This document shows, piece after piece, positions 1-64,000 of a stretch of DNA of 64,000 nt. The notes beneath the pieces were generated by a model. It had not been told where the DNA came from and ran no database searches. It worked only from the letters and a program-made list of their open reading frames with translations. The position numbers were made by a program, and so were the translations under genes. Position 1 is the first letter of the stretch. Each line of letters begins with the position of its first letter. Source of the stretch: Nitrospirota bacterium (GTDB taxonomy: Bacteria; Nitrospirota; Nitrospiria; JACQCE01); assembly GCA_016201765.1 (NCBI GenBank), contig JACQCE010000062.1, positions 11,419-75,418 on the forward strand, in the 5' to 3' direction.

Positions 1-176
1 GCATTTTCTTCCGCCGTTTTTTGATCACTCGTGACATCGCAATGAGTCCCCCGTGCCGTTGCTTAAGAACGGGGGCCATTGTAGCGACTTTGCCCGGATT
101 TGGCAAGCCGGCTTCATTCGATGGGAGCCCCTCCCCGCTTCTTGACCCTTCATGACGCGGCTTCTATAATGCACCG

Positions 177-731
177 ATGGCACACCGGCCCTTCCCTCAA
201 CCCTGCCCGGGTGGTCGATTCCTTCGTCGGACAATCGTCCTGGTGGCGATGCTCTCCCTCGCCGGCGCCTCTCTCGCCTGCGCAGGCGCAAAAAAAACAT
301 TGTCGGATCAAATGCAGTGGACCGCGCGTATCGACCGCGCCATCATGGAACTGCAAACGCAACTGGCGAAATGCGACCGCCGCGGCATCGTCTCCCTGCT
401 CGCGCCGCCGCTGTCCGAGGATCAAACCTTTGCGCGCAACGTGGACGCCTTATGCGAGCGGGCCTCCGCCATCCGTCCCGAACTCACCGTCGAACGGTTG
501 TGGCTGAAAACCGCCGACACCGTTCGGGCCGATGTGCAGTGGACGTTGCGCGCGACTCTTGCCTCCACGGCCGGCACTCCCACGCCGACACCCGACCGGC
601 AGGGGGGGACCTCGACCATGGTCATGGGCACGGCCCATTTCACCCTTGTGGGCAAGGAATCGCCGCGGGTGACGGCCATTGACGGCGACAATCCCTTCGC
701 CCCTCAATTAGACCAATCCCTGCTCCCCTGA
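177..731 (+). CDS. hypothetical secreted protein (N-terminal signal peptide with RR n-region)
   Basis: Intact 184-aa ORF. Hydrophobic N-terminus RFLRRTIVLVAMLSLAGASLACAGA. No recognisable catalytic motifs. Confidence 0.4.
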   Translation: MAHRPFPQPCPGGRFLRRTIVLVAMLSLAGASLACAGAKKTLSDQMQWTARIDRAIMELQTQLAKCDRRGIVSLLAPPLSEDQTFARNVDALCERASAIRPELTVERLWLKTADTVRADVQWTLRATLASTAGTPTPTPDRQGGTSTMVMGTAHFTLVGKESPRVTAIDGDNPFAPQLDQSLLP

Positions 732-738
732 TGCGCCC

Positions 739-2433
739 ATGACGCCCCGCAGACCGACAACGGAGCACACGCGCATCCAGCACCGACACATCGATTTTCT
801 GGTCATCGGCCGCGGCATCGCCGGTCTGCGGGCCGCCATCGAACTGGCCTCGCGGGGCACCGTGCTCGTGGTCAGCAAACGGCCGGCGGATGAGCCCTGG
901 CGCCGTTCTCCCCTCCCCCGCCTGATCGATCAGGGCAGCAGCGAGTATGCGCAAGGGGGAATCGCCGCGGCGCTGGGGGGCGACGACAGCGCGGCGCGAC
1001 ACTATCGCGACACGATTCTGGCCGGCCGTGGTCTCTGTTCCCCCAAGGCCGTTGATGTGTTGGTGACGGACGGCCTCCGGCGCGTGAAAGAACTCATCCG
1101 CTGGGGCGTCCCGTTCGCCAGAACCGGTCGCACGCTGCACTTCGCCCGCGAATCCGCCCACAGTCGGCGGCGGATCCTCCATGCCCGCGGAGACGCCACG
1201 GGGGAAGCCATCCTCCAGTCGCTCCTCCACCGGCTCCGCCAATGTCCGACGGTCCGCTTCTTCAATCACCATTTCACCATTGATCTCCTGGTGAACGACG
1301 GCCGGTGCTCGGGCGCGCTGGTACAGGACGAATCGGACGGCGCCCTGATCGCCATCTCGGCCAAGGCGGTCATCCTCGCCACCGGCGGCGCCGGCCAGCT
1401 CTACACGCGCACCACCAACCCGACCGTCTGCACCGGCGACGGCATGGCCATGGCCTACCGGGCCGGCGCCACACTGTGCGATCTGGAGTTTGTGCAGTTC
1501 CATCCGACGGCGCTCGCCATGGAAACGGCGCCGGCCTTTCTCATCACCGAAGCGATCCGGGGGGAGGGGGCCGTGCTGTTGAATGCGCCGGGCCGGCAGC
1601 GGGGCGGGCGGCGGTTCCTGTTCGATTACCATCGGGCCGGAGAACTCGCCCCCCGCGATCTGGTCGCGCGGGCGATCTGGCTGGAGATGGCGCGCAGCCG
1701 ACGGCCCTGCGTCTGGCTGGATGCCACCCATTTTGATCCTGACTACCTGCGCGGCCGCTTTCCCACCGTCTATGCCGCCTGCCTGCGCTACGGCGCGGAC
1801 ATGACCAAGGAGGCGATTCCGGTCAGTCCGGCCGCTCATTTTTTCATGGGGGGCGTCGTGACCGACACCAACGGAGCGTCGACCATCCCCGGGTTGTACG
1901 CCGCCGGCGAGGTCGCCTGCAGCGGCGTGCACGGCGCCAACCGCCTGGCCAGCAACTCGCTGCTGGAAGGGCTGGTCTTCGGCTGGCGCTCAGCGCGCTC
2001 GGCCCTGGCGCGGTGCGGCCGGCTCCAACCGGCGCGGCCATCGGTCCAACGGAGGCTGGCCGCCGCCGCGATCGACCGGGTGAACGCGTCGGGTTCCGTG
2101 CCGTCCCCCGAACGGCTGTCCGCCATGCGGCGGGAACTTCAGGCCCTGATGTGGCGGCAGGTGGGCGTGATCAGAACGGAAACCTCGCTGGAGCAGGCCA
2201 TGGCCGGGATCGACAGGCTTCAGGCACACGCAGCGGGCACACCACACGACCGGCCCGGCTTGGAACTGCGGAACTTGCTGGAACTCGGCGCATTGGTCGC
2301 CCGGTCCGCCTGGCAACGGCGCGGCAGCATCGGTTCTCACTATCGGTCGGACTATCCAACCAAGGGCCGCGGGTGGAGGCGCCACCACACCGTGCGGAGC
2401 CCCACCGGCTCAACCGGCGGGGCGGAGTCCTGA
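739..2433 (+). CDS. nadB: L-aspartate oxidase
   Basis: FAD-binding GxGxAG (VIGRGIAGL). Conserved flavoprotein motifs GGIAAALG, RHYRDT, TGDGMAMAYRAGA, FVQFHPTAL and EAIRGEGA, typical of the NadB/SdhA family. Length 564 aa. Confidence 0.85.
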   Translation: MTPRRPTTEHTRIQHRHIDFLVIGRGIAGLRAAIELASRGTVLVVSKRPADEPWRRSPLPRLIDQGSSEYAQGGIAAALGGDDSAARHYRDTILAGRGLCSPKAVDVLVTDGLRRVKELIRWGVPFARTGRTLHFARESAHSRRRILHARGDATGEAILQSLLHRLRQCPTVRFFNHHFTIDLLVNDGRCSGALVQDESDGALIAISAKAVILATGGAGQLYTRTTNPTVCTGDGMAMAYRAGATLCDLEFVQFHPTALAMETAPAFLITEAIRGEGAVLLNAPGRQRGGRRFLFDYHRAGELAPRDLVARAIWLEMARSRRPCVWLDATHFDPDYLRGRFPTVYAACLRYGADMTKEAIPVSPAAHFFMGGVVTDTNGASTIPGLYAAGEVACSGVHGANRLASNSLLEGLVFGWRSARSALARCGRLQPARPSVQRRLAAAAIDRVNASGSVPSPERLSAMRRELQALMWRQVGVIRTETSLEQAMAGIDRLQAHAAGTPHDRPGLELRNLLELGALVARSAWQRRGSIGSHYRSDYPTKGRGWRRHHTVRSPTGSTGGAES

Positions 2434-2502
2434 GCGAGTCCACGGCCGTACGGCCGTGACGAGCCGAAGGGTCGCGCGAAACAAACTGGTTGGTACCTAG
2501 GG

Positions 2503-3225
2503 TTAGGGTGACGCAAGGATGGGACGCACCGGCGCATTCGTCAACAGAATGGCGCCGTCCGGAGTGATGACGCGCCGCACCGGACGCGAGACCGCGGCAG
2601 GCGACCGGCGCAGATAATCCCGATAATAGGTCAACACACGCTGCACATATTGGCGGGTTTCTTCGATCGCCGGAATACCGCCCGCGGCCTCAACCCGCAA
2701 CGCTCCGGCGTTGTAGGCGGCGACCGCCAGCGGAATGTTTCCGTCAAACCGGTCGAGCAGATCACGAAGATGGCGGACGCCGCCGAGAATATTGGCGGCC
2801 GGGTCGAATGGATCCTCCACCGCCAGCAGTTCCGCAGTCGCCGGCATCAGCTGCATGAGTCCCTGGGCGCCGGCCGGGGAAACGGCATAGGCGTCGAAAT
2901 CCGATTCCGCCTTGATGACGGCCTTGATCAAGCCGGCTTCAATCTCATACTGACGGGCCGCTTCCGCCACCAAACGGTTCAGGGTGCGCGGTGAAACGGT
3001 GGAGGAAGGAAACGCGCTCCTCAGCCGCGAGGAATCGGCGGGTCGCAATGGACGGAACCGGGGGTCGGTCGGCACGTTGGTAAAATGCACCACCCCCTGC
3101 GCGTCAACAAAATGGTAGACGTCGGAGGCGGCCACGGCCGGCGAGGACCACAACCAGCCCGCCCCTCCCAGCACGCCCCCCGCCACGCAGGCGAAGAGTC
3201 CACGCATCACCCGGCTGCGCTGCAT
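2503..3225 (-). CDS. lytic transglycosylase (SLT domain) with signal peptide
   Basis: SLT catalytic motif ES...GAQGLMQLMPATA...AYNAG. N-terminal signal sequence. Confidence 0.75.
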   Translation of the reverse strand: MQRSRVMRGLFACVAGGVLGGAGWLWSSPAVAASDVYHFVDAQGVVHFTNVPTDPRFRPLRPADSSRLRSAFPSSTVSPRTLNRLVAEAARQYEIEAGLIKAVIKAESDFDAYAVSPAGAQGLMQLMPATAELLAVEDPFDPAANILGGVRHLRDLLDRFDGNIPLAVAAYNAGALRVEAAGGIPAIEETRQYVQRVLTYYRDYLRRSPAAVSRPVRRVITPDGAILLTNAPVRPILASP

Positions 3226-3283
3226 GGGCTGAGAATAGCAACGAAAACAGCGCTTGTCAAACGGGGAAAAGAGACTAAAAAAT

Positions 3284-3370
3284 GGTGGCTAGGTCGCTAG
3301 GTGGTTAGGTGGCAAGGAGAACAAAAACGGTTTTCCTAGCTACCCAGCTACCTCACTACCCAGCCACCTT
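3284..3370. repeat. imperfect palindromic array of degenerate 8-bp units (GGTGGCTAGGT family), copy 1
   Basis: Left arm ggtggctaggtcgctaggtggttaggtggcaagg. AT-rich centre. Right arm tagctacccagctacctcactacccagccacc is approximately its reverse complement. Nested inside an outer inverted repeat CTTGTCAAACGG / AAATTGACAAG. Confidence 0.55.
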
Positions 3371-3382
3371 GTTACGCAGAAA

Positions 3383-3412
3383 TTGACAAGTCTGTTTGAA
3401 AACTTTTATACT
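3383..3412 (+). promoter_or_regulatory. sigma70-like promoter (TTGACA-N18-TATACT) for hsp20-clpB
   Basis: TTGACA at 3383-3388 and TATACT at 3407-3412, about 75 nt upstream of the hsp20 start, directly after the palindromic element. Confidence 0.35.
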
Positions 3413-3487
3413 TTTTTCAAAAGGATATCAACTCGAACACCCACCGGCACACCCCGGGGCTCACCGGGGTCAGCAAGGGGATGAGGC

Positions 3488-3934
3488 ATGGGACGCGGAC
3501 CGTCAGACCCGTTTCGGGATCTCTTGTCGCTGCAAGAGCGCATGAATCAGTTGTTCGAGGAGAGCGCCCGGCGGAGCGGACTGCGACCGCACGTTGATGA
3601 ATGGGCCCCGCTGGTCGACATTCTGGACACCGATGACGCCATTATTTTGACCGCGGAAGTCCCGGGACTGGAGATCGGCGACATTACCCTTGAAGTGACC
3701 AATCACTATCTGACACTCCGCGGCGAACGTCTCTTCCCGCACAGCGACGGCAACGTCCACTACCACCAGCTGGAACGCGCATACGGAAAATTTGAACGGC
3801 TGTTCCATCTGCCCGAGGAAGTCGATCAGGGCCGGATCAACGCGACGCTGCGCGACGGCGTGCTGGAAATCGCGCTGCCCAAGCAACCGTCCCAACGCGC
3901 CTACACGATCCCCGTGCAGTCGCCGGAACCGTAG
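3488..3934 (+). CDS. small heat shock protein, Hsp20/alpha-crystallin family
   Basis: Alpha-crystallin domain motifs (VDILDTDDAIILTAEVPGL...GVLEIALPK). 148 aa. RBS GGGGATGAGG precedes the ATG. Confidence 0.85.
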   Translation: MGRGPSDPFRDLLSLQERMNQLFEESARRSGLRPHVDEWAPLVDILDTDDAIILTAEVPGLEIGDITLEVTNHYLTLRGERLFPHSDGNVHYHQLERAYGKFERLFHLPEEVDQGRINATLRDGVLEIALPKQPSQRAYTIPVQSPEP

Positions 3935-3961
3935 CCGCATCGCCGCAATCCAACCGGCACC

Positions 3962-6610
3962 ATGCGCCCCGACCAGCTCACCGTCAAAGCCCAGGAAGCA
4001 CTGCAGAGCGCCCAACAGACCGCCGAGCGCCGGGGGCATCAACAACTTGACGTCGAGCATCTTCTTCTGGCGCTCGTCCAGCAGCGTGACGGCCTGATCC
4101 CTCCCCTGCTCAAGAAGTTGGGCGTTGTTCCGGAATCGCTCGCCGCCCAATTGGAACAGTCACTTGAGCGCGTTCCCGGTGTCTCCGGCGCAGCCGCACC
4201 ATTGTCGGCGGCCCCCCGGTTGACGACCCTCTTCAGCCAGGCGGAGCGCGAAGCGGATCAGCTCAAGGATGACTACATCAGCACCGAACACCTGCTGCTG
4301 GCGGCGATGGAGAGCGGCGGAGCGGCGGACGCGCTGTTGAAGGAACAGGGCGTGACGAGGGACCGGCTGCTCAAAACACTGGCGGAGCTGCGCGGCTCGC
4401 AACGGGTGACCGATCAGAATCCGGAAGACAAGTACCAGGCGCTGGAACGGTACGGCCGGGACCTGACGGCGCTCGCCCGCCGGGGCAAACTCGATCCGGT
4501 CATTGGACGCGATGAAGAAATCCGCCGGGTCATTCAAGTCCTCTCCCGCCGGACGAAGAACAATCCGGTTCTCATCGGCGAGCCCGGCGTGGGGAAAACC
4601 GCCATCGCGGAGGGGCTGGCACAACGGGTGGTGGCCGGCGACGTGCCGGAAGGGCTCAAAGACCGGCGCGTGGTCGCGCTCGACATGGGCGCGCTGCTGG
4701 CCGGCGCCAAGTTCCGCGGCGAATTCGAAGAACGGTTCAAGGCCGTCATCAAGGAGGTCGTCGATTCGCAGGGGCAGGTGATCCTTTTCATCGACGAACT
4801 CCACACGCTGATCGGCGCGGGGGCCGCCGAAGGCGCCATCGACGCCTCCAACATGATCAAACCGGCCCTGGCGCGCGGCGAACTCCGCTGCGTGGGCGCC
4901 ACGACGCTGAACGAATACCGGCTGCACATCGAAAAGGACGCCGCCCTCGAACGGCGCTTCCAGCCCGTGCTGGTGAAGGAGCCCGACGTCGAGGAGACGA
5001 TCTCGATCCTCCGCGGGCTGAAGGAGCGGTATGAAGTCCACCACGGCGTGCGCATTCACGACGCCGCGCTGATCGCGGCCGCCACGCTGTCCCATCGCTA
5101 CATCTCCGACCGGTTCCTGCCCGACAAGGCCATCGATCTCATTGATGAAGCCGCCGCCAAGCTCCGGATGGAAATCGACAGCATGCCGTCGGAGTTGGAC
5201 GAAATCGAACGGCGCATCCGTCAATTGGAAATCGAGCGGCAGGCGATGACCAAGGAAACCGCGGCCTACGCCAAGGAACGGCTCGCCAAACTGGCCCAGG
5301 AACTGGGCGATCTGCAGGAGCGCTCCACACGGCTGAAGCTGCAATGGCAGCGGGAAAAAGAGGCCATCCAGGCCATTCGTGAACTGAAAAGCCGGATCGA
5401 ACAGACCAAAACCGCGGCGGAGCGGGCCGAGCGGGAGGCGGATCTGGCCAAGGCCGCCGAATTGCGCTACGGCCGCCTGACGGAGCTGGCCAAGGAATTG
5501 GAGATGAAAAATCGCCACCTGCAGGAGTTGCAAAAGGACCAGCGCCTGTTGAAGGAGGAGGTGGACGCCGAGGATATCGCGAAGATCGTCTCCAAATGGA
5601 CGGGCGTGCAGGTCTCGCGGTTGCTGGAAGGCGATCTGCAGAAGCTCATTCACATGGAAGAGCGGTTAAAAGCCCGGGTCGTGGGACAGGACGAGGCCGT
5701 CTCGGCGGTCTCCACCGCGGTCCGCAGGGCCCGGGCCGGGCTGCAGGATCCAAACCGGCCGCTGGGCTCATTCCTCTTTCTCGGCCCGACCGGCGTGGGC
5801 AAGACCGAACTGGCCCGCGCGCTGGCCGAATTTCTCTTCGATCATGAGCAGGCGATGATCCGGATTGACATGTCCGAATACATGGAGAAGCACGCGGTGG
5901 CGCGGCTCATCGGCTCCCCGCCGGGCTACGTGGGATTCGAAGAAGGGGGCCAGCTCACCGAAGCCGTGCGCCGCAAGCCCTACTCGGTGATTCTGTTCGA
6001 TGAGATCGAAAAAGCCCACCCGGACGTCTTTAATCTACTGCTGCAAGTCCTGGATGACGGCCGGCTGACCGACAGCCACGGCCGGACGGTCAACTTCAAG
6101 AACACCGTCATCATCATGACGTCGAACATCGCCAGCCAGGACATCCAGGAGCTGTCGGGCCGCGACGAGGCCGCGCTGCGCGCCAAGGTCATGGCGGCGC
6201 TGCGGGTCAACTTCCGCCCGGAGTTTCTCAACCGGATCGATGACATGATCATCTTCCACACGCTGGCGCCCGAGCAACTCCGCGCCATTGTCGAGATCCA
6301 GCTCCAGCGCGTCCGCAAGCAACTGGAGGAGAAACAGATCCGCCTGCAGTTGACCGACGCCGCCAAGGACGTGCTGGCGCGCGAAGGGTACGATCCGGTC
6401 TTCGGCGCCAGACCGCTCAAACGGGTCATTCAACGCGACCTGCTCAATCCCCTCTCCATCCGCCTGCTGGACGGCACGGTCAAGGAGGGCGACACCGTCT
6501 CGATAGACGTGAAGAACGGGGCGCTGCAGTTCATCTCCGGCGCCTCGCCCGCGTCACCGTCCCGCACATCGCCGCGAACCGCGCGCACATCGGCCCAGAC
6601 ATCGGATTGA
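3962..6610 (+). CDS. clpB: ATP-dependent chaperone ClpB
   Basis: Two AAA+ modules with Walker A GEPGVGKT and GPTGVGKT, a long coiled-coil middle domain, and an N-terminal Clp_N repeat. 882 aa. Only 27 nt downstream of hsp20. Confidence 0.95.
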
Positions 6611-6620
6611 CACGCACGCC

Positions 6621-6660
6621 GCGCCTGTGCTAATCACTGAACAGGCGCGAGCCGTTTTGC
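6621..6660 (+). terminator. putative hairpin terminator after clpB
   Basis: Stem GCGCCTGT / ACAGGCGC with a 12-nt loop, followed by a weak T-run (gagccgttttg). Confidence 0.3.
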
Positions 6661-6760
6661 AGATTTCATCCGTCATTCGATCGCAGGAACGCGACTTCTC
6701 GCACCGGCAAGACACGACACATCACAACCGTCACGCACCAATTCCCATCGCCACGACGCC

Positions 6761-7399
6761 ATGGCCACACTTCATATTATCCTGATCAGTGATGATCATG
6801 CGTTGATCCAGGGCGTGCGCGACCGTTTTGGTCATGCGGCCAAGGTCACCGTCCTGCACCGGTTGAAGCACCGCCTGCCCAAAACGACACCGCAGGAAGG
6901 ATCCGTTCTGTTTCTGATCGAAACATTGCACGCATCCGCACCCAGGCTGGCGAAATTGCTCCGCGCGGCTCACGGCGGGACCCCACCCTACATCGTCATC
7001 GGGACGGCCGCTCAATTGATCCGGGCCTGTGACCGGTTGCGATCGCTGCCGGCTGACGGCGGCCAGGAGGCCCTGGGGATGCCCATCGGCGCGTTAAATG
7101 GCGCACATGGGAATGGATCAGGCGGAAACGCCGCGGAGAAATTCTTTCACTCAAACGAGTTAGATTTGTCGCTTGGCGATTTTATGGAACGGAAATTTCA
7201 TGAATTTGTCAGAAAAATCAAACTCAGCGGCGGCAAAAATCTCTTTCAACTGCTGCGCCACGAATTTGAAAAACCCCTGATCACGCTCACGTTGAAGGAA
7301 ACCAAACATAATCAGGTGCAAGCCGCTGAATTACTGGGCATGAACCGCAACACACTCAGAAAAAAAATCAAAGAACTGAAAATTCCGGTCAAACGATAA
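6761..7399 (+). CDS. Fis-family HTH domain protein (atypical receiver-like N-terminus)
   Basis: C-terminal Fis/NtrC-type HTH (QVQAAELLGMNRNTLRKKIKELKI). N-terminus ILISDDHALIQGV resembles a receiver-domain start. Confidence 0.5.
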   Translation: MATLHIILISDDHALIQGVRDRFGHAAKVTVLHRLKHRLPKTTPQEGSVLFLIETLHASAPRLAKLLRAAHGGTPPYIVIGTAAQLIRACDRLRSLPADGGQEALGMPIGALNGAHGNGSGGNAAEKFFHSNELDLSLGDFMERKFHEFVRKIKLSGGKNLFQLLRHEFEKPLITLTLKETKHNQVQAAELLGMNRNTLRKKIKELKIPVKR

Positions 7400-7409
7400 C
7401 TCTTTTCTC

Positions 7410-7438
7410 TTGACTTCACCCAAACCGGCTGCTATCCT
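7410..7438 (+). promoter_or_regulatory. sigma70-like promoter TTGACT-N17-TATCCT upstream of HU
   Basis: Hexamers at 7410-7415 and 7433-7438. Confidence 0.4.
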
Positions 7439-7524
7439 ACGGCGGTCTTTCCGGCAATTACCGACGATGTAAACTCCGGTATTCATACAACGCCACACGA
7501 TTTTTATTGTCAAAGGATGCCCCC

Positions 7525-7797
7525 ATGACAAAAGCCGAATTAGTCAAACGCATTGCTTCTTCCGCCTCCATTCCCGATGTCACCGCCGCCAAGGCGCTCA
7601 CCGCCACGCTCGAAGGCATCACCGGGGCGCTCAAGCGCGGACAAAAAGTGGCACTGGTCGGTTTTGGCACGTTTTCCGTGGCCAAACGGCAGGCTAGGAA
7701 CGGGCGCAACCCCAGAACAGGCCAATCGATCAACATTCCGGCCGCCCGCGTCCCCCGTTTCAGCCCTGGCAAAGACCTCAAAAGCGCCATCCGGTAG
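7525..7797 (+). CDS. DNA-binding protein HU/IHF family
   Basis: MTKAELVKRIA...GFGTFSVAKRQARNGRNPRTGQSINIPAARVPRFSPGK is the classic HU beta-arm signature. ATG at 7525 is preceded by AAGGA. The ORF-track start at 7507 is a TTG. Confidence 0.85.
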   Translation: MTKAELVKRIASSASIPDVTAAKALTATLEGITGALKRGQKVALVGFGTFSVAKRQARNGRNPRTGQSINIPAARVPRFSPGKDLKSAIR

Positions 7798-7862
7798 CTT
7801 TTTTCTCTTCCGGTCGGGCCTGCAGCAGCCCGCCTCCAGCCCCGTCGTAAGCCGTGCCTTGC

Positions 7863-7892
7863 TTGACAAGCGGAAGAACTTTCGGCTAGGAT
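7863..7892 (+). promoter_or_regulatory. sigma70-like promoter TTGACA-N17-TAGGAT
   Basis: Hexamers at 7863-7868 and 7887-7892. It would drive the about 250-nt structured leader and tRNA-Val. Confidence 0.35.
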
Positions 7893-8150
7893 TTCGGCGA
7901 CATCCAACAGGTTGAAATGCTTCATTGTTGGATGCGCATGGCCGCTCAAAAAGCTCCAGCATCTGCCGATAGACAGCAGCGCGGCAGCCTGGGTTCTTTG
8001 AGCAGATCGGGCAGCGTCAATGCACAATCTGCTCAAAAAGCCCCGGATGCGAGGCCGCAGGGAGCGAAGCAACCGGAGTGTACTGTGTCGTACATGAGGA
8101 TTGCTGAGCGACCGAGCACGACGCAGGCGGGGATTTTTCAGCAGATTGTC

Positions 8151-8225
8151 AGGCGCGTAGCTCAGGGGTAGAGCGCTACCTTGACACGGTAGAGGTCGGC
8201 GGTTCGAGACCGCCCGTGCCTACCA
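8151..8225 (+). tRNA. tRNA-Val (anticodon GAC), CCA encoded
   Basis: Cloverleaf by eye. Acceptor AGGCGCG/CGTGCCT. D-arm AGCTCAGGGGTAGAGC. Anticodon stem CTACC/GGTAG with loop TTGACAC. T-arm GGCGG-TTCGAGA-CCGCC. Discriminator A plus CCA. Confidence 0.9.
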
Positions 8226-8396
8226 GGTTTCGTTTACGGCACTGCCCGCAGTACCAGGGCATCACATGGAGGAAGAGTCAGCGCACAGACCGTTCAGGCG
8301 CTTCGAAGGCGCGCTTGAGGCATTCAGCCGGCAGCCCGACAACGCCCCCGTCTCACGCAGCCTCTCAGTACTCGACTCATCGTGCGATCGTCCATC

Positions 8397-10385
8397 ATGT
8401 CATCAACCCGCCAGGGCTCATCAGATCACGCCCAGGATCAAATCAGCATCACGCTCAACGACCACGGGGCGACCCAGACGCTGACCTGCCCCCGGGGGAT
8501 CACGGGCACCGACCTCCTCTCCCGCGCCGCCGGAAAAACCGGGACGCCATCCGCCCCATTTGCCCCCTTTGCCATGAAAGTCAACGGCGAGTTGAAGGAT
8601 CTGCCCACACCATTGATACAGAACGCCACGGTGGAATGGCTGACGTTCGACTCCCCGGAGGGCAAGGAAGTCTACCGTCACAGTTCGGCCCATCTGCTGG
8701 CCCAGGCCGTCAAACGCCTGTTTCCCGGGGCCAAGCTGGCCATCGGCCCGCCGATCGAAGAGGGCTTCTACTACGACATCGACTACGAGCGCCCCTTCAC
8801 GCCGGACGATCTCGCCAAACTGGAGGCGGCCATCAATGATGTGATTCAGGCCGACCTGCCCATCACGCGGCACGAACTGCCCAGCGCCAAAGCGGTGGAA
8901 TTCTTCACCCAACGGCAGGAACCCTACAAGGTGGAGTTGATCCGGGATTTTCAGGTGCCGACGGTCAGCTACTATGAGCAGGGTGATTTTATCGACCTGT
9001 GCGAAGGCCCTCACCTGCCCAGCACCGGCCGGATGGGCGCCATCAAACTCCTCTCGGTGGCCGGCGCCTACTGGCGGGGCGACGAAAAGAAGCCGATGCT
9101 GCAGCGGATCTACGGCACCTCCTTCCCCACGGCGGACGCGCTGCAGGCGCATCTGACCAGGCTTGAGCAGCTCAAACAGCGCGATCACCGCAAGCTGGGG
9201 CGCGAACTGGACCTGTTCAGCATCCAGGAGACGATCGGGCCGGGGCTGATCCTCTGGCACCCGAAGGGCGCGGCAATCCGGCAGCAAATAGAAGCCTTCT
9301 GGAAGCGGCTGCACGAGGAGCACGGCTATCAATTCGTCTACACCCCGCACGTCGCCCGACTCGATTTGTGGAAGACGAGCGGCCACGTGGACTTTTACCG
9401 CGAGAACATGTTCCCGCCGATGGAGATCGAAGGGGCCGATTACGAATTGAAGCCGATGAACTGCCCGTTCCATCTGCTGATCTATCAGTCCCATCTGCGC
9501 AGCTACCGGGACCTGCCGATCCGTTTTGCCGAGCTGGGCACGGTCTATCGGTTCGAACGGTCCGGCGTGCTGCACGGCCTGCTGCGGGTGCGCGGCTTCA
9601 CCCAGGATGACGCGCACATCTTCTGCCGGCCCGACCAGGTGGAGGAGGAGATCAGCCGCGTGCTCGAATTGACGACCACGCTGCTCGGCGCGTTTGGTTT
9701 CCACGACTACGACATTTATCTCTCGACCAGGCCGGAGCACTACGTCGGGACGCTGGAGCACTGGGAAGCGGCCACCTCCGCCCTCTCGACCGCGTTGACC
9801 CGGCGGAGACTGGCCTATCAGATCGACCCCGGCGAAGGCGTCTTCTACGGCCCCAAAATCGACATCAAGGTCAAGGACCTGTTCGGCCGGGCGTGGCAAT
9901 GCGCCACGGTGCAGGTTGATTTCAATCTCCCCGAGCGGTTCACGCTGGCCTACCGGGGCGAGGACAGCCGGGAACACGCGCCGATCATGATCCACCGCGC
10001 GCTCATGGGCTCGCTGGAGCGCTTTTTCGGCATTCTGATCGAGCACTACGGCGGCGCCTTCCCCACCTGGCTGGCCCCCGTGCAGGCCATGGTCATCCCC
10101 ATCAGCGAAGCGCAGGCCGCCTACGCCGAGTCGATCGCCGAGCGACTCCGGGCCCGGCAGATCCGGGTTGAGATAGACCGGCGGAATGAGAAAATGGGGT
10201 TGAAGATTCGCGAGGCGCAACTGCAAAAAATTCCCTATATGATTGTGGTCGGCGGCCGGGAGCAGGAACAACAGACCGTCTCGCTCCGTTTACGCAGCGG
10301 CGAACAGATCGCCGCCTTGTCCGTCGATGCGTTGCTCGACCGCCTCTCACGCGAGATCGCGGAACGCGGACCGTCGACCGCCTGA
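8397..10385 (+). CDS. thrS: threonine--tRNA ligase
   Basis: TGS and second additional domains, class II core motifs (HRALMGSLERF, FRPEF-like), anticodon-binding C-terminus. About 660 aa. Start at ATG 8397 is preferred over GTG 8382. Confidence 0.9.
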   Translation: MSSTRQGSSDHAQDQISITLNDHGATQTLTCPRGITGTDLLSRAAGKTGTPSAPFAPFAMKVNGELKDLPTPLIQNATVEWLTFDSPEGKEVYRHSSAHLLAQAVKRLFPGAKLAIGPPIEEGFYYDIDYERPFTPDDLAKLEAAINDVIQADLPITRHELPSAKAVEFFTQRQEPYKVELIRDFQVPTVSYYEQGDFIDLCEGPHLPSTGRMGAIKLLSVAGAYWRGDEKKPMLQRIYGTSFPTADALQAHLTRLEQLKQRDHRKLGRELDLFSIQETIGPGLILWHPKGAAIRQQIEAFWKRLHEEHGYQFVYTPHVARLDLWKTSGHVDFYRENMFPPMEIEGADYELKPMNCPFHLLIYQSHLRSYRDLPIRFAELGTVYRFERSGVLHGLLRVRGFTQDDAHIFCRPDQVEEEISRVLELTTTLLGAFGFHDYDIYLSTRPEHYVGTLEHWEAATSALSTALTRRRLAYQIDPGEGVFYGPKIDIKVKDLFGRAWQCATVQVDFNLPERFTLAYRGEDSREHAPIMIHRALMGSLERFFGILIEHYGGAFPTWLAPVQAMVIPISEAQAAYAESIAERLRARQIRVEIDRRNEKMGLKIREAQLQKIPYMIVVGGREQEQQTVSLRLRSGEQIAALSVDALLDRLSREIAERGPSTA

Positions 10386-10414
10386 CCCCATCCCTCACAC
10401 GAAAGGAGCCGCGT

Positions 10415-11074
10415 ATCGCCACAAAACCACGAGTCAACAGGGAGATCAAGACCGACAAAATCCGCGTGATCAGCTCGAAGAACGAGCAATTGGGCGTCCT
10501 GCTCGTTCCCGAGGCGTTGCGCCTGGCGGAAGCGGAGGGGCTTGATCTGGTCGAAGTTGCGCCCACGGCCGCGCCGCCGGTCTGCCGTATCATGGATTAC
10601 GGCAAATACAAGTATGAGCAAACCAAGAAACAGCACGCGGCCAAGCTCCACCAACGCGGCACCCAGCTCAAGGAGGTGAAATTCCGCCCCTTCACGAGCC
10701 AGCATGACGTGGATTACAAGCTCCGCCATGCCATCGACTTTCTGGCCGACGGCCACAAGGTCAAGCTGACCGTCATGTTTCGGGGACGGGAGCTCGCGCA
10801 CCAGGAGGCGGGGCACGCGCTCCTTGACCGGCTGAAGACCGCGCTGGCGGATGTCTGCACGCCGGACCATCCGGCCCGGACGGAAGGACGGAATATGATG
10901 ATCATCGTGTCGCCGAAGGCGCAGGCCGTCGGCAAGCGCAAGACGGCGGCAAAACCCAAAAAAGCGGCGGCATCAGGCGCGGTGAAAAAATCGCCGACGC
11001 CGGCCGAGGCACCCGCAGCCGTCGCACCCGCGCCACCCGCGGGTCCGGCGAGCGAAACGACAAAGGACGCATAA
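10415..11074 (+). CDS. infC: translation initiation factor IF-3, probable non-canonical AUC start
   Basis: Strong similarity to the IF-3 N- and C-domains (PPVCRIMDYGKYKYEQ, KEVKFRP, VKLTVMFRGRE). The conserved N-terminal residues (NREIKTDKIRVI) lie upstream of the first ATG at 10466, in frame. ATC at 10415 lies 6 nt after a GGAG sequence. Confidence 0.75.
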   Translation: MATKPRVNREIKTDKIRVISSKNEQLGVLLVPEALRLAEAEGLDLVEVAPTAAPPVCRIMDYGKYKYEQTKKQHAAKLHQRGTQLKEVKFRPFTSQHDVDYKLRHAIDFLADGHKVKLTVMFRGRELAHQEAGHALLDRLKTALADVCTPDHPARTEGRNMMIIVSPKAQAVGKRKTAAKPKKAAASGAVKKSPTPAEAPAAVAPAPPAGPASETTKDA

Positions 11075-11283
11075 TGGCACGCACCAAACTGAAAACACAC
11101 CGGGGGGCGGCAAAACGCTTTCGAATCTCAGGCACGGGGAAGGTCGTCAGCACCCCGGCCGGCCGCCGCCATCTCATGACGGACAAGCGGCGGAACCGCA
11201 AGCGGTCGCTCCGGGGCAATGAGCCGATTTCGGCGGCCAATCAATCGGCGATCCACAAACTCCTGCCGTACGGGGTCAGATAA
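11074..11283 (+). CDS. rpmI: 50S ribosomal protein L35
   Basis: MARTKLKTHRGAAKRFRISGTGKV is the L35 signature. Overlaps the infC stop (TAATG). Confidence 0.9.
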   Translation: MARTKLKTHRGAAKRFRISGTGKVVSTPAGRRHLMTDKRRNRKRSLRGNEPISAANQSAIHKLLPYGVR

Positions 11284-11288
11284 AGTAA

Positions 11289-11376
11289 AGGGGCAAGGGG
11301 CAAGTAGCAAGGGGCAAGAAGAACCATTTACAAATTTTTACAGTCTCCTTGCCCCATGACCCTTGACCCATGACCC
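11289..11376. repeat. palindromic array of GGGGCAAG octamers (left arm) and CTTGCCCC/CTTGACCC units (right arm)
   Basis: aggggcaaggggcaagtagcaaggggcaag ... ccttgccccatgacccttgacccatgaccc, in the rpmI-rplT intergenic region. Confidence 0.5.
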
Positions 11377-11430
11377 TGTCATTTATTATAGTTGGCCTTC
11401 ACAAATTCAGGTTTGAAATTGAGGTAAACC

Positions 11431-11823
11431 ATGCCACGAGCTAAAGGCGGGCCGAAAACCCGTGTGCGCAGACGAAAACGGCTGAAACTGGCCAAAGGGT
11501 ATTACGGCGCCAAGAGCAAACTGTTTCGAACTGCCACCGAGCAGGTCGATAAAGGACGCCAATACGCCTATCGCGACCGGCGGGCCCGCAAACGGACGTT
11601 CCGGAGCCTCTGGATTGCCCGGATCAACGCCGCCCTCGCGCCGGAAGGGCTCTCCTACAGCCGGTTCATCGCCGGGCTGAAAACGGCGGGCATTGGTTTG
11701 GATCGCAAGAGCCTGGCGCAACTGGCCGCCGACGATCCCTCCGCCTTCTCGGCGATCGTCAGCCGCGTGAAGACGGTCCTGCCGGCCGGCGGGAAGTCCG
11801 CGCCGCTGGCCGCAGCCGGTTAA
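11431..11823 (+). CDS. rplT: 50S ribosomal protein L20
   Basis: [20 protein letters not shown]...[24 protein letters not shown] is the L20 signature. About 12-aa C-terminal extension relative to the E. coli protein. Confidence 0.9.
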
Positions 11824-13489
11824 GATCCAGCTCCCACGCCACGCAGGGCATCGTAATCTTCCACCGCTCCAATACCGCGGGGTGGAGTTCGCCGATCCAT
11901 CCCGCGGCCTGTTCGCCGATTCGAATCACGCCGACCCGGCCCTCCAAAAACGACGGATGAACCGCCGGTTCGAGGCGGTAGGCCGCGCCGGCCTCCAACA
12001 TCAACAGCTCCAACGAGGAATGCAGTTCTGAAAAAGCCGCCGACGGCGCGGCGAGCATCGCCGCCAGGCGCAGATCGGTCCGACTCTTCCGGCTGTTGCC
12101 GCCCTCTTCAATGACCGTCGCCACCTCCCCGACCTCGAACATTTTGTGGGGATAGAAGGCGTGGCCTGAGGCCGCCTCAACCCGCAAGAGTGAAGGCAGC
12201 AACCATGGCCGCAGCACGGCATACTGCAATGACAGCGGATTCTCCAGTTCCACCATCGGCGGCTCCGCGCCCATCTTCTCCGCCAGATCGCTGTGCGAGG
12301 AGAGAATATTGGTCATCACTTCCTGAAACCCCAGCCCGATCATCCACCGGCGGACCTGTTCCTCCAGCCGCGTCTCCGGCGACAGCCCGCCCACGGTGAA
12401 GGTGGCCGGCAGTTCCGGCGTCAGCCGGTCGTAGCCGCGCTGCATGGCAATGTCCTCGATGAGATCGACCGGGTGCATCAGATCGCCCCGATAGGGCGGC
12501 GGCGTCGCCGTCCAGCGGCCGGAGGCGGCCGTGACACGGTGGCCGGCCTGCCGCAGCGCGCGCGCAATCTCGCCATCCGCAAGCCGCTCTCCCAGCACCG
12601 CGTCCACCTCGGCGCGCCGGACCGTCATCGATCTGGAAATGTCATGCGGCATCACCACCCGACGGCCGTAGGGCGTCGTCCTGGGATAGACGATCTCGAC
12701 CGGTTCGATCGTCGCGCCCCGGTCGGCCAGATTCTGGGCGAGAAGATTTACCAGCAGACTGACCAGGCGAAGATCGGTCCCCGTGACTTCAATCAATACA
12801 TGTTTATCTCCCGGTCGCACCTCGCCCACTTCCCGGCTGTTGACGATCGGCGGCAGGGAGAGCGGCCGCCCCTTGGCATCGGTGAGCAACGGCACCAGGG
12901 AGGAGCCGCGGAGCAAATGGCCGTACTCGCGTCCCTTCGGATGTTCATCCAGGATCGCTTCAAGCGTCAGCGGCTGGTCCATCCCCAGCGGCGTGAAGAC
13001 CGCCGCCGTCGGCTCGACCGCCGTGTACGTGAGCGGAAACGTCAACGGGTCGAGCCGGTAGTAGCCGATCGAGAGCGCCCGCCGCTTCTGGCCGAAAATT
13101 TCCGCCAGTTTTTCCTGCGTCTGGATGAGCTGATCGAGAAGCGATTGATTGATGTTGCTGTTCCGCGCAACACAGGCGCCCAGAAACGGCCGGATGGGCG
13201 TCACCGGTGCAAGCACTCGAATCTGTCGGAGGACCCGCCTCCCCATCCGACCCGGCAACCCGCGTACCGGTTTCCCGTCATGCAGCCGGATCTGCCTGGC
13301 GATCCCCTCCGCGCACCACCAGTCGGGCCGGTTGCTGTCGTTCAGTTCGATCTTGAGTTCGTCGCCGTCGGCGCCGACCTCCTTGAGCTCCCCTTTCACC
13401 AGCGGCAGCAGCCCCTCGAGGACATCAATCGGAATCGCCCGGCCTGCCAGCCGGGCCAGTTCACGCCGTCGGATCGTAATCGTCGGCAT
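11759..13489 (-). CDS. pheT: phenylalanine--tRNA ligase beta subunit, archaeal/eukaryal type
   Basis: 576 aa (bacterial PheT is about 800 aa). N-terminus [16 protein letters not shown] resembles archaeal PheT starts. B3/4 and B5-like core. Start overlaps the pheS stop (ATGA). Confidence 0.8.
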
Positions 13490-13492
13490 CGG

Positions 13493-15097
13493 TCAGGCGC
13501 CCGGGCCCGTCTCCCCCGTCTCAATCGACACCGACGGAGGGCGAAGCGTGCGAAGGAATTCCAGATCGGTGGCGAAGAGATCACGGATGTCGTGCAGCCC
13601 CATCGCCACCATCGCCATCCGGTCCAGGCCCAATCCCCACGCGATCACCGGCACCGTCACCCCCATGGGGGTGGTGACCTCGGGCCGGAAAAGGCCGGCG
13701 CCGCCCAGCTCCATCCAGCCCAGCTTGGGGTGGCGGACGTGCAGCTCGACCGACGGTTCGGTGAAGGGGAAATAGGCCGGAAGGAATTTGATCTCGTCCG
13801 CCCGGGCCAGTTCAACGGCAAACAGCTTCAGCAGGCCGAGCAGCGTCCGGAAGGTGATCGTCGGATCGAGCACGATGCCTTCTATTTGGAAAAAATCGGG
13901 CGCGTGCGTGGCGTCGACCTGATCGTACCTGAAGCAACGCGTGATCGAAAAATATTTGCCCGGCACGCGGGGGCCGCCGGCCAGCGTCCGGGCCGAGACC
14001 GCCGTGCCCTGGCTGCGCAGAATCATCTGTCGGGCGCGGGCCCGATCGAAGGCGTACCGCCAGCCGGTCGATGCCCCGCCCCCGCCCCGCTCGTGCGTCA
14101 CCGCCACCCGTTCCAAGAGCGCCGGATCGATGTCATCCGCCGGCGCCAATCCCTTGGCGAAATAGACGTCGTGAATGTCGCGGGCGGGGTGAAACTGGGG
14201 CATGAAAAGCGCATCCATGTTCCAGAACTCGCTTTCCACCAGCGGCCCGCGCATCTCCTGAAAGCCCATCGACACCAGCTTGGCCTGCACCTCGCCCAGA
14301 AACTGCCGATAGGGATGGACGCGGCCGGCGCCGATCCGGGGCGGCTTCAAATCGATGTGGAACTTTCGAAAGCGCTTCCCCTTCCACGACCCGTCCTTGA
14401 GCATCTCCGGCGTCAGCTGGGAGACTTCCCCCGCGGCCGACTCGGCGGGGAGGCGCTGGACTAACTCGCGCCCCAGGTCGGTCAGGGCAAACCGTTTTGA
14501 CACCTTTTCATGAAGCTTGATAATTCCTCTCGTTTTCCATCTCTTCTCAATAAAATCTTCAAGAATAGTTTTATGATTTTCCGTGAGTGTTTCCTCACCA
14601 ACCGGAGTGGCGGAAGCGGCCAGCAGCCCAATGAGACCGGTCATGCCCTGTTCGCCGATCACTTGTGACGGCAGGCCGACGCCCGCCAACTCCAGCACCC
14701 CTCCCTGCCCGATCCGGGCCACGCCATGCTGCTTGAGGTTGCCGACCGCCGTGCTCACCTCCAACTGGTCCAATCCCAGCCGCTCGCGCAGGTCCGGGAT
14801 CAACAGACGCGTGCCGGCCTGAAGCGCCTGAACGATCCGCTGTTCCGGAATCAGTTCCGTGGCATAGCGCCGCCCCAGTTCGGTCAACGAGACGAACTTC
14901 GATGTCCGATCCTGTTCAACGCACAGGACTTCCTTCGACAGCAGCCAGCCAAATGCCATCGAGAGGCGCGATTCATCCAGACCGGTTCGTTGGGCCAGTT
15001 GATGATCCCAGGCCGCCGGCTCATCGCGAAACACGGCCAGGACCGTCCGCTCCAGCGGGTGCAGTCCGAACAGCAGTTGCTCGATGGATTGGGACAC
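13493..15097 (-). CDS. pheS: phenylalanine--tRNA ligase alpha subunit, archaeal/eukaryal type (long N-terminal winged-helix extension)
   Basis: 534 aa versus about 340 aa for bacterial PheS. Class II core with motif 3 GLGLDRMAMVAMGLHDIRDLF. About 200-aa N-terminal extension. Confidence 0.8.
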   Translation of the reverse strand: MSQSIEQLLFGLHPLERTVLAVFRDEPAAWDHQLAQRTGLDESRLSMAFGWLLSKEVLCVEQDRTSKFVSLTELGRRYATELIPEQRIVQALQAGTRLLIPDLRERLGLDQLEVSTAVGNLKQHGVARIGQGGVLELAGVGLPSQVIGEQGMTGLIGLLAASATPVGEETLTENHKTILEDFIEKRWKTRGIIKLHEKVSKRFALTDLGRELVQRLPAESAAGEVSQLTPEMLKDGSWKGKRFRKFHIDLKPPRIGAGRVHPYRQFLGEVQAKLVSMGFQEMRGPLVESEFWNMDALFMPQFHPARDIHDVYFAKGLAPADDIDPALLERVAVTHERGGGGASTGWRYAFDRARARQMILRSQGTAVSARTLAGGPRVPGKYFSITRCFRYDQVDATHAPDFFQIEGIVLDPTITFRTLLGLLKLFAVELARADEIKFLPAYFPFTEPSVELHVRHPKLGWMELGGAGLFRPEVTTPMGVTVPVIAWGLGLDRMAMVAMGLHDIRDLFATDLEFLRTLRPPSVSIETGETGPGA

Positions 15098-15110
15098 GGA
15101 AGGAAACGCG

Positions 15111-15839
15111 TTACCGACCCGCCGCCTCGCGCATCTGGCGGATGGTCTCTGTGTAATTGTTGCTGCCGAAGATCGCCGAGCCGGCCACGAAGATCGTCGC
15201 CCCGGCTTCGGCCAGGAGTTTGACGTTGTCCGGTTTCACGCCGCCGTCGACCTCCAGCTCGACCGACAGTCCCCGCGCATCGATGATGGCGCGCGCCTGC
15301 CGGACCTTCTCCAGCGCCTGCGGAATGAACCGCTGGCCGCCGAACCCCGGATTGACCGACATAATCAGCAGCAAGTCGGCTTCGGAGAGCATTGGCTCAA
15401 CCAGATTCAGGGGCGTGGAGGGATTGAGCGTCACGCCCGCCTTGACGCCCCGCTCCTTGATCATCTGGAGCGTCCGGTGCAGATGGGGACACGTTTCCAC
15501 ATGGACGGTCAAATAGGTGCTCCCGGCGTCGGCAAACTCCGGGATCAGCCGCTCCGGCTCGACGATCATCAGATGCACGTCGAGCGGCAGCCGCGTCGAC
15601 TTCCGGGCCGCTTCGACCACCACCGGCCCGACGGTCAGGTTCGGCACGAACCGGCCGTCCATCACGTCAATGTGGATCAGATCGGCGCCGGCCGCCTCCA
15701 CCGCCTGGATCTCGTCCGCCAGCCTAGAGAAATCGGCCGAGAGGATCGACGGGGCAATGCGTACGGGCCGAACCGGCCGCGGCGAGTGTGACGAGCCGGG
15801 CTTCCCAGGCTTCCCAAGCTTTGATGACGACGCGCTCAT
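15111..15839 (-). CDS. rpe: ribulose-phosphate 3-epimerase
   Basis: PSILSADF...HIDVMDGRFVPN...HLMI...GVTLNPSTP...MSVNPGFGGQ...VDGG are the Rpe signatures. Start at the internal ATG (MSASSSK) that overlaps the rsmB stop (ATGA). Confidence 0.9.
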   Translation of the reverse strand: MSASSSKLGKPGKPGSSHSPRPVRPVRIAPSILSADFSRLADEIQAVEAAGADLIHIDVMDGRFVPNLTVGPVVVEAARKSTRLPLDVHLMIVEPERLIPEFADAGSTYLTVHVETCPHLHRTLQMIKERGVKAGVTLNPSTPLNLVEPMLSEADLLLIMSVNPGFGGQRFIPQALEKVRQARAIIDARGLSVELEVDGGVKPDNVKLLAEAGATIFVAGSAIFGSNNYTETIRQMREAAGR

Positions 15840-17311
15840 GATTCCCTCCCCTTGACCAGCCTGGCGGCGAAAAAGCCGTCCATCCGCTCGCCTTTCAGCA
15901 CGGTGGAAAGATAGCCCTCCTGGGTCAGCAGCGTGGCCGCCGAGTCGGGCAGCAACGGCCGGGGATGCTCCAGCCGGAACGTCCGCTGCCGCTCCAGAAA
16001 TGCCTCGACCACCGACTGATTTTCCTCGGGCTCGGTCGAGCAGGTGCTGTAGACCAGGACGCCGCCCGGCTTGAGCAACGGCGCGATATTCGACAGGATC
16101 GCCAGCGCCGTCCGGGCCGAGTCGTGAATCGACCGGGCCGTCTTGATCCACTTCCCCTCCGGATGGCGGCGCAACACGCCGAGGCCTGAACAGGGCGCAT
16201 CGACCAAAATACGGTCGAACTTCATCCCCTCGGCCGTCGGCAGCCGCTTGGCCGCATCGGCCGCCATGGTCCGGATGATGGTCACGCCCAGCCGCCGGTT
16301 GTTCGCCTCCACCACCGCCAGCCGTTCGGGATTTCGGTCGACGGCCAGCACCGAGCCGCGGTTGTCCATCAACTCGGCCATCTCGGTCGCCTTGCCGCCC
16401 GGCGCCGCGCAGGCGTCGAGCGCCGTGTCACCGGGTTTCGGCGCCAGCAGCAACGGCACCAATTGCGACGCTTCATCCTGCACGTAGAACCAGCCCGAGG
16501 CGTAGCCGGGCAGGCCGGTCACCGCCCCGTCATGCTCGACATGAAGGCCGGCCGGGGCATGGGCGCAGCGCGTCGACGCAATGCCCTCCTCCTGCAGGAT
16601 GCGTTGATAGTCGGCCACGCCGAGCTTGAGCCGGTTGACGCGGATCGTCAGCGGCGCGGGCTCGTTGTTCGCCCGGCAGAGCGCGATCGTCCGCTGCGAC
16701 CCGTAGCGTTTGAGCCAGCGCCTGACCAGCCAGGTCGGATGGGAATAGTTGACCGAGATGTGCTCGATCGGCTGTTGCAGGAGATCCGGCAGCGTCCATT
16801 CGTGCCGGCGGATGATCAGGTTCCGCAACAGGGCGTTCACCAGCGGCGCGCTCTTGGCGCCCAGCCGCGCCTTGGTCAACTCCACCGACTGGTCGACCGC
16901 CGCGTAGTCAGGCACCCGCTTGAGCCAGAGCAACTGGTAGGCGCCCAACCGCAGAATCTGCTTGAGGACCGCCTGACGGGTATACGGCGTCTGATGCGCC
17001 ACCTGCTGCAGCCCCCAATCGAGAAAAAGCCGATGGCGCAAGACGCCATTGACCAGTTCATGGAGCAGGGCGCGGTCATCGGATGACAGAGGGGATGACA
17101 GAGGGGATGACAGAGGGGATGACAGGGGGGATGAGAGCGGGGTGGCGCCCTGCCGGGCCGCCTGATCGATCGCCTGCTGCGCGGTCGTCTTGCCCGTGTC
17201 GATTGCGAGCAACGCGGTGACGGCCGCCTGCCGGGCCGGCGTGCCGCGATACGTTGCCGACGGGCTTTTTTTTGAGACACGCGTTGCGGTCATGGCAGCG
17301 GATCTCCGCAC
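15836..17311 (-). CDS. rsmB: 16S rRNA (cytosine967-C5)-methyltransferase RsmB/Sun
   Basis: N-terminal NusB-like domain. C-terminal SAM-dependent methyltransferase with PCSGLGV and DAPCSG-type motifs. Contains a (PLSS)5 repeat. Confidence 0.85.
   Translation of the reverse strand: MRRSAAMTATRVSKKSPSATYRGTPARQAAVTALLAIDTGKTTAQQAIDQAARQGATPLSSPLSSPLSSPLSSPLSSDDRALLHELVNGVLRHRLFLDWGLQQVAHQTPYTRQAVLKQILRLGAYQLLWLKRVPDYAAVDQSVELTKARLGAKSAPLVNALLRNLIIRRHEWTLPDLLQQPIEHISVNYSHPTWLVRRWLKRYGSQRTIALCRANNEPAPLTIRVNRLKLGVADYQRILQEEGIASTRCAHAPAGLHVEHDGAVTGLPGYASGWFYVQDEASQLVPLLLAPKPGDTALDACAAPGGKATEMAELMDNRGSVLAVDRNPERLAVVEANNRRLGVTIIRTMAADAAKRLPTAEGMKFDRILVDAPCSGLGVLRRHPEGKWIKTARSIHDSARTALAILSNIAPLLKPGGVLVYSTCSTEPEENQSVVEAFLERQRTFRLEHPRPLLPDSAATLLTQEGYLSTVLKGERMDGFFAARLVKGRES
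17081..17140. repeat. 12-bp tandem repeat (GGATGACAGAGG x3 plus 2 degenerate copies) inside rsmB
   Basis: Five head-to-tail units. Encodes PLSSPLSSPLSSPLSSPLSS on the minus strand. Confidence 0.8.
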
Positions 17312-17317
17312 TCGTCC

Positions 17318-18322
17318 TCAGACACGGGCGGGCTCACCGAGCATCGATCTCACCTTGACCGGGTGGCCGGCCAGAAATTCCGCCGCCGTCATCCGCCGGC
17401 GGTCGGGAATCTGCAACTCCTGAATCGTCACCCAATCGCGGCCGGTCGCCACGTCGATTCCGCCCGTCCCGCCGTGTCCGGCTGGATGCACCGCCGCGAT
17501 CATCCCCGGCGGCCATTGCCCCGCGCCGCGCGGCGTCACCGAGGCCCGCCAGATCCGCCACGGCTGCTCAGCGTAACTGGTCCAGGCCCCCGGCCAGGGA
17601 TCGGTGCCACGCACCAGATTCACAATCTCGCGCGCCGGACGGTCCCAGAAAATCTGCCCGTCGTTTTTATTCATAAGCGGCGCCATTGTCGCACGGGCAT
17701 GCTCCTGCGGCGTCGCCGCGACGGCCCCTCGCGCCCAAGCGTCGATCGTGTCGACCAGCAGCGAGGCGCCGACGCGCGACAGTCGGTCGGCCAGTTCCCC
17801 TGCCCGCTCATCCGGTTTGATATCCACCGCCTGCTGCATCAGCATCGGCCCCGTATCCATCCCCTCGTCCATCAGGATCGTGGTGATGCCGGTCCGTTCC
17901 TCTCCGCGAATGATCGCCCATTGAATCGGCGCCGCGCCCCGATAGGCCGGCAGCAGCGACGCATGAACATTGACGCAGCCTTTGGGCGGAATCTCCAGGA
18001 TGGCCTTGGGGAGAATCTGTCCGAACGCCACGACGACGATCAGGTCGGGCCGCTGCGCCCGGATCTGCTCAACCGCCTCGGGCGCCCTCACCCGCTCCGG
18101 CTGCCAGACCGGAATCCCCAGCCGCACCGCCGCGTCTTTCACCGGCGGGGACGCAACCGCCTGGCCGCGCCCTTTTGGCCGGTCAGGCGCCGTTACCACG
18201 CCGATCAATTCAAAACCGGTGGCGAGCTGTTCATCAACCCCGCCCGCCCGACGAATCGGGCGGGCCAGGGCCTCCAGACTCGGCACGGCGAACGCCGGCG
18301 TTCCCATGAAGAGCACACGCAT
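17318..18322 (-). CDS. fmt: methionyl-tRNA formyltransferase
   Basis: MRVLFMGTPAFAVPSL...formyl-transferase N-domain (HASLLPAYRGAAPIQWAI) and C-terminal domain. Confidence 0.9.
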   Translation of the reverse strand: MRVLFMGTPAFAVPSLEALARPIRRAGGVDEQLATGFELIGVVTAPDRPKGRGQAVASPPVKDAAVRLGIPVWQPERVRAPEAVEQIRAQRPDLIVVVAFGQILPKAILEIPPKGCVNVHASLLPAYRGAAPIQWAIIRGEERTGITTILMDEGMDTGPMLMQQAVDIKPDERAGELADRLSRVGASLLVDTIDAWARGAVAATPQEHARATMAPLMNKNDGQIFWDRPAREIVNLVRGTDPWPGAWTSYAEQPWRIWRASVTPRGAGQWPPGMIAAVHPAGHGGTGGIDVATGRDWVTIQELQIPDRRRMTAAEFLAGHPVKVRSMLGEPARV

Positions 18323-18366
18323 TGCATCCGTCGATAGGAGTGGACGATCAGCCGCCGCGCGGTGCG

Positions 18367-18933
18367 TCACAACGCGCCGGCTGATTCCTCCCGTTCATCA
18401 TGATCATGATCGCACGTGTGATCATGCACGTGCGTCGTCCGCATCCGCTTGCGATGGCGGCGCAGAAACATGTTCCGTTTCAAACTGCTGATCCGATCGA
18501 TCAACAACCGGCCGTTGAGATGATCAGTTTCATGCTGAAAGAGCCGGGCCAGCAACCCCTCCCCCTCCAGCGTCACCACCTTCCTCGTGCGATCCATCCC
18601 CTGGATCTTCACCCAGTTGGCCCGGCTGACCACCACCCGGTAATCGGGCACGCTCAAGCAACCCTCATCATCCGACTGGGCGCCGCGTCGCTCCAGAATC
18701 ACCGGATTGATGAGCGCCTGGGGTTGCCGCGCGCCGTCCGTGTGGCCGATGTCGTAGACGAACAACCGCAGCGGCACGCCGATCTGCGGCGCGGCCAGAC
18801 CGATGCCCGGCGCGTCATACATCGTCTCGATCATATCCTCAATGAGCCGGTCGATCTCGGCGTCCACGCGCTCGACCGGCCTGGCCGGTTGCCGAAGCAC
18901 CGCCTCGGGAAACTCAACAATGGGTCGTATCAT
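18367..18933 (-). CDS. def: peptide deformylase with His/Asp-rich C-terminal tail
   Basis: GIGLAAPQIG, EGCLSVP and HETDHLNG metal-binding motifs. C-terminal tail HVHDHTCDHDHDE. Confidence 0.9.
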   Translation of the reverse strand: MIRPIVEFPEAVLRQPARPVERVDAEIDRLIEDMIETMYDAPGIGLAAPQIGVPLRLFVYDIGHTDGARQPQALINPVILERRGAQSDDEGCLSVPDYRVVVSRANWVKIQGMDRTRKVVTLEGEGLLARLFQHETDHLNGRLLIDRISSLKRNMFLRRHRKRMRTTHVHDHTCDHDHDEREESAGAL

Positions 18934-19030
18934 GTGACTGGTGGCTTGATGTTTGCACTCATCCCACACCGCGCAGCGTCGACATTCTGACACGCTTCCC
19001 GGCCAAAATCAACCGACTCAGATACAAGAG

Positions 19031-19148
19031 AAGGTGGCTTGGTGGTAAGGTCGCTGGGTAGCCAGGGAGAGATCATTGGAGCGCTGGGTGGCGCCCATGA
19101 TCACGGAGTTCCCCAGCCACCTAACCACCCAGCCACCGAGCTACCTTC
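19031..19148. repeat. palindromic array of degenerate 8-bp units (GGTGGCTAGGT family), copy 2
   Basis: aaggtggcttggtggtaaggtcgctgggtagccaggg ... ccccagccacctaaccacccagccaccgagctacctt. Directly upstream of the tRNA-fMet promoter. Confidence 0.55.
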
Positions 19149-19157
19149 TTACTTTCC

Positions 19158-19187
19158 TTGACACCATCAAGATCGCTCTGCTAGCAT
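19158..19187 (+). promoter_or_regulatory. sigma70-like promoter TTGACA-N18-TAGCAT for the split tRNA-fMet
   Basis: -10 hexamer ends 6 nt before tRNA position 1 (19193). Confidence 0.45.
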
Positions 19188-19226
19188 GCGGTCGCGGGGT
19201 GGAGCAGCCTGGTAGCTCGTCGGGCT

Positions 19227-19890
19227 CAATTCCGCGAGAACAACGTGGAAACCAAACTCAAGGGAGATATCGCAGAGCAGGCGGCCACTCTTCAAGCCCT
19301 GAAGCGTGGATGGGGAGTGCTCAAGCCCGTGGGGGACCGGTTGCCGTATGACCTGGTCCTCGATGTGGCGGGAGTCCTCGTCAAAGCGCAGGTCAAGTCT
19401 GCCTGGCTTGATGAGTCTTCTCAGAATCATGTCATCGACAATCGTCGCACCAAAACGAACCGTCGCGTCATGATTCGAGAGACCTATCAGCCCGAGGATT
19501 TTGACTTTGCGCTGGCTTACCTGCCTGAGTTAGATCTGTTTTATGTCTTCCCGGTCGAGGTTTTCATTGGCTACGGCAGTGAAATCCATTTGGTCGAAGC
19601 CGACAAGCGGCAGCGGAAGCCCCGGTCTTCAGGCTATCGCAACGCTTGGGAGTTGATCTCGCAATGGGCTGCGCAGAAGGAAACTTCTGTGCGATATCCT
19701 GTCAAATTCGGGGAAGCCGGTGATTCGGTAATCCCGAGCCAAGCGCTGGCAGCCGCAAGGCCGCTGGCGAAGGTGTAGAGACTTAATGGCAGGCACCCTC
19801 CGGTTCGGCCGAGGGTGAAGAGAAAGTCCAGACTGCAAACTGGTCCATCGTAGCGAACGCGGGCCAGGCAGCGAAAGCTGTAGCGGTACG
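19227..19890 (+). mobile_element. 664-bp intron in the anticodon loop of tRNA-fMet (probable group I intron), carrying a homing-endonuclease-like ORF
   Basis: The boundary 5' exon ...U | intron ... G | C 3' exon is the only placement consistent with the group I rule (U before the 5' splice site, terminal G of the intron). The 3' portion contains a GNRA hairpin (CAGCGAAAGCUG). The Synechocystis tRNA-fMet group I intron encoding I-Ssp6803I is a precedent. Confidence 0.65.
19245..19778 (+). CDS. intron-encoded PD-(D/E)XK-fold nuclease (putative homing endonuclease, I-Ssp6803I-like)
   Basis: 177-aa ORF entirely inside the intron. GTG start. Motif E(QAA)...PYDLVLDVAGVLVKAQVK fits a restriction-endonuclease-like D...(E/Q)xK core. 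Confidence 0.6.
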   Translation: METKLKGDIAEQAATLQALKRGWGVLKPVGDRLPYDLVLDVAGVLVKAQVKSAWLDESSQNHVIDNRRTKTNRRVMIRETYQPEDFDFALAYLPELDLFYVFPVEVFIGYGSEIHLVEADKRQRKPRSSGYRNAWELISQWAAQKETSVRYPVKFGEAGDSVIPSQALAAARPLAKV

Positions 19891-19934
19891 CATAACCCGA
19901 AGGTCAGAGGTTCAAATCCTCTCCCCGCAACAAT

Positions 19935-19970
19935 AAGGGCCAGGAGAAGTTTCCTGGCCCTTATTATTTC
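19935..19970 (+). terminator. rho-independent terminator after tRNA-fMet exon 2
   Basis: Stem AAGGGCCAGGA / TCCTGGCCCTT (11 bp) with a 6-nt loop, followed by ATTATTT. Confidence 0.6.
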
Positions 19971-20142
19971 ACCAGTTACGATTTACAACACTTCGCATGA
20001 CTGCACACCCGAGCACTCGCCGTTATCCGCATCTCAATTGACAAGCCTCGTTTCTCTGGTATCTTAAAAATACGTCGGCCATGCGGGCGGAACAGGACTG
20101 CCGGTCGCCGGGTCATCGACGAGACGATCAAAGGAAGGTGGC

Positions 20143-20676
20143 ATGGCCGGTCAGTCCCGCCCATCGATCAGCAACGCCCATTTGAACGCCTTCGTGCAGC
20201 CGGCCATTCATGTGCTCGCCACCATGGTCGGCATCGCGGCCCAGGCCGGCCCGCCCCGGAAACATTCGGCCATCACGGACGCGGAAGCCGTGACGGTGAT
20301 GATCGGGATCAAAGGCGACTATACCGGGACCATCCTGTTCCGATTCAGCGAGCGGCTGGCCTGCCGGATCGTCAAAAATCTGATCAGCCCCGACCGGGAG
20401 ATCGAGGAGCTCAACAGCGACGTGCAGGATGCGCTCGGAGAACTGGCCAACGTCATTGTGGGAAACGCGACCGGCCATCTCGATGCGCTCGGCATTCAAG
20501 CCCTGATGACCCCTCCCATTATTACCATGGGCACAAACGTGAAATTTGTGTTTCCTGAGACTGACGAACTCGTGGTCGTACCGCTGGCCACGCAGGACGG
20601 AGAAATCGAGATGAACGTGGCCTTTGCGATGCAGGGGCCGCCAATGGCCGATGATGAACGACGCCACCCCCGCTGA
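20143..20676 (+). CDS. cheX: chemotaxis phosphatase CheX/CheC-like protein
   Basis: CheX-family fold signature (GIKGDYTGTILFRFSERLACRIV...ELANVIVGNA). 177 aa. RBS AGGAAGGTGG. Confidence 0.7.
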   Translation: MAGQSRPSISNAHLNAFVQPAIHVLATMVGIAAQAGPPRKHSAITDAEAVTVMIGIKGDYTGTILFRFSERLACRIVKNLISPDREIEELNSDVQDALGELANVIVGNATGHLDALGIQALMTPPIITMGTNVKFVFPETDELVVVPLATQDGEIEMNVAFAMQGPPMADDERRHPR

Positions 20677-20724
20677 GGGGATGCGCATGATCGCGCGCGC
20701 CGTACGTCCGGGGGGAGGAAGGAG

Positions 20725-21105
20725 ATGGAGATGAAGAAGAGAGCGCTCGTCGTTGATGATTCCGGCATGATGCGGCAGATGATCCGGACGCTGCTGGAAA
20801 AGAACGGCGTGGAGGTGGTCGGCGCCGCCGAAAACGGCAAACAGGCGGTCGAACTTTACACCGAGCTCAAGCCGGATTTCGTCACAATGGACATGATCAT
20901 GCCCCAGCAAAGCGGCCTGCAAACCCTGAAACAGATCAGGCAGCAGGACCCCCGGGCCGTCGTCATCATGATCAGCTCCCTCTCGGCCGAGGATTCCGCG
21001 GCCGTCTGCACCGAAGTGGGGGCCAGCGGGTACATCGTCAAGCCGTTTACCGAGGAGCAGGTCCTCGCCGTGCTGAACGAAGTTGTCGGGCCCGGATTCG
21101 GATGA
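20725..21105 (+). CDS. CheY-like single-domain response regulator
   Basis: Receiver domain with the DD pair (VVDDSGMMR), phospho-acceptor D (VTMDMIMP), T/S (ISSLS) and K (VKPF). Confidence 0.8.
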   Translation: MEMKKRALVVDDSGMMRQMIRTLLEKNGVEVVGAAENGKQAVELYTELKPDFVTMDMIMPQQSGLQTLKQIRQQDPRAVVIMISSLSAEDSAAVCTEVGASGYIVKPFTEEQVLAVLNEVVGPGFG

Positions 21106-21117
21106 GGATATAGGGGC

Positions 21118-22695
21118 TCATGCAGGAAAGAGGCGGTTCTTCAACTGCTCCAGCAGTTGCTTCGCCTTGGCGCTGGAGGGATCCCACCGCAGCGCCTCTT
21201 CGAACCTGACCAACGCCTTGCCCAGTGCCTTCGCCTGAAGATAGACCACCCCCAGCACAATATGGTAGTCCGCATTTGCCGGTTCCAGCTCGATGGCACG
21301 TTTCAGTTCGGCCTCGGCATCCTCCCGATGGTTCGGCACGGTCGCCAGCGCCTGGCCGAGCAGGGCGTGATAGCGCGCTTTTGAATCGTCCTGTTGCACG
21401 GCCGCCTCAAGGCTGGCGATCGCCTCCTTCACATTGCCGGCCAGGAGCGCCGCTTCTCCCCGTCTGCCCAACTCTTCGGCCGTCTGCCGCGATCTCAGAC
21501 TGGCCTCGCCCGCCCTGGCCTGCGCCCGCGTCCGCCATTGTGACGGTTGCGCCTCGTCATAGTCGCTCCGGGACGGTTCACGGCTGAGGATGTCGTAGGC
21601 CTCGGTCAGCCGGTCAAAGAGGACCACCAGCATCGGATGAACCGCTTCCATGCCGGGCTCATGGTGGCGGTCGGGGTGATAGGCCTTGGCCAGACGGAAA
21701 TAGGCCTTCTTGATCTCCATCGGCGAGGCGCCCCGGCCCACGCCAAGGATTTCATAGCGGTCCTTCCCTTCCAGCGCTTCATAGGCAAGCGTGATGGCGG
21801 AGGGGCTGGTGTCCACCTTTTCCGCGGCGAACCCTTCGAACAGTTTCACCCGGCCGGTTTCCTCATCTTCCTCCGTTTCCCCTGCGATCGCCTCCGTGAT
21901 GAAGGCTTCCAGCTCCAGTTGGAATCGCTTTTGAGAATCCTCGGTGTGCTCTTCAAATTCGTCCGTGGTCTTGGCCCGGATGATGCCGATGGCCAGCAGA
22001 AAATAGAGCAACTGCATGGCATGGAGGGTCGGAAGGGGCGATGAGCAGATCAGATCGCGAATGGTCCGGGCGCCGTTGATCATCAACAACAATTCCCGTT
22101 CAGGAGGGGTCACCGCAATCGCCTGGAACAAATCGCGGGGCTCGACGCTCATCCCCAGGGCCGTCTCAAACGGCGGGAGAAGTTTGGAAAGCCGTGCGAA
22201 ATCGTTGATGTTGCGAATACCCTCGTAGATCAGGGCGCCGGAGCTCATGCGAAGCGCGATCACTTCGTCGGCGGGCAGCTTCTGTTCCTCAAAGCGATAT
22301 TCCCCGTCCAGCCAGGTGAAGAGGCTGAGGATGATCCCCTTGACCTGCGTGGTGACGGCCTGGAACAGTTCCTTCGGCGTCAGGAACCCCTGCTCGACCA
22401 GGATCGCCCCCTGCCGCTTCTTCGACTCTTTCATCAAGCGGATGGAGGTTTCGTACTGGACATACGAAATCCTGTTTTCCTTGAGCAGCATCGATCCCAG
22501 CCGATCATCTTCATACTGGGATGATGCAAAGACCATGTCGCCGTTTTTGACGTAGATGCACTTGGTCTGATCGTTGCGGGTGACCGTGAGAATGCCGGTG
22601 GCCTGGCCGTGCTGCAACGCGCGCAACACGGCCGGCAGCGGCGTTTCACCCAGTCGACCGGTCAGCGGAATATCCCGCTTCACGGTCTCGTCCAT
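21118..22695 (-). CDS. DUF4388-like N-terminal domain / J-domain / TPR-repeat protein
   Basis: J domain with HPD (DRYEILGV...KKAYFRLAKAYHPDRH). C-terminal TPR repeats. N-terminal about 140 aa resembles DUF4388. Confidence 0.65.
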   Translation of the reverse strand: MDETVKRDIPLTGRLGETPLPAVLRALQHGQATGILTVTRNDQTKCIYVKNGDMVFASSQYEDDRLGSMLLKENRISYVQYETSIRLMKESKKRQGAILVEQGFLTPKELFQAVTTQVKGIILSLFTWLDGEYRFEEQKLPADEVIALRMSSGALIYEGIRNINDFARLSKLLPPFETALGMSVEPRDLFQAIAVTPPERELLLMINGARTIRDLICSSPLPTLHAMQLLYFLLAIGIIRAKTTDEFEEHTEDSQKRFQLELEAFITEAIAGETEEDEETGRVKLFEGFAAEKVDTSPSAITLAYEALEGKDRYEILGVGRGASPMEIKKAYFRLAKAYHPDRHHEPGMEAVHPMLVVLFDRLTEAYDILSREPSRSDYDEAQPSQWRTRAQARAGEASLRSRQTAEELGRRGEAALLAGNVKEAIASLEAAVQQDDSKARYHALLGQALATVPNHREDAEAELKRAIELEPANADYHIVLGVVYLQAKALGKALVRFEEALRWDPSSAKAKQLLEQLKNRLFPA

Positions 22696-22852
22696 TCGAC
22701 GATTCTGATCGCCATGCTCTTCGCGTCTCCTTTATCTTGTAAATCATAATAGAGATCGGGTGGGTATGCAAGCCGGCGCTTCCTCTCGCCGTCTGAGCGG
22801 CGACGGGCGCCGTTGCATTTCCATCCGGTCTGACATCCCATCGGCCGGGTCG

Positions 22853-23070
22853 GTGACCATGAGCGGAACCAGACCAAGTACCGTGCGCTGGCAAATTCTA
22901 GGTCTGTCGTTCGTGATCAGCGTGGTCACCTACGTGGATCGAGTGAACCCCGTACCACGGCTTCACAGCCGTGGCATCGGGGATAACTCTTCGGGCTGAC
23001 CACATCCTTCCTCCCCGCCTTGACAGGCGAGGCTTCCTTCGTGGTACGGGGTGAACATTGCCGTCGCCGG
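22853..23070 (+). pseudogene. truncated 5' fragment of an MFS transporter gene (paralogous to the 26032 MFS start), interrupted by a 102-bp insertion
   Basis: Nucleotide and protein match (TRPSTVRWQILGLSFVISVVTYVDRVN | IAVAG) to MDPQQPSRIRWQIVGLLFVISVVTYVDRVNIAVAG of the intact MFS. The reading frame diverges and terminates shortly afterwards. Confidence 0.55.
22949..23050. mobile_element. MITE-like 102-bp insertion with 11-12-bp terminal inverted repeats and a 6-bp direct duplication (GTGAAC)
   Basis: CCCGTACCACGG ... CGTGGTACGGG. Flanked by GTGAAC on both sides. Splits the VDRVN|IAVAG coding sequence of the MFS fragment. Confidence 0.4.
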
Positions 23071-23371
23071 CACGATCAAGGTCCTGAGACCGGCATTGAT
23101 CGAGCTTTTTCAAGAGCGTCAGTCGGGCTCGATAATATCTTAAACCCGGAAAGCGAGCGCAGTCCCCGCCTTCGCCTCGAACAAATGTGAGAGGTCATGT
23201 CCGATGTTGGTACCACTAACACCTCGGGGGGCAAGTGAACGAAGCTCACAAGGCCCCTTTCCACTCGGGCCGCAGAATCCCCGCCTTTGCCCCGAATCTT
23301 CGATTCTTAGTACAAACCTAGGCGGGGTTCTTCAACTTTCAGTGGAAAACATCTCCGGGGGAATTTTTCAC

Positions 23372-23400
23372 TTGACTCCGGCCGCCTGGAGCGCTATAAA
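23372..23400 (+). promoter_or_regulatory. sigma70-like promoter TTGACT-N17-TATAAA upstream of ADH-fusion paralog A
   Basis: Consensus-like hexamers. Leaves an about 255-nt leader before the ATG at 23662. Confidence 0.4.
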
Positions 23401-23661
23401 GGGGCCATTCCAGCGGCTTGAGGGGGCGAAGCCTGCGGGGACGCACGACAGGCGGTTCGCTCCCATGCCCGCATTAGTTTGTCAGCTTCTTCCGCGTTTT
23501 TTTCACTACACAAGAGGGCCAACGCACGTCTCAGGGCTGTGTCAAGGAGCTCTGATGGCTGGCGGCTTCTTTTCTCCTCAGCCTTCCCGTGGCGATCCGG
23601 GCGCCGACGGGGCCCAGCCCGAACCACACGCACGTACATTCCACCAACGCTGGAGGTTCCC

Positions 23662-25842
23662 ATGATGCCCTCACTCGTCCGCCATTGGCCCGTGTCGTCG
23701 CACAATCTGAAAAAAATCGCGTTCCTGCTGCTGCTCGGCGCGTCGGTTGCCGTCATCAGCATCCTCGTGCCGTCCAATGTCAGCCCCACGGTGTCGCCCT
23801 TGCACGGACAGACCCAGGAACTCGCGGGTTGGATGATCCAGGCCGTGGCCCAGTATGATCGCGAACGGCACACCCTGCTCAAACGGCAGATCGGGCAACT
23901 CGCCCGACAGATCAACCAATTCACGCAGAACCGGACCGGCCGTTTGCAGGAACAGTTCGGCCAGGCGATCGTGCAGACCCATCAGCGGATTCGCGCCGAA
24001 TGGATGCACCTGCGGGCCGAACGGGCGGCCACGGCACGAGCGTTGGATCAGATCATCGACACCCGATCGGCGCAATGGCAGGAGCAGTTGGGCAGGACCA
24101 TCGTGACCACCGCGCAGCGCGTTCCGGAGGGCGGCGCCGCCTTTCAGGCGGCGCTGCAGAAGAACGTGGCGCACCTGAGGCGGGTCGCGGAGCGAGCCGC
24201 CGCCCGGCTGAGCGATCAACTGGACGAATTGACACGCCAGCAGGCTGATTTTCCAAGTCTCATCGCCCTGCTCTACAAGGAGGCAATCGCCTCCGCCGGC
24301 CGATCCGCCCGGATGTTCGACGAAGGGCACCTGGCATGGGCGACCCGGGTCCATGCCGAGCTGGACCAGCAGGTCAAGTGGCAACGGCCGTCCGACGCCT
24401 ATGCGCAACTGGAGCTGGCGGCCAGATCGGCCTTGACCGGACCGGCCGGTGCCGGCGGCTTTATCGAATTCGGCCTCCCGGCGCTCGCGGGGCTGGTCTT
24501 CGTCATGGCGTGGTGCGGCACAACCCTGCGGAAGGACACGGACGCCGCCATGAACCGGAAAATCATCGGCCCCACGAAACCGCTCCTCCGGGAGCACGAT
24601 CGATCGGACGCCGAGGCGGACACCATGCGGCAACCCGTTCTCCTGTTTAGCTGGCCCAAAGAGGTCGTCTTCGGCGTCAACGTCTCGGCGACCATCGGGC
24701 GGTACGCCGCCAAGGATCGCGTTCACAAAGCGCTGCTGATCACCGACCGCAACCTCCACGACCGCGGCCTGCTGGAACCGCTGAAGGCGTCATGCTCCGG
24801 CGCCGGGATCGGGTGGACCGTCTACGACGAGGTCGCGCACGAGGCGCCCGACACGAACATCAGCAAGGCCTGCGAGACGTGCCGTCACACGGCGGCGGAT
24901 TTGATCGTCGCGGTCGGCGGCGGCAGCGTGATCGACACGGCGAAGGCGGTCGGGATTCTCGTCACCAACGGCGGCCGGCTCCAGGACTATGAGGGCCTGG
25001 ACAAGGTCCCCTCCCCGCCGCCGCATTTCTACGCCGTGCCGACCACCGCCGGTTGCGGCAGCGAAACCAGCCAATTCTGCGTCGCGCTGGATACCGCGCA
25101 CAAGCGGAAACTGGAGATCATCAGCCGCCGCGTCATCCCGCAGATGATCTTCATCGACCCGGCGTTGATGCTCACCATGTCCCCGGAGCTGACGGCCGGC
25201 AGCGGGATCGATGCGCTGACGAACGCGATCGAAGCCTATTGCTCCACCTGGGCCAGCCCGCTGACCGACACCCTGGCCTTGCACGCCATTCGGCTGATCG
25301 CGGGCGCGTTGCGCGTGGCCGTGTCCAACGGCGCCAACCTCGAAGCGCGCCGGCAAATGGCGGTGGCGGCGTTCGAAGCCGGCCTGGCGTTCAACAACGC
25401 CCAGTGCGGGGCGGCCCACGCCTTGGGCCACCCGATCGCCGGGCTGTTGAACGTGCCGGAGCGGCTGAGCGAAGGCATCCTCCTGCCGCATGTTATGCGC
25501 TACAATCTGCGCGCGGGCATGGCCCCCCGTCTGGCGGAGGTGGCCGGCGCCCTGGGCGAGCGGGTGGAGGACCTCGACCCGCAGGCCGCGGCGGAACGGG
25601 CCGTCATCGCCGTGCAGTGGCTGTTGTCGGATATCGGACTCCCCGCCACCCTGGACAAGATCGGCGTGGCCAAGGAGGCCATCCCGGAACTGACCCGGCA
25701 GGCGGCGCAGGACACCTTTCTGCGGACAAACCCGCGCACGTTGCACGCGCAAGAGATCGAACACCTCTATCTCCGCGCCTTTGAGGAACAAGCATGGAGA
25801 GCCTACGCCTCAGTGAACCGATGGGATGAGACGGTGCACTGA
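23662..25842 (+). CDS. membrane-anchored fusion protein: N-terminal TM / about 270-aa helical domain / TM / C-terminal iron-containing alcohol dehydrogenase (Fe-ADH family), paralog A
   Basis: C-terminal about 390 aa with Fe-ADH motifs GGGSVIDTAKAVG, VPTTAGCGSETS, GIDALTNAIEAYCS, CGAAHALGHPIAG. Hydrophobic segments near the N-terminus and at GFIEFGLPALAGLVFVMAWCG. RBS GGAGG 5 nt before ATG 23662. Confidence 0.8.
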   Translation: MMPSLVRHWPVSSHNLKKIAFLLLLGASVAVISILVPSNVSPTVSPLHGQTQELAGWMIQAVAQYDRERHTLLKRQIGQLARQINQFTQNRTGRLQEQFGQAIVQTHQRIRAEWMHLRAERAATARALDQIIDTRSAQWQEQLGRTIVTTAQRVPEGGAAFQAALQKNVAHLRRVAERAAARLSDQLDELTRQQADFPSLIALLYKEAIASAGRSARMFDEGHLAWATRVHAELDQQVKWQRPSDAYAQLELAARSALTGPAGAGGFIEFGLPALAGLVFVMAWCGTTLRKDTDAAMNRKIIGPTKPLLREHDRSDAEADTMRQPVLLFSWPKEVVFGVNVSATIGRYAAKDRVHKALLITDRNLHDRGLLEPLKASCSGAGIGWTVYDEVAHEAPDTNISKACETCRHTAADLIVAVGGGSVIDTAKAVGILVTNGGRLQDYEGLDKVPSPPPHFYAVPTTAGCGSETSQFCVALDTAHKRKLEIISRRVIPQMIFIDPALMLTMSPELTAGSGIDALTNAIEAYCSTWASPLTDTLALHAIRLIAGALRVAVSNGANLEARRQMAVAAFEAGLAFNNAQCGAAHALGHPIAGLLNVPERLSEGILLPHVMRYNLRAGMAPRLAEVAGALGERVEDLDPQAAAERAVIAVQWLLSDIGLPATLDKIGVAKEAIPELTRQAAQDTFLRTNPRTLHAQEIEHLYLRAFEEQAWRAYASVNRWDETVH

Positions 25843-26031
25843 CACACGCCCCCCGGCACATCAACCGGTTTCAGGGCCCGCGAGGGAAGGCTTGCCTCGT
25901 CGAGTCCCCCCGCGCAAACATGAGCGGTCAGGGCGCTGAGGGAAATTCTCGGTCTCATCGGCCCAATCTGCTTGTGTTCCCCCCATTGCTTTTCCCTCCC
26001 CCCTGACATACCATCGGCGGAGCCTTCCGCC

Positions 26032-27318
26032 ATGGATCCGCAACAACCAAGCCGCATCCGCTGGCAAATCGTGGGATTGTTGTTCGTGATCAGCGTGGTG
26101 ACCTACGTGGATCGCGTCAATATCGCCGTCGCCGGCAAGCTCATGATGCCGGAGTTCGGCCTGTCGGCCGTGCAGATGGGGACGGTCTTCTCGTCATTCG
26201 TCCTGGGCTATGCGCTTTTTCAAATCCCCGGCGGCTGGATGGGCGATCGATGGGGCGCCCGGCTGGTGCTCGCGGCGGCGGTGCTCTGGTGGTCGCTCTT
26301 CACCGTCCTCACGGCCGCCGCAGCTCATCCATTGTTGTCGTCGACGATCGGCGCGCTGGGCGCCCTGCTCGCGGTGCGGTTTCTCATCGGCGTGGGCGAA
26401 GCGGCGGCACTGCCCAACTTCAACCGGACGGTGGCCGACTGGCTCGCGCCGTCGGAACGGGGCGTGGGCATGGGCATCTCGATCGGCGGGATCGGTTTCG
26501 GCTCCGCGATCACGCCGCCGCTCGTCGCCTGGCTGATGACGCGCTACGGATGGCCCGTCGCCTTCTATGTAACGGGCGGGATCGGCCTGCTGGTAGCGGC
26601 AATCTGGTATGGACTGGCCCGGGACCGCCCGCATGAACATCCACGCGTCAACAGGGCCGAACTTGACTGGATCACCCAGGCGGCGCCCGCCGCGCCGGCC
26701 ACCGACTCGCCGTCGCCGCCATTCGGCGCGCTGCTGAAGCGGCCATCGGTCTGGTTTCTCACGCTCAGTTATACGATGCTCGGGTATATCGCGTATATCT
26801 ACCTCTCCTGGTTTTTTCTCTATCTGGTCAACGTCCGCCACTTTACCGTCCTGCAGGGCTCGTTCTGGGCCGCCGGCCCGTTTCTCGCCATGGCGGTGGG
26901 CTGCCCGGCCGGCGGATGGCTCAGCGATCGACTCACGGCCCATTATGGCCATCGGATTGGACGGGCCGGCGTCGGCGGGTCGGGACTGGTGCTCACCGCC
27001 GGCTTCATCTACAGCGGCGCCGGCGTCGATGATCCCTATGCGGCCATCATTCTGCTCTCGCTGGGGGCGGGCATACTCTATGCCACGGCGGGCGCCTACT
27101 GGGCGAGCACGATCGATCTGTCTCCGCATCATGCCGGCGCGCTGTCCGGTCTGATGAACATGGGCGCCAATCTCGGCGGCGTCGTCTCACCAACCCTGAC
27201 GCCGCTCATCGGTGAACGATGGGGCTGGCCGGTCGCCCTGACCGTCGCGGCCGGTGTGGCGTTGATCGGGGGTTTGCTGTGGCTGGGTGTGACAGATCAT
27301 GAAGAACGATCGGCCTGA
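26032..27318 (+). CDS. MFS transporter
   Basis: 12 predicted TM helices. MFS loop motif GxLaDRxGaR (GGWMGDRWGARL). Alternative upstream start at 25972. Confidence 0.75.
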   Translation: MDPQQPSRIRWQIVGLLFVISVVTYVDRVNIAVAGKLMMPEFGLSAVQMGTVFSSFVLGYALFQIPGGWMGDRWGARLVLAAAVLWWSLFTVLTAAAAHPLLSSTIGALGALLAVRFLIGVGEAAALPNFNRTVADWLAPSERGVGMGISIGGIGFGSAITPPLVAWLMTRYGWPVAFYVTGGIGLLVAAIWYGLARDRPHEHPRVNRAELDWITQAAPAAPATDSPSPPFGALLKRPSVWFLTLSYTMLGYIAYIYLSWFFLYLVNVRHFTVLQGSFWAAGPFLAMAVGCPAGGWLSDRLTAHYGHRIGRAGVGGSGLVLTAGFIYSGAGVDDPYAAIILLSLGAGILYATAGAYWASTIDLSPHHAGALSGLMNMGANLGGVVSPTLTPLIGERWGWPVALTVAAGVALIGGLLWLGVTDHEERSA

Positions 27319-27435
27319 CCTCCAAATCGGCCTCATACGGACGGAAGGATCAGCATATCAAGTGCTTGCAGGCCACCACCCGCCAGCCAAATTATCCGCC
27401 CAGTTGCAGATGACCGGCATCGGATCGGAATAGAT

Positions 27436-27590
27436 ATTCGAACCGGGTAGTGGGTCAGTTTGATGGATTCCACCGTGGCAAAAATGGGGACACGTCCCAA
27501 TTTCGTTGCGTGCCGTGCGTCGCACGAGGACATTGGGACGTGTCCCCATTTTTGAGCCGGTTGCGGTGAAACTGACCCACTACCTCGAAC
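27436..27590. repeat. about 155-bp nested perfect/near-perfect palindrome
   Basis: Outer arms TCGAACCGGGTAGTGGGTCAGTTT / AAACTGACCCACTACCTCGAACC. Inner arms AAAAATGGGGACACGTCCCAATTTCG / ATTGGGACGTGTCCCCATTTTT. Central GTGCGTCGCAC palindrome. Confidence 0.8.
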
Positions 27591-27598
27591 CGATTGTA

Positions 27599-27627
27599 CT
27601 TGACATTATTTCCGAAGAGGCGTATAA
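27599..27627 (+). promoter_or_regulatory. sigma70-like promoter TTGACA-N17-TATAAG upstream of ADH-fusion paralog B
   Basis: Immediately after the 155-bp palindrome. About 345-nt leader. Confidence 0.4.
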
Positions 27628-27972
27628 GTCGAGTATCAACAGTTGAAAAACGGGCCGTGGTGTTGTGTTGCGGCGCCCGGCTCGCAGCAGGATCATTTCC
27701 CCTCGTTTTATCTGCACTACTTCCAGCAACGGAAGGTTCAGTGTGGCCCGGAGCCGAAAGGATGCGCTCCGAAGGCTTGGCATTTTCTTTTTCCGCCCGT
27801 CTGTTGTTGAAGAATCACGCCTTTACAGGCTGGGATTCTTCGACATGAGTGGAGAAAGGCTCCTTGGTATCCGCTCGCTGACCCCGCCTTCAGAGGGCGG
27901 GGATTGCGCTCGCTATGCATGTTCGCCGCACATGCCCTCCGGGCGTGTGCACACCAACGGAGGTGCCGAGCC

Positions 27973-30159
27973 ATGAACCGGACACATCACATCATGCGGC
28001 CGATCGGATCCAGCGGGCGGCGTCTGCTCCTGCCCGCAAACCTTGTTGCAATCTGCGTGATCGGGCTGCTGGCCCCGCAGGCCGCACCGGCTGCACCAAC
28101 ACCGACTCACGACCAGCTTCAGCAGCGGCTCGGCCAGACCATCGTCATGGTGGCCCGGCACGATCAAGCGCTCCTGGACCGACAGGTGGAGCAGATGACC
28201 CGGCTGATGCGGGGAAGCACACGGTTCCAGCAGGGCCAGGCCGGGCGGATAGAGGAAAGTCTCGGGCTCGCCATCATCAAGACGGCGGGCTCGATTCAGG
28301 AGGAGCAGTCCGCTCTGAAGAGTCGCATGATCCTTATTGGCCGTGAGCTTGATCTGCTGTCGGAAGATTCCGCGGCCGGCCGTCAGACACAACTGGGGTG
28401 GGCGGTTCGCACGGCCGCGCAACGCGCGCCACAAGGCGGCGCGGCCTTTCAGGCCGCGCTGGGGAAGGAGATCACCCGGCTGGAACAGGTCCGGCAACGC
28501 ACGACCATCCGCCTGCAGGATGAGCTGCGCGCTCTGAAACGCCTGGACGCCGACTTTGCCCAAACCATTCCGCAACGTTACCAGAAGGCCATGGAGTCCA
28601 CCCGCCTGACGGTTCTCATGGCGGATGACTCCACTGTCGTCTGGACCGACCGACAACTCCAGGAATTGTCCCATCAGGTGCTGCAGCAACAATCTTCACA
28701 AGTCTATGCGCAACTGGCCGGCCTCACGCGGGCGGCCCTGACCGCGCCGGCCGGCGTCGGCGGGTTCATCGAATACGGCCTGGCCGCCATGACCGGAGCG
28801 ATGGCCGTCATGGTGTGGTTCGGCCTATCGACCAGAAAGGAGAGAGCCCCGTTGCCCGTCAATCCCACAGACGAGGCCGTGTCATCACTGCGCCGCTGGA
28901 GCATGCAAGGCGGCTCGGGGAACGGGGGCAACAGCCACGAGGCGAATATCCTGTCCCAGCTCGTCACATTCTTCAGCTGGCCCAGGGAGATCGTCTTCGG
29001 CAACAACGTGATCGGAACCATCGGGCGGTATGCCGAGAGGGAACGGATCAAGAGGGCGTTGGTGATCACGTCCCGGGACCTTCATCACCATGGCCTGCTC
29101 GAACCGCTGAAGGCATCCTTGTCGCACAGCGGGATTGCGTTCCGCGTCTACGACCACGTCGAGCACGACGTGCCCGACGTGGTCATCGCCAATGCCGGCA
29201 AAGAGTACCAACGAATGGCCACCGATCTGATTGTCGCAGTCGGCGGTGGGAGCGTCATTGACACGGCGAAAGCGGTGGGGATCCTTGCCACCAACGGTGG
29301 CCTCATCCAAGACTACGAAGGCTTGGACACCATCCCATCACCGCTGCCCCATTTTTTCGCCGTGCCCACCACCGCCGGCTGCGGCAGCGAAACGAGCCAG
29401 TTCTGCGTCGTGCTGGATACCGCGCACAAACGGAAACTGGAGATCGTCAGCCGTCTGGTCATTCCGCAGATGATCTTCATCGATCCGACGCTGATGGTCA
29501 GCATGCCGCGCGAACTGACGGCCGGCAGCGGAATCGATGCGTTAAGCAACGCGATCGAAGCCTACTGCTCCACGTGGGCCAGCCCCCTGACCGACACCCT
29601 GGCGCTGGACGCCGTCAGGCTGATCTCGGAGTCGTTGCGCACGGCCGTGGCCGACGGCAGCAATCTCGAAGCCCGGCGCCAGATGGCCGTGGCCGCATTT
29701 GAAGCCGGCCTGGCGTTCAACAACGCGCAGTGCGGAGCGGCGCACGCCCTGGGCCATCCGGTGGCCGGTCTGTTCAACGTGCCGGAGCGGGTGAGCGAAG
29801 CCATCTTGCTGCCGCATGTCATGCGGTACAACCTGGAAACCAACATGGCCAGGATGGCGCAACTGGCCGTGGCCATGGGGGAGTCGGTGGAAGGTCTCAC
29901 CCAACAGGAAGCGGCCGAGCAGGCGATCTCCGCCGTGCAATGGCTGCTGCTGGATATCGGTCTTCCAGCGACTTTTGACAAGCTTGGTGTCGCCAATGAC
30001 GCCATCCCCGAACTCGCCCGGCAAGCCGCGCAGGATTTCTTTCTGCGGACGAATCCTCGAACGCTCACCCGGGGGGAGATCGAGCAACTGTACCACCAAG
30101 CGTTTCAAAAGTTCGGCAGAGATACGGTGCATCGCAAAACCGCCGGCGTCATCCTGTGA
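27973..30159 (+). CDS. membrane-anchored TM / helical-domain / TM / Fe-ADH fusion protein, paralog B
   Basis: Same architecture and motifs as paralog A (about 60-80% identity in the ADH part). Shared N-domain motif AAQRxPxGGAAFQAAL and the TM segment GGFIEYGLAAMTGAMAVMVW. Confidence 0.8.
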   Translation: MNRTHHIMRPIGSSGRRLLLPANLVAICVIGLLAPQAAPAAPTPTHDQLQQRLGQTIVMVARHDQALLDRQVEQMTRLMRGSTRFQQGQAGRIEESLGLAIIKTAGSIQEEQSALKSRMILIGRELDLLSEDSAAGRQTQLGWAVRTAAQRAPQGGAAFQAALGKEITRLEQVRQRTTIRLQDELRALKRLDADFAQTIPQRYQKAMESTRLTVLMADDSTVVWTDRQLQELSHQVLQQQSSQVYAQLAGLTRAALTAPAGVGGFIEYGLAAMTGAMAVMVWFGLSTRKERAPLPVNPTDEAVSSLRRWSMQGGSGNGGNSHEANILSQLVTFFSWPREIVFGNNVIGTIGRYAERERIKRALVITSRDLHHHGLLEPLKASLSHSGIAFRVYDHVEHDVPDVVIANAGKEYQRMATDLIVAVGGGSVIDTAKAVGILATNGGLIQDYEGLDTIPSPLPHFFAVPTTAGCGSETSQFCVVLDTAHKRKLEIVSRLVIPQMIFIDPTLMVSMPRELTAGSGIDALSNAIEAYCSTWASPLTDTLALDAVRLISESLRTAVADGSNLEARRQMAVAAFEAGLAFNNAQCGAAHALGHPVAGLFNVPERVSEAILLPHVMRYNLETNMARMAQLAVAMGESVEGLTQQEAAEQAISAVQWLLLDIGLPATFDKLGVANDAIPELARQAAQDFFLRTNPRTLTRGEIEQLYHQAFQKFGRDTVHRKTAGVIL

Positions 30160-30369
30160 ACGGGCTCCATGACTGACCGGCCGCACGCTCCCCGGTCGCC
30201 GGTTACTTGATGTGGGGACCCGTGCGGAAAGAGCGAGGAAAGGTCCTCCGATGCCCCCACACCCCAAGCCACCGTTCATGTCCCATTGGCCACCGTAGCC
30301 CTTGATTCTTTCTTAGCCCGTGCGGAGAGATTTCGGAATCCAGCCGCCTGATCGACTCGAGTCTTCGCC

Positions 30370-31428
30370 TCATACTCGCACCTCTTTCCAGAGGGCCGCC
30401 ACAAGCGCATCAAACTGATGCCGATCCCCATGCAGCAGTGCGGGACGGAGTTGGAATTGTGTCTGATCCTGCATGCCGAGTCCCACGTCCCGCGCGTGCT
30501 TGATCTGCCGCTGCTCCCACACGCCGATCTTGCTCACACCTTCCCATTTGTTAAAGTGCTTGATCAACGCGAGGCCCGTCACATCGGCGGCGATCCGGTC
30601 GCCGCTGGCCATGATCAGGTTGGTCTTCTCCGACGGTCCCTCCCACGGGCCGTCAGCGACCATAATCGTCGTCGCATCGACGATGTTGAGGATCGGATGG
30701 ACGGCCAGGTTCAGTTCGGCAATCACTTCTTCCCACTTCGCCGGATTGACGCGATACGGCCGGTGGCGCGGATGGGTCACGCCGACCAGATTCTTCAGGC
30801 AGATCGAATAGACGGCGTTCCGGTGGGTTTTGACCACCGGCACATTCACGAACAGATCGGCCTCATAGACCGGCCTGGCAATGTGAATACTCGGCGTCAG
30901 CCAGGCGCCGGGCGGCTTCAACTCGATCCACTCCGCGTCATCAAAATCGATGACCTCGGCCCCCGCCTCCCGCGCGGCCCGGGCAATGCCCGTCCGTTCA
31001 AGATTCTTGCTCGTCGGCAATCTCATCATCGCGGACATATCGCCCACGATCACGCGCTTGGCGCCCGCCTCCCTGAACAATCGGACGACGCTGCGCACCG
31101 CCTCCGGATTGGTCGTGGCCGGCGGCGGCTCGCCCGACAGGACATTGGGTTTGACCAGGACGGTTTTGCCCCGGACGGACAGGCGATCCAAGCCGCCGAT
31201 CAGCTTGACCGCTTCGCGGACCATGTGGTCGACATCTTCTCCGCGCACGACGCTGACGAGCACCTTGCCGTCCTTGATAAACGGATTGGGCGGCGGGCGT
31301 CTCCAGACGCCGACATCACCCTTTGGGGAGAACAGCGAACGGAACAATCCGAATGGATTCATGCCGAGGAGGAATGCGGGCGTCAGCAGCCCGAAGCGGT
31401 GGAGCATCTCCCGGCGCGAGGGAGCCAT
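30370..31428 (-). CDS. Tat-signal exported protein, DUF362-like (assignment tentative)
   Basis: SRREMLHRFGLL twin-arginine motif. 352 aa. Family assignment by recollection only. Confidence 0.4.
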   Translation of the reverse strand: MAPSRREMLHRFGLLTPAFLLGMNPFGLFRSLFSPKGDVGVWRRPPPNPFIKDGKVLVSVVRGEDVDHMVREAVKLIGGLDRLSVRGKTVLVKPNVLSGEPPPATTNPEAVRSVVRLFREAGAKRVIVGDMSAMMRLPTSKNLERTGIARAAREAGAEVIDFDDAEWIELKPPGAWLTPSIHIARPVYEADLFVNVPVVKTHRNAVYSICLKNLVGVTHPRHRPYRVNPAKWEEVIAELNLAVHPILNIVDATTIMVADGPWEGPSEKTNLIMASGDRIAADVTGLALIKHFNKWEGVSKIGVWEQRQIKHARDVGLGMQDQTQFQLRPALLHGDRHQFDALVAALWKEVRV

Positions 31429-31436
31429 CGCCGCTG

Positions 31437-31829
31437 TTACGCTCGATTGGAGCGGGGCCGCTCGATCAACTCAATCTCGTATTTGTCCGGGGCGTCGATA
31501 AAACAGAACCGGCCGCCGGATGACGACGTCGTCGGACCATCGGTGAGGGGAATGCCCTTGGCCTTCAATTGAGCGATCGTCCGATCCAGATTGTCCACTT
31601 CGAACGCCAGATGAACCAGATCCTCCGGCACCTGCACGGCGCCGCTGGCCGGAAACGAGCAGAGCTCGATTTCTTCGTCACTATTGGGCACGCGCAGAAA
31701 GGCCAGTTCCGATCCGCGCGGCGAGCGATGGCGCTCCGTCACCTCCAGCCCCAGGACGTCCCGATAGAACCGGATCGTTTCATCGAGATTGTTCACCCGC
31801 ATCCGGGTATGGAGTAACTTCGTAATCAC
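31437..31829 (-). CDS. VOC/glyoxalase-fold protein
   Basis: HTRMRVNNLDETIRFYRDVLGLEV...HLAFEV is the typical glyoxalase I-like pattern. 130 aa. Confidence 0.65.
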   Translation of the reverse strand: MITKLLHTRMRVNNLDETIRFYRDVLGLEVTERHRSPRGSELAFLRVPNSDEEIELCSFPASGAVQVPEDLVHLAFEVDNLDRTIAQLKAKGIPLTDGPTTSSSGGRFCFIDAPDKYEIELIERPRSNRA

Positions 31830-31869
31830 GAGGCGGAGCCTAGCGCGATGTTCGGTATCCTGTCAAGAG

Positions 31870-31989
31870 AAGGTAGCTAGGTCGTCAGGTAGCCAGGTGG
31901 CTAGACAAACAAATCAGTATTTCCCCGAGTGACCTAGCCACCTTTGCAGTTCCCAGCTCTACCTAGCCACCTAGTTACCCAGCCACCTT
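31870..31989. repeat. palindromic array of degenerate 8-bp units (GGTGGCTAGGT family), copy 3
   Basis: aaggtagctaggtcgtcaggtagccaggtggctag ... acctagccacctttgcagttcccagctctacctagccacctagttacccagccacctt. Shares its 5' end (AGAGAAGGTrGCT) with copy 2. Confidence 0.55.
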
Positions 31990-32000
31990 TTTTCCCTCTA

Positions 32001-32029
32001 TTGACTTCCTCCAAAACGACCGATAGGAT
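32001..32029 (+). promoter_or_regulatory. sigma70-like promoter TTGACT-N17-TAGGAT
   Basis: Directly after repeat copy 3. The -10 overlaps the first ATG of the ubiC-like ORF, so either the promoter or that start codon is misassigned. Confidence 0.3.
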
Positions 32030-32627
32030 GCCGATTGTGACGGTTCCATCGTCGAGCGTGCCGCCGATTGACCGCCTGCTCTCCTCGGTCAAATGGCTGA
32101 ATCCTGAGGAGTTTCTCTCCGGCGGAGGAGGTTTGCCCGCCCCCCTGTGGCGCGCCCTCCTCCTGACCGACGGATCAACGACCCTGTTTCTTCAGGCACT
32201 CTGCCGGACAACCATCACGCTGGAGATGATTGATCAACGGACGGCCCCCCTGCCGCCGCCGCTGACCGGCTTGCTGAAGATCGAACCGAACCGGCCGGTG
32301 CTGCAACGGCATGTCTGGCTGACCGACGGCCGCCGCCGGCTGGCCCTCGGCTATGCCCTCATTTCGCTCGAACAGCTCAGTCCCACGCTTCGGGAGCAAC
32401 TGGTCGCGGGCACGCGCCCCATCGGCCTGCTGGCCGATGAAGCGGGACGGTCGCTGCGCGATCAGTTGCAGGTGGGCAGTCTGACCGATGCCGGACTGGC
32501 CCGACAGTTCGGCGTCACGGCCGATACCTTCTGGTGCCGCCGCTATCGATTAAGAATTCCCGACGCCATGACGGCCGCCATCATCGAAATCTTCTCCCCC
32601 GTGTTGGATCACCTGCCGTCTCCGTGA
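32028..32627 (+). CDS. chorismate lyase (UbiC)-like protein, start uncertain
   Basis: LWRALLLTDGSTTLFLQAL resembles the UbiC DWLLLEDSMTKRFEQ region. Lies directly upstream of ubiA. Confidence 0.45.
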   Translation: MPIVTVPSSSVPPIDRLLSSVKWLNPEEFLSGGGGLPAPLWRALLLTDGSTTLFLQALCRTTITLEMIDQRTAPLPPPLTGLLKIEPNRPVLQRHVWLTDGRRRLALGYALISLEQLSPTLREQLVAGTRPIGLLADEAGRSLRDQLQVGSLTDAGLARQFGVTADTFWCRRYRLRIPDAMTAAIIEIFSPVLDHLPSP

Positions 32628-32655
32628 GCGGCCGTCAGATCAGTCCTTTCTCCGC

Positions 32656-33540
32656 ATGAGCCGTGTGGCCGACAAGCTGATCGCCTTGGCCGAGCTGATC
32701 CGCCTGGAAAAACCCTACGGCGCGCTGCTGCTGCTCTGGCCCTCTCTCTGGGCCTTGATGATCGCCGGCGAAGGGCGTCCGCCGGTGTGGGTGGTCGCGC
32801 TCTTCTGTCTGGGCGCCTGGGTGATGCGCAGCGCCGGCTGCGCGATGAACGATCTGGCCGACCGCCGGATCGACGCGCAGGTGGCGCGCACGAAGAGCCG
32901 GCCGCTGCCGTCGGGCCGCCTGACGCCGGCCGACGCCGTCGGCGTGATCGCCGTGCTGCTCCTCGCGGCCGCCTGGATCGTCTGGCAACTGCCGCCGCTC
33001 ACCCGCTGGCTGAGCCTGCCCGGCGTCCTGCTGGCCGCGGGCTATCCGTTGACCAAGCGTTTTTTCCCCGCCCCCCAATTCGTCATGGGCGTCGCCTTCG
33101 GGTGGGGCGTGCCGATGGCCTGGTCGGCCGTGCGCGGAAACCTCGACCCGACCGCCTGGCTGCTTTTCTTCGCCACGGTCTGCTGGGCCGCCGCCTATGA
33201 CACGATCTATGCGCTCATGGATGTGGCCGACGACAGCCGGCTGGGCGTCCACTCGACCGCCCGCCTCTTCGGCCGGCAGAGCTGGCTGGCCGTCATTGGA
33301 TTGGAGCTCGCCATGCTGGTGCTGCTCGTCTGGGCCGGCCGCCGGGCCGATCTGCATCTGCTCTATTTTTCGTCGCTGGGGGCCGCCGGCCTCCTCTTCC
33401 TTTACCAGCTGTCGCATGTTAAAATGCAGCCCGATCGTGAGACGGCGTTTCGTCTCTTTCGCGCGCACGTCGGTGTGGGATTGGTGATTCTACTCGGTAT
33501 TGAGTTGGACTACGCCCTGATTCCAATGATCATCCGTTAA
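32656..33540 (+). CDS. ubiA: 4-hydroxybenzoate polyprenyltransferase
   Basis: UbiA prenyltransferase motifs NDLADRRIDAQVARTKSRPLPSG and YDTIYALMD. 9 TM helices. Confidence 0.85.
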   Translation: MSRVADKLIALAELIRLEKPYGALLLLWPSLWALMIAGEGRPPVWVVALFCLGAWVMRSAGCAMNDLADRRIDAQVARTKSRPLPSGRLTPADAVGVIAVLLLAAAWIVWQLPPLTRWLSLPGVLLAAGYPLTKRFFPAPQFVMGVAFGWGVPMAWSAVRGNLDPTAWLLFFATVCWAAAYDTIYALMDVADDSRLGVHSTARLFGRQSWLAVIGLELAMLVLLVWAGRRADLHLLYFSSLGAAGLLFLYQLSHVKMQPDRETAFRLFRAHVGVGLVILLGIELDYALIPMIIR

Positions 33541-33554
33541 CCCGTTGCCCTCCG

Positions 33555-34388
33555 TTGCCACACCACCGCCTCGTTCGATCGCTTGTGCTGCTCTCGGCCG
33601 TCATCCTGCCCTCCCTGTTCGGCGGTCCGGCGGGCTGTCAGCGACCCGCCGCCGCCCCGGGCATGGTCTGGATCCCCGGAGGCCCCTTCACCATGGGCAC
33701 CGATGAGACGGACGCGGAAGGGCGGGCACTGGAGTTCGGCCTGACCAAGCCGTGGTTTGAAGACGAGCATCCCACGCATACGGTCAACCTGCCCGGCTTT
33801 TATCTGGACCGTAATGAAGTGACCAACGCCGATTTTGCCGCCTATGTGGCTGCCACCGGCGCAAGGGTCCCGGGAACCTGGAAAGCCGCCACCTATCCCG
33901 GCGGCGAGTCGAACATGCCGGTGGCCAGCGTGAACTGGTACCAGGCGAATGACTATTGCGCCTGGGCGAAGAAACGGCTGCCGACCGAGGCGGAATGGGA
34001 GAAGGCGGCCCGGGGCACCGACGGACGACTCTATCCCTGGGGCAACGACTTCTCGCTCGACAAGGCGAATCTCATGTCCGGCTCGGTGCAGCCGGTGGGC
34101 CTGTTTGCGCGCGAGCCGAGCCCCTACGGCGTGAACGATCTGGTCGGCAACGTCTGGGAATGGACGGCGGACTGGTATCTGCCCTATCCGGGATCGACCG
34201 CCGCCTCAAAAGATTTCGGCCAGAAATTCAAAGTGGTGCGCGGCAAGTCCTGGACCAAGGGCTTCGGCCATCAGGAGAAGGCGGAGGTGAGCCAGATCAT
34301 CGCCCATGAAGCGCGCGGCGGCTTTCGGCTCTATTTCGATCCGGTTTTCGGATTCAACGACCTGGGGGTCAGATGCGCAAAATCTTAA
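33555..34388 (+). CDS. periplasmic FGE/SUMF1-fold (formylglycine-generating-enzyme family) protein 1, lacks the catalytic Cys pair
   Basis: FGE-sulfatase domain motifs (WIPGG.FTMG, HTVNLPGFYLDRNEVTN, RLPTEAEWEKAARG, NVWEWTADWY, GFRCA). Signal peptide. No CxxxxC near the C-terminus. Confidence 0.7.
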   Translation: MPHHRLVRSLVLLSAVILPSLFGGPAGCQRPAAAPGMVWIPGGPFTMGTDETDAEGRALEFGLTKPWFEDEHPTHTVNLPGFYLDRNEVTNADFAAYVAATGARVPGTWKAATYPGGESNMPVASVNWYQANDYCAWAKKRLPTEAEWEKAARGTDGRLYPWGNDFSLDKANLMSGSVQPVGLFAREPSPYGVNDLVGNVWEWTADWYLPYPGSTAASKDFGQKFKVVRGKSWTKGFGHQEKAEVSQIIAHEARGGFRLYFDPVFGFNDLGVRCAKS

Positions 34389-35470
34389 TCATGGCCGCAA
34401 GCATGCTTTACCTCGCGGCTGCGGCCAACGGGCAAACAACGGTGGCTCGGGGCGTGGGGGCATCGGAGGACCCTTCTTCGCTTGTGCCACACGGGCCCCC
34501 ACATTTAATGAAGCCCGCCTGCCGCCAGTGCCACATTGATGGGAAGAAACCCGTGGCCGATTACTCAAGCAATCCCGAATGCCGGGAATGCCATCTGCCT
34601 GACGGCAGAGCCTCCGGGCCGCCGACCGCCCCGGCCATTGCGGCGCCGGTTGCCGCCGGCGCGAATCCGCCGCATGCCGCGACCTCGGTCCAGTCTGGGG
34701 AGACGATCATCACGCAGAAAATGGTCTCCATCCCGGCCGGGCCGTTCTGGATGGGCAACAACGGCCGGGGCGCCGACGGTCCCGGCGACGAGGATGAACA
34801 GCCCCTGCATCAGGTCACGGTTGAGGCCTATTCAATGGACGTCTATGAAACCACCAATGCGATGTTCAAAGAGTTCGTCGACGCCGTCAACTATGCGACA
34901 CCCAAACTGTGGAAGAACGGCGTCTATCCAAGCGGCAAGGCCAACCATCCGGTCACGTACGTGTCATGGTTTGATGCGGAGGAATTCTGCCGGTGGGCCG
35001 GCAAGCGGCTGCCGACCGAGGCGGAATGGGAAAAGGCCGCCCGCAGCCCGGACAAACGGATCTTCCCCTGGGGGAATCAATTCGATCCGATGAAGGCCAA
35101 CACGCCGCAATACTGGATGGCCATCCATCAGAATGACACGGCTGATACCATGCCTGTCGGCAGTTTTGAGGCCGGGAAAAGCCCCTATGGCCTCTACGAC
35201 ATGTCGGGCAACGTCTATGAATGGGTCAATGATTGGTACACCCAGTATCCGGGCAACCGGTTTCCCAACGATCATTACGGCGCGAAGAACAAGATCGTCC
35301 GCGGGGGGTCGTGGTACGACTGCCTCTCCTACGGCTGCGGCTTGAGTTCCCCCACCTATAACCGCAGCCGGTTCAACCCAGACATCCGCAACAAGGGATT
35401 CGGATTCCGCTGTGCAAAATCCGCCCACGGACGCGCCAAATCCACAACCGGACAGCGAGGCGAGCCATGA
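34373..35470 (+). CDS. diheme cytochrome c fused to FGE/SUMF1-fold domain, retains C-x4-C (DCLSYGC)
   Basis: Two CXXCH motifs (CRQCH, CRECH) in the first 80 aa after a signal peptide. C-terminal FGE fold with the Cys pair positioned as in the catalytic Cys pair of human FGE (C-x4-C). Confidence 0.7.
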   Translation: MRKILIMAASMLYLAAAANGQTTVARGVGASEDPSSLVPHGPPHLMKPACRQCHIDGKKPVADYSSNPECRECHLPDGRASGPPTAPAIAAPVAAGANPPHAATSVQSGETIITQKMVSIPAGPFWMGNNGRGADGPGDEDEQPLHQVTVEAYSMDVYETTNAMFKEFVDAVNYATPKLWKNGVYPSGKANHPVTYVSWFDAEEFCRWAGKRLPTEAEWEKAARSPDKRIFPWGNQFDPMKANTPQYWMAIHQNDTADTMPVGSFEAGKSPYGLYDMSGNVYEWVNDWYTQYPGNRFPNDHYGAKNKIVRGGSWYDCLSYGCGLSSPTYNRSRFNPDIRNKGFGFRCAKSAHGRAKSTTGQRGEP

Positions 35471-36294
35471 AACAATGGTCATTGTTCACGTGGGCCGCGC
35501 TCGCGGCGCTGCTCGTGCTATCGGCTGCCTGCCAGAAACCGCCCCACGGCATGGTGCTCATTCCGGCCGGGGAGTTCATCATGGGCACGGACGAAGTGGA
35601 TACGGACAAGATCGGGCTCGGATACGGCATCGTCAAGCCCTGGTTCGACGACGAACATCCGAAGCGGCGGTTCTCCCTTCCCGCCTATTACATCGACCAA
35701 TACGAGATTACCAACGAGCAATACCAGGCGTTTCTGGTGGAGAGCAATCGCCGTCCGCCCCGGTACTGGCCCAACAATCAGTATCCGGCCGGCAAGGATC
35801 GCCATCCGGTGACGTGGATCACCTGGGAGGATGCCGACGCCTATTGCCGGAGGGCCGGCAAACTGTTGCCGACAGAGGCGCAGTGGGAGAAAGCGGCCCG
35901 GGGGCCCAACGGCCTGATCTATCCCTGGGGCAATGACTTTGATCCGGCCAAGGCGAACGTCGGCGGCTCAGCCGGCGGCACCAAACCGATCGGCAGCATC
36001 GAAGCGGGCAAGAGTCCGTACGGCGTGTACGACATGACCGGCAACGTCTGGGAATGGACGGCCGATTGGTATGAGCCCTACCCCGGCGCGCAATTCACCG
36101 CCGGGTTCTACGAGGATAAACTGGGGCACCGGTACAAGGTGATCCGTGGCCTCTCCTGGTCGCCGATCGGCCACTATGACGCCGAAGACGCCAAGGCGGT
36201 CATGCGCCACTACGCACGGGCGTCCTACCGGTTGTTTTACTATCCGAACGACGGGCTGGAGGATCTGGGGTTCCGATGCGTCAAACCGGCATAA
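35467..36294 (+). CDS. periplasmic FGE/SUMF1-fold lipoprotein 3, lacks the Cys pair
   Basis: Lipoprotein-like signal (LVLSAAC). FGE-fold motifs. ATGA overlap with the upstream gene. Its last about 100 nt are duplicated at 38017..38119. Confidence 0.7.
   Translation: MKQWSLFTWAALAALLVLSAACQKPPHGMVLIPAGEFIMGTDEVDTDKIGLGYGIVKPWFDDEHPKRRFSLPAYYIDQYEITNEQYQAFLVESNRRPPRYWPNNQYPAGKDRHPVTWITWEDADAYCRRAGKLLPTEAQWEKAARGPNGLIYPWGNDFDPAKANVGGSAGGTKPIGSIEAGKSPYGVYDMTGNVWEWTADWYEPYPGAQFTAGFYEDKLGHRYKVIRGLSWSPIGHYDAEDAKAVMRHYARASYRLFYYPNDGLEDLGFRCVKPA
36188..36291 (+). repeat. 103-bp direct repeat, copy 1 (3' end of FGE-fold gene 3); copy 2 at 38017..38119
   Basis: About 97% identity between the copies. 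They bracket the low-GC segment 36292..38016. Confidence 0.85.
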
Positions 36295-36316
36295 TAGTCC
36301 CAAGAACCTCGGTTCC

Positions 36317-36345
36317 TTGAATCTTAAAGGTATTTCTCCTATAAT
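36317..36345 (+). promoter_or_regulatory. sigma70 promoter TTGAAT-N17-TATAAT inside the low-GC cassette
   Basis: Perfect -10 hexamer. Near-palindrome AAGAACCTCGGTTCCTT overlaps the -35. Confidence 0.5.
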
Positions 36346-36418
36346 TTCATCATTCTAAGTCTTTGTGGCCTTATTATCTCGGCCGGTGTTGATCCATGTA
36401 CACGTCAAGGAGGCTGGT

Positions 36419-38014
36419 ATGGAGTCCTCCCTTCAAGCTGCAAAGCCAAACTTCCTGATTGTCATTGGCGTGCTCACCGCTATCGTATGCGTTGCAACAT
36501 CGGCAACCTGTGCAACAGGCATCATTTCTGACGTTCCAGAAGCCAAAAATCTTCTCATCCAAGCAAGCCATATCGCCGCAAAAATTAATGACAAATGGCA
36601 TATTAATGAACAACATGCCCTGGAACGAATTGCCCTCGCCCAGATCAATATTCAGGCACTTGAAGATGCTTTCAACACACTGTCGCTCATCAAAGAGGGA
36701 GACAAAGATCAGATATTGATCGCGATTGCTAAAGCTCAAACCCAAATAGGTGACGTCAAGGCCGCTCAACAAACAGCCAAAATGTTTAGATCAGGAATCA
36801 ACCAAAGCCATGCTCTGGCGGCAATCGCCGCCGCACAAGCACAATCTGCAAACGTCGATGCTGCACTAAAAACCGCATCCCTCATTGATCCTAAGACATC
36901 AGGGTATGAAATAGCCTACCAACAAATTTCTCGAGCCCAAATAGCAGACGGCAATCTAGACAGCGCACTAGTGACGGCCTCCCCCATTATGGACATCACG
37001 CCCTATGCTTTATGGGGCGCCATGAACGACCTCGTCTCAATTGGGAATCTGGATAGTGCCCGTCAATTAGCATCAAAAATCCCTGACCCATATCAGAAAG
37101 GATATGCCCTTGAAGGGTTGGTCGTGGCGCAGCTTCAAACAGGAGACATTCAGGGAGCGTTACACACTGCCGCCTCCATTGAAGCCGGCCATCCTCAAGC
37201 AAGCGCGCTCAAAGCCATTGCCGATAAACAGTTGAAAACTGGAGACAGCTCGGCTGCCCGACACACCCTCCAAGACGCCATTCAAGCGACAACACGCATT
37301 ACTAATAGCGGTGATATTGCCAAATCGGACATCTTGTGGCGTATTGCCGCCACTCAAGCGGCCGCTGGCGATCTCAATGGGGCAAAAGTGACCGCCGCTG
37401 CCATTAAAACCGAAGCCCATAAAGCCTTCGCCTTTCACGATATTGCCAGAGCACAGATTGCTCGCGGCGATATCGAGGGCGCACGAAAAACGATCAAGCA
37501 GATTGCAGAAGAACCGATCAGCCAATCCAATACTCGCTCCGTCGCTGAGCTAGACATTGCCGGTGCTCAGGTCAAGGCTGGCCATCTTTCCGACGCAAAG
37601 GCAACTGTCGACAGCCTAAACAAAGAGTATCGACAGACCGGGCTGGGTACAATTGCCAGGGTGCAGGCTGAGACAGGGGATTTCACTGGAGCCATGGAAA
37701 CTGTTGCCGCGATCAAAGACACCGACGTCAAATCTTCTACACTGCATGAAATCGCCCAAGCACAAACAAATGCAGGGGATTTTAAAGGTGCCGTGCAAAC
37801 AGTCGCCTTGATTCCAGATCAAGAACCGCAATGGCAGAAATTCGACACCCTGCGTGACATTTCTCGCGCTAGAGTAAAGACAACAAACGCAAAAGAGGTT
37901 CTTGCTTGGGCGAATACGATTACAAATCCGCTGGAGCATTCGGCCGCTTTACTCGGCATCGCCGAGGGCTTAATAAAAGAAAACCACTCACTGCCCCATA
38001 TCACTGCCCCATAA
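36419..38014 (+). CDS. secreted/lipoprotein-like protein with about 12 tandem 33-aa alpha-helical (HEAT / PBS-lyase-like) repeats, encoded on a low-GC cassette
   Basis: Repeat consensus IAxAQxxxGDxxxAxxTAxxI. N-terminal hydrophobic signal FLIVIGVLTAIVCVATSATC. Strong RBS AAGGAGG. GC clearly lower than the flanks. Confidence 0.7.
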   Translation: MESSLQAAKPNFLIVIGVLTAIVCVATSATCATGIISDVPEAKNLLIQASHIAAKINDKWHINEQHALERIALAQINIQALEDAFNTLSLIKEGDKDQILIAIAKAQTQIGDVKAAQQTAKMFRSGINQSHALAAIAAAQAQSANVDAALKTASLIDPKTSGYEIAYQQISRAQIADGNLDSALVTASPIMDITPYALWGAMNDLVSIGNLDSARQLASKIPDPYQKGYALEGLVVAQLQTGDIQGALHTAASIEAGHPQASALKAIADKQLKTGDSSAARHTLQDAIQATTRITNSGDIAKSDILWRIAATQAAAGDLNGAKVTAAAIKTEAHKAFAFHDIARAQIARGDIEGARKTIKQIAEEPISQSNTRSVAELDIAGAQVKAGHLSDAKATVDSLNKEYRQTGLGTIARVQAETGDFTGAMETVAAIKDTDVKSSTLHEIAQAQTNAGDFKGAVQTVALIPDQEPQWQKFDTLRDISRARVKTTNAKEVLAWANTITNPLEHSAALLGIAEGLIKENHSLPHITAP

Positions 38015-38016
38015 AT

Positions 38017-38119
38017 AACGCCAAGGCGGTCATGCGCCACTACGCACGGGCATCCTACCGGTTGTTTTACTATCCGAACGACGGGCTGGAGGATCTGGGG
38101 TTCCGGTGCGTCAAACCGG
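38017..38119 (+). pseudogene. orphan duplicated 3' end of FGE-fold gene 3 (direct repeat copy 2)
   Basis: Encodes ...AKAVMRHYARASYRLFYYPNDGLEDLGFRCVKPV with no upstream gene body. Confidence 0.7.
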
Positions 38120-38125
38120 TATAGC

Positions 38126-38250
38126 AGTGACGAGTGTCGAGTGACAAGTGGCAAAAATGAAAATGCCGAATTTCGAATAAAGATCGCCTAACAATACTTC
38201 TACTCGACACTTGTCACTCGTCACTTATCACTATCACTCATCACTCGCCA
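38126..38250. repeat. palindromic array of GTGACGAGTG-type units
   Basis: gtgacgagtgtcgagtgacaagtggc ... AT-rich centre ... ctcgacacttgtcactcgtcacttatcactatcactcatcactcgccac. Confidence 0.55.
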
Positions 38251-38454
38251 CTATTCCTTCTTCCCCGTCGTATCAATCTTCAACCACGCGCTGATCGGAC
38301 AGTAGGCCGTCACGGCCGTCAGCAGGCCGGCAACCCCCACAATCCCGAAGACCACCTTCCAGACCAGTTGATCGGTGGCAAAAAACAGCGCCAGACAGAG
38401 AAATCCAACCCCGAAGCGAAAGATCCGGTCCACCATGCCGACGTTCTGCTTCAT
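38251..38454 (-). CDS. small membrane protein, DUF2892 (YgaP-like) family
   Basis: Two TM helices with the RIFRFGVGFLCLAL...AYCP pattern typical of DUF2892. Confidence 0.45.
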   Translation of the reverse strand: MKQNVGMVDRIFRFGVGFLCLALFFATDQLVWKVVFGIVGVAGLLTAVTAYCPISAWLKIDTTGKKE

Positions 38455-38520
38455 GACGACACCTCTGCGACCTTCGTCATTGCTGGAGAGCGGACTTGAA
38501 CCCACCCCTACGGCACAGGG

Positions 38521-39300
38521 CTATTCCTTCGTCGGGGGCTCGATCGTCTTGTCGGAGCGAAGCGTGCTCAGATAGGCGGTGATGGCCAGCGCCTCGTCAT
38601 CGGAGAGGCCGAAGTTTGGCATTTTCGTATCGCGCTTGATCGACTGCGGCGCCTTGATCCACCGGTAGACCCACCAGGGATTCAACCGGATGCCCGACCG
38701 GCTCAGATCGGGCCCCACATGGCCGCCCTTCTCATCGATGGCATGGCAGGAGGAGCAGACAAATTTTGACCGATAGAGATGCGCTCCCTTCTCCTCAAGC
38801 GCCTTCAACTGATCCGGTTTGTAGTCGGCCAGGCTGATCTTGGCGGTGACCTGGGCGGCATGCCGTTCCGTGCTCAACGGCTTGCTGAAATCGACCTTGC
38901 CCGCCTCATTCTTCTGCAGCGTGCGGACATAGGCCACGATCGACCAGCGCTCCTCGTCCGACAGCGTGTATTTGAACGTGGGCATGATCGCCGGCACCCA
39001 GTTGTCCTCGGGCTTGGTGTCCTTCTCTTCCACGATATCCCGGCTGAGCGTGGCGTAGATTTCCTCGTTCGTCTGGGGGCCGATGTACTCTTCCCTCGAG
39101 TCGGTCAAATCGCGGGGATGCGGGTCCAGGAATTTGGCGTTGAAGCCGTCACCCTTCCCCTTCGGCCCGTGGCAATGAATGCAGTAGTACTGGAAGAGCT
39201 CCCGCCCCTTCGTCACATGCGGATCCTGAAAAAAGCTGCATCCGCCAACCCCCACCATAATCGCCAGCACGGCGACCGCCCATCCGATCAGCTGTTTCAT
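38521..39300 (-). CDS. diheme cytochrome c
   Basis: Two CXXCH motifs (CIHCH, CSSCH). Signal peptide. Confidence 0.8.
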   Translation of the reverse strand: MKQLIGWAVAVLAIMVGVGGCSFFQDPHVTKGRELFQYYCIHCHGPKGKGDGFNAKFLDPHPRDLTDSREEYIGPQTNEEIYATLSRDIVEEKDTKPEDNWVPAIMPTFKYTLSDEERWSIVAYVRTLQKNEAGKVDFSKPLSTERHAAQVTAKISLADYKPDQLKALEEKGAHLYRSKFVCSSCHAIDEKGGHVGPDLSRSGIRLNPWWVYRWIKAPQSIKRDTKMPNFGLSDDEALAITAYLSTLRSDKTIEPPTKE

Positions 39301-39593
39301 GGCGTTGATCCCTTCTTCTTCGATCCGGTCTCTTTTGAACCGGTTTTTTCCAGGTCCGCCACGGCGGCCTCGGCCAGACCGATGATCCGTTCCATCTGAC
39401 GGATCCGCTCCTCCGGTGTCACGGCGGGCCCCAGTATCACCGGCTCGGGGCCCTGTTCCGCTTCGGATTCTTCGACCCCCTCAATGACGACCTTCTTGTG
39501 CACCGGCAACGCCAGCCAGCCACCGAGGATCACCACCACGCAGACGGTGATAAAGACGGTCAGAAACAATCCCTGATCTTTCGGCGGCTGCAC
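39297..39593 (-). CDS. small membrane protein, function unknown
   Basis: 98 aa. One TM helix. Stop/start overlap with its neighbours in the operon. Confidence 0.35.
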   Translation of the reverse strand: MQPPKDQGLFLTVFITVCVVVILGGWLALPVHKKVVIEGVEESEAEQGPEPVILGPAVTPEERIRQMERIIGLAEAAVADLEKTGSKETGSKKKGSTP

Positions 39594-39596
39594 GCG

Positions 39597-40676
39597 TCAC
39601 TCCCGAAACATGATGGCCCGGACCGTGAGGATGACGATCGACGTCATCACCACCACCCAGGAAGTCAGGGCGATCGGCCGTTTGAAAATGTTCCGCTCTG
39701 GGCTCCGGTCGATGAACGGCAACGCCGCCAGGAGCAGCAGGAAGAGCGTAGGGAGCAGAATAGCTCCAAGGAACTCGCCAAACTCGCCGGAGAAGAGGAA
39801 CGCCAGCGCCGGATCCCTGAGCAATTGGAACAGGAACAGGAAATACCATTCCGGTTCCGGGTTCAGTCCGGAGGCGACCGGACTGGCCTCCTCCAGCATT
39901 TCGTGCGGCCATCGAACGGCCAGCGTGCAGACGATGACGAACACCAGCCCCATGACCACAATATCCTTCCAGACCTGCGTCGGGAAGAAGTATTCCATCT
40001 TCTCCTTGAGCTCTTTCGTGGTGCCTCGAAACGGGCCCGCCGGACCGGCTTTTCGAAACAGAAAAATATGCAGACCGGCCACCGCCATCAACGCGGCGGG
40101 CAGGATCATGATGTGGATCACAAAAAAGCGGCTCAGCGTCTGGGCCCCAGGCACGGGACCGCCCCGAAGGAAGCGCCCCAGGAAATCACCGAGGATCGGC
40201 GCCTTGTCGACGATCTCAATGCCGATCACCGTGGCCCAGTAGGACCGCTGGTCCCACGGCAGCAGATAGCCGGTAAATCCGAAGCCGATGACGATCAGGA
40301 ACAACAGGAGGCCGGCCAGCCAGACCATCTCGCGCGGTTTCTTGTAGGCGCCCCAGAGATAGACCTGGGAGATGTGCATGATCAGCACCGCCACCATGGC
40401 GGACGATCCCCACAGGTGATAGCTGAGGATGAACCAGCCGAAGTCGACCTTTTCGATGATGTATTTGGTGCTTTCCCAGGCGTGATCGGCGGTGGGGGCG
40501 TAATAGAACATCAACAGCAGGCCGGTGACCGCCTGCATGATGAAGATGAACAAGAGCGCCGACCCGAAGACGTAGGCGTAGCGGGCGCCGCCGGCCATCG
40601 GCTCGTTGAGCATCTTGGCCTGGAGGCCCTTCAGGTCGATCCGTTCGTCAATCCATCGATAGACAGCCTCAAACAT
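39597..40676 (-). CDS. cytochrome b (bc1/b6f complex cytochrome b subunit)
   Basis: Heme-ligand and Qo-site motifs (YYAPTADHAWESTKYI, LPWDQRSYWAT/PEW-like, HIMILP). 8 TM helices. Start at the internal ATG (MFEAVYRW), 2 nt after the Rieske stop. Confidence 0.8.
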   Translation of the reverse strand: MFEAVYRWIDERIDLKGLQAKMLNEPMAGGARYAYVFGSALLFIFIMQAVTGLLLMFYYAPTADHAWESTKYIIEKVDFGWFILSYHLWGSSAMVAVLIMHISQVYLWGAYKKPREMVWLAGLLLFLIVIGFGFTGYLLPWDQRSYWATVIGIEIVDKAPILGDFLGRFLRGGPVPGAQTLSRFFVIHIMILPAALMAVAGLHIFLFRKAGPAGPFRGTTKELKEKMEYFFPTQVWKDIVVMGLVFVIVCTLAVRWPHEMLEEASPVASGLNPEPEWYFLFLFQLLRDPALAFLFSGEFGEFLGAILLPTLFLLLLAALPFIDRSPERNIFKRPIALTSWVVVMTSIVILTVRAIMFRE

Positions 40677-40678
40677 AA

Positions 40679-41617
40679 CTAGGCGATCCGGACCTGTTCG
40701 GCCTTGCCGGCCTTGAACTCCATGTCGATGATTTCCACCTCGCCGCTGCCGGAAATTTTCAACGGGAGCACGTCGAGGCGGCGCGGCGCGGGACCATCCA
40801 ACACCGTGCCGCTTGGATCGAAGACGCTCAAATGACAGGGACAGACGAAAACCTGGCCAAACCGCTTGTGTTTCCGCCAGCGAAAGGCGCAGCCCAGATG
40901 CGTGCACTTGCCGGAGAGCACGGCGATGTCCGCGTCCTTCTTGTTGACCCAGATCAGGGTGCCCTTGTCATCACGGAATTCATGATCGCCGTTCGGATAG
41001 ATTTTGTCCCTCAATTCCGGCGTCAATTTGATCACCCAGTGGGATTTCTCGTAGTGCCGGGTGATGTATCCTTCGAGAACCGTTTTCTGGAATTTAAAGA
41101 GCTTGGGCACCCCGGGCTCCTGCCCCATGGCGTTGATCGCGCCCAGTTTGATCCAGAGGTTGGTGAACGGTTGATACAGCGGATAGATCAGATAGCGCAC
41201 CACCGGGAACACCAGGGGCAGCGCCAACATGGCGCCGATCACGTTTGTAAACCGGGTGAAAAACTGCCGGCGGGACAGGTCCTTCTCGAGCACGGGCAGC
41301 GGCACCAGCACCCCGCCGGGAGTCACCTGATCGAGATTGCGCTCCAGATGGGGAATCTCCACATCGTGGATCGTGACGAAATCGTCGCGCCGAAACGGCG
41401 CGGACGCCGCCGCAAGGGCGCCGGAGGCGCACGTCAACCGAACCTCCCGCTCGGTGCAGCCGGCGATGAGACCGTCGATCGCCACGACCGATTCCCGGCC
41501 GTCGGCCTTGATCACCAGATGGCTGACGGACTTGGCAATCGGATCGGCGATGACGTACGAGACTTCGCCGACCTCCCGATCGGTGCAGATGACTTTGGCT
41601 GTGATCCTGGGCTGCAT
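40679..41617 (-). CDS. Rieske [2Fe-2S] protein with about 110-aa N-terminal extension
   Basis: CTHLGC...CPCH Rieske boxes. Preceded by a TM helix and an extra N-terminal domain. Confidence 0.8.
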   Translation of the reverse strand: MQPRITAKVICTDREVGEVSYVIADPIAKSVSHLVIKADGRESVVAIDGLIAGCTEREVRLTCASGALAAASAPFRRDDFVTIHDVEIPHLERNLDQVTPGGVLVPLPVLEKDLSRRQFFTRFTNVIGAMLALPLVFPVVRYLIYPLYQPFTNLWIKLGAINAMGQEPGVPKLFKFQKTVLEGYITRHYEKSHWVIKLTPELRDKIYPNGDHEFRDDKGTLIWVNKKDADIAVLSGKCTHLGCAFRWRKHKRFGQVFVCPCHLSVFDPSGTVLDGPAPRRLDVLPLKISGSGEVEIIDMEFKAGKAEQVRIA

Positions 41618-41632
41618 CCCGTCACCGCACCA

Positions 41633-42493
41633 TTACTTGACAGAATAGCCCGGCGGGAAGACCGGCTGGGGGGTATCCGCGGCCGTATTTTTGAGCGTCA
41701 GCAGGAACGTGACAAGGGCGTGCAGTTCTTCTTCGCTCATGACTTCGGCAAATTTCTCCGGCATCTTGTCCTTCCCCTCCGCCTGTTTTTCAAATCCCTT
41801 GGCATGCCAGGCTTTGGGGTGGAAGACCTTGTCCTTGAGCTGCGCCTCGGTGGCCAGGTTGCCGATGTTCTCAAGAATGGGCCCGCGCTTTTTGCTCTTC
41901 TTGCCGCCGATCTGGTGGCAGTTGTAGCATTCGTGATCCTGGAACACCAGTTTGCCCCGCTCGACCGGATCCATGCCGGAGAGATTGGCGGCGGGCGCCG
42001 AGGCGGGCTTCGCCGGGGCGGAGGCCTCAACCGATCCGACCTCCAAATGGGCGCCGGCGGCCTGCAACTGGTTCAGCTTGGCCGCCAGCTCATCCGCCTT
42101 GGCTGAGAGCTCTTTCGTCCGTTGCATCAAGGAGGCGGTTTGTTCATCGCTTAGACGATATTTGACGGTTTTCCTCGCGATGCCGGCGACTTCAATCTTC
42201 GAATCAAATTGGGGCAGCAGGGTGCCGGCGGTCACCAGAATCGCCGAACAAATCAGGTAAAACACGATAATGCCGAGCCCGGCCTTCCAGCCCATGAGCG
42301 GCGTGGGCGATGGCGCGTCAAGCGCGACAAAAATGATCAATCCCAGCACCGCATAACTGACATACATCCATTGAAAAATCCTGGGAAAGCCCAACGATCC
42401 GCTGACAAACCACAACGCCACGGCGGCGACCACCGCGGCCACGAGCTTCCAGCGGATAATCTGCATCCAGCTTTTGGGTGCGTGTGCGCTCAT
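41633..42493 (-). CDS. membrane-anchored monoheme cytochrome c
   Basis: C-terminal CYNCH. N-terminal TM segments. ATGA overlap with the upstream bd-like gene. Confidence 0.7.
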   Translation of the reverse strand: MSAHAPKSWMQIIRWKLVAAVVAAVALWFVSGSLGFPRIFQWMYVSYAVLGLIIFVALDAPSPTPLMGWKAGLGIIVFYLICSAILVTAGTLLPQFDSKIEVAGIARKTVKYRLSDEQTASLMQRTKELSAKADELAAKLNQLQAAGAHLEVGSVEASAPAKPASAPAANLSGMDPVERGKLVFQDHECYNCHQIGGKKSKKRGPILENIGNLATEAQLKDKVFHPKAWHAKGFEKQAEGKDKMPEKFAEVMSEEELHALVTFLLTLKNTAADTPQPVFPPGYSVK

Positions 42494-44406
42494 GATTGCG
42501 CCCCCTTCTTCGCCGTATGCCCGGCTCCGAGCGCCAGCCAGATCGCCAGGCTGACCACCGCGAAGAAAATGACCGCCAAGATCGTAATCACCACGGCTGA
42601 ATAGCCCAACGTCGGCGTAAAGTTGTTCGGGCTCAAATCCGGGAGAACATCGTAGATGTGAAAATATTTTCTCAGCGAGGAACGGATCACACCCATCAAT
42701 CCCATCGTCCAGATTGCGCCGAAGGCCAGAAAGATCAACGCAAACTGCGAGGAAAAGTCGATTTTGCCCCATCGGATCGTGCCGCGTTTGATCGCCCGTG
42801 TGTACAGGATGAAGCTCACCAGAATCATCAACACCATCAGCCCCACGGCGGTCAGTTTGGCCGGCATCAACGCCAGAAAATCCCAGTTCGACGGCAGCGA
42901 CAGAAACGCTTCATTCTCGTCGGTCAGCGAGGAGACGGCCCCCACAAACGCGTGCGGCGTCATCCAGGTGGCGTTCCCGAGCAGCAGGATCAGGAAGGCG
43001 CATTTGATCACCAGTTCACGACGGCGCAGGCCGAACCGCTCGAGCGCCAGCAGCAACTGCGCCAACAACCGGACGGGCAGCACCAACAGACTGCGGCCCG
43101 GCGACGACGACGAACCGCGCGTCATCGCATTGGACGAACTGGCAATGAGCACCGCCAGGGGGAAGAGGAGGAGCAGCAACGACAAGCCCAGCCCCTCGTG
43201 GGCATGCAAGGAGAAGACGTAGAAAATCGATCCGAGGAGCGCGCCCTGCCCGACCAGAAACGCGATCCCTGCGCCCCACTGCCCGTTGTACATCTGCCCC
43301 AGCCCCGGGACGATAGCCGACAACACACCCGCGACAAGTTTCTGGGACACCGCAGTGGAATAATCCGGGATCTCAATCCGTTTCAGACTCATCCAGATGT
43401 AATAGGCGCTTGCCAGAAAAATCAGGCCGATCATCCCCCCTTGCATGATGAAAAACATCGAGAGTTGGTCGGCCATCATGTACGGACCGATCGAAGCGTC
43501 ATAATCATAGAATTCGGCGGCGTACACATACCCCATCAACGGCAACACCAGCAACGCGCTGATCCCGATGAAGTTGCCGACGAACCCCATCCAGTCGTAG
43601 TAGGCGCGTTCTTCATCCGTCTTGGAGAACATGTACATGTACGCGGCAATCAATCCGGTGATAAACCCGCCGAATGTGACATTGCCGGCCAGACGGTGGA
43701 AGTTCATCGGCATCCAGCTGAAGTTGTTCATCTTGTCCCAGAGCGTCGCCGTCGTCTCGATAAAGTCCCGAAGGTTCATGGTCATCCCCTCGGGGGCCTT
43801 GACCGGCGTATTCATAAACGACGTGGGACCATCGATCGCGAACAACGTCACGATCCCGATCACATTGAGCAGCACCCCGATGGCCAGGTGGCGGCCCTTC
43901 TTGTCGCCCTGCAGTCCATCCCATGTGTACCAGTAGAAATACAGGACCAACGTCTCGAGGATAAACAACAGGGGATAGCCGATGCCCATGATCAGAAAGA
44001 AGTGATTGAACAACCAGCCGGTGAAATCGGGATAAAGGGTCACCAGCGCCAGCAGGAAGAAGCCCCCCGTCAGGGCGGTCATGCTGTAGAGGATGGCCGT
44101 GATCTTCGTGACTTCCTTGGCGAGCCGGTCGTATTTCGGATCATGGCTCCGCACCCCCAGCCATTCCGAGATCACCACGAAAATCGGCGCCCCAAGAACA
44201 AACGCGGCAAACAGAATATGGAGCTGGGCCAGCGCCCAGACCGCCACCCGATTGCCCACATACGGGAAATGCGCGGGCTTGAGGATTTCAATCGTTTGGG
44301 CCAGCACCGACGGGGCGACCAGCGCCACCAAGATGGCGCAGGCAGTCAGCACAACCATTGCTCGCCCCCAGCCCGAATGGCGGGATGTCCGCATTCCAGC
44401 TCTCAT
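42490..44406 (-). CDS. cytochrome bd-like oxidase subunit I (CydA-like) membrane protein, no cydB partner
   Basis: 14 TM helices. N-terminal similarity to CydA (LHILFAAFVLG vs YHFLFVPLTLG; IGYPLLFILETLVLYFYWYTW vs [23 protein letters not shown]). Confidence 0.65.
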   Translation of the reverse strand: MRAGMRTSRHSGWGRAMVVLTACAILVALVAPSVLAQTIEILKPAHFPYVGNRVAVWALAQLHILFAAFVLGAPIFVVISEWLGVRSHDPKYDRLAKEVTKITAILYSMTALTGGFFLLALVTLYPDFTGWLFNHFFLIMGIGYPLLFILETLVLYFYWYTWDGLQGDKKGRHLAIGVLLNVIGIVTLFAIDGPTSFMNTPVKAPEGMTMNLRDFIETTATLWDKMNNFSWMPMNFHRLAGNVTFGGFITGLIAAYMYMFSKTDEERAYYDWMGFVGNFIGISALLVLPLMGYVYAAEFYDYDASIGPYMMADQLSMFFIMQGGMIGLIFLASAYYIWMSLKRIEIPDYSTAVSQKLVAGVLSAIVPGLGQMYNGQWGAGIAFLVGQGALLGSIFYVFSLHAHEGLGLSLLLLLFPLAVLIASSSNAMTRGSSSSPGRSLLVLPVRLLAQLLLALERFGLRRRELVIKCAFLILLLGNATWMTPHAFVGAVSSLTDENEAFLSLPSNWDFLALMPAKLTAVGLMVLMILVSFILYTRAIKRGTIRWGKIDFSSQFALIFLAFGAIWTMGLMGVIRSSLRKYFHIYDVLPDLSPNNFTPTLGYSAVVITILAVIFFAVVSLAIWLALGAGHTAKKGAQS

Positions 44407-44411
44407 GTCCG

Positions 44412-44930
44412 TCACTGTGCCGGCGGTGGGACGTACTCTTTGCTGTGATCGGCCGGTTGCCCTCCATGTGCGAAGGTATTCTCGTAGGCCATCACCTTCC
44501 AGCGTTGTTCCTCGGTCAATTTGGTCTTCCACGCCTTCATCTTGGTGTTCGGCACCCCTTCGGAAATTCTCCAGAACCAGAAGCTGTCGGAGAAGTGTTT
44601 CATGTTCTCACCCACGCGGAAATCGCGGGCCCCGCGCTTCTTGGGCTTGCCGTCCCGGCCGTGGCAGCTGGCGCAGTTGACGTCCACGTCGAGTTTGCCT
44701 TCAAAAATATCTTTGCCTTCCGCCACAATCTTGGGATCCATCCACCACCCGTCCGGCATGTGCTTGTCGGCATATTCGGCGGGCACCGGCGGGAAGACCA
44801 CCGGGTTTTCCCCGCCCCCCTCGCCGCACCCGAAGATGAATAATAAAGACATGACCGACAGCCCCGCCGCCACTCGACCCATCTGCACTCGCCCCATCCG
44901 ATCCGACTCCTTTCTGTGCCGTGTCACCAA
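44412..44930 (-). CDS. monoheme cytochrome c lipoprotein
   Basis: CASCH motif. Signal with lipobox-like LLFIFGC. Confidence 0.7.
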   Translation of the reverse strand: MVTRHRKESDRMGRVQMGRVAAGLSVMSLLFIFGCGEGGGENPVVFPPVPAEYADKHMPDGWWMDPKIVAEGKDIFEGKLDVDVNCASCHGRDGKPKKRGARDFRVGENMKHFSDSFWFWRISEGVPNTKMKAWKTKLTEEQRWKVMAYENTFAHGGQPADHSKEYVPPPAQ

Positions 44931-45001
44931 TGCGCCCCGTTTGCCGGGAAACGCATCAAGCTGTTATCGCCTCATCCTCAGGAAAAACCGCGCAGTCCCC
45001 A

Positions 45002-45538
45002 TCAGGCCCGGCGCTTTTTCAGCGACCGTCCCCCCTTCGCCCGGCCGGCGCGCGATCGGGCATACAACGCCACCGACACGCCGGCAAGCACGGCCAGCAC
45101 CGCACCGCCCCCCCACCAGAACTGATTCACGCTCTGCCCGCCGGGTTGAGCTGCCGGCGCGGCTGCGGCCCCGAAACTTACCTCCATCCGCCGTTCAGTT
45201 GACTTATCCTGTGGATTAAATTCGGCCGAGATCCGTTTGGTGTCATCGCCAGTGGAGACCTCAATCGGTTCGCCCAGATCGGTGTCATGAACATGGAGGG
45301 TCGATTCATAGTAGCCCTGCCGGTCGGTAAACGCCGTGGCGCCCTCTCCCAAGCGCGTTGCGCTGATGATCACACGGGCGTCGGCGACCGGCTTGCCCTG
45401 GGCGTCCCTGACAGTGCCGTAGATGGTCAACCGATGATCGACCTCGTGCATCGCCAGCGCCACTGAGCCATCCCATGCCCCACCCCCGAGCATCGCTCCC
45501 AACAGCAGCAGCACCCGCCAGATCCGCCGGCGGTTCAT
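45002..45538 (-). CDS. secreted protein with carboxypeptidase-regulatory-like beta-sandwich domain and C-terminal TM anchor
   Basis: TIYGTVRDAQGKPVADARV is CarbopepD_reg-like. Signal peptide. C-terminal hydrophobic helix followed by basic residues. Confidence 0.45.
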   Translation of the reverse strand: MNRRRIWRVLLLLGAMLGGGAWDGSVALAMHEVDHRLTIYGTVRDAQGKPVADARVIISATRLGEGATAFTDRQGYYESTLHVHDTDLGEPIEVSTGDDTKRISAEFNPQDKSTERRMEVSFGAAAAPAAQPGGQSVNQFWWGGGAVLAVLAGVSVALYARSRAGRAKGGRSLKKRRA

Positions 45539-45727
45539 TCGGCCTCTTGCGCCGTTGTTTTTCCCCAGCACAGCGCACACACCATAGAACCGTCGATCAA
45601 CAGAGGCCGCATCCGATACCGATATAAAACCAAATCTTTCTGCCGAATAAGGCCACACTTATAGCATAGGGGGTCTGTAATGTCAACAAAAAATGGGCGT
45701 CGCCACAACCTCGAAACTCTCGTCAAA

Positions 45728-46645
45728 TCATGGGGCCGCCGACCAGTCAACCACGATCTGAATTTCATCCTGACGGACCGGTTGCGCGGGGGGGGGAGAG
45801 GCCTGTATTGTGGTGGTCTTATCTTCTGAAAGGGCGACCAGCACCAGCTCGGATGATACGAGGCCGCCGGCATCACACTGCCGGAGGAGCGCCATCCCCC
45901 GGTTGAAGACCACCAGTCGGACGCTGCTCTCCTGATCCGCCCTTCCGCTTTCTCCGCCGCCATTCACACCCATCCGAATCTGCAGCCGACGGGGTCGAGC
46001 AACGGCCAGGGTCGTTGTCACGATCGACAATGTTCGTTGTCCCTCGGTCGTCAGCACCGCCTTGTCCGACATAAACAGGAATGATGCCGCCAGTTGCAGC
46101 ACCAGTCCGTCGGCAAGGGAACGCATAGTCACATGACCGGCCTCGATGGCATCATGAAGTGCGGTCGCCAGTCGTTGTGCACCCCCTCCCCTGTCAGCCC
46201 CCCCTTCCTGCGGCCTCCCTTTTGGGTGACCGGTTCCGTCCGGGGGCTGCGATGCCGAAGAGGGTGAATGCGGCGGCTCGCTCTCATCAAGCTTGAGGAG
46301 CAACTCCTCCCGTTCAGCCGTCACGGCGCGGAGTTGCTGAGAGAGGGCTTCCTGGGCCAGGCCCTGATCGGCGGTTTGGGCCTCGAGTTCGGTCACCCGG
46401 GCCTTCAGGCTGTCGTTGGTTTGTCGCTGTTCCATGACGGCGGCCTGCAGTTGAACCGCCTGCCGCCGTTGGGCGGCGGCCTCCGCCTCCGCCTGCCCCG
46501 CGCGATCGCGGTATTGATCGCGTTCGTGCAGCGTGCGGGCATGGATCTCCGTGCTGACCCCGCAGCCGGAAACCGTCAAACACAGGCAGGTCATCCCTAT
46601 GGCTAGAGACGATTGTATGGTCTGAATGGAGGGAACGCCCGACAC
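45728..46645 (-). CDS. lipoprotein with coiled-coil region and OmpA/MotB-like C-terminal domain (tentative)
   Basis: Lipobox LTVSGC. Long EA/Q-rich coiled coil. Weak C-terminal OmpA-like pattern. Confidence 0.4.
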   Translation of the reverse strand: MSGVPSIQTIQSSLAIGMTCLCLTVSGCGVSTEIHARTLHERDQYRDRAGQAEAEAAAQRRQAVQLQAAVMEQRQTNDSLKARVTELEAQTADQGLAQEALSQQLRAVTAEREELLLKLDESEPPHSPSSASQPPDGTGHPKGRPQEGGADRGGGAQRLATALHDAIEAGHVTMRSLADGLVLQLAASFLFMSDKAVLTTEGQRTLSIVTTTLAVARPRRLQIRMGVNGGGESGRADQESSVRLVVFNRGMALLRQCDAGGLVSSELVLVALSEDKTTTIQASPPPAQPVRQDEIQIVVDWSAAP

Positions 46646-46713
46646 CCGGTCACCCTAGCATGATCGGTCGTCTCTTTTCATGGATGGGGCGATCATGCCC
46701 CCCGGCGGGTTCG

Positions 46714-47487
46714 TCAGGCTTGCTGATTGCCGAGCGCGCTTTCTTCCACTTGCGATTGGTCGCGAAGTTCCTTGGATAGACTGATCACCCGATTGGCATA
46801 AGAAACCGGAAGGGTTCTGCATTCGGCCAGCCATTCGGACACGCGGGTTGGACCGTAATTGTAGGCGGTCAACGCCGTCTTCATATCGCCGAACTGCTGG
46901 ACGAGCTGTGAGAGATACCCCAATCCCAGCCTGAGATTGATGACCGGGTCAAACAGGGTCTCCTCCCCGCTCCAGCGCACCCGGACACCGGACGCCGACC
47001 ATTCGCGCACCATCGCCTCGGCCGTGGTCGGGGACAACTGCATCAACCCGACCGCGCCTTGCTCGGATCTGGACCAATTAAACACTGAGCTTTCCGTGGC
47101 GATCAAGGCCATGACGAGGGCCGGTTGAAATCCGTAACGCTGGCTTTCATAGTAAAGCGACTCCGCCAGCTGCCGTTTCTGGGGCAGGGTCAGACCGGTT
47201 CGATAATCGGCCAGCCATTGATGGACCGTTCCAATATCAACGGCCTGGTATTCCCCGGATGCGCCAATGGCCTGCTCTGAACTCTCCCGCACAGCTTCCA
47301 CATCCGCCACAACCACTGGCGGAAATGGAGTCACTTCGGTCAGTTCGGTGGAGGGTGCCAATTCGCCCCCAATCACGGCTCCCCCATGGTAGAGACCCAT
47401 AGCAAGGAGAGCCACCCCCCCGAAACTGAGGAGAACATTTTTACGCGTGATCAGGCCCTTCAGACAGCCCGCCCAGCTGTGAACCAT
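46714..47487 (-). CDS. lytic transglycosylase (SLT domain)
   Basis: ES...GAVGLMQLSPTTA...AYNYG is the SLT motif. Confidence 0.75.
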   Translation of the reverse strand: MVHSWAGCLKGLITRKNVLLSFGGVALLAMGLYHGGAVIGGELAPSTELTEVTPFPPVVVADVEAVRESSEQAIGASGEYQAVDIGTVHQWLADYRTGLTLPQKRQLAESLYYESQRYGFQPALVMALIATESSVFNWSRSEQGAVGLMQLSPTTAEAMVREWSASGVRVRWSGEETLFDPVINLRLGLGYLSQLVQQFGDMKTALTAYNYGPTRVSEWLAECRTLPVSYANRVISLSKELRDQSQVEESALGNQQA

Positions 47488-47643
47488 ACCGCCCCCCTTC
47501 TTCCCCGTGTCTCCCCCGAGACACGGGCCTATCCACGAACGGGGACCATCCTACCGGAGCGGAATTCCAATTGTCAACCCTTGAAAATCCCCCCTCAAGA
47601 CCACTCAAAATCCCTTCAAATAAAAAAACCATAATACATTGAT

Positions 47644-49065
47644 TTAATTAGTGAAATACTTCATATCTGGCAGCAGATCCCTGAGCGGAGACGGAGTGAT
47701 ATAACTTTCTATTTCATCCCCCCTCCTTATATATAGGAGCTCCCCTTCCTTCTTACCAAGCCTGACCACCACCGGTTGTATGGTGGAATTATCACCACTA
47801 AATAGTGTGATTACGATCGCGCCGGTGGTTAAACCAAGTTTCGGCCATGCCGAGGCGGTGCTCCCTGCAATTTTCTCCACCTTGGCCAGCCAGAGCTCCT
47901 TCAGAAACTTCTGCAGCGACTCCTCGGCCTCTTTTGAAAGGGGTTGCCCGTTCGACATCCAGGCTTCGCCCCCCCCCTTCACAAGCTGGTAGCGCCCTGC
48001 CGGTTGCTCAACCACAAGACGTTGCACCCCCTCCGGCCTGATCTGCGCCACCCGCTTATCCTGCAGATCAAACACCGTTCGTTCAAACTGCAGGACGGTC
48101 TGTCGATCCACCTGGTAGAGCGGCGCCTCCGGAGTGGTCACGGCGTAAGCCGCCTCCTCGCTCAACGGGAAAAAAAGACGAACCGAGGTCGAATGCTCCC
48201 CCCCCCGCATGACGATCTCCACTTTCGGCCGCTTGAATCCGGCCAGTTTCTCCGCCTTCCCTGTATCCAGTATCGCCGAGGCGCGAAGCGAACTGATCTG
48301 CTTGAGCAGCGCGTCGACCGCCTGATCATCCGCGGCCGCCCGGACGGGCGTCACCAACGACCACCCGGTGATAGGACCCGCCGTCTTGCCCGCGGCCGCG
48401 TGCCGCTCCAGCCGGATCACGGGAGGGGATTGACCGGGATACCGGAGTTCCAATGCCGTGACACTCCCCGCGGCCATATCGAACAGCTCCTTCTTTCTCA
48501 AATCATAGAGCGTCTTCGTCGCCGCCTCTCTGACCTCAATCGGCGCCAGCCAGACGGGCCCCTCACGACCGGCCTCCGCCGCCGGCCACACACGCACATA
48601 CACGGATGACCCGACCGGACTCTTATCGCCGACATCGAGCCGGCGCTCCCCCCCGCCGATGGTGATCTTCAGGATCACCGGCGCGGGATCCAAACCATAG
48701 GGCCCCAAGGCGGTCGGGTTGTCTTCGATCACGCGCAATCGTCTGGCACGAGTCACCTGCAGCAGCAGGGATCGTACCGCCTCCTGATCGGCAACGGTCG
48801 CAACGGGAGACAGAATCTGCCAGGCGCCGGCCTGATCCTTCGTCAGCGCAATCGTCGTGTCGGACGTCTTCAATTCCAGGGCCGTTGCGGCGGTAGGATC
48901 AAACGCCAGCAGCAGGTCCGCCTGTCCCGGCGCATCACCTGTCGTCCGCTCACGGGGCAGATCCACGAGCCGCAAATAGGCGACCAAACCCAGCAGCACG
49001 CCGACCCACAGCAGCAACATGCGCCACCGGCGCCACCATGCCGCTCTACCAGCCGGATTGGCCAT
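47644..49065 (-). CDS. DUF4340-domain protein (accessory protein of GldG-type ABC systems)
   Basis: Signal anchor. Repetitive beta-rich domains. Sits downstream of the gldG-like gene in the same operon. Confidence 0.5.
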   Translation of the reverse strand: MANPAGRAAWWRRWRMLLLWVGVLLGLVAYLRLVDLPRERTTGDAPGQADLLLAFDPTAATALELKTSDTTIALTKDQAGAWQILSPVATVADQEAVRSLLLQVTRARRLRVIEDNPTALGPYGLDPAPVILKITIGGGERRLDVGDKSPVGSSVYVRVWPAAEAGREGPVWLAPIEVREAATKTLYDLRKKELFDMAAGSVTALELRYPGQSPPVIRLERHAAAGKTAGPITGWSLVTPVRAAADDQAVDALLKQISSLRASAILDTGKAEKLAGFKRPKVEIVMRGGEHSTSVRLFFPLSEEAAYAVTTPEAPLYQVDRQTVLQFERTVFDLQDKRVAQIRPEGVQRLVVEQPAGRYQLVKGGGEAWMSNGQPLSKEAEESLQKFLKELWLAKVEKIAGSTASAWPKLGLTTGAIVITLFSGDNSTIQPVVVRLGKKEGELLYIRRGDEIESYITPSPLRDLLPDMKYFTN

Positions 49066-49093
49066 CAGGAATACGCCCTTCGCCGAACAAAGT

Positions 49094-50686
49094 CTATAAT
49101 CGCCGCCGCCATTGCCATGCGACCAATCCCGCCAGCAAGGCCGCGCCGGGCATGACCACCACGGACACCCAGAAGAAGATCCCTTCCTGTTCATCGCTCA
49201 GGATGAGAGGACTCGCATTGGCTTCCTTGGGCCGGATCGAAATGGCCTCTTCATCAGCCCCCAGCCAGTTGATGACATTGAGCAGGAGATCGCCGTTGCC
49301 ATACAAACGAAAGAACCCATTGGTGGCAAAATCAGAGTCGCCAAACACCACCAGACGGGCCGCGCTGGACGGCGTGGACGCGGCGGGCGCCGGCGGCGGC
49401 TGTCCCTGTTGGGGAGGGGCCGTTTGCACCGCCAGGGCAAGAACCAGCGGCCCCTTGAGGTCCCTCAAACGGTCAAACTCGACCTGCTGGTTTTTCAGAT
49501 CGGTTTCCCCCCAGCTTTTGTCGCTGGTCGTCACCAGGTTCTCATGCGAAAAGGTACTCGCCTTCGCCGCGTCGAACCGGAGGCTTCGGACCGCCGGAAA
49601 TGCGGTGTTCAGCGAAAACTCCCTGGTCACCACATGCGTTTTGGAATAAGTGCGTGCCACCACCATCTCCAACCCCGCCCCGAACAGGCTGATGGAGGTT
49701 TCAATCACCAAATCCTGATCCAGCGTCACGCCCCAGTCGGCCAGCAGCGGTTCGATGCCCGTGGCCGTCAACGGATCGGCCAGGACCAGCAACCGCCCCC
49801 CCTTGTTCAGATAACCCCGCACCGCCTCCATCTCCTGAGGCGCCATGAATTTGGTCGCCCCGCCGATCACGAGCGCGGTGATCTTCTCCGGGACCGATCC
49901 CTGCTGCGCCAGCGACAGGCCGACGACCTCATACCCCTCCCGCTCAAGGCCCTCCTTCACGGCTGAAAAACCGGACTGGCCCGCGTCATCGAGGGCGTGC
50001 TCGCCGTGCCCCTCCAGAAAGGCAATCCGTTTTTTCTCCGTGCGCAGGACGCGAATCAAGGCATTGGTAAAGAGTTGTTCACGGTTGTCGAGATCCTCCG
50101 GGCCCAACAGGCGCACACGGCTCTCCTGTCCGCCGCTCTCGAACACCACCGTGTCGTACTGGGTCACCCCGTACTGTTTGGCGACGGCCGGCCGTTTTTC
50201 GGGATCGACATAGATGACCGTCAGCCGCCGCGTGTACTGTTGATAGCTGTCGACCAATGCATGGAGCACCCCCTTGGTCGGCCCGAGGTCCTGCACAAAC
50301 AGCGTCACGGTCACGTCGCGGTCAAGCCCCTTCAGAATTTTGACCGTCTGCGGCGACAGCGAAAATTGACCCGACCCGGACAAATCCCAGCGGAGATTGT
50401 GACGCACCGCCAGCACATTCACCAGCACGATCACCGCGAGAAAGACCAGCAGCAACAGTCCGCCATGCAATCCCAGGCGGGCCGCCCGCCCGAACGCCGC
50501 GGCTCGAATCACCTGGAAATGCGCCGTCACATACGCCGCCAGGCACGCCACCGCCAACAATTCCAGCGCACCGCTCACGAGGGGGCGTTGCGGCCAGAAC
50601 AGATCAACACCCACCCCCCCGACGGCAACGATCAACCCGATCGCGCCCGCCCAGCGCGTCCACCCTCCGCCGCCCGCTACCGCCAT
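49094..50686 (-). CDS. GldG-like ABC-transporter auxiliary component
   Basis: Two TM helices flanking a large periplasmic domain, typical of the Gldg family. Operon with ABC-2 permease and ATPase genes. Confidence 0.6.
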   Translation of the reverse strand: MAVAGGGGWTRWAGAIGLIVAVGGVGVDLFWPQRPLVSGALELLAVACLAAYVTAHFQVIRAAAFGRAARLGLHGGLLLLVFLAVIVLVNVLAVRHNLRWDLSGSGQFSLSPQTVKILKGLDRDVTVTLFVQDLGPTKGVLHALVDSYQQYTRRLTVIYVDPEKRPAVAKQYGVTQYDTVVFESGGQESRVRLLGPEDLDNREQLFTNALIRVLRTEKKRIAFLEGHGEHALDDAGQSGFSAVKEGLEREGYEVVGLSLAQQGSVPEKITALVIGGATKFMAPQEMEAVRGYLNKGGRLLVLADPLTATGIEPLLADWGVTLDQDLVIETSISLFGAGLEMVVARTYSKTHVVTREFSLNTAFPAVRSLRFDAAKASTFSHENLVTTSDKSWGETDLKNQQVEFDRLRDLKGPLVLALAVQTAPPQQGQPPPAPAASTPSSAARLVVFGDSDFATNGFFRLYGNGDLLLNVINWLGADEEAISIRPKEANASPLILSDEQEGIFFWVSVVVMPGAALLAGLVAWQWRRRL

Positions 50687-51447
50687 CGCTGGGACTCCAC
50701 AACGCGATGCGCCAGAAACAGGCTGACCGCGATCAATCCCAACAGGTAGACGACATCCTTCGTGTCGATCAATCCGGCCAGAAAATTATTCAAGTGTTCC
50801 AGCAGCGACAGATACGTCAGCAACGGGCCCGTCTGGGTATCGGCCGTCACGGCCCCCACCCAGCCCAGGAGCCACATCACAATCAGGAGGGAAAAACTGA
50901 TGATGGCGGCGATCATCTGGTTTTCGGTGAGCGCCGAGGCCAGCAGCCCGACGGCCAGGAACACGGCGCCCACGAGGAACAGGCCGAGGTAGCCGGAGAA
51001 CACCGGCCACCAGACGACGGGACCGAACCGGCCGAGCAGCAGCGGCATGTAGAGCGTCAACCCGAGCATGACGCCGTACAACGCCAGCACGGCGAGATAT
51101 TTCCCGAGAATGAGCTGTGCGACGGTCACCGGAGAGGTCAACAGCAGTTCGCTGGTCTTTTGCTTCCGCTCCTCCGCGATCAACCGCATCGTGAGAAGCG
51201 GCACGATCAGCAATAGAATAACGCTGAAATTGCGCAGCGACGGCGCCAGAATCATCTCATTGATGTTCAATTGCGGCGCCATTTGCTGCATCCGGAGCAT
51301 CATCCGGGTTTGCACGCTGGCTGCAATCACAATGGTATAAAACAAATAGCCCGTCACCAGCAGGAACATCGCCACGCAGACGGCGGCGATGGGGGAGACC
51401 AGGAGGGAGCGCAATTCCCTCGCACACACAGCCAGCAGCTTGCTCAT
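50677..51447 (-). CDS. ABC-2 family permease (GldF-like)
   Basis: 6 TM helices. Overlaps its neighbours. Confidence 0.7.
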   Translation of the reverse strand: MSKLLAVCARELRSLLVSPIAAVCVAMFLLVTGYLFYTIVIAASVQTRMMLRMQQMAPQLNINEMILAPSLRNFSVILLLIVPLLTMRLIAEERKQKTSELLLTSPVTVAQLILGKYLAVLALYGVMLGLTLYMPLLLGRFGPVVWWPVFSGYLGLFLVGAVFLAVGLLASALTENQMIAAIISFSLLIVMWLLGWVGAVTADTQTGPLLTYLSLLEHLNNFLAGLIDTKDVVYLLGLIAVSLFLAHRVVESQRWR

Positions 51448-52553
51448 TCCGTGTCCTTTGACTGTTGGGCAAATTGCGCCGACCCACGCGGGGGGGAGGC
51501 ATCGTTCAGACCGGCGGCCGGGACGTCATCGAGCCGATCCGGGCGGGCCGGCGCATCGGTCGTCAACTGCAGGAACACCTCTTCCAGCGACATCGCCATC
51601 GCGGACAACTCCACCAGTCCGCCATCGGCGCCGACAATGAGACGGGCCGCCGCCTCCCGCACGTCACGACCCTGTTCGCAATCGATCAGCCACACCGTCG
51701 CGCCGTCATCACGAACCGCGCCCGCCGGCGCCTCCGGCAACACCGCCAGCACGCCGGGCAGTCCGGCCACCGCCGTACGCAACGCTTCAGTCGGGCGGCG
51801 CAGGGCGATCTTCACCTGTTCCGACCCGCGCAGTTGCGCCGCCAGCCGCTCCGGCGTATCCACCGCCACCACCCGTCCCTTGTGAATAATGACCACCCGC
51901 TGGCAGATGGCCGTCGCTTCGGGAAGGATGTGCGTGCTGAGAATCACCGTGTGCGCGCCGGCCAGCGTCTTGATGAGCTCCCGGATCTCGATGATCTGCT
52001 TGGGATCCAGGCCGCCGGTCGGTTCATCGAGAATCAACACGGGCGGATCATGAATCAACGCCTGCGCCAGTCCCACGCGCTGCCGGTACCCACGCGACAG
52101 GTTGCCGATCAGGCGGCCGCGAACCTGTCCCAGCGCGCAGCGCTCCACCGCCACATCGACCGACCGGCGGAGCCCGCCGCGAGCCACCCCCTTGATCCGG
52201 GCCACGTACCGCAGATACTCCGTCACGGTCATCTCCGGATAGAGTGGCAGGGTCTCCGGCAAATATCCGATCCGCTGCTTGACCTCGAGGGGGGATTCAT
52301 CGATATCGTATCCGGCCACGCGCGCATGGCCGGAGGTGGCCGGCAACGCGCCGGTGAGGATCCGCATCGTGGTCGTCTTGCCCGCGCCGTTCGGCCCCAG
52401 AAACGCCAGCACCTCACCCGGCTCAACCCGGAAGGTCACGGCCTCGATGGCGGTCAGGGACCCGTATCGCTTGGTCAACTGGTCAACTTCGATCATCGTC
52501 GGTATCGTCCGTGGAGCCGTCGAGGAATCTGTGTATGTGCCCACCGGCGTCAT
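51444..52553 (-). CDS. ABC transporter ATP-binding protein (GldA-like) with C-terminal extension, start uncertain
   Basis: Walker A GPNGAGKTT, signature LSRGYRQRV, Walker B ILDEPTGGLD. Alternative start at 52496 (MIEVDQLTKRYG). Confidence 0.8.
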   Translation of the reverse strand: MTPVGTYTDSSTAPRTIPTMIEVDQLTKRYGSLTAIEAVTFRVEPGEVLAFLGPNGAGKTTTMRILTGALPATSGHARVAGYDIDESPLEVKQRIGYLPETLPLYPEMTVTEYLRYVARIKGVARGGLRRSVDVAVERCALGQVRGRLIGNLSRGYRQRVGLAQALIHDPPVLILDEPTGGLDPKQIIEIRELIKTLAGAHTVILSTHILPEATAICQRVVIIHKGRVVAVDTPERLAAQLRGSEQVKIALRRPTEALRTAVAGLPGVLAVLPEAPAGAVRDDGATVWLIDCEQGRDVREAAARLIVGADGGLVELSAMAMSLEEVFLQLTTDAPARPDRLDDVPAAGLNDASPPRGSAQFAQQSKDTE

Positions 52554-52712
52554 GCGTCCCGCTCAACACGCTTGTCATGACCGCCTCGTTCTCCCGCCCT
52601 TTAAAACAGAGAGGGGAAGCCATCCCGGCTTCCCCCCTCGCCTCACTCAACTGTCAAACGCCTTGAATCATCGCATCCGGCGCAACACCATCACCGGACT
52701 GCACGGCGATCG

Positions 52713-53162
52713 TTATTTCTCGCCGCCGAGGCTGCGCTCGTAGAGGATCGCCTTCCAACCCTCTTCTTCCGTGATCACCGATCCCACGACCGGAATCATG
52801 GCCGTGCCCGCGCTGCCGTTCTTGAGCACCCACATCATCTCGCCGGCTGTTTTGGCCTTGTCAAACGCCGGATTGCTGAAATTGCGCGGCGACGGATCAA
52901 GACCGGTGGCCGCCGGGCCGTCTCCCTTGCCAGCCATGCCGTGACAGGTAAAGCAGGTGCCCTTGCCCTCAAAAATGGCCTTGCCTTCAGCCAGCGCCGC
53001 AGCATTGCCCTGAAAGGGATTCTTCGCCTTCTTGGCATCCGCGAGCTGATCCGCAGGTACGCGAGAGGCCAACGGATCCTTTTCCGCCGAGATGGCGACA
53101 GCCGCGCCCATGACGGCAATGACGACCAACACTGCGCTTGCTTTGATCACGTGCTTGACCAT
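52713..53162 (-). CDS. monoheme cytochrome c
   Basis: CFTCH motif. Signal peptide. 150 aa from the internal ATG. Confidence 0.7.
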   Translation of the reverse strand: MVKHVIKASAVLVVIAVMGAAVAISAEKDPLASRVPADQLADAKKAKNPFQGNAAALAEGKAIFEGKGTCFTCHGMAGKGDGPAATGLDPSPRNFSNPAFDKAKTAGEMMWVLKNGSAGTAMIPVVGSVITEEEGWKAILYERSLGGEK

Positions 53163-53489
53163 GGTTCTGTACCCTCCACTGTGAGTGATAGTCTTGCTTG
53201 TTGCGTTCCCTTGCTTGCCCCTGCTTGGAGACTGCGCCGACTCTTTCGACGCCATGTTTGTCAGGCTGAGCGCGTCCTCCCCCACTGCTGCGACCCGCTC
53301 ATCCCTCCCTTCTGATCCGTGGGTTGGTGCGGGTTGCCCCCGCCGCGCACCGCCTGCTTCGACCCTACGTATCAGACGCTGATGCCGCCGCATTTATTCA
53401 GCCCGCCAGCGCCGTTCCAATCAAAGGGAATATCAAATCTGTTGCAAACCGCGGCATAATAACGGATTGTCACCATGATGTCAAGCCGA

Positions 53490-54326
53490 TCAGACCTCTT
53501 CCAGCATCCGGCACAACCACCGGCCCAGCAGCGCCATCGCCCGGCTGCTCCGGCGGCCGAGGCTCCACAACGCCGGCAGTTGCGCCGGCCTGGCCGCCGC
53601 CGCAAAACCGCTTTTCCAAATTGAAAACGAGCCGTCCGGACGCAAAAAACGCTCCGGCGGTATGTCCAACGCCTCGTCAAGCGGATCCAAAATCACCCGG
53701 GCGGCGACCACGGGAATTCCCGCGGCCATGGCCGCTTCTGCAACGGCCCCGCTTTCCATATCGACCGCCAGCCCGGTCGTCCGCACGGCCAGCGCCCGTT
53801 TTTCATCCACGGCGCCGGCCAGATGATCGACCGTCACCAGAACCCCCGTGCGCGCCGTCATCCCGCACGCGTCCGCAGCGCGAAGCGCCACCCCGCACAA
53901 CCCCCGATCGGCCGGCGGCCCGATGGTCCGGACACCATCGAACCGGCCCCCCTCCACCCGCGCCCAGCAATCGCCGATCACGACCGCGCCCGACGGCAAT
54001 GACGGGTGAAGACCGCCGGAGACCCCGATGGAAATCACCCCCAGGCATCCTTCCTCCTGCCTCCAATGCTCCAACAGATGGACAACAGCCCCGTGCGCCC
54101 GCTTCGGCCCGATGCCGGTCTGCACCACCATCACCCGGTGGTTCCCCGCCCGTCCCCCGAAGAGCGGCGCCGCATCAGCGTCCCCGGCCCGAGTCAACCC
54201 CAGCGGACGCATGAGCGGATGCCGTTCATGCGCAGTGGCCACGCAGACAAGCCACCCGCCTATTGTGGGAGTGCCGGCCGCCGTCACCGTCAGACTCCAA
54301 GCATGGCATTGCAAGTCATCGGGCAT
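53490..54326 (-). CDS. hpnG: PNP/UDP-phosphorylase-family nucleosidase, probably the hopanoid-associated HpnG
   Basis: Phosphorylase-family motifs (VVQTGIG, GVSGGL, VDMESGAVA). Immediately downstream of shc. Confidence 0.55.
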   Translation of the reverse strand: MPDDLQCHAWSLTVTAAGTPTIGGWLVCVATAHERHPLMRPLGLTRAGDADAAPLFGGRAGNHRVMVVQTGIGPKRAHGAVVHLLEHWRQEEGCLGVISIGVSGGLHPSLPSGAVVIGDCWARVEGGRFDGVRTIGPPADRGLCGVALRAADACGMTARTGVLVTVDHLAGAVDEKRALAVRTTGLAVDMESGAVAEAAMAAGIPVVAARVILDPLDEALDIPPERFLRPDGSFSIWKSGFAAAARPAQLPALWSLGRRSSRAMALLGRWLCRMLEEV

Positions 54327-54395
54327 GTCATGAGGGGAAGGATGGATGAAGCAACCACGTGACAGCAGGGCCGCACGACCACCCCGGAGGAGACG

Positions 54396-56633
54396 TCAGC
54401 GGGAGGAAGCAGTCGAATGGGCGGAACCGACCCGATAGAAACCGGAGAGCCGGTGTTGATCACGAATGGCCGCCGTGACCATCTGTCCGCCGCCGCTGAG
54501 ATTGCCATAGAGGGCCAGGGCCCACAACGGAAAATATTTGCAGTACATGTGATACCGCAGATAAAACACGCGCGGGAAACCGGTGCCTGTAAACGCCCGC
54601 TCCTCCCACGCGCCATCCGGCTGCTGATGGCGCAGCAAGTAGTCCACCCCGGCCCTCACCGCCGGATGATTGACCTCGCCCGCGTGCAGCAGACCCATCA
54701 CCGCCCAGGCCGTTTGCGATGCGGTGCTTGGCCCGACGCCCGCAAGGGCGGGATTGGCGTAGGACTCGCACGTCTCCCCCCATCCGCCGTCTTCGTTCTG
54801 CACCGAGATGAGCCACCCCGCCGCACGGCGGATATACGGCTGATCCATCTCTTCATGGATCATGCGCAAGCCCGCCAGAGCCGACCAGGTGCCGTAAATA
54901 TAATTGACGCCCCACCGGCCGTACCATGCCCCGGTGGTTTCCTGATTGGCCTTTAAAAAGGCGATCCCGCGGGCCGCCGGCGGGTAGGTCACGTCAAACC
55001 CCAGGACGCCCATGGCTTCCAATGCGCGGCCGGTCAGATCGGCCGTGCTCGGATCAAGCAACGCGCCGTGGTCGGCAAACGGAATATGATTGAGGATGAG
55101 TTTGTTGTTGTCGGCGTCGAACGAGCCCCAGCCGCCGTCCCGGCCCTGCATCGCCAGCAACCACCGGAATCCGCGCAGCATCTCCCGCCGCTTCCATTCC
55201 TCATCGGGCAGGATCACCTTGCCCAGCGCCATGAGCACCACGGCGGTGTCATCGATATCGGGATAAAATTCGTTTTCAAACTGGAAATACCACCCGCCCG
55301 GCTGCGCGTGGGGGCGGTGCGCCTGCCAATCGCCGGTCCGGCGGATCTGTTTGTTCAGCATCCATTCCGACGCCTTGACCAACGCCGGGTGATCGCGATC
55401 GAACCCGGCTTCGACCAGCGTGTTGATCGTCAGGCAGGTGTCCCAGATGGGGGAATGGCAGGGCTGCAGATGCAGCCGGTGCTCGTCGCTGCTCTCCAGC
55501 TCCTCGATCTCGCCCAGCGCCTTGCTCACGAGGGGATCATTCACCGAACGCCCCAGCGACAGCGACGCCACCACCGAATTGGCCATGGCCGGATAGATCG
55601 CGCCCAGGCCGCCGGATCCCCGCATGTGCTCGACCATCCAGTCCGCGGCCCGCCCCATCGCGCGGCAGCGGAGCCCCTTCAGATGATGCCGGTCATACCA
55701 GCGTAACAGGGAATCGACGAGCAGGAACACATTCCGCCACGTCACCCAGCGCCGGTCGCGCTTGAGCCGGATCGACTCCCTGGGCTGCAGGAACAGTTCA
55801 TCAATCGCCGCGGACGGCGGCGCCGGGCGCAGGGGCCGGTGGGCGTACATGATCAGCAGCGGCACCATCACGGTGCGGGACCAGTAGGACACCGAAAAAA
55901 TATTGAAGTAGAACCACCGGGGCAGCAGGATCAATTCCACCGGCATGACCGGAATCGCCCGCCAGGTGAACTGGCCGAACAACGCCAGCGCAATCCGGGT
56001 GAAGACATTGACCTCCCCGGCCCCGCCATGGGCGAGAATCCACCTGCGCGCGTTCGCCATGAAGGGTTCGTCGGCCGCCACCCCGCACAGCTTCAGGGCG
56101 AAATAGGCCTTGACCGTCGCGCTGATATTGCCGGGACCGTCGTGAAAAATATTCCACGACCCGTCAGGCGATTGACTTTCGATCAAATAGCGCACCGCTT
56201 TTTTCTCACGCAACGGATCGACCTTGCCGATGAAGCGGCGCAGCATCAGGTATTCGGACGTCAGCGTGGAATCGGCTTCCAACTCGCCGGCCCAGTAGCC
56301 GCCGGACGGGTTCTGCACCGTCAGTAGATAAGCGGCCGCCCGGTTGACGGCGTCATCCAGCCGGCCGGCCGAACGGGCGTGGTCCTCGCCGGTTGATCGA
56401 ACCTCGCGAAGCTCGAACCCCTCCGGTCCCCCGTCCCGTTCATTGACCGCGCGTTCGCGGCCTTCCCGGCCGTTTCGCCCGCTCCGATGACCGCGCGCCG
56501 GCGTGTTCCCGATCCACGAGGACATTCTGGACCAGAGCGCCTTCAACGGCCGCCTGCTCGGCGGGGCGGAAGAGGAACGAAGTTGTTCACCGGGAGTCTG
56601 CTGCACGCGGGGACCCGTCAGGTCAGATTCCAT
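54396..56633 (-). CDS. shc: squalene-hopene cyclase
   Basis: QW repeats. Motifs DGGWG, DGSW and catalytic DxDDTA-like. Start chosen at MESDLT, overlapping the hpnH stop by about 17 nt. An alternative start exists at 56525. Confidence 0.85.
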   Translation of the reverse strand: MESDLTGPRVQQTPGEQLRSSSAPPSRRPLKALWSRMSSWIGNTPARGHRSGRNGREGRERAVNERDGGPEGFELREVRSTGEDHARSAGRLDDAVNRAAAYLLTVQNPSGGYWAGELEADSTLTSEYLMLRRFIGKVDPLREKKAVRYLIESQSPDGSWNIFHDGPGNISATVKAYFALKLCGVAADEPFMANARRWILAHGGAGEVNVFTRIALALFGQFTWRAIPVMPVELILLPRWFYFNIFSVSYWSRTVMVPLLIMYAHRPLRPAPPSAAIDELFLQPRESIRLKRDRRWVTWRNVFLLVDSLLRWYDRHHLKGLRCRAMGRAADWMVEHMRGSGGLGAIYPAMANSVVASLSLGRSVNDPLVSKALGEIEELESSDEHRLHLQPCHSPIWDTCLTINTLVEAGFDRDHPALVKASEWMLNKQIRRTGDWQAHRPHAQPGGWYFQFENEFYPDIDDTAVVLMALGKVILPDEEWKRREMLRGFRWLLAMQGRDGGWGSFDADNNKLILNHIPFADHGALLDPSTADLTGRALEAMGVLGFDVTYPPAARGIAFLKANQETTGAWYGRWGVNYIYGTWSALAGLRMIHEEMDQPYIRRAAGWLISVQNEDGGWGETCESYANPALAGVGPSTASQTAWAVMGLLHAGEVNHPAVRAGVDYLLRHQQPDGAWEERAFTGTGFPRVFYLRYHMYCKYFPLWALALYGNLSGGGQMVTAAIRDQHRLSGFYRVGSAHSTASSR

Positions 56634-57676
56634 TTGAGCATGACCATCGCATCGCGCATGCTGCCGCCGGTTTCGCGCATGACGGTCGGCTCCACGCTGC
56701 AGTGCATCATGCAATTGGCACACCGGGGATCCTCCCGGCGCTCGAATTTTTCCCAATCCGTCTGGGCCATCAATTCCTCATAGCTGTTGTAGTGGCGGTC
56801 GGTGATCAGATAACAGGGCCCCTTCCACCCCTTGGGGTTGACGGTGGGATTGCCCCACGGCGTGCAGTCAAAGTGCCGTTCCCCGCGCAGGAACTCCAGA
56901 TACAACGGGGTATTCATGAAACGAAACCGCTTGCTCCATCCCGACAACCGGCGGAATTTGTCGTAAATGCCCTGGCGGTCCAGAAAAATATCATCATGGA
57001 TGGCCTGATAGGCGTAGCCCGGCGCGATCAACATGCCGTCGACACCGGCCGCGGTCAGTTCCTTGCACAGCCCCTCGATCTCGGCCATGTCGGTCTCTTT
57101 GTAAACGGTGGTGTTGGTGATCACCCGGAACCCCTGCGCCTTGGCCGTCTTGATCGCCGTCAGATCGATCTGATAGAGCCCCTTCCGTCCACGGGTCACG
57201 TCGTGCGTCTGTTCGAGACCGTCCATCGACACATTGATGGTGAAATAGGGGCTCTTGGGGAACTTCGGCAGAAACTTTTCCAACCCGATGGCGTTCGTGC
57301 ACAGATAGAGGTGCCGTTTGCGATCGACGATGCCATTCACCAGCCCGACGATATCGGGGTAGATCAGCGGTTCGCCGCCGCAGACCGACACGATCGGGGA
57401 ATCGCAGCTGTCAACCGCGCCCAGACATTCCTCCAGCGTCATTTTTTCCCGGATCGTCTCCTTGTACTCCCGGATGCGGCCGCAGCCGTCACACGCCAGA
57501 TTGCACGCGTGCAGCGGTTCGAGCATCAGCACCAGGGGGAAGCGCTTCCGCCCCTTGAGCCGGTTTTTAACCAGATGTTTGGTGATCGACCACGTCAACT
57601 GAATCGGAAACCGCATGTGCCACGCTTTCTGCCCGAACCGTGCCCGTCGGGCGCTGCTGTTGATGATGAAGGTCAC
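56618..57676 (-). CDS. hpnH: hopanoid-associated radical SAM protein HpnH
   Basis: CNLACDGC radical-SAM cluster motif. Conserved HpnH C-terminus. Confidence 0.8.
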   Translation of the reverse strand: MTFIINSSARRARFGQKAWHMRFPIQLTWSITKHLVKNRLKGRKRFPLVLMLEPLHACNLACDGCGRIREYKETIREKMTLEECLGAVDSCDSPIVSVCGGEPLIYPDIVGLVNGIVDRKRHLYLCTNAIGLEKFLPKFPKSPYFTINVSMDGLEQTHDVTRGRKGLYQIDLTAIKTAKAQGFRVITNTTVYKETDMAEIEGLCKELTAAGVDGMLIAPGYAYQAIHDDIFLDRQGIYDKFRRLSGWSKRFRFMNTPLYLEFLRGERHFDCTPWGNPTVNPKGWKGPCYLITDRHYNSYEELMAQTDWEKFERREDPRCANCMMHCSVEPTVMRETGGSMRDAMVMLKWNLT

Positions 57677-57856
57677 TCAATGGGTGCCCCCCGCACGGAA
57701 CGCGCTGCACCACGCTCCGTCGGTCCATCGTGTTCACCGTGCGTGTTCACCGTGCCAACCACGCGTCAACTCTCTGAAATATAAGGGCTCATTATAAAGG
57801 AAGCCCCGGGGCTTGTCAATAAAGTCTCCAGTGTTTTCGATTTGGGAGCCGGTACC

Positions 57857-57885
57857 TTGACAAGACGGCGGGAAAAGATTATTAC
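57857..57885 (+). promoter_or_regulatory. sigma70-like promoter TTGACA-N17-TATTAC
   Basis: Upstream of the small membrane protein gene at 57952. Confidence 0.3.
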
Positions 57886-57951
57886 TGTACGCGGCATTGC
57901 TGAGCGCAATGCGATCAACACCATGTTCATAACGCGCACACCACACAGCTG

Positions 57952-58218
57952 ATGGCGGGCTTAAAAAAGGGGCCGGGGCTCTTCTTCCTTTTCGTGATCA
58001 TCGGGGGCTATCTGGGCGCGATCCTCGCCGAGATCCTCCGGCATGCGACGAGCAGCGGACCGCTCAGTGAGGCGTTCATCCGGACCATTCATCCCGGCAT
58101 CAGCCCCTTCACGCTGAATTTTGAGTTGTTCAACATCACCTTTGGGTTTTCATTCTCCCTGAACCTGCTCAGCGTGCTCGGCATCATCCTTGCGATCTAT
58201 CTCTATAAACAAGCGTAG
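57952..58218 (+). CDS. small membrane protein (DUF4321-like)
   Basis: Two TM helices. 88 aa. Confidence 0.45.
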   Translation: MAGLKKGPGLFFLFVIIGGYLGAILAEILRHATSSGPLSEAFIRTIHPGISPFTLNFELFNITFGFSFSLNLLSVLGIILAIYLYKQA

Positions 58219-58247
58219 ACTCGCCTCTTGTGTCCCTTCCCTAATCC

Positions 58248-60272
58248 TTACCCCGTCTTTTCTTCATTAATCCCTAATCCGCTTTCTCTCTCCAGCGCGC
58301 GTTCGGAGAGCGTGTTGATCCGGTCGCGCAGGCGCGCCGCTTCTTCAAACGCCAATCGTTGCGCCGCCTGCTTCATCTGCTCCCGCAGCGACTCGATAAG
58401 AGCGGGCAACTGTTCCGGGCTGACTTCTTCGGCGGGTTCGGCCGCGATCGGCACGGTTGAATAGTCGGCCTCATACGCCGCCAGGATCGGTCCCGGAATG
58501 TCCTTCGTGATCGAAGTCGGCGTGATGCCCTCCCGCCGGTTGTAGGCCTCCTGCACCGTCCGCCGGCGGTTCATCTCGCCGATGGCGTTGCGCATCGAGC
58601 CGGTCATCTTGTCCGCATAGAACAACACGGTGCCGTTCAGGTGGCGCGCCGCGCGGCCCGCCGTCTGGATCAGCGACGTCTCCGAGCGCAGATAGCCCTC
58701 CTTGTCGGCGTCCAGAATCGCCACCAGCGACACTTCGGGCAGGTCGAGCCCCTCCCGCAACAGATTGATCCCCACCAACACGTCGAATTTGCCCAGGCGG
58801 AGTTCGCGAATGATCTCCATCCGCTCCAGCGCGTCGATGTCGGAGTGCAGGTACCGCACCCGCACGCCCAGTTCGTGGTAGTACTCGGTCAGGTCCTCCG
58901 CCATCCGCTTGGTCAGCGTCGTCACCAGCACACGCTCCCCGTGTTCGGCCCGCCGGCGGATTTCATCGAGCAGATCATCCACCTGGCCCGTGGCCGGCCG
59001 CACCTCCACCCGTGGATCCAGCAACCCCGTGGGTCGGACGATCTGTTCCACCACGCGGCCGGCGGCGCGCCGCAACTCGTACCCGCCCGGCGTGGCCGAC
59101 ACCGCGATCACCTGGTGAATCATCCGTTCGAACTCGGCAAAGGTCAACGGCCGGTTATCGAACGCCGACGGCAGGCGGAAACCAAAATCGACCAGGTTGC
59201 GCTTGCGGGCGCGATCGCCCTCGGCCATCCCGCCGATCTGGGGAATCGTGGCGTGGCTCTCATCGATCACCAGGAGAAAATCCTTGGGAAAATAATCCAG
59301 CAGCGTGGGCGGCGGCTCGCCGGGCCGGCGGCCGCTGAGGTGACGGGAATAATTTTCGATCCCCTGGCAGTAGCCGATCTCGCGGATCATTTCCAGATCA
59401 AACCGCGTCCGTTGCTCGATCCGTTGCGCCTCCACAAGCCGGCCGGCCGCGGTAAACTCGGCGATCCGCGCCTCCAGTTCCGCTTCGATGCCCAGCCGCG
59501 CCCGCTCCATCCGTTCCGGCGAAATCACATAATGGCTGCCCGGATAGATCGCGACCTTGGACAACCGCCGCAGGACGACGCCGCGCAGCGGATCGAGTTC
59601 GGCCAGCGTCTCCACCCGGTCGCCGAACAGCTCGACCCGAATGCTCCGGCCCTCCTGCGAGGCGGGCACAATGTCGATCACGTCGCCGCGCGCGCGAAAG
59701 GCGCCGCGCTCAAGGGCGTCATCACTGCGCCGGTACTGGATCTCGACGAGCCGGGCGAGCAGTTCCCGCCGGCCGATCGTCATGCCCTCTTCAAGCGCGA
59801 TGAGCATCCCGTGGTAGGCTTCCGGCGACCCGAGGCCGTAAATGCAGGAGACCGACGCCACAATGATCACGTCGGTCCGTTCGAACAGCGCCGTCGTCGC
59901 CGCGTGCCGCATCCGGTCGATGGCGTCGTTGATCATCGTCTCCTTCGCAATGTAGGTGTCGGTCTGCGGCAGGTAGGCTTCCGGCTGGTAATAGTCGTAG
60001 TAACTGACGAAATAGTTGACGGCGTTGTGGGGGAAAAACCGCTGAAACTCGTGATAGAGCTGCGCGGCCAGGGTCTTGTTGTGCACCATGACCAGTGTCG
60101 GCTTCCGCACCCGGGCGATCACATTGGCGAGGGTGAAGGTCTTTCCGGAGCCGGTCACGCCCAGCAGCACCTGATCGCGACACCCTGATTGAATCCCCTC
60201 AACAAGGTGGTCTATAGCCGCGCCCTGATCACCGCGTGGCTCGAAGGATGCGGTCAGCTCAAAGGATGCCAT
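58248..60272 (-). CDS. uvrB: excinuclease ABC subunit B
   Basis: GVTGSGKTF Walker A, DESH box, beta-hairpin region, C-terminal UvrB/UvrC interaction motif. Confidence 0.95.
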
Positions 60273-60382
60273 GGGATCGATGGGCCGCAGGCCTCCCCGC
60301 CGCTAAAGACGCAGGGGATCACCAAAAACAGCCGTCCAACAACCTACAATATTTCAAGGGGTTCTGGCAACCTGTTTTTACC

Positions 60383-60412
60383 TTGACATCATCGAAATTC
60401 CGGGCGTATAGT
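60383..60412 (+). promoter_or_regulatory. sigma70-like promoter TTGACA-N18-TATAGT
   Basis: Implies that the GTG at 60411 cannot be the start of the downstream gene. Confidence 0.4.
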
Positions 60413-60476
60413 GCCACAACTTCGTCGTCGATATTTTCGGCGAGGAACGACCGGTCGAGACCGGGAGGGCGCGTAC

Positions 60477-62525
60477 GTGGACAGCGAGGCGTGGACTCAC
60501 TGGCGGGAGATCCAGGAAGGGATCGCCGCGGCCACCGGCCTGTCTGTGGTCACGTATGACGCCCACGGCCGGATTGCCCTTTCCGCCCCCGCCTGCGACC
60601 CCAGCCACGACCACCCCATTTGCGGGCTCCTCCAGCACCAGTACGGCCACGCCGCCTCCTGCCATGCCCATTGCGGCAAACAGCTTGCCGCTGCGGCCGA
60701 GCGACAGGAGCCGATCGCGTTTACCTGCTATGCGGGCCTGCAGGTTTTTGCCCTGCCGATCTTTCACAACACCACACACGACATCGTGCTGCTGGGCGGC
60801 AAGCGCTTCACCTCCTTCGAGTCGATTGTCAAATTGCGCGAACTGGCCGACCGGCTTCCCGGCGATCCGGCCCCGCTGCTGAATGAATTGCACCACGCCC
60901 GGTTGAAAGAATCCCCCCTCCTCGCGCAAACGACCGGCCTGCTTGAGAAAATCGGCCAGACGTTTTTTGAAAACATCAGCCTGCGGAACCGCTCCGAACT
61001 GAAACTCAGCCGCCTGCTGACCCTCCTGTCGCTCTTTGAAGAAATCCGTGATGAAGAGTCGCGCCGCCAGCTCTATGCGCTGGTGCTCAACGCCCTGGGC
61101 GTCCTGTTCAATATCCGCACCGCGGCCGTGCTGTCCGCCGCAGGCGGATCGGAGGCGACCGACGCCGCCGCGTTCGCCCCGGTCGAACTGTTCGGGGAGA
61201 AACGCGAGCTCCTGGCCCGCCTGCGGGTGAATACAACCGAAGGATTGTTCCGGCGGTTTTTGGACGATCCCAAACCGACCTCCTGCGAGGTCGTGTTTGA
61301 ACTGCTGAAAAGCGGCCTGCCCGACTCGATCAGTTTGGTGCACCTCTTTCCGTTGACGCGGACCACCCCCCCTGGCGCGATCCTCGCCCTCTTCGACACG
61401 CCCCTGACCCGCGATGACGTCGCCTTGCTGGGCAGTTTCTGCGCCCATTTTTCGCTGACGCTCGAAAACCACGCCCTGCACCAGCGGCTGGACCATCACC
61501 GTCAACATGTGGCCGCCCTGACCGCGGCCATCGACAAAATCGGCAAAACACTCGACGCGGCACAGCTCTGCGAGACCATCGTGAGCGAAATGACCCGCCT
61601 GGTCGGGGCGGAACAGGGCTCGCTGATGATGCTCGACGACGAGCAGCGCGCGCTGGTCATCAAGGCGATCACCGGCGTGAACCGGAAAATCGTCGAGCAG
61701 ATCCGGATCCGCCCCGGCGACGGCATCGCCGGGAAAGTCTTCGCCACCGGCGCGCCGCTCGTGGTGGCCGATCTTGAGACGGACGGCCGGGTCCAGCGGG
61801 AAAAACGCCCCCGCTACAAGACCAAGGCGTTCATCAGCCTGCCGATGAAGCTGGACGGCCGGACGATCGGCGTCCTCAATCTCGCCGACAAAACATCGGG
61901 CGCCGCGTTCGGCGAGGAGGAGATCAGCCTGCTCACCACGCTCGCCACCTGCGCCTCCGTGGCCATCGAGCGCGTCGAGTTTCAACAGCAGACGGAGGAG
62001 CTCAAACGCATCTCCATCACCGACCCGCTGACCGGATTCCTCAACCGCCGCTACTTTCATGAACGGCTGATTGAGGAGATCGAACGGTCCAAGCGGCACA
62101 ACACGGCCATGTCGCTCGCCATCATGGACCTGGACGACTTCAAGCTGCTCAACGACACCTACGGCCACCAGGCCGGCGACGAGGCGCTGAAGGCCATTGC
62201 GCGCTGCGTACACGGCTCGATCCGGGCGATCGATGTCGCGGCCCGCTACGGCGGCGAGGAGTTCACGGTCGTCCTGCCGCAAACCGGCAGAGCGGAGGCG
62301 CGCGGGATCGCCCAGCGCATTTGCGAAGAAGTGGCGGCCATGACGATCAGCCACCAGCTGCTGGAGGGCTATGAACGGTTGACCATCAGCATCGGCCTCG
62401 CCACCTACCCGGACGACGCCAAGACACCGGAGGAGTTGATCCGCTGCGCGGACACCGCGCTGTACAGGGCCAAAGACGAGGGGAAGAACCGGGTCGTCGC
62501 GTATGGGGAAGAGCAAAAAAGGTGA
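60477..62525 (+). CDS. PocR-like sensor / GAF / GGDEF diguanylate cyclase
   Basis: N-terminal Cys/His-rich PocR-like pattern (C...C...CHAHC...FTCYAGL.VFALPI). GAF region. GGDEF domain with RYGGEEF. GTG start at 60477 after GGGAGGG. Confidence 0.75.
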   Translation: MDSEAWTHWREIQEGIAAATGLSVVTYDAHGRIALSAPACDPSHDHPICGLLQHQYGHAASCHAHCGKQLAAAAERQEPIAFTCYAGLQVFALPIFHNTTHDIVLLGGKRFTSFESIVKLRELADRLPGDPAPLLNELHHARLKESPLLAQTTGLLEKIGQTFFENISLRNRSELKLSRLLTLLSLFEEIRDEESRRQLYALVLNALGVLFNIRTAAVLSAAGGSEATDAAAFAPVELFGEKRELLARLRVNTTEGLFRRFLDDPKPTSCEVVFELLKSGLPDSISLVHLFPLTRTTPPGAILALFDTPLTRDDVALLGSFCAHFSLTLENHALHQRLDHHRQHVAALTAAIDKIGKTLDAAQLCETIVSEMTRLVGAEQGSLMMLDDEQRALVIKAITGVNRKIVEQIRIRPGDGIAGKVFATGAPLVVADLETDGRVQREKRPRYKTKAFISLPMKLDGRTIGVLNLADKTSGAAFGEEEISLLTTLATCASVAIERVEFQQQTEELKRISITDPLTGFLNRRYFHERLIEEIERSKRHNTAMSLAIMDLDDFKLLNDTYGHQAGDEALKAIARCVHGSIRAIDVAARYGGEEFTVVLPQTGRAEARGIAQRICEEVAAMTISHQLLEGYERLTISIGLATYPDDAKTPEELIRCADTALYRAKDEGKNRVVAYGEEQKR

Positions 62526-62616
62526 TCGGGTGATTAGGTGATCAGGTTACGCGGTCATGCGGAAAAGAAATGGCAAGGGCCTCTCCTTCCCCCAGTCACC
62601 TCATTACCTGATCACC
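62521..62616. repeat. palindromic array of GGTGATYRGGT octamer units
   Basis: ggtgatcgggtgattaggtgatcaggt ... acctcattacctgatcaccc. The right arm lies within the last codons of ftsY. Confidence 0.5.
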
Positions 62617-63546
62617 CTCTTTACCCAACAACGCCTCCACAAACTGCTCCGCGTTAAAATCGACCAGATCCTCCGCCGATTCACCCACACCGATGCAGCG
62701 AATCGGCACGTTCAGTTCGTGCGCGATGGCCACGAGAATCCCGCCCTTCGCGGTGCCGTCCAGCTTGGTGACGACCACGCCCGTCACACCGACGGCCTCA
62801 TGAAAATATCTCGCCTGCGCCAGGCCGTTCTGTCCCACAGTCGCATCGAGCACCAGCAACCGTTCGTGCGGCGCCCCGGGCAGCGCCTTGCCGACCACGC
62901 GGACGATTTTTTTCAACTCCTCCATCAGGTTGGATTTGGTGTGCAGCCGGCCGGCCGTATCCAGACAGATCACGTCCGCGCCCCGGGCCACGCCGGCCTG
63001 CACGGTGTCGAACGCGACGGCGGCCGGATCGGCGCCCCCCTGCCTGGACGGCGGCTGGGCGATCACCTCCGCCCCGATCCGTGCTCCCCACACTTGCAGT
63101 TGTTCAACCGCCGCCGCCCGAAATGTGTCGGCCGCCCCCAACACCACACGACAGCCCGCGCGACGAAAACGCTCGGCCAGTTTGGCCGCCGTGGTCGTTT
63201 TGCCCGACCCGTTCACCCCCAGCAGCATGATGACATAGGGTTTCGCCGCGGTGATCTCCAGCGGCGACTGACAGGGCGCCAACCGCTCCAGCAACGCCGC
63301 CCGGACCGTCTCCATCGCCCGCCGATAGCCGGCTTCGCCGCGGGCCGGCGCCTCACCGAGCGTCGCGCGCACGCGGGCCATGATCGGATCGACGACGCCG
63401 ACGCCCAGATCCGCCCCCAGCAACAACGCCTCCACCGCCGCCAGATCGACCGGCGCCTCCGGGGCGCGGCCGATCAACCGCGCCAATCCCTCCGACAGCA
63501 GGCTGCGGCTCTTCTGCAGGCGTTGAAATACGCTGGACAGCTTCAT
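62596..63546 (-). CDS. ftsY: signal recognition particle receptor FtsY
   Basis: NG domain with GVNGSGKTTT, DTAGR and TKLDG motifs. Confidence 0.9.
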   Translation of the reverse strand: MKLSSVFQRLQKSRSLLSEGLARLIGRAPEAPVDLAAVEALLLGADLGVGVVDPIMARVRATLGEAPARGEAGYRRAMETVRAALLERLAPCQSPLEITAAKPYVIMLLGVNGSGKTTTAAKLAERFRRAGCRVVLGAADTFRAAAVEQLQVWGARIGAEVIAQPPSRQGGADPAAVAFDTVQAGVARGADVICLDTAGRLHTKSNLMEELKKIVRVVGKALPGAPHERLLVLDATVGQNGLAQARYFHEAVGVTGVVVTKLDGTAKGGILVAIAHELNVPIRCIGVGESAEDLVDFNAEQFVEALLGKEGDQVMR

Positions 63547-63950
63547 CGCGGGCGTCGCAGGCCGCCCGTCACCTGCGTCCGCAAGCGGCGCTCCATCCGG
63601 CTCATGCGGACGGCCTCTTTCTTCGATCGTTCATGGTCGTAGCCGAGCAGATGCAAGTACCCGTGGATCAGCAGCCGGCAACATTCAGCCTTCAGATTTG
63701 TGCCGGCCTCGCGCGCCTGCCGTCGCGCGGTGTCAAGGGAAATGACCACATCGCCCAGGACCAGCGGCGCCCCTTTGTGTCCTGGCGGCACGGCCGGAAA
63801 GGCCAGCACGTCGGTGGGGCGATCCATCTTACGGTGGGCACGATTGATCCGGCGCATGCGCCGGTCGTTCACGAACGTGAGACCGATGCCGGCGTCGGAT
63901 CGATGAGTCAAGGAGAAAAGCTTACGGAGCAACCGACGGTAAAACCGCAC
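63543..63950 (-). CDS. ybeY: rRNA maturation endoribonuclease YbeY
   Basis: HGYLHLLGYDH zinc-binding motif. The true start may lie upstream of the ORF-track start. Confidence 0.8.
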   Translation of the reverse strand: MRFYRRLLRKLFSLTHRSDAGIGLTFVNDRRMRRINRAHRKMDRPTDVLAFPAVPPGHKGAPLVLGDVVISLDTARRQAREAGTNLKAECCRLLIHGYLHLLGYDHERSKKEAVRMSRMERRLRTQVTGGLRRPR

Positions 63951-64000
63951 ATCAACCGGTACGCGACGCTGTCTATTGGCAATCTCGATAAAACTGCGAT

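Follow-up and report, generated by a model that had tools for sequence, protein, structure and literature searches.

The closest described counterpart of the gene cluster analysed here is the CIII_1/bd-like locus of Nitrospira, which was reportedly first set out in 2010 by Lucker et al. in PNAS. The CydA-like proteins of this locus were classed in 2021 as OR-N (Murali, Gennis and Hemp), enzymes without a quinol site that, according to the literature, probably use cytochrome c. NIDE0896 (named in the PMC12342949 supplement) and NIDE0901 are regarded as a putative CydAA' oxidase encoded beside CIII_1, with high transcription in N. moscoviensis. NIDE0901 (OR-N2, also bd-like_2) is the paralog proposed as the catalytic, heme-copper-like terminal oxidase; for NIDE0896 (OR-N1, also bd-like_1) the literature speaks of a "yet unknown role", and the association of OR-N1 with OR-N2 is a literature hypothesis. 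Papers from 2024 and 2025 call experimental confirmation of OR-N enzymes lacking.

Gene content and organization of the cluster

The window, that is, the whole 64-kb stretch of DNA that was analysed, contains a respiratory gene cluster on its minus strand (Table 1). The sequence-only reading had listed seven ORFs for this cluster, and the ORF list together with Pfam and NCBIfam searches recovered every one of them at the same coordinates and with the expected domains. The count of four c-type cytochromes needed correction: there are three cytochrome proteins, which together carry four CxxCH motifs. Most junctions had been described as ATGA overlaps; this is true of only two of the six, namely the start of the membrane-anchored cytochrome c, which overlaps the cydA-like stop, and the start of the diheme cytochrome c, which overlaps the stop of the gene upstream. 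The other junctions are gaps of 2 to 15 nt, and the arrangement is still operon-like. A scan for promoters and terminators gave no signal marking the operon boundaries.

Table 1. Genes and features of the cluster, with positions in the window
Feature	Position	Strand	Evidence
CarboxypepD_reg/Ig-like protein	45002..45658	-	PF13620, E 1.5e-8
Monoheme c-type cytochrome, lipoprotein	44412..44930	-	Lipobox IFGC; one CxxCH (CASCH); PF13442 and PF00034
CydA-like OR-N1 protein, 638 aa	42490..44406	-	PF01654, E 7.4e-23
Clade-specific OR-N1 insertions, ~58 aa in total	42997..43353	-	Alignment against Nitrospira OR-N1
Membrane-anchored monoheme cytochrome c	41633..42493	-	PF00034, E 9e-12; C-terminal CYNCH
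Rieske iron-sulfur protein, 312 aa	40679..41617	-	Pfam and NCBIfam Rieske matches; CTHLGC and CPCH
Cytochrome b, b6-type fused to subunit IV, 359 aa	39597..40676	-	PF00033, E 3e-49; PF00032
98-aa protein	39297..39593	-	Single hydrophobic stretch at the N-terminus, likely one TM helix
Diheme c-type cytochrome, lipoprotein	38521..39300	-	Lipobox VGGC; CIHCH and CSSCH; two PF00034/PF13442 domains

The length given for the CydA-like protein is counted from an ATG located 5 nt past the upstream stop (NCBI gives 622 aa and Logan 634 aa). Orthologs of the lipoprotein monoheme cytochrome c occur in all loci, at 48-84% identity. The membrane-anchored cytochrome c begins with three hydrophobic stretches, likely TM helices as read from its sequence, and the diheme cytochrome c has weak QcrC-like and CcoP-like matches in NCBIfam. 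The 98-aa protein, which has no significant Pfam or NCBIfam match, is kept at the same position in the closest relatives (42-64% identity). In nearly all related loci the CarboxypepD_reg/Ig-like gene directly precedes the gene for the lipoprotein cytochrome c; as a conserved upstream neighbour, it is possibly an eighth gene of the cluster. A gene resembling it is also found 5' of other bd-like genes in two loci, L083 and L085.

Synteny with Nitrospira and the missing OR-N2 module

The cluster has a gene-for-gene syntenic ortholog in 80 Nitrospirota genomes, N. moscoviensis included, which upholds the likeness to putative Nitrospira oxidase loci that had been noticed at the outset. In the Nitrospira CIII_1 locus (N. 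defluvii NIDE0896-0901; N. moscoviensis NZ_CP011801, ~699-711 kb) the gene order is the same as in the window: CarboxypepD_reg-like protein, cytochrome c, OR-N1, cytochrome c, PRC-Rieske protein, cytochrome b and, farther on, the diheme cytochrome c. Identity to the window is 50-70% for the Rieske protein and cytochrome b and 55% for OR-N1. OR-N2, however, has no counterpart in the window; the resemblance to the novel terminal oxidase of Nitrospira thus holds for the locus and fails for the very paralog that has been proposed as the oxidase.

OR-N2 follows cytochrome b in 54 of the 55 informative related genomes, where both paralogs are encoded. Comparison with L005, L083 and L084 indicates that the two cytochromes c and the alt-NxrC-like gene behind OR-N2 are missing from the window too, and on this gene order the whole module that usually stands after cytochrome b is lost from the window operon. 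An operon with OR-N1 only was found in five contigs, the window and L082, L086, L089 and L001. OR-N1 identity to the window exceeds 90% in L082 and is 80% in L086 and 79% in L001. L089 is probably from the window's own population and not an independent lineage, because its Rieske gene is 100% identical; two of the four contigs of OR-N1-only relatives belong to that population.

These five contigs without OR-N2 at the locus argue against a standard CydAA'-type OR-N oxidase, in which an OR-N2 from elsewhere in the genome would pair with the window OR-N1 and the operon would be a rearranged copy. Two weak points go in the same direction: none of the 18 closest OR-N2 clusters (at least 69% identity to the nearest available OR-N2) has an accession near MBI3621606, from the MAG of the window, and the examined contexts of those OR-N2 genes are all canonical, beside an OR-N1 less similar to that of the window. 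The CydAA' arrangement nevertheless agrees with the association hypothesized in the literature and with the co-occurrence of the paralogs in nearly all informative relatives, and the genome is an incomplete MAG of which 64 kb were inspected, so that OR-N2, cbb3 or CydAB could sit elsewhere. It is a possible, if doubtful, explanation of the locus. A metagenome scan for OR-N2 yielded no contig from samples containing window-like operons, a result that carries no weight given the uncertain coverage of these samples.

Homology and fold of the CydA-like protein

The similarity to CydA proposed from the sequence survives comparison with PF01654 (81.2 bits against a gathering cutoff of 26.2), phmmer alignment to Geobacillus CydA (PDB 5doq_A, E 1.4e-11), hhalign alignment to E. 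coli CydA and structural searches: an AlphaFold model (pLDDT 82.9, pTM 0.81) has only CydA chains among its ten best Foldseek matches in the PDB (E 7e-7 to 3e-5). The Pfam match is confined to the N-terminal half of the protein and to profile positions 8-239 of 418. The model suggests ~15 long membrane helices, and in addition a signal-like helix at the N-terminus, instead of the 14 TM helices first counted.

With canonical CydAB(X) (E. coli, Geobacillus; PDB 6RKO, 5DOQ) the protein shares the subunit I fold and equivalents of His19, Glu107, His186 and Met393 (E. coli numbering), which hhalign places at H63, E151, H237 and M514; the three heme ligands singled out for checking (His19, His186 and Met393) are thus all represented. 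These four residues are conserved in 96-100% of the OR-N1 and 90-100% of the OR-N2 sequences sampled, H63 being invariant and E151 present in 96% of OR-N1 sequences. The usable alignment of OR-N1 with E. coli CydA was obtained with hhalign in local mode at low mact (73% probability), and its C-terminal part is of low confidence. An equivalent of Glu99 is missing, the aligned position being G143/Y144, and that of Glu445 is tentatively missing as well, aligning to ~S576 in the low-confidence region. No Q-loop with the Lys252/Glu257 quinol site was found in the CydA-like protein; alignment and AlphaFold place about five TM helices in that region instead (residues ~342-505).

The database annotation of the protein, "cytochrome ubiquinol oxidase subunit I", would suit a canonical quinol-oxidising cytochrome bd with its CydB gene at some other place in the genome. 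This is very improbable, since TM helices replace the Q-loop and its quinol site, the helices number ~15-16 versus 9, the Pfam match is limited to part of the profile, and in a neighbour-joining (NJ) tree the protein groups with OR-N1 and is distant from E. coli CydA. In addition, the 64-kb window contains no cydB, and the operon lacks one, as had been noted: tblastn with E. coli CydB gave a best E of 0.18 and none of the 29 window ORFs scanned with Pfam was a PF02322-type gene. tblastn likewise detected no second cydA homolog in the 64 kb. Identity with canonical cytochrome bd is rejected, being effectively refuted by the alignment of the Q-loop region with TM helices, and the electron donor is probably cytochrome c, not quinol.

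OR-N1 identity and a clade-specific insertion

The earlier suggestion of a tree with the Nitrospira bd-like proteins was followed, and the window protein fell inside the OR-N1 clade (bootstrap 75/100), grouping with L001 at 89/100; the tree is a numpy-based NJ tree, in which saturated distances to the E. coli outgroup affect some bootstrap replicates. Identity to OR-N2 is only 37-45%. By orthology to NIDE0896, and not by the reference alignment of Murali et al. (MSA2), the window protein is assigned to the OR-N1 (NIDE0896/bd-like_1) paralog and not to OR-N2 (NIDE0901/bd-like_2). It shares with the OR-N family, subfamily OR-N1, a CydA four-helix active-site bundle with His19, the lack of a quinol site, many extra TM helices, a host in the Nitrospirota and an operon rich in cytochrome c genes. 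Its helix count differs, being above the 14 quoted for the subfamily.

Four histidines are specific to OR-N2, H262, H383, H384 and H532 of N. moscoviensis bd-like_2, each conserved in at least 98% of 51 OR-N2 sequences; as candidate copper ligands of NIDE0901 they are inferred from this paralog-specific conservation and not from a published residue assignment. The window protein has Y269, S503, L504 and Y581 at those columns, and the possible Cu-binding histidines contemplated in the sequence-only reading are thus not found in it.

The missing OR-N2-specific histidines, together with the lack of Glu99 and Glu445 equivalents, would fit an accessory role of OR-N1 as a membrane subunit of the bc complex that carries heme b and serves, for example, as an electron entry or exit module or as a scaffold in reverse electron transport, with O2 reduced by another enzyme. 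The "yet unknown role" ascribed to bd-like_1 and the alternative-complex-III-like role suggested for related bd-like proteins point the same way. However, in the four-helix bundle that reduces O2, the counterparts of His19 and Glu107 are strictly conserved, and Murali et al. take the di-heme site in this bundle as defining the superfamily. An accessory role is considered unlikely.

Compared with Nitrospira OR-N1, the protein of the window clade has ~58 extra residues forming two extra helices, within residues ~352-470. This insertion sits among the helices that stand in for the Q-loop and includes a DUF5683/TM2-like hairpin, PGLGQMYNGQW (DUF5683 E 1e-4, under the Pfam cutoff). Its helices, 355-373 and 377-400, are modelled by AlphaFold at pLDDT ~87-94.

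Complex III subunits

Cytochrome b matches NCBIfam cytochrome b6 (E 1.7e-65) and contains two histidine pairs, H87/H101 and HIMILPAALMAVAGLH, corresponding to two bis-His heme sites, as well as the Qo motif PEWY at 275. The Rieske protein carries the motifs RRQFF (twin-arginine) at 116, CTHLGC at 238 and CPCH at 259, and the extra N-terminus of about 110 aa attributed to it is present. It consists of a probable N-terminal cytoplasmic PRC barrel (residues ~8-61), a TM helix (114-144) and a periplasmic 2Fe-2S domain. In the AlphaFold model (pLDDT 86.5) residues 8-61 form a beta-barrel at pLDDT ~90, and Foldseek matched the model to bc1 and b6f Rieske chains, with mycobacterial QcrA among the matches. 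PF05239 (PRC barrel) is matched by 33 of 46 Rieske orthologs (best E 7.8e-5) and DUF2171 by three; the window sequence itself has no match. Taken together with the model, these matches suggest that the extra domain is a PRC barrel of cytoplasmic location and that it is conserved across Nitrospirota. A search of the accessible literature found no mention of this domain on the cytoplasmic side of the Rieske protein. The barrel might play a part in assembling or regulating the complex.

Proposed function and significance

The kind of system described here is already known, and what the analysis refines is the identity of its CydA-like protein as the OR-N1 paralog. The cluster is probably the Nitrospirota "complex III_1/OR-N oxidase" module, with a cytochrome c-dependent OR-N1 and without OR-N2 in the operon. 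In this module the b6-type cytochrome b and the Rieske protein would form a bc complex that oxidises quinol or, in reverse, reduces quinone; the direction of electron flow is not readable from the sequence. The three membrane-attached periplasmic c-type cytochromes, with their four hemes, would pass electrons between the Rieske centre and OR-N1, which would therefore depend on cytochrome c. Many OR-N2 homologs have a cytochrome c domain fused at the C-terminus, which is consistent with cytochrome c as the donor. OR-N1 retains counterparts of the ligands at the His/Met heme b558 site and in the four-helix bundle of the active site (His19, Glu107). It would be a heme-b oxidoreductase of the membrane that depends on cytochrome c, and most likely one that reduces O2.

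OR-N1 may reside in a supercomplex with the bc complex. The actinobacterial bcc-aa3 supercomplex (QcrABC + CtaCDEF) offers an analogy, of mechanism only: there too the genes for a bc complex are accompanied by one for a diheme cytochrome c, and the diheme cytochrome c of the window may likewise wire the Rieske centre straight to the oxidase. The oxidase partner differs, belonging in the window to the bd superfamily and not to the heme-copper oxidases. Since the OR-N2 module is lost from the operon, OR-N1 would have to function by itself, for instance as a homodimer, or rely on a partner from another locus.

Nitrospira and its relatives are key nitrifiers, and since 2010 their terminal oxidase has been deduced from genomes alone. 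The locus shows that the two paralogs thought to form this oxidase can occur apart in nature: in one lineage OR-N1 persists together with the complex III genes and those for the c-type cytochromes, and OR-N2 has been excised with its accessory genes. It is tentatively conceivable that an uncultured subclade of Nitrospiria has dispensed with OR-N2 and respires by a compact module of bc complex, cytochrome c and OR-N1 only. If so, OR-N1 alone, perhaps as a homodimer aided by the two-helix insertion, would be a self-sufficient cytochrome c-dependent O2 reductase, which would be at odds with the model in which the terminal oxidase of Nitrospira is CydAA' (OR-N1 + OR-N2). The operon, with its seven or eight genes, would be a convenient target for heterologous expression, and if OR-N2 is truly absent from the genomes of this lineage, the lineage would serve as a natural experiment on which of the two paralogs is the oxygen reductase.

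Gene content and relation to the Nitrospira complex III locus

Seven tightly packed ORFs occupy positions 38521-44930 of the minus strand; all those listed by the sequence-only reading are present, with domains assigned by Pfam and NCBIfam (table below). CxxCH motifs are confined to the three cytochromes c of the operon (one, one and two) and are absent from the remaining four proteins, so that the "four c-type cytochromes" of that reading are actually three proteins with four hemes. ATGA overlaps, said to mark most junctions, occur at two of six, the others being gaps of 2-15 nt.

Features of the respiratory operon and its surroundings
Feature	Coordinates	Strand	Description
Operon gene 1		-	Monoheme cytochrome c (Pfam, NCBIfam); one CxxCH; lipobox
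Operon gene 2	42490-44406	-	CydA-like, 638 aa; cytochrome bd subunit I domain PF01654, E 7.4e-23, match spanning only profile positions 8-239 of 418; no CxxCH
Operon gene 3		-	Second monoheme cytochrome c (Pfam, NCBIfam); one CxxCH
Operon gene 4	40679-41617	-	Rieske protein; CTHLGC and CPCH boxes; RRQFF twin-arginine motif at residue 116
Operon gene 5		-	b6-type cytochrome b, C-terminal part subunit-IV-like; PEWY; two histidine pairs
Operon gene 6		-	98-aa protein; no Pfam/NCBIfam family
Operon gene 7		-	Diheme cytochrome c; two CxxCH; lipobox
Large paralogs	23479-25842; 27904-30159		787 and 751 aa; iron-containing alcohol dehydrogenase domain in C-terminal half; N-terminal 360-390 aa without assigned family
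Quinone genes	31944-33540		Chorismate lyase-like and UbiA prenyltransferase genes
FGE-sulfatase genes	33555-36294		Three tandem FGE-sulfatase-domain paralogs
Direct repeat	36188-36298; 38018-38128		111 nt, 95% identical
TPR-like gene	36365-38014	+	549-aa TPR-like repeat protein
Cytochrome c gene	52713-53393		Monoheme cytochrome c
Hopanoid gene	54396-56756		Squalene-hopene cyclase
Hopanoid gene	56618-57676		Radical SAM protein with DUF3463

Scanning the species representatives of GTDB recovered 80 loci, all of them in Nitrospirota, with the N. moscoviensis chromosome among them. The gene order shared throughout these loci (tblastn and blastp) is CarboxypepD_reg-like protein, cytochrome c, CydA-like protein, cytochrome c, 310-aa Rieske protein and cytochrome b. 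Judged by sequence and gene order, the cluster corresponds to the "CIII_1" region of N. moscoviensis, a complex III locus with bd-like genes, which bears out the suggested likeness to the novel-oxidase loci of Nitrospira. In N. moscoviensis this region lies together with alt_nxrC_1 and a pair of bd-like oxidases; its transcription is high, and a complex III-IV supercomplex has been proposed as its product. Murali et al. classified the 14-helix CydA homologs of the Nitrospira type as OR-N1 and OR-N2, which have no quinol site and probably another electron donor. According to the supplement of Mueller et al. 2025 (PMC12342949), NIDE0896 and NIDE0901 of N. defluvii putatively constitute a CydAA' terminal oxidase, NIDE0901 being of the OR-N2 type. 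The system itself is already known, with a literature going back to 2010 and a classification from 2021, and the initial observation and its interpretation were essentially right overall.

A CydA-like protein of the OR-N1 type

The CydA-like protein matches an NCBI entry, MBI3621606.1 of a "Nitrospirae bacterium" MAG, at 100% identity. Its claimed similarity to CydA holds in the PF01654 match, phmmer, a profile alignment and an AlphaFold model. The sole phmmer match among PDB sequences is Geobacillus CydA (E 1.4e-11, first four helices). In the profile alignment to E. coli CydA, H63, H237 and M514 pair with the heme ligands His19, His186 and Met393, and E151 pairs with Glu107. Equivalents of Glu99 (G143/Y144) and Glu445 (approximately S576, where the alignment is of low confidence) are absent, and nothing corresponds to the Q-loop that carries Lys252 and Glu257. 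The AlphaFold model (70-sequence alignment; pLDDT 82.9, pTM 0.81) has CydA chains as its ten best PDB matches and places about five transmembrane helices where the Q-loop would be; it has nearer 15-16 transmembrane helices than the 14 first counted. The remark that CydB is missing applies to the whole 64-kb window, which contains no cydB (no cydB-type gene among 29 ORFs scanned with Pfam) and no second cydA homolog.

Identity of the protein is 47-79% to the first CydA-like gene of related loci and 37-45% to the second, encoded downstream of cytochrome b. A neighbor-joining tree places it in the first-paralog clade (NIDE0896/bd-like_1 position; support 75/100), with support of 81/100 for its own clade and 89/100 for its grouping with L001, a GTDB locus. 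Column-wise conservation over 81 OR-N1 and 51 OR-N2 sequences shows H63, H173, H237, H485 and H583 to be at least 96% conserved in both groups. Four histidines are conserved in OR-N2 only (H262, H383, H384 and H532 in N. moscoviensis bd-like_2) and are taken to be, from the alignment, those underlying the "copper-binding site" argument made for NIDE0901. The check for possible copper-binding histidines proposed by the sequence-only reading is negative: at these four columns the window protein has Y269, S503, L504 and Y581. Whether or not these four are the residues meant for NIDE0901, the protein is not the candidate heme-copper oxidase of the NIDE0901 type.

OR-N1 proteins of the window clade have about 58 residues more than the 567-aa Nitrospira orthologs. 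The extra residues, modeled as a helical hairpin added amid the helices replacing the Q-loop, include a PGLGQMYNGQW motif weakly resembling DUF5683 (E 1e-4, below cutoff). A shorter OR-N1-like variant is formed by the 502-505-aa CydA-like proteins P0026-P0041, 68-76% identical to the window protein over approximately the N-terminal half only; some of their genes share a contig with OR-N2 (contig 149068 carries P0029 and P0145).

A probable PRC barrel on the Rieske protein

The extra N-terminal domain of about 110 aa attributed to the Rieske protein is present. In the window protein these 110 residues have no Pfam match; 33 of 46 orthologs match the PRC-barrel family PF05239 and three of 46 match DUF2171. 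All 120 Nitrospirota homologs among the matches listed align over the full query length and have a size of about 310 aa. The AlphaFold model (pLDDT 86.5) contains a small beta-barrel (residues 8-61), followed by an invariant RR motif, a transmembrane helix (114-144) and a periplasmic Rieske domain resembling bc1 and b6f iron-sulfur proteins. Thus, the PRC barrel appears to be a conserved cytoplasmic appendage of the Nitrospirota Rieske protein rather than a peculiarity of the window. It precedes the twin-arginine motif in the CIII_1 proteins (orthologs P0265-P0383), an arrangement uncommon in Tat-type signal anchors. A literature search found no description of a PRC-barrel Rieske domain.

Absence of OR-N2 from the locus

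The second paralog lies about 1.1-1.5 kb past cytochrome b in 54 of the 55 GTDB loci whose sequence extends far enough downstream. The lone exception is L001, the closest relative of the window in that collection. The window has this OR-N1-only layout, with the diheme cytochrome c immediately after the small protein and a YgaP-like gene next. OR-N1-only operons also occur in the JGI contigs L082 (OR-N1 more than 90% identical) and L086 (80%) and in the Logan contig L089, whose Rieske gene is 100% identical to that of the window, so that L089 is probably not an independent lineage but a member of the window's own population. OR-N2 is retained in L002, L004 and L084, which are slightly more distant relatives. 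Two cytochromes c follow OR-N2 in L083, L084 and L085, and an alt-NxrC-like protein comes next in L083 and L085, whose contigs reach far enough. The simplest reading of these gene orders is that the four-gene module (OR-N2, two cytochromes c and alt-NxrC-like) was lost from the locus in one subclade. None of the 18 closest OR-N2 protein clusters has an accession near those of the window MAG, and the OR-N2 genes of these clusters whose context was checked all show the canonical arrangement.

In L083 (1-11649) and L085 (1161-9855), the alt-NxrC-like protein has cytochrome c and EB_dh domains and is followed by CarboxypepD_reg-like, 663-677-aa CydA-like and more cytochrome c genes. Past the point where L085 ends, L083 adds one more alt-NxrC-like gene and one for an ATP-synthase c-like protein. 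All of these genes form a single large supercluster in which a CarboxypepD_reg-like gene precedes every bd-like gene.

Genomic surroundings

Just downstream of the operon lie the FGE-sulfatase genes, syntenic in L082 and L086, which come after the UbiA gene; chorismate lyase-like and UbiA proteins correspond to the first steps of quinone biosynthesis. The direct repeats duplicate the 3' end of an FGE-sulfatase gene and flank a 1.83-kb segment of low GC (0.515 versus about 0.62) carrying the TPR-like gene. This segment is absent from the close relatives L082 and L086, where the YgaP-like gene is directly followed by FGE-sulfatase; it therefore looks like a recent insertion. An MFS transporter gene separates the large paralogs. 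The additional cytochrome c gene, itself syntenic in L082 and L086, adjoins the hopanoid genes.

Predicted electron transfer

As sequence and structural models show, the operon encodes a bc-type quinol/cytochrome c oxidoreductase in full, together with three periplasmic cytochromes c tethered to the membrane. The CydA-like protein encoded with them retains a His/Met site for heme and the bundle with His19 and Glu107 but has no quinol site. The cytochromes c would carry electrons between the Rieske center and OR-N1, which would reduce O2; the diheme protein may form a QcrC-like bridge, as a weak NCBIfam match suggests. Cytochrome c as donor for the OR-N family is supported by OR-N2 homologs, which are often fused to a cytochrome c domain. 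Many 766-794-aa homologs have such a C-terminal domain (PF00034 with PF01654; P0140, P0141, P0147, P0152, P0163 and others), including those of Nitrospira sp. Kam-Ns4a and L004 (10019-12457, CALCH motif). The module may also be fed by periplasmic donors and drive electrons backward through the bc complex, a possibility already discussed for Nitrospira.

Within this known system, the noteworthy features are the clade-specific insertion of the OR-N1 paralog, the PRC-barrel domain of the Rieske protein and a locus that carries this paralog alone, a variant recurring in relatives.
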